From Clostridia bacterium (GTDB lineage Bacteria > Bacillota > Clostridia > TANB77 > CAG-465): a stretch of 64,000 bases of DNA. This document shows positions 1 to 64,000 of the stretch, one piece after another; position 1 is the stretch's first letter, and every line of letters starts with the position of its first letter. Position numbers and translations under genes: made by a program. Where the stretch lies: positions 67,817 through 131,816 of the forward strand of contig JAQUGQ010000001.1 in NCBI GenBank assembly GCA_028684095.1. The letters run 5' to 3'. The notes under the pieces are model-generated. The model was not told the origin of the DNA and did no database searches. It was given only the letters and a program-made list of their open reading frames with translations.

Positions 1-342
1 TAGCTCTAAAATCATTTTCATCACCAATTCTTGAAATACTATCAATATAACTCTTATCCACATTTGTAGCCTTAATTTCATGATTTGAACCATCAAATGT
101 TACTATAGAAGAATATTTAGGTTCATATGTATCTAATATTACCTTATTTAACTCATTTACTTTATTCTCAGCTGGAATATTAGCACCCATAATTTCAAAC
201 ATACTTTGTATAACTCTCATCGCAGATAAATTTTTAGATACTATTGTATAATAGCCTATTTGCTTATTTTTAATTACAAGCATTATAGAGAGAGCTCCTG
301 AAATTATAATTAAAATAATTACTAGAATTAATAAACCTGTCA
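1..342 (-). CDS. hypothetical membrane-anchored protein, 5' part only (gene runs off the left edge)
   Basis: ATG at 342-340 preceded by AAAAAGGTG. Translation MTGLLILVIILIIISGALSIMLVIKNK... has an N-terminal TM helix and stays open to position 1. It is absent from the ORF track because the window edge truncates it. Confidence 0.4.
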
Positions 343-366
343 TAATAATATCACCTTTTTCCTTAG

Positions 367-2136
367 TTATTTTACTTCTTTTTCAAATCCTGCTTCAGTA
401 CCATTTGAAAAATAATTTTCATTTACTTTTTTTGACTTAAAGAAAGCTGAAACATTGGATTTCTTGCTTCTTTTATGAACAGCAGCTTGATATTTATCAT
501 ATGTATTTCCTATAGGATATATTGAATTTATTAATTTATTCAAATTATTCTTGAAATCTTCTGTAAAAGAAGAAAACAAATTAGAATATTTAAATACCAT
601 TTCAATATACTTTTTGTAATTTTCTTCGTTAAAAGGTAGAATATAATATGGTATATTACCTGAAGTAAATAATTCATCATACATTTTAAGATCATAACTA
701 GTATATGTTGCTATACCATCTAATATATCTTTTGCTGTAAGAGCACACTTAACATGTTTGTTAATAATTACTCTTATCTTGCTCATTGGTACACCTCTAT
801 TTTTAAGTTCTCTCAAAAATAATGTAATTTGATTAATATTTAATATGTCCATATCTTGAACAACATATACTTCTTGACATAGTCTAAAATAGTCTGTAGG
901 TGTAGTAAAATCAGCATCTATAAGAATAACATTATTGTTTTGCATAACAGTTTCAATAATTCTACTTGCATTATATGCTTTTCTATCTTCACCAGGCATA
1001 GCTGTATATACACTTAATTTATCATATATTAACGGTTCATTGAATCCATTAGAAGCATATTTTAAACTATCTGCTGCAATAGCTCTTTTACCTTCATTAT
1101 CATATGTATATATAGTATATGAATCTTTTTTTCTAGTCATATCAACAATAGCTGTTTTTATCTTACTTCTTGCAAGAGATGTAGCAATTGCATTTATACA
1201 AAATGTTGTTCCGCATTTTGGAGCTCCAATGAAACAAACTACTTTTTTATAATCTGTTGGAACTTCGTATACAGATTGATAAACTTCTTTTTGAATTGTT
1301 TCAGTAACTACTGGTGCAGAATGATTAACTTCTCTAACTACTATTCTTTCAAGCATTTCTGGTTCTTTTTTTATTTCAATAATATTAGAACCTTGTGATC
1401 CATCTAATATTTGTTGTTGGTCTTTTGTAGATACATCATTTTGTGCTGCTTGAGATATTACTACATCAGGCATATTAATTATTGTTTTATATTTTTCATT
1501 ATTAAATGAAAGATATTGTTTAACATCGGGAGCTAAAAATCTTACTATTATTTTAAGTTGTTCATCAGTATATTGAGTAGATATTCTATCAAATATTTCA
1601 TTATACTTATCAGCTATTCCATTTAAATTTTTGTAATATGAAACAATTCTTTGAAGTTCTATTTCTGATACTTGAACACTTTTATATACACTTTGTCCAG
1701 ATTTATCTTCATAATACTTTTTTACATCTTTTTTTGTAAATGGTGTATTTATGCAATCACATACTTTACCTTTAGTTCTATCTTGTCCTAAAAGTACTGT
1801 ATATACACCTAAGTTAAATAACTTAGATAAAAATTCATCACTTTGTCTTCTTCTATCAGATGCTATATAAATCAAATTCTTAGAATCATAAACATCTGTG
1901 ATATTGTCTATATTTGTAAATAGGTAATCATCGATCTGAGCATAGTTGTTAGTAGGAAACTTTTCTAACTCTTCAAGTACTACAGCTCTATCATATTGAC
2001 CTGTTTGTAATTCTTGAATAAATTGTTTAAAATAGTATACATTTTTATATTCTATTTTTTCTTTAAATCTTTCTTCGTAAAAGCTAGCTATACCTTTTAC
2101 TGTATCATCATTATTTATACCAAATAATATTTTCAT
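367..2136 (-). CDS. CpaE/TadZ-like protein: receiver-like N-domain plus ParA/MinD-type P-loop ATPase C-domain
   Basis: 589 aa. The C-terminal half has a deviant Walker A 'VVCFIGAPKCGTTF' and a 'VILIDADF' strand typical of ParA/MinD/CpaE. The N-terminal ~150 aa look receiver-like. GGGGG SD lies 9 nt upstream of the ATG. Confidence 0.6.
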   Translation of the reverse strand: MKILFGINNDDTVKGIASFYEERFKEKIEYKNVYYFKQFIQELQTGQYDRAVVLEELEKFPTNNYAQIDDYLFTNIDNITDVYDSKNLIYIASDRRRQSDEFLSKLFNLGVYTVLLGQDRTKGKVCDCINTPFTKKDVKKYYEDKSGQSVYKSVQVSEIELQRIVSYYKNLNGIADKYNEIFDRISTQYTDEQLKIIVRFLAPDVKQYLSFNNEKYKTIINMPDVVISQAAQNDVSTKDQQQILDGSQGSNIIEIKKEPEMLERIVVREVNHSAPVVTETIQKEVYQSVYEVPTDYKKVVCFIGAPKCGTTFCINAIATSLARSKIKTAIVDMTRKKDSYTIYTYDNEGKRAIAADSLKYASNGFNEPLIYDKLSVYTAMPGEDRKAYNASRIIETVMQNNNVILIDADFTTPTDYFRLCQEVYVVQDMDILNINQITLFLRELKNRGVPMSKIRVIINKHVKCALTAKDILDGIATYTSYDLKMYDELFTSGNIPYYILPFNEENYKKYIEMVFKYSNLFSSFTEDFKNNLNKLINSIYPIGNTYDKYQAAVHKRSKKSNVSAFFKSKKVNENYFSNGTEAGFEKEVK

Positions 2137-2149
2137 ATATAATTGCCCC

Positions 2150-2473
2150 CTAATTAGTTAAAGTCATAAAAGCATATACAAGTGGTAAACATTGAACAAT
2201 AGCCATAAATATTGCAATGCCTATTATTAATCTTTGACCCATAATTTTATGTTGTAATAACTCAGAACCTATAACGTAAAATTCATATAATGCATATATA
2301 AATATAACAGTCATTAATGGCCATGAATACTTCTGTATAAATATTAGCATATCAAGTATAGAATCATATATTTTATCGTTGCTTGTATAATCAGTAGCAA
2401 ACACAAAATTTGATACTAAAGTAGCAACTATTGCTATTGTTATTGCTATTATTGTAATTTTTTTATATACCAT
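2150..2473 (-). CDS. small membrane protein (signal-peptide-like N-terminus plus two hydrophobic helices)
   Basis: 107 aa. N-terminus MVYKKITIIAITIAIVATLVSNFVFATD is followed by two hydrophobic segments. The stop lies 13 nt upstream of the next gene start, so it is operonic. The topology resembles TrbC/VirB2-type subunits, but no sequence motif was recognised. Confidence 0.45.
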   Translation of the reverse strand: MVYKKITIIAITIAIVATLVSNFVFATDYTSNDKIYDSILDMLIFIQKYSWPLMTVIFIYALYEFYVIGSELLQHKIMGQRLIIGIAIFMAIVQCLPLVYAFMTLTN

Positions 2474-2604
2474 AATAATTCCCTCACCTTTTTAAATCCA
2501 TTTATATAATATAATTTTACTATATTTTAATGTAAATAGCAAGTGAATTTTTAAAAAAACTATGTAATATTCAAAAAAGTCTTTAATCAAAAAAGTCTTT
2601 AATC

Positions 2605-2643
2605 AAAAAAAGTGACAATATTACTAATATTGTCACTTTTTTT
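2605..2643 (-). terminator. intrinsic terminator hairpin
   Basis: Perfect 12-bp stem agtgacaatatt/aatattgtcact (2611-2622 / 2626-2637) with a 3-nt loop, flanked by an A6 run and a T run. It lies directly downstream of the small CDS 2646-2783. Confidence 0.6.
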
Positions 2644-2645
2644 AA

Positions 2646-2783
2646 CTATCTTCTCATTCTTCTTCTAAATCTTCTCATTCCTTTTTTACCATTTTTTACT
2701 GCATTCATTACATTATCACTATTCATTGCACCTAAAGCTACTCCAACCATTACTCCAGTAACAATTCCTTTTACGAAACTCAT
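2646..2783 (-). CDS. small protein (45 aa), glycine-zipper hydrophobic N-terminus and highly basic tail
   Basis: Below the ORF-track cutoff. ATG at 2783-2781 follows AAGGAG with 8-9 nt spacing. Translation is MSFVKGIVTGVMVGVALGAMNSDNVMNAVKNGKKGMRRFRRRMRR. A terminator follows immediately. Confidence 0.5.
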   Translation of the reverse strand: MSFVKGIVTGVMVGVALGAMNSDNVMNAVKNGKKGMRRFRRRMRR

Positions 2784-2807
2784 AGCTAAACATCTCCTTT
2801 CTATTAC

Positions 2808-3179
2808 TTATATCCTTCCCTTTTTAAAGGAAATCAAACTTGAAATTATTTCATATATTCCAATTATTAGTATAAAAATGTAAAAATATTTTTTTAAATC
2901 TTGTTCATCAATGATTTTAGCAAAATGTACACCTATATAACTGCCAATTAAACACAAAAATATAATTTTAAAAAATATTTTTATGTCAAATTTTTTGCTT
3001 TTAATATTATTCATAGTTGCGGCTATACCAACAACCACAAACATTATTAAATTATATCCCATACTAGTTTTGTAATCTAGTAAATTAAATGCTGTTATAA
3101 GCAATATAAATATGCTTCCTCCACCAACACCACTACCAGCTAATATAGCTGAAAAAATACTAATTATAATAAACAACAT
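2808..3179 (-). CDS. TSUP (TauE/SafE) family transporter, half-size subunit
   Basis: 123 aa with 4 predicted TM helices and Gly-rich helices (AGSGVGGGSIF) as in TauE/SafE. It is adjacent to a second half-size ORF. Confidence 0.6.
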   Translation of the reverse strand: MLFIIISIFSAILAGSGVGGGSIFILLITAFNLLDYKTSMGYNLIMFVVVGIAATMNNIKSKKFDIKIFFKIIFLCLIGSYIGVHFAKIIDEQDLKKYFYIFILIIGIYEIISSLISFKKGRI

Positions 3180-3184
3180 ATTAT

Positions 3185-3526
3185 TTACCTACTCAATCCA
3201 CAAATCGCAAGTGAAACAACTATAATTCCAGAAACTAAATTAAGTATTTTAGAATCAATTTTATTCATAATTTTACTGCCAATTATTCCGCATATTCCAG
3301 ATATGCATATAATTAAAATAATTTTATCAAATTCGAAATTTACAATATTACGCAATCCAAATATACTAAATATAGAAGTAATACATAAAACAGCAATACT
3401 TGTAGTTCTCCCTACATGTGAATCAATTTTCAAAATAAAAACCAAATATAAAATTATAATATTTCCAGCTCCACTTGCAAAAAAACCATTTACAAAACCT
3501 GAAATCAATCCAACAAAATATATCAT
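3185..3526 (-). CDS. TSUP (TauE/SafE) family transporter, half-size subunit
   Basis: 113 aa with 4 predicted TM helices (GFFASGAGNIII). It is separated by 5 nt from the partner ORF, in a different frame. Confidence 0.6.
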   Translation of the reverse strand: MIYFVGLISGFVNGFFASGAGNIIILYLVFILKIDSHVGRTTSIAVLCITSIFSIFGLRNIVNFEFDKIILIICISGICGIIGSKIMNKIDSKILNLVSGIIVVSLAICGLSR

Positions 3527-3615
3527 ATTTATATTATCTGTAATTTTTCAAAAAATATAAAAAAAGACATAAACTTTAATTTACATCTTTTTCATATTTT
3601 ATATATTAGTATTTA

Positions 3616-3936
3616 TTATAATTCTATAACTTCTTTTAAAAATATTTTATTTTCAAAACCACCTTTTTTATTTCTTTTGTTTTTAACAATATTTTCAAAT
3701 TCTAAAACATCAATATTTTTAAATTTAAGTATCGAAAGTATTACTTCCATAATATCTGCCAATTCTTCCACATTATCATCCTTTTGATATTCATTTACTT
3801 CTTCTAATAATTTTTCATCTAATTTTTTCTTATATTCATTATTATCTAATATTTCTGTTATAGGATGCTCTCCATTTTTTGTTATAATCTCTGGTATCAT
3901 ATCTCTAACTAATTTGTTATACACTTTTTTTTTCAT
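3616..3936 (-). CDS. MazG-like nucleoside triphosphate pyrophosphohydrolase (phosphoribosyl-ATP pyrophosphohydrolase-like)
   Basis: 106 aa. 'YNKLVRDMIPEII' and 'EELADIMEVI' match the small all-alpha MazG/HisE-like family. Confidence 0.7.
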   Translation of the reverse strand: MKKKVYNKLVRDMIPEIITKNGEHPITEILDNNEYKKKLDEKLLEEVNEYQKDDNVEELADIMEVILSILKFKNIDVLEFENIVKNKRNKKGGFENKIFLKEVIEL

Positions 3937-3985
3937 ATTTTACCTCCACTATTATTATATTTTTTAAAAAGAATCATAGTTACTA

Positions 3986-5476
3986 TTAAAGTTCACCCGA
4001 AACCGCAAGCACGGGACGAAACCCAAAAATACTGTAATCTACACCATAGTCATCATTGAAATCAAACATTCCAGTACCAAGACCATCGCTAAAGTATCCA
4101 CCACGAATAAAGAACGGAAATATTGAAGAAGGCATAAATGAGTTATCACCATACCATGATGTATCTCCTACATAAAAACTTGATGTTTCATATACTGCAT
4201 CTCCTACTTTACTAGAATTTGCTATATAATTTCCACTTTGTGTATCTCCATCTGATATATATACATCTTTATATTGGCTTGATGCACTCAATAAACTTGG
4301 ACCATATGTTGTCAAACTTTCATTCCCATTATCCACATATGCTGCTGTATATTCCCATGCTCCTCCACTCATATCATATACTCCATATACATTTCCTGTT
4401 GTACTTGCTTGTACTCCATATGTTAAATCATCATATGGATATGTTGATGTTGTACCTGATGCACTTGCACTTGTTCCTGCTTGTCCTGTTGTATAATTGA
4501 TACTTGGATTTATCCATACCTCGCCAGTTTTTCCATATACACTACTAGAAAGATAAGCTACTGCTCCCCATTCTATATTTTTCATTAAATGAGTATCTAT
4601 TCCTGTCCCACTTGTTCCCCAACCATATTTAGTTCCATATGTTGTTTCCATATTTCTACATGCTGTAAACATTGCATCTATCGTTATAGATCTTAATGAT
4701 GATATTCCTGGTTTTAAATCTATTGCTACTGTGCTTCCACTTGCTTCAAATTTTGCTACCCATATTCCTGTAAGCTCTGCAGTTCCAAATGTAAATGCTG
4801 GATGTACAGTATATCCAACTGTTGCAGTTTGTGTTATACTTTTTAAAAAATTTACTGCTATTATTTGTGCTGTACTGCTATGTGGTGTTGTTATTTTATA
4901 CTCATATCTTGGTATCCATACCCACATACTTCCATCTGCTGTTTGTGCATTTGCCCATTCTTTATTTTCATAATTATACCATGTTGCATCTGTATTTGGA
5001 CTTGATACTGTTATCCATGAACTACCGTTCCATTTTTTTGCTGTCATTCCTGTTGATAGTATTGGACTATTTACAGTTGATTGTTCTATTCCTATTTCTG
5101 TAAGCCAGCTTACCTCTATACTATCTGAACCTGCATATACCAATTTGCCATTTTCTATTTTAAACTTTACTCCATCTTCTGGTGTTATACTTGTTATATA
5201 TTGTTTTATTGTTCCATTAACATTACCTTCGGTTCCATTCCATACTCCTGCCTTAAATGTACTTGGACTAAACAAATTATCTTGCAAATATTCTTTTGAA
5301 ATAACTAATGCAAGTTCTGAATTATATGAAGCGACATTAGATCCAAATGTTGCTTTATTTGCGCTTGTTATTGGATTGTTATTTGCTAAGCTTAATATTA
5401 CTGCTCCTGCTAATATTATTATAACTATTATTGTTATTACTAATACTATTAATGATATACCTTTATTTTCTTTCAT
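3986..5476 (-). CDS. pilin-like N-terminal anchor fused to an FGE-sulfatase/SUMF1-type domain
   Basis: 496 aa. N-terminus MKENKGISLIVLVITIIVIIILAGAV has K-G followed by a hydrophobic helix, with no Glu at +5. The C-terminus has 'VYGVYDMSGGAWEYT' and a terminal 'GFRPVL', hallmarks of the FGE-sulfatase fold. It is a paralog of 40934-43057, 43436-44716 and 44872-46155. Confidence 0.7.
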   Translation of the reverse strand: MKENKGISLIVLVITIIVIIILAGAVILSLANNNPITSANKATFGSNVASYNSELALVISKEYLQDNLFSPSTFKAGVWNGTEGNVNGTIKQYITSITPEDGVKFKIENGKLVYAGSDSIEVSWLTEIGIEQSTVNSPILSTGMTAKKWNGSSWITVSSPNTDATWYNYENKEWANAQTADGSMWVWIPRYEYKITTPHSSTAQIIAVNFLKSITQTATVGYTVHPAFTFGTAELTGIWVAKFEASGSTVAIDLKPGISSLRSITIDAMFTACRNMETTYGTKYGWGTSGTGIDTHLMKNIEWGAVAYLSSSVYGKTGEVWINPSINYTTGQAGTSASASGTTSTYPYDDLTYGVQASTTGNVYGVYDMSGGAWEYTAAYVDNGNESLTTYGPSLLSASSQYKDVYISDGDTQSGNYIANSSKVGDAVYETSSFYVGDTSWYGDNSFMPSSIFPFFIRGGYFSDGLGTGMFDFNDDYGVDYSIFGFRPVLAVSGEL

Positions 5477-5604
5477 TTAGAATTCCTCCTGTTTTTTATT
5501 AAATAAATATGCTAATATAGGATAAATAAACTAGTAATTTAATTATATTGTATATTTATTTCTTTGTCAATACGTTTCTAAATATTCTATTTGTTCCTAT
5601 AAAA

Positions 5605-6300
5605 TTATTCTTCTTGTAATAATATTTTACCTAAACTTTTTTGTACTTTTGTTTCAATTCTTGATACATATGATCTAGAAATACCTAATCTATCAGCAAC
5701 TTCTTGTTGTGTTTTTGGTATTTTTTTATCTAGTCCATATCTCATTGTCATTATATCTCTTTCTCTTTTAGATAATTTTGTATTTATATATTCAATCATT
5801 TGATCTGTTATAACTTTATTATATATTGTATCTATTGGATCTTTTTCTGCGATTACTAATGTATCTAATAATTCCATATCATTACCGTCTTTATCAGTAC
5901 CAATAATACTATTCATTGAAATTTCAGCTTGATTTTTTTTAGTTGAACGTATATACATTAATATTTCATTATCTATACATTTAGAAGCATATGTACTTAT
6001 TTTAAACCCTTTCTCTTCTTTAAAACTATTTATTGCTTTTATAAGTCCTATCGTACCTATAGAAGTAAATTCCTCTATATCTTGTTCTTTATTAGTATAT
6101 TTTTTAGCTATATGAACTACAAGTCTTAAATTATGTTCTATTAACTTATTTTTTGCTTCTCTATCTCCCTCAAAATATTTTTTTAAATAATATTCTTCTT
6201 CTGTTTTACTAAGCGGTTCTGGGTATAAATTTTCGGATTTTATATAACCAAACAAGCAAAATATATACGATAAAATATTACCAAAAAAAGAAAAAAACAT
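5605..6300 (-). CDS. sigK: RNA polymerase sporulation sigma factor, pro-sigma-K type
   Basis: 231 aa. A hydrophobic pro-sequence MFFSFFGNILSYIFCLFG is followed by 'YIKSENLYPEPLS', comparable to B. subtilis pro-sigma-K 'SYVKNNAFPQPLS'. Also present are 'LIEHNLRLVVHIAKKY', 'IGTIGLIKAINSF' and a region 4 HTH 'QQEVADRLGISRSYVSRIE'. The gene is uninterrupted. Confidence 0.8.
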   Translation of the reverse strand: MFFSFFGNILSYIFCLFGYIKSENLYPEPLSKTEEEYYLKKYFEGDREAKNKLIEHNLRLVVHIAKKYTNKEQDIEEFTSIGTIGLIKAINSFKEEKGFKISTYASKCIDNEILMYIRSTKKNQAEISMNSIIGTDKDGNDMELLDTLVIAEKDPIDTIYNKVITDQMIEYINTKLSKRERDIMTMRYGLDKKIPKTQQEVADRLGISRSYVSRIETKVQKSLGKILLQEE

Positions 6301-6500
6301 ACGAACACCTCCATCAATATTTATTAAATATATATGTGAAATTTGTCATTTCTTGACTATTAACTTGTACTTAATTATTTAATAAATTAAGATACTTTAT
6401 TATAAATTCATGTTTTTTCTAAGTATTAATTAATTTTATATACTTTATTAAATATTTTAATGATATGTAAAATATATTTATATTATAAGGGGTAGTGTTT

Positions 6501-6662
6501 ATGCATGTGTTTTATTTGAATAGAAAATTTATATATTTAGCTCTTATTATATTGATATCAATATATATAGTGCTTTTCTATGCTTTATCATTAAAATTAG
6601 CTTTGACTAAATACACAGAAATAAGTATATATAATGAAACCGGAATATATACAGCTAAGTAA
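6501..6662 (+). CDS. possible small membrane protein (53 aa)
   Basis: Below the ORF-track cutoff. ATG at 6501 follows AAGGGG with 8 nt spacing. Translation is MHVFYLNRKFIYLALIILISIYIVLFYALSLKLALTKYTEISIYNETGIYTAK, with one TM helix. It is the only plus-strand ORF with an SD in the 480-bp sigK-obg spacer. Confidence 0.3.
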   Translation: MHVFYLNRKFIYLALIILISIYIVLFYALSLKLALTKYTEISIYNETGIYTAK

Positions 6663-6783
6663 TACTTCCATAAAATTCACTATAATATACTTATATTTCA
6701 CAAATTCTTTGTTTTTTACTTTTATGATTGTTATAAAAAGCAAAAAAGTACTACAAACTTAATTGTAATACTTTAATTTATAT

Positions 6784-8055
<1,272 letters not shown>

Positions 8056-8115
8056 TTAATTTTCTCCTATTCATGTTGTTAAAACAATTTATTAATATTT
8101 TGCATGTGTACTAGA

Positions 8116-9129
8116 TTAATTATTCTTAAAATAATTAATTTTCATAGCTTTTTTCACTTTCTTCATTGTTTGTCTAGCTTTCTTTCTTGCTTTTTTTATT
8201 CCTTCTTTAAGTATTTGTTCAACTAGTTCTGGTCTTTCTTCATAATATTTCCTTTTCTCTCTAATTGGAGCTAAAGTTTTAGTAATGTTTGATGCTAGTT
8301 GTTTTTTACAATCAACACATCCTCTTAAACCTTGTCTACATTCTAAAAATACTTTTTCTTTATCTTTTTCACTAAATATATCATGATAATATCCAACCAT
8401 ACATTTATCTGGGTTTGCCTTATCATATTTTTTTATTTTTGTTTCATCTGTTATTGCAGACATAACTTTCAATGTTATTGTTTGTTCATTATCTGATAGA
8501 TATATTGCATTACCTAAACTTTTTCCCATTTTATTATTACCATCTAAACCTTTTACTCTTGCAACATTACCAATCATAGCTTTAGGTTCAGTTATAACAT
8601 CACCATATAATGAATTAAATTTTCTAACAATTTCTTTTGCTTGCTCAATCATAGGGAGTTGATCTTCACCAACTGGTACTATATCAGCATTAAATGCTGT
8701 TATATCAGCAGTTTGACTTACAGGATATCCAAGGAAACCATATGTTAAAGAATCACCCTCTACTCCAAATAATTCTTTCTTTTGACTTATTTCCGTTTTA
8801 ACAGTTGGATTTCTTTCTAGTCTAGCAACTGTAACTAAATTAGAATAAAATATAGTGAGTTCTGCAATTTCTGGTATCATAGACTGAATAAATATTGTAC
8901 TCTTATCTGGATCTATACCACATGCTAAGTTATCCATAGTAACTTCCAAAACATTTTTCCTAACTTTTTCTGGATTGTCAAAATTATCTGTTAAAGCTTG
9001 CACATCAGCTATTATTATATATTGATCATATTCATCTTGAAGTTTTGCTCTATTTTCAAGAGACCCCAAATAATGTCCTATGTGTAACTTTCCTGTTGGT
9101 CTATCACCTGTCAAAATTATTTTTTTCAC
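8116..9129 (-). CDS. trpS: tryptophan--tRNA ligase
   Basis: 337 aa. HIGH motif 'GKLHIGHYLG' and KMSKS motif 'KMGKSLGN'. Size and sequence match class I TrpRS. Confidence 0.92.
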   Translation of the reverse strand: MKKIILTGDRPTGKLHIGHYLGSLENRAKLQDEYDQYIIIADVQALTDNFDNPEKVRKNVLEVTMDNLACGIDPDKSTIFIQSMIPEIAELTIFYSNLVTVARLERNPTVKTEISQKKELFGVEGDSLTYGFLGYPVSQTADITAFNADIVPVGEDQLPMIEQAKEIVRKFNSLYGDVITEPKAMIGNVARVKGLDGNNKMGKSLGNAIYLSDNEQTITLKVMSAITDETKIKKYDKANPDKCMVGYYHDIFSEKDKEKVFLECRQGLRGCVDCKKQLASNITKTLAPIREKRKYYEERPELVEQILKEGIKKARKKARQTMKKVKKAMKINYFKNN

Positions 9130-9294
9130 TTAAATCACCTTTTCTAACATATTCATTATACACTATTTTAAATGAAAAATCTATATTTAACTTAAAATAT
9201 TACATAATTTACATAATATTATTTTTTATTCTATTAAGTTATGTTACACTTATAATACAATTTGTCGAATTGTGAAGTTTTTTTTATATTTTTC

Positions 9295-9323
9295 TTGACA
9301 TACAATTTTATTGTATATATAAT
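9295..9323 (+). promoter_or_regulatory. consensus sigma-A-type promoter (TTGACA-17 nt-TATAAT)
   Basis: TTGACA at 9295-9300, a 17-nt spacer, then TATAAT at 9318-9323. It sits about 115 nt upstream of the beta-CASP gene start. Confidence 0.6.
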
Positions 9324-9437
9324 AATGTATATATATAAATTTAATAATTAATTAAGTAATTAATTATATAATTATTTATTTATTCTAAATTGAAAGTTAA
9401 AATTGGTATACAAAATAAATTTGAAGGAGATGTTTGT

Positions 9438-10853
9438 ATGGGTACCAAGAGTAAATTTTTCGTTGACGTTATGTCTCTTAACGAAGAAGTAACTGGCTCT
9501 TGTCATTTATGTGTTGTGAAAATGCCAAATCATGAAACAATTAAATTCATTGTTGATTGTGGATTATTTCAAGAGAGTGAATACTACAAGTATAATTATA
9601 CACTTCCATTCAATCCTGATGAACTTAATTTTGCCTTAATTACACATAACCATACCGATCACATTGGTAGATTACCACTTCTTGCAAAACTAGGTTTCAG
9701 AAATGACATTTATACAACTGAGCTTACTCGGATTTTAATGTATGAATCATTAAAAGACTCTTGTAGCATACTATCACAGGTTGCTAAACGTAATAACACT
9801 AAACCTCTTTACGATGCAGATGATCTTAAAATAACATTAGGACTTGTAAAAGAAATTCCATATTATAAAGAAATACAAGTTCATACAAATGTTAAAGTAA
9901 GATTTCTTGATAACGGTCATCTCATAGGTGCTTCAATGATACTTGTTAAAATAACCTATCCAGGTGAAGAAGATATCAATATGCTATTTACAGGCGATTA
10001 TTCTAGCAACAGTACGTTTTTCAATGTCGGTCGTATATCCAAAAAAATATTTAACTTAAATCTTACTGTGATTCAAGAATCGACTTATGCTACGACTTAT
10101 ACCGATAGTATAGTAGAAATTTTCGAAGAAAATATTTTAAAAGCTGTAAGTGAAAATAAAACAATAATAGTACCAGTCTTTTCACTCAGTAGAGCTCAGG
10201 AAATCATGCTTAAAATCAAGAACATACAAGATTCTGGCAAATTAGATAAAACTATACCCGTATATTTAGATGGCAAATTGTCTATCAAGTATACAAATAT
10301 CTACAGCAAATATTCTTATATGTTTAAAGATACGGCTAAAAATTTTTTCCCTGAAAATTTCAGTTTTGTAGACAAAGAACTTAGAGCAGATTTAATAACT
10401 AATACCAAATGCAAGATTATTCTTACTTCAAGCGGAATGGGTTCCTATGGTCCTGCACCACTTTATATCAATAACTATATCTCTTCTGAAAATGCATTAA
10501 TTCATTTTATTGGATATCCTGCTAAGGGTACACTTTCAAGAAAATTAAAAAATGCAAAAAAAGATGATTTTGTGAAAATTGGTGGTGTTGTGAAACAAAA
10601 AAAATGTGATATTGAATATACCACCGAGTTTTCTTCACATGCTAAGTTAGATGAAATTTTGACTTTTTTGAAACAATTCAGTAATATTAATCTTCTTTTA
10701 GTTAATCATGGTGAACACGATTGCAAGGAAAACCTTGCAAAGCAAGTAATTGTTAATAATTTATGTAAAGATGTAGCCATTGAAAGTAGATCAACTTTTT
10801 ACAGAATCAACAACAATGGCTTATTAAAAGAACTTACAACTAAATTCTTATAG
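9438..10853 (+). CDS. MBL-fold metallo-hydrolase of the beta-CASP RNA-metabolising family
   Basis: HxHxDH motif 'THNHTDHIGRLP', then a beta-CASP-like middle region and a C-terminal 'SSHA' / 'VNHGE' motif. The start is moved to ATG 9438 (MGTKSKFF) because AAGGAG lies 8 nt upstream. The ORF-track start 9390 has no SD. The gene contains one in-frame CGG at 9729-9731. Confidence 0.8.
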   Translation: MGTKSKFFVDVMSLNEEVTGSCHLCVVKMPNHETIKFIVDCGLFQESEYYKYNYTLPFNPDELNFALITHNHTDHIGRLPLLAKLGFRNDIYTTELTRILMYESLKDSCSILSQVAKRNNTKPLYDADDLKITLGLVKEIPYYKEIQVHTNVKVRFLDNGHLIGASMILVKITYPGEEDINMLFTGDYSSNSTFFNVGRISKKIFNLNLTVIQESTYATTYTDSIVEIFEENILKAVSENKTIIVPVFSLSRAQEIMLKIKNIQDSGKLDKTIPVYLDGKLSIKYTNIYSKYSYMFKDTAKNFFPENFSFVDKELRADLITNTKCKIILTSSGMGSYGPAPLYINNYISSENALIHFIGYPAKGTLSRKLKNAKKDDFVKIGGVVKQKKCDIEYTTEFSSHAKLDEILTFLKQFSNINLLLVNHGEHDCKENLAKQVIVNNLCKDVAIESRSTFYRINNNGLLKELTTKFL

Positions 10854-10860
10854 TCATTTC

Positions 10861-10894
10861 AAGATGTTAACGTAATAACGTTAACATCTTTTTT
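10861..10894. terminator. bidirectional intrinsic terminator
   Basis: Perfect 12-bp stem aagatgttaacg/cgttaacatctt (10861-10872 / 10879-10890) with a 6-nt loop and TTTT after it. It lies between the convergent beta-CASP and rpmA genes. Confidence 0.7.
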
Positions 10895-10951
10895 ATCTTA
10901 AAATTGCCATAAAAAAACAACCTAGATACTTCTAAATTGTTTTTTGAAAAT

Positions 10952-11242
10952 TTATTCAGCTACTGTTTCAGTTACAGTTTCAACTACTGGTACTGGATAA
11001 ACACTTGCTTTTTTATCAGTTCTGCCTTTTCTCTCAAATTTAAGTATTCCACTTGCTTTTGCGTATAATGTATCATCTGTACCGATTCCTACATTTAAAC
11101 CTGGATGTATTTTTGTTCCTCTTTGTCTATATAATATGTTACCTGCTAAGACAAACTGTCCATCTGCTTTTTTAGAACCAAGTCTTTTGCTTTGACTATC
11201 TCTACCATTCCTAGTAGAACCAACGCCCTTCTTATGTGCCAT
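10952..11242 (-). CDS. rpmA: 50S ribosomal protein L27 (no N-terminal propeptide)
   Basis: 96 aa starting [30 protein letters not shown] lies 9 nt upstream, and an in-frame TAA sits immediately before the ATG. Confidence 0.95.
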
Positions 11243-11303
11243 TTAAATATTCCTCCTTAAACCATGCTATAATATATAACTATATTTATGCATTTTCTTC
11301 AAT

Positions 11304-11624
11304 TTACACTTCTGTTGTTATTTTTTCAATTTGTATTTTAGTATATGCTTGTCTATGCCCTTTAGTTTTTCTCTCGTTTTTCTTAGCTTTATATTTAAAT
11401 ACTAAAACTTTTTTATCTTTACCATGAGATATGATAGTTGCTTTTATTTTAGCACCTTTAATATATTCATCACCAACCAACATTTTTTTGTCATCAGAAA
11501 TGAAAAGAACTTTATCAAATTCTACTGATGAACCTTCCTCAAAAGATTCTAATCTAGCTACAAAAACAATATCACCCTCTGATACTTTATACTGTTTTCC
11601 ACTAATCTCTACTATTGCGTACAT
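11304..11624 (-). CDS. rplU: 50S ribosomal protein L21
   Basis: MYAIVEISGKQYKVSEGDIVFV... is canonical L21. The start is set at ATG 11624 (AAGGAGG SD 8 nt upstream) rather than the ORF-track start 11684. Confidence 0.93.
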   Translation of the reverse strand: MYAIVEISGKQYKVSEGDIVFVARLESFEEGSSVEFDKVLFISDDKKMLVGDEYIKGAKIKATIISHGKDKKVLVFKYKAKKNERKTKGHRQAYTKIQIEKITTEV

Positions 11625-11716
11625 ATAGTACACCTCCTTAAATTCTATCTTGCACTCGCCACTATAGGTAGTTATTTCTAACATTTAAACCCTTCGTGAG
11701 CGGTTAACACTGATAT
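11625..11716 (-). promoter_or_regulatory. 5' leader of the rplU-rpmA operon (possible L21-leader-type element)
   Basis: About 90 nt lie between the predicted -10 box and the rplU SD. The region is unusually GC-containing for this window (tgcactcgcc ... cccttcgtgagcggttaac). Firmicutes carry a structured L21 leader at this position. The fold was not verified here. Confidence 0.3.
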
Positions 11717-11745
11717 ATTGTAGCACATATATACCTAATTGTCAA
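11717..11745 (-). promoter_or_regulatory. consensus sigma-A-type promoter for rplU-rpmA
   Basis: On the minus strand, TTGACA (11745-11740), a 17-nt spacer, then TACAAT (11722-11717). It overlaps the restored 3' end of pth. Confidence 0.6.
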
Positions 11746-12275
11746 GAAATTCTAATAATTTCTTCTCTGTTTCAACAAATATTTCTTCTAACTTATTTTC
11801 TTCTTCCTTACTAAATCTATATAATACAAAATCACTTAAACTTTGTTCTTCATGCTTTAAATTTCCAAGTCCGAAGTTTTATTCTTGCTATATTGTTCGA
11901 CGAAAGCATTTGAACTATGTTTTTCATACCATTATGTGATCCACCACTACCACTAACTTTATATCTAACATCACCAAATTGTATGTCTATATCATCAAAA
12001 ATAACTATTATATCTTTGTCCTCTACCTTATACCAACTTTTTACTTTTTGAACAGCCTCACCACTTAAATTCATAAATTTCATTGGTTTTACAAATATAA
12101 CTTTTTCATCATTAATTGTGCATTCTCCTATTATACTATCCAATTTTTTCTTTTCTATTTTGAATTTGTACTTTTTTTCCAAATATTCAAGAAAGATAAA
12201 CCCAAAATTGTGTCTTGTTCTTTCATATCCTATCCCAGGATTTCCAAGTCCTATAACTATTTTCATAATAATCAT
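11735..12275 (-). CDS. pth: peptidyl-tRNA hydrolase, interrupted by a +1 frame break at CGG 11873-11871
   Basis: The ORF-track piece 11850-12275 (MKIVIGLGNPGIGYERTRHNFGF...GGSHNGMKNIVQML..ARIKL) stops after 'RTWKFKA'. Skipping C 11873 gives GLGNLKHEEQSLSDFVLYRFSKEEENKLEEIFVETEKKLLEFLDN*, with the stop at 11737-11735. This restores the conserved R-[IL]-G-[IL]-G and 'D[FY]VL..FSKEE' parts of Pth. Confidence 0.85.
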
Positions 12276-12466
12276 TTCTCCTTACATAGTAGTTTATTTT
12301 ATTTAACTTAAGAATACTCATTATTTTTATATTTTTAGATGTTTATTTTAAGATTTCTCTTGATTTTTTGCTATATATGTAGTATCATATATATATAATT
12401 ATATATTATGTATATATGAAAATCAAGGGTTGATATACTTTTTATCAATTTAATATATTATCTTTT

Positions 12467-14983
12467 ATGAAAGTGGTGGTATTTTTGTTCGAAACAATAT
12501 TAAATAAATTACATATAAAAACAAAACCAAATAAATTATTAACATATTTATTTTATAGTATAACTATATTTATAACATTAATATCAATAAGTAAAATTCT
12601 TACATTTCTAGTAGGAGATCCTAGAATCCAAAATATTGCATCTCCTTATTGGTATTCATTGTGGTTTATGATGCCAGTTTTAGCTTATTCATATTACGTT
12701 AATTCAGGTATGGCTAAAAGCGATAGCAAAAAAATTAATATATTTATATTTACTTATACAATGTTTTGTATATTATTAAGTACAGTAGTTTCAATATATG
12801 TTAATTCAGTAATTTGGTTTTTATTAGAAAAGTTATCTAACTTTACACTTGTTTACAATACATATCCTGAATTGTTTTCACCAGGTATTAAAACAGTTTC
12901 AGTTTTAGCAACTTTTATTGGTATGTTTTATATGTTCGATTACTTTTTATTAATATTTAGAGATGATGATTTGCCAAAAGCGATAGCTGGTTATAATGGT
13001 TTAAGTACACAATCAACAGTAAAAGATACTGGTGTGTTTAGTTGCTCCACTGTTATTTGTAAAAATAAAGGGACTACCGTTCCAGTTATAGTTCCTGAAA
13101 AAAAGAGATATGAGTCTACACTTGTACAAGGAGCTACTGGTACTGGTAAAACAGCAACTGTACTACTTCCTATGAGTGCACTTGATGTAGAGAAGAAATA
13201 CTTTTTCAGGGAATATTCTAAAAGACTTGGTTATTCTCTATTAAAAAAAGGAATTGCTTATGTAACAGGACCTTATGATAATGAATTTATAAATAAAAAT
13301 TTTTCAATGAGTTTTATAAAACCTAGAAGAGGTATGGAAGAACAATTTTTAATACAAGTAAGAAACTTGATACAATATTCTGATAGTGAAACAGGACAGA
13401 TAGTATACAAAAATTTAGGTTTAACAATTGTTGAAAATGATGGAAAATATATATCTGATTTTACGGCAGTAGCGAAAAACTTCGATATAGAAGTTCTATC
13501 CGTAGATCCAACAAATATTGAAAACACTCTAAGTATAAATCCATTTGCCATTGAAGAACCTCCTAAAGTTGCCTCTATAATAGCTGACGTTTTAAAATCT
13601 ATGTATGAAAACGAAGGTGGTGGAGCACCTGGAGATCCATTCTTTACTCAAGTAACACTTGATGCCTTTCAAAACTTAGCCATATTACTAAAGGAAATGT
13701 ATCCTGTACTTAACAATGGAGATGTTGCTAGTTTAGAAGATATGCTTGAATTACTATATAACTTTGATAAAGTTGAAGAACTTACAGAGGAAATGAAAAA
13801 AATTAAAGAATTAGAACAAAAATATAAATTACTTATAGCATATTTTGAAAAGAATTTCTACAAACCTTCTTTAAATATTAATGGTTATGAAATTCCAGGA
13901 ACACGTGGTAGCGGCAGAAAAGAAACAGAAAGGTTCCTATATGGTGCTATTACACAGCTTAATAATTTACTTAGACATCCAGGACTTAAAAAAGCTCTTT
14001 GTGGTAAAACAAATATATTAGAATTTGACAAAGCATTAGAAGATGGTAGTGTAATAACAGCATGTTCTAGAAAAGGTGATTTAGGTATTATACAATCAAA
14101 AGCATTTGGTATGTTCTTTATTATGCAGTTTCAAGATGCTATATTAAGGAGAAAAGGAAATGAAGATTCACGTATACCTCACTTTTTGTATATTGATGAA
14201 TTTCCTGAATACTTAAATAAAGATATGGAAGTTATGTTTACTTTATTTAGAAAATATAGATGTGGAGTTACAGTAGCTATACAAAATTTATCACAACTTG
14301 AAAAAGGTGGAAAAAGTGCAAGTTACTATAGACAAACAGTTCTAGCAAATACCAAAACACAAATTGTATTTGGAGACACGGTTCCTGAAGATACTGAATA
14401 TTGGGAAAAAGCTTTTGGTAAAGAAAAGGTTCCTGATAGTAAAACAAAATTCAATTTTGAAGCAAGTGGCTTGGTTGCAACGCCAACTCTTGAAGTTTAC
14501 CCTAAAAATAGAGCTGACGGATGGAAATTATCCGCTCAAGCATTTGGAGCAGTATACTATAAAACAAAAAATGCTGCTGGTAAATCAATATATGGTCAAG
14601 GACAAACTAATTTTTTACAAGCAAAATATAAACAAAAACATCCAGCTGAGTATTATAACTTTGAAAAATATATGATGAGTAAACCAGAAGGTCCTACTAT
14701 TGATTTAAATACAAGTGATTCTTCTGATAATGATGATTTGCTATTTGGAGTTAACACAACAAGTAGACTTATGGATGAACTTAAAAGCTCAAATGTAGGA
14801 ATGTTTAAAAATACTGTTAAAGAAGAAAAATATGCTAATGTTACTACTGCAAGTCCAACCTCTCTAAATACAGGATTTGAAATAGAATTTGATGATTTAG
14901 AACCCAAACTTGATAATGCAAAGATTAATGGTGGTGCTATAACAGAAACATATGAATCACCTGTAATAAAAAGAAAAAATTAA
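12467..14983 (+). CDS. TraG/TraD/VirD4-family (type IV coupling protein-like) membrane ATPase
   Basis: 838 aa with several N-terminal TM helices. Walker A 'LVQGATGTGKT' and Walker B 'HFLYIDEFPEYL', as in T4CP/TraM-recognition-domain ATPases. The C-terminal tail is low complexity. Confidence 0.6.
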   Translation: MKVVVFLFETILNKLHIKTKPNKLLTYLFYSITIFITLISISKILTFLVGDPRIQNIASPYWYSLWFMMPVLAYSYYVNSGMAKSDSKKINIFIFTYTMFCILLSTVVSIYVNSVIWFLLEKLSNFTLVYNTYPELFSPGIKTVSVLATFIGMFYMFDYFLLIFRDDDLPKAIAGYNGLSTQSTVKDTGVFSCSTVICKNKGTTVPVIVPEKKRYESTLVQGATGTGKTATVLLPMSALDVEKKYFFREYSKRLGYSLLKKGIAYVTGPYDNEFINKNFSMSFIKPRRGMEEQFLIQVRNLIQYSDSETGQIVYKNLGLTIVENDGKYISDFTAVAKNFDIEVLSVDPTNIENTLSINPFAIEEPPKVASIIADVLKSMYENEGGGAPGDPFFTQVTLDAFQNLAILLKEMYPVLNNGDVASLEDMLELLYNFDKVEELTEEMKKIKELEQKYKLLIAYFEKNFYKPSLNINGYEIPGTRGSGRKETERFLYGAITQLNNLLRHPGLKKALCGKTNILEFDKALEDGSVITACSRKGDLGIIQSKAFGMFFIMQFQDAILRRKGNEDSRIPHFLYIDEFPEYLNKDMEVMFTLFRKYRCGVTVAIQNLSQLEKGGKSASYYRQTVLANTKTQIVFGDTVPEDTEYWEKAFGKEKVPDSKTKFNFEASGLVATPTLEVYPKNRADGWKLSAQAFGAVYYKTKNAAGKSIYGQGQTNFLQAKYKQKHPAEYYNFEKYMMSKPEGPTIDLNTSDSSDNDDLLFGVNTTSRLMDELKSSNVGMFKNTVKEEKYANVTTASPTSLNTGFEIEFDDLEPKLDNAKINGGAITETYESPVIKRKN

Positions 14984-14993
14984 ATAGAAAAGT

Positions 14994-15020
14994 AAAAAAC
15001 TGAGTTGAACTCAGTTTTTT
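14994..15020. terminator. bidirectional intrinsic terminator
   Basis: aaaaaactgag-ttgaa-ctcagtttttt lies between the convergent T4CP-like gene and secA. Confidence 0.6.
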
Positions 15021-15039
15021 GTTTTTACTTTATAGAATA

Positions 15040-17829
15040 TTATTTAATCTCTTTTCCGCAACAATACTTATATTTATTACCACTACCACACGAACATTGT
15101 TCATTTCTTCCTATTACTTTATCTACTTTTATTGGTTCTTTTCTTACTTCTTTGTTAGTAACAACATTAGATTTATTACTAACATTTAACTCTGGATTTT
15201 CATAACCTGTTATTTTACTTAGATTATCTTGTTTTGATATATTAATATTATTAACATTTTCTTTAATAGAAAATACCGCTTTTGTGCTATCTTCTTTAAT
15301 AGAATTTGCCATTTCTTCAAACATTGTAAAGCTCTCCATTTTGTATGCTTCAATTGGATTTGTTTGCCCGTATGCTCTAAGTCCAATACCATCTTTAAGT
15401 CCTGATATATTATCGATATGATCCATCCATTTTTCATCAACTACTGTAAGAATTAAATGTTTTTCTAAACCTTGTAAAATCTCTTCAGAATTATTAGCTT
15501 TAGCATTTTTGTGCTTATCTAAATATTCTTTTTCTATCTTACTTACTATTATATTAAATATTTCTTCTTCTTCAAAAGATTTTATATCTTCTTTTAAAAT
15601 TAAATTATCAATATTAAATATATTATTTAATATTATATTAACAGCAAAGTAATCAACATCATCAATTCCATCACTATTTGCAAAATATATATCCACTATA
15701 TCTCTTACTTTAGATCTCATCATAGAAATTACCATAGTTTTTATATCATCTGTTTTTAGAACATCTCTTCTTTGACCATATATTATTTCTCTTTGTTTAT
15801 TCATTACATCATCATATTCTAAAACATTTTTTCTTGTACTATAGTTTATACCTTCAATTCTTTTTTGTGCTTTTTCTATAGTTGAAGTAAGTATTCCCAT
15901 TTCAATAGGCATATCCTCTGGAAGTCCCACCATAGTTGCTAATGCATTTACTTTATCAGATCCAAATAGTTTCATCAAGTCGTCTTCAAATGAAATATAG
16001 AATTTAGAACCACCTATATCTCCCTGTCTACCTGAACGTCCTCGCAGCTGATTATCTATTCTTCTAGATTCATGTCTTTCGCTACCAATTATTTTAAGTC
16101 CACCTGCTTCAATTACTTTCTTTTTACCTTCTTCTATTTCAGGTTTATATTTGTCTTCTATTTCTTTCATTTTAATCTTTGCTTTTTTCACTTCTTCATT
16201 ATCGTAAATTATAGGAGTGATAGCCATTTCAATTATTTCTTTAGAAAATCCTTCTTTATTAAGTTCTGATTTAATAATATATTCTAAATTACCACCTAAT
16301 AATATATCTGTACCACGACCTGCCATATTAGTAGCTATTGTTATTGCTTTGTATCTTCCAGCTTGTGCTACTATTTCAGCTTCTTTTTCATGATATTTTG
16401 CATTAAGTACTTGATGTGGTATTTTTTGCTTTTTTAGTAAACTACTTATTATTTCAGATTTATCTATTGATACTGTACCAACTAAAACTGGCTGACCCAT
16501 TTCATATGATTTCTTAACATCCTCAACAATTGCATTATATTTACCATTCTGAGTTTTATATACTGAGTCGTTAAAATCTACTCTATTTACATCTTTATTT
16601 GTAGGAACTTCAACTACATCTAAACTATATATACCTTTAAATTCATCCTCTTCAGTTTTAGCTGTACCAGTCATACCAGCTAGTTTAGAATATAATCTAA
16701 AGAAATTTTGGAATGTTACTGTTGCTAGTGTCTGTGATTCAAAAGCAATTTTAACCCCTTCTTTAGCTTCTATAGCTTGATGCAATCCATCACTATATCT
16801 TCTACCATTCATAAGTCTTCCTGTAAATTCATCAACAATTATTACTTCACCATCTTTAACTATATAATCAATATCATTTTTCATTAGACCATATGATCTA
16901 ATTGCTTGATTAATATGATGTGAAATACTCAAGTTTTCTACATCACTTAAAGAAGTAATACTAAAATATTGTTCTGCTTTTTTTACACCACTATCTGTTA
17001 GTGCTACACTTTTTGCTTTCAAATCAACTATATAATCAAAATCATTATCACTTTCATCATATACTTTATTATCTTTTTCTATAATTGTCTTAGCTTTTAA
17101 ATTTTTAGCAAATTTATTTGCTTTTTCGTAAATATCACTCTTCTTATTTATCATACCAGAAATTATAAGCGGAGTTCTTGCTTCATCTACTAATATGCTA
17201 TCAATTTCATCCACAATTGCATAATATAAATCTCGTTGAACCATTGTATTAACTGACATACTCATATTGTCTCTTAAATAGTCAAAACCAAACTCATTAT
17301 TTGTGCCATATGTTACATCACAACTATATGCTTTTTTCTTTTCTTCAGGTAACATATCAGCTATAACTAGTCCAACTGAAAGTCCTAAGAATTTGTATAA
17401 CTTACCCATCCATATACTTTGAGTTTTTGCTAGGTAATCATTTACTGTTACTAGATGAACTCCTTTTTTAGTAAGTGCATTTAGATATATCGGAAATGTA
17501 GCTACCAAAGTTTTACCTTCACCAGTTTTCATTTCAGCAATTCTTCCTTGATGCAAAATTATACCACCAATTAATTGAACCCTAAATGGTTTCATATTTA
17601 GTACTCTACTGCTTGCTTCACTTACTACAGCAAAAGCTTCTACTAATATATCATCTAGAGTTTCGCCCTTTTCAAGCCTTTCAATAAACTCATTTGTTTT
17701 ATTTTGTAACTCACTATCAGAAAGTTTTGACATACTTTCGCTAAGTGATATTATTTTATCTACAGTTGGAATAATTCTACTTATTTCTTTCTTACTATAA
17801 CTTCCAAATATTTTTTCTAATAATTTCAT
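15040..17829 (-). CDS. secA: preprotein translocase ATPase SecA
   Basis: 929 aa. 'MKTGEGKTLVATFPIYLNAL', 'DEVDSILIDEARTPLIISG'-type motif (DEIDSILVDEARTPLIISG), and a C-terminal SEC-C zinc motif 'CSCGSGNKYKYCCGK'. Confidence 0.97.
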   Translation of the reverse strand: MKLLEKIFGSYSKKEISRIIPTVDKIISLSESMSKLSDSELQNKTNEFIERLEKGETLDDILVEAFAVVSEASSRVLNMKPFRVQLIGGIILHQGRIAEMKTGEGKTLVATFPIYLNALTKKGVHLVTVNDYLAKTQSIWMGKLYKFLGLSVGLVIADMLPEEKKKAYSCDVTYGTNNEFGFDYLRDNMSMSVNTMVQRDLYYAIVDEIDSILVDEARTPLIISGMINKKSDIYEKANKFAKNLKAKTIIEKDNKVYDESDNDFDYIVDLKAKSVALTDSGVKKAEQYFSITSLSDVENLSISHHINQAIRSYGLMKNDIDYIVKDGEVIIVDEFTGRLMNGRRYSDGLHQAIEAKEGVKIAFESQTLATVTFQNFFRLYSKLAGMTGTAKTEEDEFKGIYSLDVVEVPTNKDVNRVDFNDSVYKTQNGKYNAIVEDVKKSYEMGQPVLVGTVSIDKSEIISSLLKKQKIPHQVLNAKYHEKEAEIVAQAGRYKAITIATNMAGRGTDILLGGNLEYIIKSELNKEGFSKEIIEMAITPIIYDNEEVKKAKIKMKEIEDKYKPEIEEGKKKVIEAGGLKIIGSERHESRRIDNQLRGRSGRQGDIGGSKFYISFEDDLMKLFGSDKVNALATMVGLPEDMPIEMGILTSTIEKAQKRIEGINYSTRKNVLEYDDVMNKQREIIYGQRRDVLKTDDIKTMVISMMRSKVRDIVDIYFANSDGIDDVDYFAVNIILNNIFNIDNLILKEDIKSFEEEEIFNIIVSKIEKEYLDKHKNAKANNSEEILQGLEKHLILTVVDEKWMDHIDNISGLKDGIGLRAYGQTNPIEAYKMESFTMFEEMANSIKEDSTKAVFSIKENVNNINISKQDNLSKITGYENPELNVSNKSNVVTNKEVRKEPIKVDKVIGRNEQCSCGSGNKYKYCCGKEIK

Positions 17830-17948
17830 GTTTTCCTCCGTTTTAGTTTGTTATATATTCTAAATTAAAAACTAACACATACATTATATCATAAAAGAAG
17901 CTATTTTCAATAGTTTATCAAAAATCTTTTTGGTTTTAAGGAGGATTT

Positions 17949-18440
17949 ATGTTTGTTGTAAATTTTAAACTGGATTTCAAAAAAATACTGATTATATGTT
18001 TAACTATATCGGTAGTAGCAGCAATATTAATTGAGTTTATTACAAGTGGCTCTAGTCTGGAGTCAACATCTACTATAAAAAATGATGACTCAAAATATGA
18101 TTATATTTTAACAGATGATAACTATATTCAAATTTTAAAAGAAGTACATGAAAATATACAAGTATCAGTTAATAAAACAATTAAATTAAGTGGATTTGTT
18201 TTTAGAATGGATGATTTTAAAGAAAATATATTTGTTTGTGGTAGAAATACAATAGTAAACGAAGAAGATACTGTTGCAGGATTTCTGTGTGATAGTCCAG
18301 ATGCTTCCAAACTTAATGATAGTGAATGGATAGAAATTACAGGAGTTATAAAAGAAGGTACATATAACACTACAATGCCAATAATAAAAGTAGGAAGTAT
18401 AAATAAAATAACTGCTCCTGCAAACACATTTGTGAAATAA
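17949..18440 (+). CDS. hypothetical membrane-anchored protein
   Basis: 163 aa with one N-terminal TM helix. AAGGAGG SD lies upstream and a terminator follows. No family was recognised confidently. Confidence 0.5.
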   Translation: MFVVNFKLDFKKILIICLTISVVAAILIEFITSGSSLESTSTIKNDDSKYDYILTDDNYIQILKEVHENIQVSVNKTIKLSGFVFRMDDFKENIFVCGRNTIVNEEDTVAGFLCDSPDASKLNDSEWIEITGVIKEGTYNTTMPIIKVGSINKITAPANTFVK

Positions 18441-18447
18441 CAATAAA

Positions 18448-18476
18448 AATAGTGTAGTTCAAAAACTACACTATTT
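18448..18476. terminator. bidirectional intrinsic terminator
   Basis: Stem aatagtgtagtt/aactacactatt with loop caaa, flanked by A and T runs. It lies between convergent genes. Confidence 0.6.
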
Positions 18477-18548
18477 TATTGTTACTCTAATCAATTTTTA
18501 GAAATTTACACCCCAACCATTGACTTTAAGCCTTTATTTTTTGAAAAA

Positions 18549-21500
18549 TTATTCAAAATCATTTGCAGCCCTATTATCTAAATCAAATAATACTACTGAA
18601 CCCCTAATCTCTCTATATCGACTATTATCTATTTCCCACATACCCTTTTCTAACTGATATCTTAATTTCTTGTTAGGATTTGATATATCAAAATTCATAA
18701 ATCCTTCATAATCCCATTGTGAAGAATCAACTGGACTACCTGCAGCTCTATTTTGTTGACTATATGAAATACTTCTTGTACTAGGAGGATTAGTTATTGT
18801 ATCTTTACAAACTATCTTAAATATAACACCAATATATCCATCTTTACAAGGATTATTAATATCTCCGCCATTAGCTACTGCTATTGTTGAATTAGGTAAT
18901 TTAAATTCACCATACCAAGATTGTATAAATGAGGAATTATTCGTACCCATAGACTTATTAGTTAACTTTATTATACTAGATACATTAAGTGGTTCTAGCT
19001 TAGTAGACATCATTGTATTATCATCTGTATAAATACTATTTCTTAAATATCTATATCCATCATTTGGTTTATAATATATTGTATACCCACTTGAACTAAA
19101 ATTTTTGTAACTACCATTAGCATTTTTAAAATATAATTTTAAATTTGAGGGTGGTATAAATGTCTTACCATCTTTTGAAATATAGTAATATGATGGTGTT
19201 ATTTCAACCGTTCTTGAACCATTTGAATTATTTGAATCCATAAATCCTGTTGTTTTCAAATCAAAACTTATTCTATATCCCATTTTTGGTGCATTTATAT
19301 ATTTAGTATTTAAATTTTTGTACGGTCCAAGTGGTATTATTCTTTTAGGAATTGTTCCTAAATCATTATTTGTTTCCATTTCATTAAGATTTGGATTATA
19401 TAGATTCCATTTTTTAATTCCCGAATAGTATATAATTCCTGTAGGTTTATTTACATTTCCACTTACAGAAGTTTTAAATATATCTTTAAATTCCAAATCT
19501 GTACAATCTGTTACCGCAAAGTCAAATATCCTTCCTACGTTATATGTATTTATAATATAATATGCAAGATGATTCGCATCACCTACTATATCTGTTCTTG
19601 TTAATAAATTTTTTTGATTCTGTACAGTTCCGCTATTAGTCACAATTTCACGATTATCCATAAATCTAGTTTCTGACATTTTAGCACTCTTATAATAATT
19701 ATCTAAAAGCTGTGTACTATTTATAGCAACTGCTTCTATTCTAATTCTATTTGTAAGTTGTTCAACTGTTCCAGAACCAAAACTATCTGTTGTCTTTCCA
19801 CTAAATGTAGTAGTACTTCCATTTTTATATATAGGAGTATCTGCAGCTAATTTTTTTTCTACACCATTTTCAGTATACAATACATCAAAACTAAATATGT
19901 AATAAAATCCTTTTACAAAACTTGTTGTAGATACATTACTATAACTTGCAACACTACTTCCGGTCATAATAGGTGTAATATTGAAAATCGCATTTTTTTG
20001 TAAGATAGATGAGTTACTATTATTTTCAACTGAATGATTTACTATTACAGGTGTTGATAATTCAAATGTAGCAAATCTCATAGGTGTTAATACATTTACT
20101 TTATTTACATCATTATCTCTATATATTTTACTCTGATCAGCAAAATCTTCTTGTATTACATCCTTGTTTGTATTAAGTTGATATGTTGCATCTGTAGATG
20201 TAAACACATTTGTACCAACATTATATTTAGAATCAGTAACTAAAGTATAAATTATTTTACCAGTTAACTCTCTTATACCATTCTCTCTAATTGTTGGTAC
20301 TGTTTGATATCCACCACTAAAATCTGCTTGTGTTGTTAATTTTGTAGTTGGTGGTGTCATAAAACTCCCCAAATTAGATGTATAACTTATATTTGTACCT
20401 GGAACATTAGTTCCGGTTTTTGTTGAATTTAACTCTCTAGTTGTATTTGATTGACTATTTATATGTTCTGACCAATCTTTATAATTACGTTGCAACATAC
20501 CATTATCCCATAGGTTTGATAAATTTGGCATTCCATCTAATTGTATAAAATCATTATCATATTTATAATTTATACTAAGATTTTCATGATTAGCTGCCGC
20601 TTGAGCAGTTACTGCATTTAAAGCCGAATCTGCTGCATCTTCTGCATCAGATTCCCCAGAATCTGGCGAACTACTAGATCTATATACATTAGATAAACTA
20701 TATGATTTATCTGGAAATGTTACTGTTAATGTTTTATTTATTTTACCACTACTATTATTAAATTTTGATTCATATGAAGAACTTGGATTAATTATGTACA
20801 TTCCTCCCCCAAATAATGTTCCTCCAATATTACTATTATTATCATAAACTTCTACTTTTGAAATTTTATACATTTTAAAATTAACTATTTTATACCATAC
20901 ATGTTTATATGGCACTGTATAGGTAAAAGATTTTGATGTACTGGAACTACCGGTACGAGGATAATATTTACACGAAGATGTACAACTTGTTGTAGTAACA
21001 CCATTAGTAGTAGATGATGAATCATGATGCTCAAATTCCCAATATCTCCAACTATATGGTTGAGTTATTGATATATCTGCACTAATATTTCCAGTCTCTT
21101 CCATTCTTTCATATCTTAATGCCCTTACAACATATGGATATGCACCATTAACATATGGCCTTAACTCTTTGCCAGCTGGTATAAAGTCAAGTGTAGGGCC
21201 TGAACTTGAATTATAGTATGGTGTACCTGATTGTGTATTTATAAATTCTAACCTACCTATAATTTGTATATTTGGTAATCTAGTTGCAGGTGGTGGTGGT
21301 GGTTCTTTGCTATAAACCAAATTTATAACTATAACATCATCCACATTATTCTCATTAATACCAAATGTTGTTGGATCTATATTCCAAACATATTTCAGAC
21401 CAAAATTAAAATTATTTTCAGCAGCATTTAAATCAGGACCTCTTGCTACTACTCCACGCACAAATGTATAAGTATTATTATCACCAGTTACTTTCGTTTT

Positions 21501-22527
21501 ACTTGATTTTCTAACAGATATTTTTTCAGAACCTTCTATTGTATAATGCTCTTGATAATTTAACCTTGGTTCACTATTTAACCTGGTAGTTCCTGCAGGA
21601 ATTACCATATTTAATTCACTGTTTTCAAATCCAGCTAATACATTTCCATCTTCATCCACATGATTTATATATATTTCTCTTTTTGCGCTAACAACGGGTA
21701 TTTGAAGAATGTTGTCATATAAATTTGCAGCTGAAGCTCCTGGTTTTGCAGGACTTTGAGAATATGGCAACCAAGTTTCACGAACAGTAAATCCTCTTTG
21801 ATCACCATACCAATATCCAATTGTCTCTTGAAAAAAATCCCAAGCTGTATTCATATGATATCCATCAATTCTTTCATCTGTAGTATTAACTCCATTTGAA
21901 AATCTTACAAGATTATTAGTTCCATTCAACCCATATGTATTTATTATTTCAGCAATTGCACTAGCAGTAATTTCATAAATATCAATTCTTACACCATTAG
22001 CAGTTACCTTCCAACATAAAGTATTAATTTTATCAGAATTAATACCTTTATCCATTTGCAAATAATTTCCTGTATCATCAACTTGATTTCTTGGTATATT
22101 TACTGGATTACTTGTAAATCCAGTAAAATCATCAGTACCAATTGCTATAGGAACAGAATTAGTATCGTAATACACATTATTATTTGTACCACTTTCTACA
22201 AATCCATAGTTATATATAGAAAATACTTTATCCATAGGTGCAAATATATAATTATATGTCTCAAACGTTCTATCAGTTCCGCTTGTACTTGCATCTGATG
22301 CATCAGAAAGTACCCATCCATCATATTTATTTGTAGCAGGATCATTATATTTTGCTATAGAGCCGCGGAGAAGCTTGAACCATCTGTGTTATTACAGCAG
22401 CATAGCCAGTTCCATTCAAACTAAAATCTTGGCATTGATATACTAAACCATATCCATATACCTTTATGGCATTGATAATTATTGCAAGTATAAATAATGT
22501 TTTAAATATTTTTTTCATTATATTCAT
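18549..22527 (-). CDS. giant secreted protein of the filament locus (candidate tip adhesin), interrupted by a +1 frame break at CGG 22365-22363
   Basis: The ORF-track pieces are 22345-22527 (MNIMKKIFKTLFILAIIINAIKVYG..., a signal peptide whose ATG overlaps the TGA of the upstream gene) and 18549-22235 (1228 aa, no signal peptide, no SD before its ATG). The 18549 frame is open upstream to 22388. Skipping C 22365 joins ...VQASP to GSIAKYNDPATNKYDGWVLSDAS... The protein also has a PPPPP linker near residue 310 of the large piece. Confidence 0.7.
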
Positions 22528-23924
22528 TGTTTTTCCTCCTGTTTAAAATACGTTTCATTATCTATTTCTTTTGTTATTCCACACTTATCTGTATCTAATA
22601 TTGCCTTATATAACTCAACTTCTTTTAAATATATATTATCACTTCCTATTGCAGTTGATAAAAAATAATCAACTAGTAAATCATAACTATTTTGTGTATA
22701 TGTTTTCTTTAGCACATGTAAATAATCTAAATATATAAGATTTTCTTTTGTTTTCGATTGTTTGATTTCAAACGTCAGTTTTAATCTTGCTCTATACGAA
22801 AAACCATCATAATATATTATTGGAACTTGTAATTTAGACTTTCCTTCTATAACTATTTCATTATCTTTTACATGTTTAACATAACTTTTTATAGCAAATT
22901 CATTAGGAGCAAATATAAAATAAGATTTTATTTTTTGTTTTAATCCTTCCTCAGATATTGTTCTGTAATCTATATTCAAAATAGTATTAAAGAATTCTTC
23001 TGAAAATTTCTGGATTCGTGGATAATACTCTTTTTTATAAGCATATACATCCTTTGCATTCATTGCTCTTGGACTAAATTCAGATTCAAATGGTATCTCA
23101 TAAACAGATTTATCTACAGTTGTTATTGTGTATGGATATTGATCAGCATTTGATGGAACTTTTTCAGGATTGATATTTAGTTTATCTCCAGACAAAGTTA
23201 TAGTGTTATATTTTTCTACAAAATTAATAACTAATTCGTTTAACTGTCCTTTAAATATATTTTCATCACCTTTTAAATTATTAGACAATTTTGATATAAT
23301 TTCATTTGCTAACATATCTTTTATTGCTGTTTGTTGTTCTACTGTATACTTATCAATATCTTTTAACTTGGCTTCGGTATCTTTTACTGTTTGTTCAGTT
23401 AAAAATTTCAACTTACAATTTTCAAAATATGATATAACATCTATATACTTTACTTTATCGTTACAATTATTAATATTTATATCTTCTTTTGTTATTGCTG
23501 AATTTTTTGCAAATTCAACCCAAAGTGAATTTGTATATTCATTTTCTAATGTATCAATTCCAGATAATATCTCATTAGTATTCAGTACTGTACCTAATGC
23601 AATTTTTAATGCCTCTGATTTTGTTACAGACTCAGTAGTTTTTGCACTCCCGTTATCATACAGTTTTTCAAATCCATAAGTTTTCATTTTTTCTTCATAT
23701 TTTACATAAGGCTTATATTTCATATTACTTAAATATGTAATTAAAAATCCTGATACAGCTATTATTACCACAGTTAATATAACTAAAATTATACCCAACT
23801 TTATACGTTTTCTCTTAATTTTTTCTTTTATAGATGCATTATTTAGCTTTGCAGCATTTAACTTGTCCTTATTTGATAATTGTGATGATATCTCTTCATT
23901 CTTTTTTATATTTTTTTTAAACAC
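22524..23924 (-). CDS. single-pass membrane protein of the filament locus
   Basis: 466 aa. A basic N-terminus is followed by the TM helix LGIILVILTVVIIAVSGFLITYL. It starts at GTG with a GGAGTG SD. The stop overlaps the next start (ATGA). Confidence 0.6.
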   Translation of the reverse strand: MFKKNIKKNEEISSQLSNKDKLNAAKLNNASIKEKIKRKRIKLGIILVILTVVIIAVSGFLITYLSNMKYKPYVKYEEKMKTYGFEKLYDNGSAKTTESVTKSEALKIALGTVLNTNEILSGIDTLENEYTNSLWVEFAKNSAITKEDININNCNDKVKYIDVISYFENCKLKFLTEQTVKDTEAKLKDIDKYTVEQQTAIKDMLANEIISKLSNNLKGDENIFKGQLNELVINFVEKYNTITLSGDKLNINPEKVPSNADQYPYTITTVDKSVYEIPFESEFSPRAMNAKDVYAYKKEYYPRIQKFSEEFFNTILNIDYRTISEEGLKQKIKSYFIFAPNEFAIKSYVKHVKDNEIVIEGKSKLQVPIIYYDGFSYRARLKLTFEIKQSKTKENLIYLDYLHVLKKTYTQNSYDLLVDYFLSTAIGSDNIYLKEVELYKAILDTDKCGITKEIDNETYFKQEEKQ

Positions 23925-24073
23925 TTAATCAACACTCCATTCATTATAAAATATATACTTTTATTATTTGGTAACATTATATCACAAAAGTTTTTTTTAA
24001 AAAAGTCGTTATGAAAAAACTAGTAGAAAATTCAAAAAATATTTATTATCTTTAATACACAAATCATAATTAA

Positions 24074-25273
24074 TTATGGTCTACATAATGGACAAGGATA
24101 AAAGCCTTCAACAAATTCACCATCTGAAATAGCTGCTTTTAATGATGCTGCTTGCTGTTTAGTATTTACATATTGAGGAGTTATATTAACCTTATTAGAA
24201 ACAATATATTCAGGACATTTTATATCTTTGTGATATAGATTTCTGAAGTATTTAGAACCATTAGCCCCATTATTTGGTGTACTTACATAATATTTAGTTG
24301 AAAGTTCTAGACTTGCTCCACCGTATGCTTTATAGTTTAAATACTTATTTCCTACTGACATTCCTTGTACAAATGCTAACATTCCTATATCTTCTACATA
24401 TCTATACATTTCTTCTTTTGTAGTATAAGGAAATACAAATGTATACTTTACACCAGCTATATTTGCATAATGATTATTTTTATTCACTGCAAAATTTAAT
24501 TCTCTAGTTATAACATCTATTATAGTATCTTTCCTTTTACTTTTCAAAAGATTTATTATGTTAGTTTTTAATGACACATCAGTACTACCATCATATAAAT
24601 CCGAATTGTTGTTAGTATCACCTATATAAAAACCTTTTGCAGTATACGTTTTTGTAACATCATTCTTATTTCCTCTATGCACTATATAATCATCCATACT
24701 AAATTCTACTGTATGTAAAGAAAACCCAGGCTGATTTGATAATGCTTGTATTGTAGTTGGATCTGTTGTTATTTTAGTACCTCCAGAAGCATTATAATTT
24801 ATTCCATATGTAAATGAAAAATATCTTTTAGGTTTAACAACATGATTGGTTTCTTTTACAAGTTGATTTAATGAATTCAGTGTATCATATTCTTCCATTG
24901 ATGAAATATATACTCCGTTATAATCTATAACTGCTATTGCTGGCACAAAATATTTAAGATGTTTTTCAGCATCCTTATTTCCTTTAATTGAAAAATTATT
25001 GTATAATGAATTAAAAAAGGTATTTACTGCAACTTGTGCATTTACACTTACTTTATTATTTATTTCTCCTGAATATCCATAATCATTTTCTTTATCATCA
25101 TTTTCAACTTCTTTCATTCTCATAGCAGCATCTTCCAAAGCAGAGTTAATTATTTTTTGATAATATGATTCCTCTTCTATTGCCTTAATAGTAAAAGATA
25201 CATTTATATATACTATTATAATTATTGGAAGTACCACTCCTATAAATATAAGTGCAAAATCTGTTATTCTCAT
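24074..25273 (-). CDS. TadE-like pseudopilin-type protein
   Basis: 399 aa. N-terminus MRITDFALIFIGVVLPIIIIVYINVSF is a hydrophobic helix with an internal Pro, as in TadE-like N-termini. AAGGTG SD. C-terminal 'CPLCRP'. Confidence 0.5.
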   Translation of the reverse strand: MRITDFALIFIGVVLPIIIIVYINVSFTIKAIEEESYYQKIINSALEDAAMRMKEVENDDKENDYGYSGEINNKVSVNAQVAVNTFFNSLYNNFSIKGNKDAEKHLKYFVPAIAVIDYNGVYISSMEEYDTLNSLNQLVKETNHVVKPKRYFSFTYGINYNASGGTKITTDPTTIQALSNQPGFSLHTVEFSMDDYIVHRGNKNDVTKTYTAKGFYIGDTNNNSDLYDGSTDVSLKTNIINLLKSKRKDTIIDVITRELNFAVNKNNHYANIAGVKYTFVFPYTTKEEMYRYVEDIGMLAFVQGMSVGNKYLNYKAYGGASLELSTKYYVSTPNNGANGSKYFRNLYHKDIKCPEYIVSNKVNITPQYVNTKQQAASLKAAISDGEFVEGFYPCPLCRP

Positions 25274-25383
25274 TCATTCACCTTCTCTATATAATATTCT
25301 TTAATTAAAATTTACATTGTATGCTATATTTTATATATAAATTATTTAACAATCTTTTTAAAATTGTTTGTACCAATATTTAT

Positions 25384-26614
25384 CTACAAATTTTGTACTC
25401 TAAATGTTAAAGTTTTTGTTAGCGAGAAATGACCTTCAACGTCCTTTGCTGTTACCTTAACTGTTACATTTCCTTTAAATATTCCTGTAAAAGAATTTCC
25501 AGATTGAGTACGTGTACCAAAGTCATCTGTTATAATCCAATCATATCTATCTATAGCATTCGCTATCACCCCAGTATCACCTGAACCAGTTGGAAATTCT
25601 ATAGTAGATACAGCATTAAAAGTTATCGTTGTTGAACCTCCAAACACACTAATTATATCGCCTTGTAATACTGTAGGTGATGAATTTAATGTAGGTATTG
25701 AAGGTAAAGTATTTGCTGCATATATAGTTACAATTTTTGTATCAGAAATTTCTTCGTATTCATCTATTACATACACCTCTATTGAAATTGGTGTTCCTAT
25801 TGTAATATTTCTACTAATTGTGCCAACAAAATCAGATATATTAGTTAAATTTTCATTTGTTCCAGTTTGAATAATATTTCCGCCAGCATCCTTTATAGTC
25901 CAAACATACTTTGAAATCTTTTTCCACCAACCTGATGTTTTGGATGAAGCTCCAAAATTTGTATTATAGCCAGCTTCTAGTGTAATACTACTGCCAATAC
26001 CTATTCCATCTGCTGATATACTTGGAATTGATGGTTTAGTAGAAAAAGAATGTATTTCAGCTTCTACTTTATCCCATGAACTATTATTAACAACTCCTCC
26101 ATAATTTACTACTATTCTTTCTTTTTTAGATGTCGGTATTATAACCTGAAATAATGCTCCAGCCATTGTTATATTTTCATTTTTTAATTTAACATATATT
26201 TGATCATCTTTATTTAATAAATATGCTTTTTCTTTAAGTAATTTTCCATTTGTTGTTAATATATTAGTTGTATCCATTGCTTTAAAAATATCATCATTAT
26301 CCTCAAACTTATATTGTTCAATGTAATCATCGGCATCAACAGTATTCGCATCTAGAATCAAGATTTTTTTATATGCTTCTATATCTATATCATATAAATT
26401 GCCAGTACTATTCAATTGAATTATAAAATCATCATAAGTTGCTTGATCTATATATCCGTTTGTTTCTAACATCATCTACAAAACATGTAGTTGCCTTTAA
26501 AGCAAGTGTATACGACATATCATCTTGTCTTTCAAACAGATTATATAATGGAAATATTACTACTAATATTACAAATATCAGCATGGTAATTACAATACTT
26601 ACATTATCTTGCAT
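25384..26614 (-). CDS. TadE-like pseudopilin with PKD-like repeats, interrupted by a frame break at CGG 26458-26456
   Basis: The N-terminal piece (start set at ATG 26614, AAGGGGG SD) reads MQDNVSIVITMLIFVILVVIFPLYNLFERQDDMSYTLALKATTCFVDDVRNK. The downstream piece (no SD) continues GYIDQATYDDFIIQLNSTGNLYDIDIEAYK. The joined sequence parallels paralog 28188-28943 (..SYALAVKVTSELVENVRNNGYLSKKMYDDYLTKLSVTNNTYDIKMEHK). The C-terminal part has two 'Y.W.I.D..G' Ig/PKD-like repeats. Confidence 0.7.
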
Positions 26615-26704
26615 ATTTTCCCCCTTTTTCATTATAGTAAATATGTTGTTTTAGAATATTAAAAAAATTATTTATAAATATAAATATAATTATTATTATT
26701 ATTA

Positions 26705-27736
26705 TTAATTAATTACATTAAATAGAAATTCTTTTTCTGAAGTAGCATTTTCTGAATCAGTAACTTTTACTTTTACTTTATTTGCTCCTAATGGAAAAGA
26801 GAAGTTAAATACAGAACTGTCATTTATTTTTTGAATATCATTTACATACCATTCATATTTTGTTATATACCCACCATCATTCATAGATGTAGCATTAACC
26901 AAGAACTGAAGTGTTACTGGACCAGTTATACTTCCTCCTTCACTAACTAAACTATTTATTTCTACTAAATAATTTATAACTGGCTCATAATAATTTATTA
27001 TTATCTCTTTTACTGCAATAGCAGAAACTGTTCCAAAGCTATCCATAGCTGTTACAGATATTATATTTTTTCCACGTATAAATTTTAAATTATCTCCATA
27101 CTGAAATCCTAGTAATTGAGCAACTTGAGTAGTTATCGTCCAATCTGGTCGGCTATCATCATAATTTATTGTCCAGCAATAACTAACAATAGAATTCTCT
27201 GATGGCAAATTTGTACAATGAGCTGTAGCAGTAATATTAACTAATTGAACTGGTGTAGGTGGTATAGTCTGAGGAAAAACACTAGGATTAGTAGTTATAT
27301 TATCTATAATAGGCGGTTCGGCTTCATATACTGCCGTTACTAAATTTGGTCCAGCTGAAACCCATGCAGCTTCTATTTCTATTTTTTGACCAGTAACTGA
27401 TCTTTTATATGTTAATGTATACAGATCATTTAAATTTATGTTACTTACAGGTTCTATATTTGTAAAATTATATATTGAATCTAATGATGTACCATATTTA
27501 TCAGATGATTTATAGTTATAATAATATGTTAATAGTTCAGATCCTGTTATTGTATTATTTGTAGGAGCTGATGTTGTTTCTATAATACTATCTGATGAAA
27601 CCACCTTGCCATATTCATATACTTTATCAGCAAGTGTAATCGTAGATAAAAACAAATATATTGTAATACTCGTTGCTATTATAAATACAAACACATATAC
27701 ACTTGTAACTAAAATTTCATATGCTGAATTTTCCAT
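26705..27736 (-). CDS. pilin-like protein with PKD-like repeats
   Basis: 343 aa with an N-terminal hydrophobic helix (ILVTSVYVFVFIIATSITIYLF). Repeats 'YCWTINYDDSRPDW' and 'YEWYVNDIQK...VKVKVTDSENATSEKEF' resemble PKD/Ig-like domains. Confidence 0.55.
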   Translation of the reverse strand: MENSAYEILVTSVYVFVFIIATSITIYLFLSTITLADKVYEYGKVVSSDSIIETTSAPTNNTITGSELLTYYYNYKSSDKYGTSLDSIYNFTNIEPVSNINLNDLYTLTYKRSVTGQKIEIEAAWVSAGPNLVTAVYEAEPPIIDNITTNPSVFPQTIPPTPVQLVNITATAHCTNLPSENSIVSYCWTINYDDSRPDWTITTQVAQLLGFQYGDNLKFIRGKNIISVTAMDSFGTVSAIAVKEIIINYYEPVINYLVEINSLVSEGGSITGPVTLQFLVNATSMNDGGYITKYEWYVNDIQKINDSSVFNFSFPLGANKVKVKVTDSENATSEKEFLFNVIN

Positions 27737-27745
27737 ATATTATTC

Positions 27746-28153
27746 TCACTTTCTTTTAAAAAATACTGTTACATTTTTATTATTATCAAATTCATAACGT
27801 ATAACATATAACCTATTGATCTCTAATTTGCTAGTATGTCCAACATCACCACTATCCCAAAGGTCAAGCCAAGTTTTTGTATTTATAACATCTCCTGTTT
27901 CCTCTATTTTTACTAATATCATTGTACTATTCTTATATTTTTTTGCTATATTATATACTTCAAGTCCTGTAACAGTTGGCGTTTCATCTTTTGAAAACTC
28001 TACAAATAGATCTTTTATACTAATATCGGTTTTATATACATCTTGATATATAAAAGTTAATTGATTTAAAGTAAATAATATGGCTGATGTAATGGCTAAA
28101 GACACTGTTATACCTACCCCAATAATTAATGCCTTTGTTGGCAAAAAATCCAC
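27746..28153 (-). CDS. minor pilin-like protein
   Basis: 135 aa. N-terminus MDFLPTKA-LIIGVGITVSLAITSAILF shares the [KR][AS]-[IL].IG[VA][GS] motif with the major-pilin candidate. It starts at GTG with a GAGGGG SD. Confidence 0.55.
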   Translation of the reverse strand: MDFLPTKALIIGVGITVSLAITSAILFTLNQLTFIYQDVYKTDISIKDLFVEFSKDETPTVTGLEVYNIAKKYKNSTMILVKIEETGDVINTKTWLDLWDSGDVGHTSKLEINRLYVIRYEFDNNKNVTVFFKRK

Positions 28154-28187
28154 TTTAAATCACCCCTCACTTAATTAACAAAAATTG

Positions 28188-28943
28188 TTATTGCCAAGTC
28201 TTATATTTTTCATTTTGGATTGTACATCCATAATTCACATAAACTCTCGGCATAGGCTCTGATAGCATTCCAATTGTTAAGGCATTAAAGAAAAATTCTG
28301 CAGTAGTTGTATTTATATTCTTAACTCTTATTGTATATGAATCACCCTTATTCATCGCATAAATAGGACCTAATTTATCAAATATATATATATTTGGATT
28401 TAGAGGAATATCATATTCAAGAATAGCTCCATAACTAGCTGAAGTCATACCTATACGAACAAAATTTAAATTTAAAGGTGATTCAACTATATCTTTATTT
28501 AATGCATCTAAAATATTAACTTCTGTATATATTTCTTCATTTCTAGCATAAGATAAAACTAAATTTCCATAATTCACACTATTATATAATATGTTACCAG
28601 TTAGATATTGATTTTTATATATATCATATTCAAAAGTTTCTATTAATTTTGTATGTGCAACATCATCATAAGAACAAATAACAGGATTATATATATATGA
28701 TTTGTGTTCCATTTTAATATCATAAGTATTATTAGTTACTGATAACTTTGTTAAATAATCATCATACATTTTTTTTGACAAATAACCATTATTTCTCACG
28801 TTCTCAACTAATTCAGATGTTACTTTAACAGCTAATGCATATGAAACATCATCTTTTTTTTCAAATGCAATATACATAGGTAATAGAAAAAATATTATTA
28901 CAGCTAACATTCCAGAAAATACTCTTTGTAAATTTTCTTCCAT
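28188..28943 (-). CDS. TadE-like pseudopilin-type protein
   Basis: 251 aa. MEENLQRVFSGMLAVIIFFLLPMYIAFEKKDDVSYALAV. It is a paralog of 25384-26614. GGGAGG SD. Confidence 0.55.
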   Translation of the reverse strand: MEENLQRVFSGMLAVIIFFLLPMYIAFEKKDDVSYALAVKVTSELVENVRNNGYLSKKMYDDYLTKLSVTNNTYDIKMEHKSYIYNPVICSYDDVAHTKLIETFEYDIYKNQYLTGNILYNSVNYGNLVLSYARNEEIYTEVNILDALNKDIVESPLNLNFVRIGMTSASYGAILEYDIPLNPNIYIFDKLGPIYAMNKGDSYTIRVKNINTTTAEFFFNALTIGMLSEPMPRVYVNYGCTIQNEKYKTWQ

Positions 28944-28972
28944 AATTCCTCCCTAATCTTATTTATATCCCA

Positions 28973-29404
28973 TTAAGATATTAATTGAAATGCATAATTG
29001 TTTCCATTTCTTATTATTCTAAATTTTTGATTTGGCATTATCGTTTTCATAATTGGAATATATACAACATTTTCAGAAGAATTTATTTTTGCAATACCAG
29101 GAGTTATAAGATTTAATGATGCATCAATTCTATAAGCATAATAATTATCAATAGTTATTGTTACATCAATGCTGTCATAAAAATACTGTAATACATTTCT
29201 AAGCTCAGCACCAGTTGCTTCTGAACTATATAATATTTTTTTAATATCTTCCCTGTATTGCTGTTCTATGTCAATACCTGTTCCAACTTCAGCAACCATA
29301 CTTTTTGCTGTATTATAATACATCATTATTACTGTGACAGTTGCAAGGGTAATAAGTATACTAGCACCTATAGTAATAGATCTTATCATAATATCATCTT
29401 CCAT
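28973..29404 (-). CDS. minor pilin-like protein
   Basis: The start is set at ATG 29404 (GAGGGGG SD) rather than 29455. N-terminus MEDDIMIRS-ITIGASILITLATVTVIMMYY carries the same motif as the major pilin. Confidence 0.55.
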   Translation of the reverse strand: MEDDIMIRSITIGASILITLATVTVIMMYYNTAKSMVAEVGTGIDIEQQYREDIKKILYSSEATGAELRNVLQYFYDSIDVTITIDNYYAYRIDASLNLITPGIAKINSSENVVYIPIMKTIMPNQKFRIIRNGNNYAFQLIS

Positions 29405-29595
29405 TGCTATTCCCCCTCTATAAAGATATATTCTTTTGAATAAAAGCAGTATCATTAATCATCTACTATTTTATATCCAATATTTATTATTCGAGTTGTG
29501 AATTATTCACTTAATTGTTTTTTAATTATATATATCATTATCTATTCTTTATTTTGGTATAACCGTTATAATTTATATTATAAATTACACTCTTG

Positions 29596-29645
29596 GCTAG
29601 ATATTTCTATTAAAAACTCTTAATTTTTTAATAGAAATATCTAGC
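29596..29645 (-). terminator. 21-bp perfect hairpin downstream of the major-pilin gene (terminator/attenuator or RNA-stabilising stem)
   Basis: gctagatatttctattaaaaa (29596-29616) and tttttaatagaaatatctagc (29625-29645) are exact reverse complements, with an 8-nt loop. The hairpin sits in the 254-bp gap after the pilin stop. Confidence 0.55.
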
Positions 29646-29709
29646 AATGTATATAAATATACATTGTAGATATTCGGACTATATTATTATTAATTATATA
29701 TATTAAATA

Positions 29710-38508: not shown

Positions 38509-38544
38509 CAAATTTACCACCCCAAATTAAAAATCTCACAATAT

Positions 38545-38558
38545 ATGTACTAGTACAT
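38545..38558. promoter_or_regulatory. perfect 14-bp palindrome ATGTACTAGTACAT in the dac promoter region
   Basis: It lies within the 17-nt spacer of a minus-strand TTGCAA...TATATT promoter-like pair, 40-50 nt upstream of the dac start. A diverged copy (ATGTACTAATACAT) is at 39836-39849. Confidence 0.4.
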
Positions 38559-38637
38559 TATATTGCAAGACTTTTAATTTATGATTACAAAAGTAATCAA
38601 CTAGACAAAATGTCATCTTTAATTTTTTAACATCACT

Positions 38638-39498
38638 TTAATTATCTAGATACTTTAATACAAATTTAGATGCTTTTTCTAGTTTTAGTAGTATTTCTTT
38701 GTAATTACCAGAATTAATATCATCCGAAGTCACAAACTTCAAATTAAATAAATCTTTAAATACTATGCTATATCCTCTTAAAAATATATTATTACGATGT
38801 ACAGCATTAACAAATTCTTGAATTGATTTCAAAGAAAGTTTGTCATTAGATTTAATCTTATTCAAATCCCCACCTTTGTAATTTTGATGTAATATTTTAA
38901 CTAATTCTTGAAGAATGAGGTTTTGTAATTTAAGAATATCACTTTTTATTTCTATGATATCATAGGGCCCATACTTCTTTTGTGTTACTTCATCAAACTC
39001 CTCAAACTTCACATTTTTTTGAAATTCTTCCAAAGAAAACAATTCTTTTGATACTTTCTTTAACTCTATATTCATCCTTTCTAAAAATGTTTTTTTACCA
39101 TTATAATATTTATTTGAAGACAATACTGTTACAATTGCTTTTCTTACATCTTCAAATAAATACTTCTCCCAATACATATTGTAATTTTTTTCATATGCAG
39201 TTACTATGGCAGTCATTATATTATAAACAATGTGATTTTGAACTTGTTTAGAGCCTAACAATTCCATAACATAATTATACTCTCTAACAAATACTTTAGG
39301 TGAAAATTTTACATTTTCTATATCAATACGTTTAGCCCTTACAAATATAAAATCCTTGTAGTATATTTCTTGACTTTTTCCACATTTAATACAATATGCC
39401 TTAAAAAATACATCGTAGACATCTGTCGTCCTTTCTTTTAATAGTAAAATATTTCCAGTATTCCGATCTAAACTATTTTCAGAACAATTACATTCCAT
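38638..39498 (-). CDS. hypothetical protein with an N-terminal Cys-rich (zinc-ribbon-like) motif, paralog A
   Basis: 286 aa. MECNCSENSLDRNTGNILLL...CIKCGKSQEIY. GGAGG SD. It contains an in-frame CGG (39465-39463) at the conserved 'LDR'. Confidence 0.6.
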   Translation of the reverse strand: MECNCSENSLDRNTGNILLLKERTTDVYDVFFKAYCIKCGKSQEIYYKDFIFVRAKRIDIENVKFSPKVFVREYNYVMELLGSKQVQNHIVYNIMTAIVTAYEKNYNMYWEKYLFEDVRKAIVTVLSSNKYYNGKKTFLERMNIELKKVSKELFSLEEFQKNVKFEEFDEVTQKKYGPYDIIEIKSDILKLQNLILQELVKILHQNYKGGDLNKIKSNDKLSLKSIQEFVNAVHRNNIFLRGYSIVFKDLFNLKFVTSDDINSGNYKEILLKLEKASKFVLKYLDN

Positions 39499-39883
39499 AT
39501 TAATTCCTCCTAAAAATTACTTTTCAACATCGAGACCTCGCTTATAAAATTTTAAAAAGCTAAAAGATTTTTATTATGTAATATTATAACATGTATAATG
39601 TAAGATGTAAAGAGTAAATGTATTAATTTTCTTTTATTATGTTAATTAACATCTCTTTATGATATAATATTATAAGATTTAAGCTAGGACAAATTATACC
39701 ATGTATAATCCATATTTGTAATTTTTTATAATTATAGAATAAATGTATAAAATTATTTGTGCCAGAATTTGATAACTCTAAAGCTTTAAATACTTTCATC
39801 TAGTTTATCACTTCAAAGAAAAAATCTCACAATATATGTACTAATACATTATATTACAAGATTTTTATTTTTTTAGCATCACT

Positions 39884-40819
39884 TTAATTATCTAGATACC
39901 TTGATATAAACTCATTTACTTCTCTCAATTTTTCTAGTTTTTCTTTGTAATTCAAAGCATTAATGTCCTTTGAATTACAAAATTCAAAATCAAATATCTC
40001 TTTGAACACTATGCTATATCCTTTTAAAAATATATTATCACGACATCCATCATTAACAAATTTCTGAATTGATTTAAGAGAAATTTTACCCTTAATTTTT
40101 AATTCAGAATAATTTTTAAATTTGTAGTTTTGACATAATATTTTTACCATTTTCTGAAGAATAAGTTTCTGTAAATAAAAAATGTTACTTCTAATTTCTT
40201 GCCCCGTTCTTAAATATATCTTTTTTTGCAAGTATTTTTCATAATTACTTGTTTCTCTGATGCATTTAATTTGTACGACACCTGCTGGCCCATACTTCTT
40301 CTGTGATTCCTGATCAAAATCTTCAGATTTCCTATTTTTCAGAAATTCTTCTAAGAAAAAAGTTTCTTTAACCGTTATTTTTAACTCTTTTTTCATGGCT
40401 GCTAGGAATGCTTTACTACAATTATCGTATTTCTTCAAAGATAATACCTTAACAATTGCTTGTCTTACATTTTCAAACAAATAATCTTCCCAATACATAT
40501 AGTAATTGTTTCTATATGCATCTATTATGGCAACCATTATATCATAGATATTATCATCTTGTATTTGTGATGAACCTTTCAATTGCATAACATACTTATA
40601 TTCTTCCACAAATACTTTATAGGGAAAATTCGTACTTATTACACTGATTTTCTTAGCAGGCACATCACTTAATTCCCTATTATATATTTCTTCGCTGCAT
40701 CCACATTTAATACAACTCACAAAAATATAATAATCATATGTATAGGTTTTTCCTTCACCTAATAATAGAATATTACCTCTACCCCGATCTAAACAATTTT
40801 GAGAACAACTACATTCCAT
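39884..40819 (-). CDS. hypothetical protein with an N-terminal Cys-rich (zinc-ribbon-like) motif, paralog B
   Basis: 311 aa. MECSCSQNCLDRGRGNILLL...CIKCGCSEEIY. It is collinear with paralog A apart from an insertion of about 25 aa. In-frame CGG at 40786-40784. Confidence 0.6.
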   Translation of the reverse strand: MECSCSQNCLDRGRGNILLLGEGKTYTYDYYIFVSCIKCGCSEEIYNRELSDVPAKKISVISTNFPYKVFVEEYKYVMQLKGSSQIQDDNIYDIMVAIIDAYRNNYYMYWEDYLFENVRQAIVKVLSLKKYDNCSKAFLAAMKKELKITVKETFFLEEFLKNRKSEDFDQESQKKYGPAGVVQIKCIRETSNYEKYLQKKIYLRTGQEIRSNIFYLQKLILQKMVKILCQNYKFKNYSELKIKGKISLKSIQKFVNDGCRDNIFLKGYSIVFKEIFDFEFCNSKDINALNYKEKLEKLREVNEFISRYLDN

Positions 40820-40904
40820 ACCAATTCCTCCTAAAAATTATTTTCAGCATTGGACCCCTTACTTATAAAATTTTAAAAAGCTAAAATATACATTATTATG
40901 CTTT

Positions 40905-40933
40905 ATTATACCATAATAATGTATATGTGTCAA
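40905..40933 (-). promoter_or_regulatory. consensus sigma-A-type promoter for paralog B
   Basis: On the minus strand, TTGACA (40933-40928), a 17-nt spacer, then TATAAT (40910-40905). It directly abuts the stop of the upstream gene. Confidence 0.55.
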
Positions 40934-43057
40934 TTATTTTAAATACATTACTACCCTAAATCCAACATTATTATAACAATACCCATCATTATCAGCTAAA
41001 GCACGATAGCTTGCTGGCCCATAAATTCCATTTCCATTATAATCTATAGAACGATAATAAGATTGATTTGAATTTAATGAATTGATTTCATTACTCCATT
41101 CAGCTAAATTACCAGCTAAATCATAAATGTTCTTTGATTTCCAATTTTCATTAGAACCAGATAATTTTAAATTACCAAGTTTATAATTATCAGTATTAGC
41201 AGGAAAAGTTGAATTATTATAATTTCCCCAAGATATACTATTATGTACATCTACATTACTAACTTCTAACCATCTCATCATAGTATCCCACTGAGTTCCT
41301 GTAACAAGTCCAGTTGCAATTGATGTACTATATTTATATTTTTGTGACATTTCTTCTGAATATTTTTTTGCATCAGAGTATTTTATAAAATTCCACAAAT
41401 ATCCATTATGTTCTTGATCTTTAATATTTTTCCAATCTAAGGTTTGTATGCAATTTGTGCTTGGTTTACTCGATACTCTTATATCACCATTATTATAATC
41501 AAAAGCTGATTCATAACGTGCAATATAAAAGCCACCATATTTTTTAATTTGATCAGCCTCACTTATTCCAGATGGTAAACTGTCATTTATAGTATTGTTA
41601 TATAATTCTCCTGATTTACACCATTTTTTATAAGATACTAATGTACCATCAAGACTTTGATCATAATCGCCATCTAATTTAACACCAGCATTTACTGGTA
41701 TCCAAACAAATTGATTACCATTTACATCTTTAATAACCAATCCATCATCTATTACATTTTCACCATTAACATTTGATACAGTAAATTCCTGAGGTATTGG
41801 TGCTTCATCTCTATTTGCATCTACGTATACATATCCACCACTTGGTGCAGTTATTATATTCTGCACCCTTTGAGTTGTAATATACTGTTTGTATTCCTTA
41901 TCATATTGATCTCCTATGCCATCTTTCAATGGATCATAATAATGTAGATATGAAAAGGATACTATTTTTTCAGCATATAATGCAGAAATTGTAAGTTGTG
42001 ATATATATCTTGATAAAGAAGCTGAGATATAATTCTCTTCTTCTTTATAGAAATTCTCTGCATTTATCCAAAATTTAACATTTTGATTTTCATTTACTGC
42101 AAGTTTTATTGCTTTTATATATTCTACTACTTTCTGAACTGAGTATGTAGAAGTGCCCAATCCATCTTGAAGACATAAAATATCTCCTAATCTAAAATGA
42201 GTTTTTCTCATTATATTAGTCCATTGCTCTTGTACTCTTTGAACACTTGCATTTTCTGATATACTTATAAATGGTGAAATCATTAATGGTAATGTTGCAT
42301 CAAGAGTAGTAAAATGATCTAAATTTATATTCATCATATATGACCAATTATCTTCATAATTATTTGAAGTAGTATACATTTCCCATGGCCAATACCATCC
42401 TGAAAATGCATTCGGATATTTTGCTTTATAATTATTATATATTTCATCAGCTATAGTATTAGTAAGATTTGCATTGTTTGTGCACCAAGTTTTATTAGTA
42501 AATTCATTATTCCACCAATCATTACCTAAACCAAGTCCTATAAATACTTTCATATTATTATTTTCAGCAGCTTCTAGTAAATTACCTAACATATTTTTAG
42601 TAACTTCATAATCACTTTGACTAAAGCTAGAATCTAAATTATCCACATTGTTTACAAGAGTACTTTCATATCCTAAATATTTTATTTTACTATTTTTAAA
42701 TTCGGAAGTCCATTGCAATATAACAGTATTTATACCTGCTCTCTTTAATATTTTAAGATGATTACTCCATTCATTAATTGTAAATCTATCGCAATACCAA
42801 GGTTGTACAATATCTCCAGATATAACAGGCTCAGATATACCTTTCCCAATGTATAAATCTAATTTTGCAGTATTTGCTACTTCAATAAGTTCCTTTTCTC
42901 TTTCAGTTATACTATTTTCTTTAACCGCTGGATTTGTTCTAGAAATAATACCGTTATTACCCATCAGTGTTATTATTACAGCACTAGCTATTATAATTAT
43001 GATAACTATTGTTATTATTAACACTAGTAAAAAAAATTTTTTTCTTCCATTAATCAT
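40934..43057 (-). CDS. membrane-anchored two-domain protein: glycoside-hydrolase-like (DUF4434-like) domain plus FGE-sulfatase/SUMF1-type domain
   Basis: The start is set at ATG 43057 (GGAGG SD). N-terminus MINGRKKFFLLVLIITIVIIIIIASAVIITLMGNNG. The middle region 'FTINEWSNHLKILKRAGINTVILQWT..' is TIM-barrel-like. The C-terminal ~260 aa are collinear with the 43436/44872 paralogs (GNQFVWIPV, GGFYIARYES, TGTQWDTMMRW, NIYDLAGNLAEWS, GFRVV). Confidence 0.65.
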   Translation of the reverse strand: MINGRKKFFLLVLIITIVIIIIIASAVIITLMGNNGIISRTNPAVKENSITEREKELIEVANTAKLDLYIGKGISEPVISGDIVQPWYCDRFTINEWSNHLKILKRAGINTVILQWTSEFKNSKIKYLGYESTLVNNVDNLDSSFSQSDYEVTKNMLGNLLEAAENNNMKVFIGLGLGNDWWNNEFTNKTWCTNNANLTNTIADEIYNNYKAKYPNAFSGWYWPWEMYTTSNNYEDNWSYMMNINLDHFTTLDATLPLMISPFISISENASVQRVQEQWTNIMRKTHFRLGDILCLQDGLGTSTYSVQKVVEYIKAIKLAVNENQNVKFWINAENFYKEEENYISASLSRYISQLTISALYAEKIVSFSYLHYYDPLKDGIGDQYDKEYKQYITTQRVQNIITAPSGGYVYVDANRDEAPIPQEFTVSNVNGENVIDDGLVIKDVNGNQFVWIPVNAGVKLDGDYDQSLDGTLVSYKKWCKSGELYNNTINDSLPSGISEADQIKKYGGFYIARYESAFDYNNGDIRVSSKPSTNCIQTLDWKNIKDQEHNGYLWNFIKYSDAKKYSEEMSQKYKYSTSIATGLVTGTQWDTMMRWLEVSNVDVHNSISWGNYNNSTFPANTDNYKLGNLKLSGSNENWKSKNIYDLAGNLAEWSNEINSLNSNQSYYRSIDYNGNGIYGPASYRALADNDGYCYNNVGFRVVMYLK

Positions 43058-43167
43058 TTTTAAAACCTCCAACATATATAGTAAAATTCTAGCATATTGA
43101 TAAATTTTAATCAAGAGATTTTTAGATTTTTTTGTTAATTATTGTATTTTTTCAATATTAGAAATAA

Positions 43168-43201
43168 AAAATTGTACTAATTAAAAAATCAGTACAATTT
43201 T
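43168..43201 (-). terminator. hairpin downstream of 43436-44716
   Basis: Stem aaaattgtact/agtacaatttt with a 12-nt loop. Confidence 0.4.
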
Positions 43202-43435
43202 AGTTATTTCTAACAAATTCTAGTTTTTTAGACACCAACTATTGACATTGAGCTGTGAAAAACAGTTATGTAGCCTAAATATCTACAATTCAAATTTTTC
43301 ACCCTATCAGGGTACAGAAAGCTATACTAATTTTAAAACCCGTTCATTTGTTAATTTATCTTATTTTTATAATATTTATTTATATCTTAATTTTCTTGTT
43401 TTGTACCTTTTCTAATATAGTTTCAATAGTCAGTG

Positions 43436-44716
43436 CTACAATATATAAAGTGATGTACGGAACGAGAGGTCATAGCTGGCATTATTGGCATAGTTATTGT
43501 AACGACAAGCAGCTGAATCAGTGATACCACTTTGGCAGTAACTACCTCCACGATAGACACAGTAAGAACTATATATTTCATTTGTCCATTCCCATGTATT
43601 TCCTGCCAAATCGTATATGTTTTTGGCTTTCCAATTTTCACTAAATCCTGATATTTGTAATGTTCCATTTCCGACATTTGCTGGAGATGTTGAATTAATG
43701 TGATTACCCCATATTCTACTATCTGTTACACTTGGTCCTGAATTATTACTAATCCATCTCATTGCTGTATCCCACTGTGTTCCAGTCATTAGATTTGTTC
43801 CTACTTTTGATGTATCGTATCCATAACTTGTATCCATGTTTTCTGCATATGATTTTGCATCTGTATAGTCTACAAAATTCCACACATATCCGTCATATGT
43901 TGCATTTCTTGTTGATGACCAATCTATTAAGTTTGTCTTATTTGTACTAACTTTACTTGCTACTCTTATGTTTCCTCCATTATAATCAAACATTGCTTCA
44001 TATCTTGCTATATAAAATCCACCGTAAGAATTTATTTGATTTATTTCAATCATTCCTGATGGTAATGTGTCATCTGTTGTATCTGCATATGTAGATCCTG
44101 TTGTACACCATTTTATATATGTTACATCTGTTCCATCTACTGGTACCCATACAAACTGATTACCACTTACATCTTCTATTACTATTCCTTCATTCCAATC
44201 TGTTGGCCATACTTTTCCATCATTTATTGCTTTAAATCCTGTTGGCACAATTGGATTTTGATATGTTGCAGCTTTTCCATTTACTGTTGTGTTTTCTACT
44301 GCTATTACATTTACTCCTAATATACTTGTTATTCCAATTTCTGTAAGATAATCCTTTTCTATTTGATTTGTACCTACATATACTAATTTACTTTTTTGTA
44401 TTTCAAATTTCGCCCCATCCACTTCGGACATACTTGTTATATATTCCTTTATTGTTCCATCACCAGTACCAGTACCATCCCATACATCTACATAAAATGT
44501 TGCTGAATCAAAAGAATTATCTTTTAAATATTCATTTGTTATAGCCATTGCAAGTTCTGAATTATATCCCGCTACATTTGATTTAAACGTTGCTTCATTT
44601 GCTGATTCTATTGGATTGTTATTTGCTAAACTTAATATTACTGCTCCCGCTAATATTATTATAACTATTATTGTTATAACTAATACAATTAATGATATAC
44701 CTTTTTTTCTTTTCAC
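43436..44716 (-). CDS. pilin-like N-terminal anchor fused to an FGE-sulfatase/SUMF1-type domain (tandem copy 1)
   Basis: 426 aa. MKRKKGISLIVLVITIIVIIILAGAVILSLANNNP..., 'NIYDLAGNTWEWTNE'. The first 125 aa are identical to copy 2. The C-terminal end has diverged and lacks the terminal GFR motif. Confidence 0.7.
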   Translation of the reverse strand: MKRKKGISLIVLVITIIVIIILAGAVILSLANNNPIESANEATFKSNVAGYNSELAMAITNEYLKDNSFDSATFYVDVWDGTGTGDGTIKEYITSMSEVDGAKFEIQKSKLVYVGTNQIEKDYLTEIGITSILGVNVIAVENTTVNGKAATYQNPIVPTGFKAINDGKVWPTDWNEGIVIEDVSGNQFVWVPVDGTDVTYIKWCTTGSTYADTTDDTLPSGMIEINQINSYGGFYIARYEAMFDYNGGNIRVASKVSTNKTNLIDWSSTRNATYDGYVWNFVDYTDAKSYAENMDTSYGYDTSKVGTNLMTGTQWDTAMRWISNNSGPSVTDSRIWGNHINSTSPANVGNGTLQISGFSENWKAKNIYDLAGNTWEWTNEIYSSYCVYRGGSYCQSGITDSAACRYNNYANNASYDLSFRTSLYIL

Positions 44717-44871
44717 TTAAAATACCCCCATTTTTATTTTGAATGAATATTATTATTATAAATAAATTAATTAACATTTTAATTATATTATATATAATTT
44801 TTTTGTCAATGATTTTTATATCTTAATTTTCTTGTTTTGTGCCTTTTGTAATATAGTTTCAATGGTCAGTG

Positions 44872-46155
44872 CTACAATACATAAAGCCCTACACGAAAAC
44901 CTACACCGTAGTAGTTGGCATCAGTAATATGGTTGTTTTCACGACAAGCAGCTGGGTAAGTACTACCACTATAGTGGTAGTAGCCTCCACGATTGACACG
45001 GTAAGAACTATAGATTTCATTTGTCCATTCCCATATATTTCCTGATAAATCATATATATTTTTAGCTTTCCAATTTTCACTAAATCCTGATACTTGTATA
45101 CTTCCATATCCTGATACATTAGCTGGGTCTATTGAATTATTATAATTTCCCCATGTTCTACTATCTGTTACACTTATACTTGCATTTTGTATCCATTTCA
45201 TTGCTGTATCCCACTGTGTTCCTGTTACAAGTCCACTTTTAACTTTTAATGCATCATAACTATAGCTTGCTGCCATATTTTCAGAATATGATTTAGCATC
45301 TATATAATTAATATAATTCCATAAATATCCGTTATATGTTGCATTTCTTGTTGATGACCAATCTGTTAAATCTGTCTTATTTGTACTAACTTTACTTGCT
45401 ACTCTTATGTTTCCTCCATTATAATCAAACATTGATTCATACCTTGCTATATAAAATCCACCGTAAGAATTTATTTGATTTATTTCAATCATTCCTGATG
45501 GTAATGTGTCATCTGTTGTATCTGCATATGTAGATCCTGTTGTACACCATTTTGTATATGTTACATTTGTTCCATCTACTGGTACCCATACAAACTGATT
45601 ACCACTTACATCTTCTATTACTAGTCCTTCATTCCAATTTGTTGGCCATACTGTTCCATCATTTATTGCTTTAAATCCTGTTGGCACGATTGGATTTTGA
45701 TATGTTGCAGCTTTTCCATTTACTGTTGTGTTTTCTACTGCTATTACATTTACTCCTAATATAATTGTTATTCCCATTTCTGTAAGATAATCCTTTTCTA
45801 TTTGATTTGTACCTACATATACTAATTTACTTTTTTGTATTTCAAATTTCGCCCCATCCACTTCAGACATACTTGTTATATATTCCTTTATTGTTCCATC
45901 ACCAGTACCAGTACCATCCCATACATCTACATAAAATGTTGCTGAATCAAAAGAATTATCTTTTAAATATTCATTTGTTATAGCCATTGCAAGTTCTGAA
46001 TTATATCCCGCTACATTTGATTTAAACGTTGCTTCATTTGCTGATTCTATTGGATTGTTATTTGCTAAACTTAATATTACTGCTCCCGCTAATATTATTA
46101 TAACTATTATTGTTATAACTAATACAATTAATGATATACCTTTTTTTCTTTTCAC
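44872..46155 (-). CDS. pilin-like N-terminal anchor fused to an FGE-sulfatase/SUMF1-type domain (tandem copy 2)
   Basis: 427 aa with the same N-terminus as copy 1. 'NIYDLSGNIWEWTNE' and a terminal 'GVGFRVGLYVL'. Confidence 0.7.
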   Translation of the reverse strand: MKRKKGISLIVLVITIIVIIILAGAVILSLANNNPIESANEATFKSNVAGYNSELAMAITNEYLKDNSFDSATFYVDVWDGTGTGDGTIKEYITSMSEVDGAKFEIQKSKLVYVGTNQIEKDYLTEMGITIILGVNVIAVENTTVNGKAATYQNPIVPTGFKAINDGTVWPTNWNEGLVIEDVSGNQFVWVPVDGTNVTYTKWCTTGSTYADTTDDTLPSGMIEINQINSYGGFYIARYESMFDYNGGNIRVASKVSTNKTDLTDWSSTRNATYNGYLWNYINYIDAKSYSENMAASYSYDALKVKSGLVTGTQWDTAMKWIQNASISVTDSRTWGNYNNSIDPANVSGYGSIQVSGFSENWKAKNIYDLSGNIWEWTNEIYSSYRVNRGGYYHYSGSTYPAACRENNHITDANYYGVGFRVGLYVL

Positions 46156-46362
46156 TTAAAATACCCCCATTTTTATTTTGAATGAATATTATTATTATAA
46201 ATAAATTAATTAACATTTTAATTATATTATATATAATTTTTTTGTCAATGATTTTTATATAAAATATATACTAATAATTAAATTATTGTATTTTATTTAA
46301 AATATTTAAAAGCATATAACAATATGTTTTTTGAACCGAGCATTTATCCTTTGTTTTATCTT

Positions 46363-47463
46363 TTATATGAATCTACTTTTATTATCTTTTAAACATATAT
46401 CTAATACTTCAAATTGTTTTTTTGAATCTTCTATTTGATTAGTAATATCAAATTTGTAATTCAAATCTTGTTCAGTAAATTCATTTATGTCAAAATTTGA
46501 TAACTCTTCAAACTTTAGATACTTTCCTTTAAATCCTATATCATTTATAACATTCAATGTTTTTCTGCTATATATCAATGGAATTACAGTTTTACCATAT
46601 AACAGCCCAAGTATCATAGCATGAAATCTTGCAGCTATAACAATTTTACAACTTGCAATAACATTAAGTGCTTCCTGTATATTTCCATCATACCTATATA
46701 CTTCAACTTTATCCTTGCCTTCCACTAAATTTAATATACTATTTATTGCTTCTTCATCACCTTCAAAACTACAAAATGACATCAAAGTAACTTTATAACC
46801 ATTACTTAAAAAATACTCTATTATACGTCTCATTTTGTTTTCGTATACTTCCTTATATTTATCTAATCCTTCTCTAATTGATAAATCTATTATAGAGATA
46901 ACAACTTTTCTATCTTCGATTATTTTAACACCACTTGTATCCATTGAAAAAACTATATCTGATGCATATCTAACATTTTTTAAATCTTTAAAAAGATTGT
47001 ATGAATACTCTTCTCTAAAACATACATCTTTAGCATTTTTAAATATATCTTTATGTATATTACGATATTCTTCACTTATATATGGTCCAAAGTTAGATCC
47101 TAATATATAGTACTCATTTTTAATATGTAAAAACCTATCAGATAATCTTTTTTTACATGTTTCAATATCTGCATTTTCCATAAACATAGAACCACCAATT
47201 AAAATCATTGCATCACAAGACTTTGATATTATATTATTACAATTTATTTTTGGCATATTTAAATTATATGAAATTTTATTTATTTCTTTTACAATAAGTG
47301 GGTTTACTAATTTCAAATTACTTAAGTTAAAACATTCTTGACTATATTTAGTTCTAGCACATAAATAAAATTTAGTGTTTTTATATCTATTAGCTAATAT
47401 GTAAATAAATAAATCATCTCCTAAGTTTTTCTTAGCATATGCAATTATTAGTGCTTTTTTCAT
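46363..47463 (-). CDS. polysaccharide pyruvyl transferase family protein
   Basis: 366 aa. The N-terminal 'ALIIAYAKKNLGDDLF' and the overall layout resemble the CsaB/WcaK-type pyruvyl transferase family. Confidence 0.55.
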   Translation of the reverse strand: MKKALIIAYAKKNLGDDLFIYILANRYKNTKFYLCARTKYSQECFNLSNLKLVNPLIVKEINKISYNLNMPKINCNNIISKSCDAMILIGGSMFMENADIETCKKRLSDRFLHIKNEYYILGSNFGPYISEEYRNIHKDIFKNAKDVCFREEYSYNLFKDLKNVRYASDIVFSMDTSGVKIIEDRKVVISIIDLSIREGLDKYKEVYENKMRRIIEYFLSNGYKVTLMSFCSFEGDEEAINSILNLVEGKDKVEVYRYDGNIQEALNVIASCKIVIAARFHAMILGLLYGKTVIPLIYSRKTLNVINDIGFKGKYLKFEELSNFDINEFTEQDLNYKFDITNQIEDSKKQFEVLDICLKDNKSRFI

Positions 47464-47492
47464 TATACCATTCTCCTATTATCTGTTTACTA

Positions 47493-64000: not shown

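Follow-up and report, generated by a model that had tools for sequence, protein, structure and literature searches.

Some minor pilins, among them the type II secretion protein GspK and its tip-located relatives, have no glutamate at position 5 (Glu5). Among the variable proteins of diversity-generating retroelements (DGRs), TvpA of Treponema denticola is a lipoprotein. Modular type IV pilins have been described in Streptococcus sanguinis, where PilB carries a vWA module and PilC a ConA-like lectin module (Raynaud et al. 2021, PMC8179133; Shahin et al. 2023, PMC9934059), and GspK has been classed as a modular minor pilin for which a tip location was proposed (PMC8179133). In Bacteroides, the tip adhesins of type V pili are diversified by DGRs (Macadangdang et al., bioRxiv 10.1101/2024.11.15.621889).

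Here, four genes (p1 to p4) of a 64,000-nucleotide stretch of DNA from a Clostridia bacterium, referred to as the window, are compared with these systems. The analysis favors the view that proteins of the p2 to p4 type are modular, type IV pilin-like proteins of the cell surface that lack Glu5 and carry hypervariable lectin modules, and we consider this reading probable.

Results

Four paralogs in the window and their relatives in the genome

The initial annotation counted four paralogs, and all four open reading frames (ORFs) were confirmed, each on the minus strand. p3 (positions 44872 to 46155, 427 residues) has a modular, pilin-like organization, in which an N-terminal pilin-type module (residues 1 to 135, positions 45751 to 46155) precedes a C-terminal C-type-lectin/FGE-fold domain. 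Its tandem paralog p2 (positions 43436 to 44716, 426 residues) shares this architecture. p4 (positions 3986 to 5476, 496 residues) has the same N-terminal module as p2 and p3, followed by a more divergent FGE/lectin-fold domain representing a second subfamily; its N-terminal 300 nucleotides, upstream region included, are 79% identical to those of p2 and p3 (repeat D1), and a close paralog is located at positions 6260 to 7798 of locus L163. p1 (positions 40934 to 43057; 707 residues as called in the public record, with our own ORF listing extending to position 43114) features a variant hydrophobic anchor with no Gly at position -1, a DUF4434 domain (approximately positions 41930 to 42823; 155 bits, Pfam), and, at the C terminus, an FGE/lectin-fold domain whose tail is VR-like. 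The latter domain can be aligned with those of p2 and p3 at the sequence level, and the overall architecture of p1 recurs in three other loci (L024, L028, and L017).

The first ~780 nucleotides of p2 and p3 and ~90 nucleotides upstream of them are 96 to 100% identical, followed by mosaic divergence that includes a second patch (nucleotides 810 to 1050) outside the variable region (VR) described below. As the divergence extends beyond the VR, recombination also contributes to it. A search with the full-length protein returned 5167 proteins at an E value of ≤1e-5. In this metagenome-assembled genome (MAG), 17 copies were seen directly in the DNA and further ones were named in the protein search, so that the family comprises at least 21 copies, probably about 29, scattered among housekeeping genes.

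The N terminus of p2 to p4 is identical to that of pilins encoded in a type IV pilus operon

The proteins had been described as having pilin-like N termini beginning with a basic, Gly-ended leader. This description holds for p2, p3, and p4, which start M-K-x-x-K-GISLIVLVITIIVIIILAGAVILSLANNNPI, and fails for p1, which starts MINGRKKFFLLVLIITIVIIIIIASAV and in which Lys replaces Gly. The 31 residues GISLIVLVITIIVIIILAGAVILSLANNNPI are identical among p2, p3, and p4, and a 61-nucleotide repeat family (D8) covering their N termini is 95% identical. The leader, MK(R/E)(K/N)K-G-ISLIVLVITIIVIIILAG, is short and basic, ends with Gly (MKRKK-G in p3), and is followed by ~20 hydrophobic residues. Glu5 of type IV pilins is absent, as had been stated before: position +5 is occupied by Val in p2 to p4 and by Ala in the GITLIAL-type relatives.

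With the N-terminal module from the window, no match to PF07963 (N_methyl) or TIGR02532 was obtained at an E value of ≤1, and the homologue in locus L061 reached only 13.8 bits against N_methyl (cutoff, 21.2). A profile of the module matched Geobacter PilA-N with the Gly in register (E = 0.0056), with the pilins among the HMM matches of the N terminus scoring as weakly as the FliL anchor. The module follows the type IV pilin register G-[FI]-[TS]-L-I-x-L, the entropy of the helix is 0.2 to 0.4 bits compared with ~1.4 to 2 bits elsewhere in the protein, and the G, S, and T residues of the helix are invariant over thousands of clusters. The AlphaFold2 model of the N-terminal module alone (pLDDT, 92) features helices at residues 9 to 32 and 35 to 65, which together form a continuous α1 of ~57 residues, and a small α/β head. 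A Foldseek search with this model against the PDB gave no pilin and no significant match. The 135-residue module was found in 2816 clusters (50% identity) at an E value of ≤1e-3, invariably at the N terminus of the protein. Its partners elsewhere, determined for 110 proteins, include ConA-like lectin (22) and BspA-LRR (14) domains, as well as RCC1, sialidase-N, MucBP, and F5/8C domains. The architecture predicted by AlphaFold2, i.e., an N-terminal module, a linker, and a functional module that is not pilus specific, is that of a modular pilin.

On another contig of the same assembly (GCA_028704735.1, JAQWEW010000001.1), a type IV pilus operon (L164) was found that encodes PilM/N-like and PilO-like proteins, pilins, PilB (T2SSE, 320 bits), a PilT-like protein, and PilC (T2SSF). 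Its two pilins (121 and 123 residues) have N termini identical to those of p2 to p4 in 31 of 31 residues and in 82 to 88 of 93 nucleotides, which bears out the assignment of these N termini as pilin type. Glu5 is likewise absent from these candidate major pilins. Three related metagenome contigs (L165 to L167) preserve the synteny of the operon, with two to four small pilin genes (119 to 137 residues) at the same position, and the family N terminus is present in four of the pilins there (P0407, P0409, P0415, and P0419) and also in P0435 and P0445. Pfam analysis of the operon revealed only an A24_N_bact domain and no catalytic Peptidase_A24 domain, and no prepilin-peptidase motif is located within the window; hence, the processing enzyme was found in neither of the two.

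The C-terminal domain is predicted to be a ligand-binding module

All of the FGE-fold motifs quoted in the initial annotation were found (GNQFVWVP, GGFYIARYE, TGTQWD, NIYDLAGN.WEWT, and [GS]FR). Against the FGE-sulfatase family PF03781 (cutoff, 23.3 bits), only p2 (28.3 bits) and p3 (25.3 bits) scored above the cutoff; p4 remained below it (18.4 bits), and p1, though alignable with p2 to p4, gave no match at an E value of ≤0.1. The AlphaFold2 model of p3 (pLDDT, 91.5; pTM, 0.81) was compared with the PDB by Foldseek. The top match was TvpA (2Y3C), the DGR variable protein of T. denticola, followed by FGEs and TaqVP, with Mtd also listed; the E values of the matches to FGEs and EgtB were 1e-5 to 1e-4. 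By sequence, the top PDB match was the noncatalytic SUMF2. Among 66 homologues, there is no invariant Cys or His and no nearly invariant Cys, and the catalytic Cys pair of FGE was not found. Those Cys residues that p2 and p3 do have fall into hypervariable columns (column 393: Y44 F9 C6; column 404: Y25 C10). The hypervariable DGR-type region, the most variable segment of the family, lies where FGE has its active-site loop. To the question raised in the initial annotation, whether the catalytic residues are retained or the domain serves in binding, these data give the second answer: according to the structural model, the C-terminal domain is a ligand-binding domain with a C-type-lectin/FGE-sulfatase fold and not a formylglycine-generating enzyme.

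The extreme C terminus has the features of a DGR variable region

The entropy of the family peaks at residues ~384 to 419, i.e., within the last ~35 residues at the extreme C terminus. In p3, this highest-entropy stretch (residues 384 to 419, positions 44899 to 45006, minus strand) matches the VR of confirmed DGR targets and holds 18/36 hypervariable columns; the equivalent in p2 comprises residues 383 to 418 (positions 43463 to 43570, minus strand). The residues K, E, Q, M, and W account for 4.7% in the hypervariable columns of the VR versus 16.7% in the others (p = 1e-21), and the residue set at the VR fits AAY mutagenesis. In p3, 13 of the 36 VR codons have C in the third position compared with 10 of 391 codons in the rest of the gene (p = 7e-10), and the corresponding values for p2 are 12 of 36 and 17 of 390 (p = 4e-7); genome-wide, third-position C amounts to 4 to 6%, and in the rest of the p2 and p3 genes to ~3 to 4%. 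p1 showed no such anomaly. For four scaffold-sharing paralogs, variation by codon positions 1, 2, and 3 was 18, 16, and 8, respectively (p = 0.007), and the VR scaffold of the four is nearly identical at nonvariable positions. The nucleotide identity between p2 and p3 is only ~60% in the VR, 83 to 86% in segments spanning the 3′ end and its flank, and 96 to 100% in the 5′ half. The footprint of adenine mutagenesis is present in residue depletion, in the preference for codon positions 1 and 2, and in third-position C, and judged from these sequence features the last ~35 residues have the character of a DGR variable region.

In 7 of 77 homologue loci (L031, L033, L061, L074, L075, L077, and L079), a reverse transcriptase (RT; IGNYTSQ...YMDD) is encoded directly downstream of the family gene. 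The mismatches between template repeat (TR) and VR are located at TR adenines in 13 of 13 cases in L031, 20 of 20 in L061, 18 of 18 in L075, 19 of 19 in L077, and 15 of 16 in L033. Avd was confirmed by matches to bAvd (72.8 bits) and DivGenRetAVD (78.6 bits, slightly below the cutoff of 80). Apart from Avd (10 loci) and RT (8 loci), no family-specific neighbor recurs. The homologues in the seven loci, which belong to other genomes, are bona fide DGR targets, and those in L031, L033, and L061 bear the pilin-like N terminus of the window proteins. Neither the window nor another ~80 kb of the MAG (~140 kb in total) yielded an RT, Avd, or TR, and a search for RT homologues recovered none from this MAG.

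The neighboring Tad-like filament locus

A Tad-like filament locus (positions 22524 to 36988, minus strand) is considered here only as context, outside the proposed system. It encodes a CpaB-like SAF domain protein (gene end at position 36988), two ParA-like proteins, TadB/C-like proteins, an ATPase (positions 32402 to 34312) closest to CpaF (E = 1.7e-7), and pilin-like proteins with different N termini; its pilin candidates start MDNAQKAIMIGVGLF and others MEENLQRVFSGMLAV and similar, unlike p2 to p4. The family genes do flank this locus, as the initial annotation had it, with p1 to p3 located 3.9 to 9 kb from the CpaB-like gene and p4 located 17 kb beyond the other end. Such proximity is not conserved among relatives. 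Only one of the 77 family loci adjoins such a filament locus; conversely, in 80 loci with related ATPases (58 to 94% identity), the p3-type N-terminal module was absent, a motif-bearing ORF and an FGE domain were each found once, and a Blast search with the N-terminal module gave no match. In the relative L082 (94% identical), the two Cys-rich genes are kept and the FGE genes are absent from this site.

Discussion

As modular pilin-like surface proteins, p2 to p4 would consist of three parts: a class-III-type signal with α1 (basic leader, Gly, and hydrophobic helix with Val at +5), identical to that of the pilins in the type IV pilus operon; a small pilin-type head (residues ~36 to 135) with a linker; and a C-type-lectin ligand-binding domain whose last ~35 residues would be a variable region of the type that DGRs rewrite. 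The common N terminus would direct the proteins to the machinery of the type IV pilus, in which they may take the role of minor or tip subunits and present the binding domain; as nothing is stacked on top of a tip subunit, it could do without Glu5. The large number of paralogs, their recombination with one another, and adenine-directed mutagenic retrohoming that targets the C-terminal VR may all serve to vary binding specificity. That a prepilin peptidase cleaves the proteins, that they become part of a pilus, that a DGR is now active in the genome, and what kind of ligand they bind are points that we infer.

The initial annotation had proposed that the proteins are cargo or surface-displayed subunits handled by the adjacent Tad-like machine, similar to the archaeal bindosome. 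The genes are physically close in the window, the pilins of the locus also lack Glu5, and in two relatives the lectin-fold domain is fused to proteins of such a locus, i.e., to a TadE-like protein in L043 and to a pilin starting MEDNATRAIIIGVGLFV in L098, indicating that a Tad-like filament is able to display this domain. These fusions, however, use the N termini of the locus itself and not the KKGISLIV type, whereas the N termini of p2 to p4 differ from those of the locus pilins and are identical to those of the type IV pilus operon; as the adjacency is not conserved either (1 of 77 and 0 to 1 of 80 loci) and the relative with 94% ATPase identity lacks these genes at its locus, the proposal lacks support, and we regard it as very improbable. 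An uncleaved signal anchor of pilin ancestry, which would turn the proteins into type II membrane proteins and thus into membrane-tethered variable lectins independent of any filament, is a less remote but still unlikely explanation. It would account for the absence of Glu5, of an N_methyl match, and of a catalytic prepilin peptidase in the window and the type IV pilus operon, for the dispersal of the family genes among housekeeping genes, and for the missing Gly in p1, and most cellular DGR targets have been described as N-terminally membrane-anchored binders (Roux et al. 2021, PMC8144416). Nevertheless, the conservation of the helix (0.2 to 0.4 bits) far exceeds what anchoring requires, the helix is identical to that of pilins within a PilB/PilT/PilC operon, and it obeys the type IV pilin register in a ~57-residue α1 with a small head.

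The name given in public annotation, "SUMF1/EgtB/PvdO family nonheme iron enzyme," would imply catalytic FGE/SUMF1/EgtB-type enzymes anchored extracellularly. Such an identity was rejected and appears hardly conceivable: p2 and p3 do slightly exceed the PF03781 cutoff and Foldseek does match FGEs and EgtB, but there is neither a conserved Cys pair nor a conserved His, the equivalent of the active-site loop is the most variable segment of the family, the top fold match is the DGR variable protein TvpA, and homologues are proven DGR targets. The VR might also be a relic of DGR-target ancestry, with the ~20 to 30 paralogs diversifying by duplication and recombination alone and no active retroelement. 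The ~140 kb of the MAG examined contain no RT or TR, the RT homologue search was negative for this MAG, the mosaic between p2 and p3 includes sequence outside the VR, and p1 has no third-position C anomaly. On the other hand, at a genome-wide third-position C content of ~4 to 6%, the C-rich third positions in the VRs of p2 and p3 should decay rapidly unless retemplated, and the VR scaffold is nearly identical in four paralogs at nonvariable positions; we consider a relic possible, although rather doubtful.

Compared with TvpA and TaqVP (5VF4; Thermus aquaticus), the Glu5-less modular pilin-like proteins of the window have the same FGE-type C-type-lectin fold and a VR at the extreme C terminus ending ...GFR, and their homologues possess the cognate TR, RT, Avd, and adenine-specific mismatches of DGR variable proteins. 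They differ in carrying a pilin-type N terminus, in belonging to a very large paralog family, and in that neither RT nor TR turned up in the ~140 kb of the window genome that were read. The tip adhesins of Bacteroides type V pili resemble them as a concept, namely, a hypervariable C-type-lectin adhesin on a pilus, there in gut bacteria; yet type V pili are strand-exchange polymers of another phylum, whereas in these Clostridia the domain would be displayed by a type IV pilin-like helix. GspK-type minor pilins likewise combine a class III signal with an extra domain and are assigned to the filament tip, but GspK has no sequence relationship to the window proteins, and the absence of Glu5 in the window genome extends to the operon's candidate major pilins. 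The substrates of the Sulfolobus bindosome are nonpilin, sugar-binding proteins with a pilin-type class III signal without Glu5; they are archaeal, with other machinery and other domains, and the likeness is one of description only.

Modular pilins share with the window proteins the succession of an N-terminal pilin module, a linker, and a bulky ligand-binding module. One carrier module is grafted onto many adhesin or lectin domains, and, as in S. sanguinis, the host is Gram positive and has a PilB/PilT/PilC machinery. Unlike modular pilins, the window proteins have Val in place of Glu5 and do not match IPR012902/N_methyl, so that a census built on this signature would miss them; the family has at least 20 copies per genome, dispersed at sites other than the pilus operon, and the effector, a C-type lectin of the FGE fold, has a DGR-type VR and would be incorporated into the pilus. 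By analogy, the comparison with the Sulfolobus bindosome seems reasonable, and the bacterial modular pilins (PMC8179133) appear as the closer precedent.

Four related proteins in the window

The window is a chromosomal stretch, low in GC (about 26%), from an uncultured Clostridia bacterium and matches positions 67817 to 131816 of contig JAQWEW010000002.1 in NCBI assembly GCA_028704735.1. It contains genes for Obg, TrpRS/TyrRS, SecA, a sporulation-type sigma factor, a PBP5-type carboxypeptidase, and an SNF2 helicase. Four related open reading frames (ORFs) are located on its minus strand: p1 (positions 40934 to 43057), p2 (43436 to 44716), p3 (44872 to 46155), and p4 (3986 to 5476). The initial annotation assigned to all four a common N terminus and a C-terminal domain of the FGE-sulfatase type. 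With respect to the N terminus, this holds for p2, p3, and p4, which start with M-K-x-x-K-GISLIVLVITIIVIIILAGAVILSLANNNPI, but not for p1, which starts with MINGRKKFFLLVLIITIV..., has Lys at the position held by Gly in the other three, and contains an inserted DUF4434 domain. With respect to the C-terminal domain, the Pfam FGE-sulfatase cutoff of 23.3 bits is exceeded by p2 (28.3 bits) and p3 (25.3 bits) only; p4 scores below it (18.4 bits), and p1 is identifiable solely through alignment with p2 to p4. None of the four proteins was matched by pilin HMMs, including PF07963 and TIGR02532.

In sequence from this metagenome-assembled genome (MAG), 17 family copies were observed directly: four in the window, four in tandem in L081, three in L162, and six in L163 (L081, L162, and L163 being other loci of the same MAG). 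A protein search named additional PHD15_ loci on other contigs, which brings the family to at least 21, and probably about 29, copies. They are sited among housekeeping genes, e.g., spoIIIA, ligA, topA, and PFOR.

Elsewhere in the window, a gene pair labeled by Pfam as AbiEii and DUF6577 (54785 to 56652, minus strand) hints at a toxin-antitoxin or abortive-infection module. An 838-residue protein with TraG/VirD4-type coupling-protein domains is encoded in isolation beside SecA (12467 to 14983, plus strand), and three tandem 40-nucleotide units, each with the palindrome TTTTGCGGTTAAAACCGTAAAA, occupy the intergenic positions 51185 to 51304 upstream of a CpsB/CapC-type gene.

A DGR-type variable lectin domain at the C terminus

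The AlphaFold2 model of p3, built from 66 homologs, reached a pLDDT of 91.5 and a pTM of 0.81. Its closest structure in the PDB is TvpA, a variable protein of Treponema denticola, followed by FGEs, EgtB/OvoA, and the Thermus DGR variable protein TaqVP; Mtd was listed as well. By sequence, the top PDB match is SUMF2, which is non-catalytic, and no Cys or His is invariant among the 66 homologs. The initial annotation had left open whether the catalytic residues of FGE are kept or the domain is a binding module, and these results decide for the latter: what the C terminus carries is a variable lectin domain of DGR type, not an enzyme, and the public label "SUMF1/EgtB/PvdO family nonheme iron enzyme" misleads for proteins of this type.

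The most variable part of the family is formed by the C-terminal approximately 35 residues (384 to 418 in p3), with the scaffold RV.RGG....SG...PAA.R...........GFR. This variable region (VR; 44899 to 45006 in p3 and 43463 to 43570 in p2) contains 18 of the 36 family columns with an entropy of at least 2.8 bits, and its residues are mostly S, Y, N, G, and D. The residues unreachable by adenine mutagenesis of AAY codons, i.e., K, E, Q, M, and W, account for 4.7% in VR columns versus 16.7% in the remaining hypervariable columns (p=1e-21).

Judged from codon usage and substitution patterns, the window copies bear a DGR footprint. Third-position C is found in 12 of 36 VR codons of p2 (p=4e-7) and 13 of 36 of p3 (p=7e-10), compared to 4 to 6% in the genome. 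The VR scaffold is identical at non-variable positions between p3 and three paralogs of L163, located on another contig; among these four, 18 variable columns fall on codon position 1, 16 on position 2, and 8 on position 3, a bias opposite to that in the rest of the gene (p=0.007). Over about 90 nucleotides upstream and the first approximately 780 coding nucleotides, p2 and p3 (43436 to 46275) are 96 to 100% identical and further downstream they form a mosaic, a pattern pointing to gene conversion in the 5' halves, with 83 to 86% identity in comparison windows covering the 3' end and flank and about 60% in the VR. Because p2 and p3 diverge in a second patch outside the VR, paralog recombination contributes as well.

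A reverse transcriptase (RT) motif was absent from every window ORF, no RT was identified when 37 of the larger window ORFs were scanned with Pfam, and neither RT, Avd, nor a template repeat (TR) was found in the window plus a further approximately 80 kb of the same MAG. A direct-repeat scan of the window gave no additional copy of the 3' ends, blastn searches of L081, L162, and L163 with the p3 VR matched only the VRs of other paralogs, and a search for homologs of the RT of L031, a family locus in another genome, returned no match traceable to the MAG of the window. Viral contigs, screened for exact occurrences of the conserved VR core, had none. A conserved 3' flank downstream of the VR is common to a subset of the paralogs, in which inspection by eye revealed no convincing stem of a hairpin like that downstream of the VR in the Bordetella phage DGR.

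Family homologs are DGR targets

When GTDB species, each represented by a single genome, were scanned, more than 555 encoding stretches were obtained; 77 loci were retained, nearly all in MAGs of uncultured Clostridia of the gut or anaerobic-digester type. In 7 of the 77, the family gene is followed immediately downstream by the gene for an RT bearing the DGR hallmark IGNYTSQ...YMDD, and the RT gene in turn by the TR. Mismatches between the TR and the 3' end of the family gene are nearly confined to TR adenines (L031, 13/13; L061, 20/20; L075, 18/18; L077, 19/19; L033, 15/16; L079, 17/19). The small gene between target and RT encodes Avd (Pfam bAvd, 72.8 bits; NCBIfam DivGenRetAVD, 78.6 bits at a cutoff of 80), and when all flanking ORFs of the family loci were clustered, Avd (10 loci) and RT (8 loci) were the only recurrent family-specific neighbors, with no pilus or secretion genes among them. 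The family homologs are thereby proven to be DGR targets, and those of L031, L033, and L061 have the same pilin-like N terminus as p2 to p4. A phage origin was considered and rejected: only two viral contigs carry relatives, both without the N-terminal module.

The adjacent Tad-like locus is probably not the partner of p1 to p4

The initial annotation proposed that the four proteins could be cargo or display subunits of the adjacent filament machine. This locus (22524 to 36988) comprises a CpaB-type SAF domain, two ParA-like genes, TadB/C-like genes, and TadE-like proteins. It is, by sequence comparison, very divergent, its ATPase being closest to CpaF (E=1.7e-7) and reaching just 15.8 bits with Pfam T2SSE, and no prepilin peptidase gene was seen in it. 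Even so, at least 68 of 80 metagenome contigs preserve it with synteny, many of these contigs being labeled human gut. Its pilin candidates start with MDNAQKAIMIGVGLF..., unlike the N termini of p2 to p4. Only 1 of the 77 family loci (L043) adjoins such a locus; conversely, the 80 metagenome loci with related ATPases (58 to 94% identity) contain no N-terminal module, one motif-bearing ORF, and one FGE domain. The expected co-occurrence was thus not borne out by gene neighborhood, and the Tad-like locus is probably not the partner of p1 to p4.

In L043 (9425 to 10834), the same FGE/lectin-fold domain is fused to the TadE-like protein of the Tad-like locus and, in metagenome locus L098 (14489 to 16180), to its pilin-like protein, which starts with MEDNATRAIIIGVGLFV. 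Both fusions have Tad-type N termini, not those of the KKGISLIV type; filament subunits of more than one kind have therefore acquired the lectin-fold domain.

The Tad-like locus is separated from p1 by two paralogs in tandem (38638 to 39498 and 39884 to 40819, minus strand), whose N termini are rich in Cys (MEC.CS..C...) and for which neither Pfam nor NCBIfam gave a match. A similar pair is kept upstream of the ATPase in L082, the locus with 94% ATPase identity, which is without FGE genes. A 1,228-residue ORF without a Pfam match (18549 to 22235, minus strand) abuts the Tad-like locus, and no homolog of it was present in the 80 related ATPase loci.

The N terminus of p2 to p4 recurs in a type IV pilus operon

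The conserved N-terminal module (residues 1 to 135 of p3) occupies the N terminus of proteins of 124 to 1,236 residues in 2816 protein clusters (50% identity). Its hydrophobic helix has an entropy of 0.2 to 0.4 bits, compared to 1.4 to 2 bits in the rest of the protein, with G, S, and T invariant, and AlphaFold2 models feature a helix of approximately 57 residues (9 to 32 and 35 to 65, kinked at NNP) plus a small head. In other proteins the module is combined with a ConA-like lectin domain (22 of 110), a BspA-type LRR (14 of 110), and LRR_8, RCC1, sialidase-N, MucBP, F5/8C, cadherin-like, and other binding modules. A profile built on the module aligned in register with the N terminus of the Geobacter pilin (KKG/FTLIEL versus KKG/ISLIVL, E=0.0056), placing Val at +5, as anticipated by the initial annotation, which had noted the lack of Glu+5. 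In HMM scans, the FliL anchor scored about as high as pilins against the N terminus, and Foldseek searches with the module gave no significant match to solved pilins. Taken by themselves, profile and fold comparisons make the resemblance to pilins a weak one.

Two short proteins of the same assembly (GCA_028704735.1, contig JAQWEW010000001.1), P0450 (121 residues) and P0451 (123 residues), have the same N terminus and are encoded within a canonical type IV pilus operon (L164). Its gene order is PilM/PilN-like, PilO-like, two small membrane proteins, the two pilins (9587 to 9952 and 10001 to 10372), an ORF with only A24_N_bact (108 bits), two minor-pilin-like genes, PilB (T2SSE, 320 bits, plus MshEN), a PilT-like ATPase, and PilC (T2SSF). 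From the Gly to NNNPI, the operon pilins are identical to p2 to p4 in 31 of 31 residues (82 to 88 of 93 nucleotides), which bears out the pilin-like N termini of the initial annotation. Three related metagenome contigs (L165 to L167) have the operon in synteny, with two to four small pilin genes (119 to 137 residues) at the same position, and the N terminus recurs in the pilins P0407, P0409, P0415, and P0419 of these contigs as well as in P0435 and P0445; the stand-alone modules P0222 and P0385 are not encoded within a pilus operon. Identity with the operon pilins is the decisive evidence that the N terminus of p2 to p4 is of pilin type, with the matching machine encoded elsewhere in the genome. 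The candidate major pilins of the four operons likewise have Val at +5 and no Glu5, and one minor-pilin-like operon protein has Glu5 (KSG/VFIIE). To our knowledge, Glu5-less pilins are unusual for a bacterial type IV pilus.

The A24_N_bact ORF (L164, 10502 to 11350; L165, 10885 to 11718; L167, 10530 to 11336) is without the Peptidase_A24 catalytic domain and is continued in frame by a Glu5-containing, pilin-like segment (KSG/VFIIEIALALV); in two relatives it was called as a gene of 268 to 277 residues. No catalytic prepilin peptidase was seen in the operon, and a motif scan for this enzyme was negative for the window and the 77 loci of the genome collection (plus L001/L002). The PilO-like protein (L164, 7824 to 8627) contains a long (TTPTT)n repeat.

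Discussion

We regard it as possible, if still on the doubtful side, that in this lineage of uncultured Clostridia a type IV pilus with Glu5-less candidate major pilins displays 20 to 30 interchangeable tip pilins whose lectin domains are rewritten by a DGR, yielding combinatorial, hypervariable adhesins on one filament, with a carrier shared with ConA-lectin, LRR, RCC1, and other modules. In the most likely mechanism, the common class-III-type N terminus would direct the proteins to the PilB/PilT/PilC machinery, where they would serve as minor or tip subunits; the lectin-fold module is predicted to bind an external ligand, and its specificity would be varied through DGR retrohoming, paralog number, and recombination. 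GspK, a tip minor pilin, is without Glu5, and by analogy the lack of this residue is compatible with a tip position, although the small pilins of the operon lack it as well.

The main rival explanation is that the N terminus acts as an uncleaved membrane anchor. This reading agrees with how cellular DGR targets are generally described (PMC8144416) but leaves the identity with the operon pilins unexplained. Alternatively, signal peptidase I may cut after ...LSLA; however, positions -3 and -1 of this site are not conserved in the family, and the model has a continuous helix there.

If pilus display is true, the family offers a route to study how pili tolerate many alternative tip subunits and how assembly proceeds independently of Glu5 in bacteria. 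The 2,816 clusters reveal a very large class of Glu5-less pilin-like N termini that escape PF07963 and TIGR02532; in Clostridia of the gut and the environment, they would therefore be overlooked by any signature-based count of pilins or modular pilins. A literature search for the N-terminal peptide strings returned no papers, and a description of this Glu5-less N-terminal family was not found.

DGR lectin-fold targets and modular pilins are already known separately; the present reading joins the two, linking modular pilins with DGR hypervariation of C-type-lectin domains for type IV pili. In the literature searched, the only trace of type IV pilin carriers bearing variable domains of DGR type was a "GspG-type pilin" domain mentioned in passing among DGR targets (PMC11661182). 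The modular pattern is known from PilB and PilC of Streptococcus sanguinis (PMC8179133), which, like the proteins considered here, combine a pilin carrier with varied binding modules. The census of modular pilins in that work was based on IPR012902, a class III signal-peptide signature; as the window proteins have no match to the related models PF07963 and TIGR02532, it would probably not have counted them. The nearest precedent is provided by Bacteroides type V pili, for which DGR-diversified adhesins have been reported (bioRxiv 10.1101/2024.11.15.621889); there the pilus is of type V, whereas the carrier described here is type IV pilin-like.
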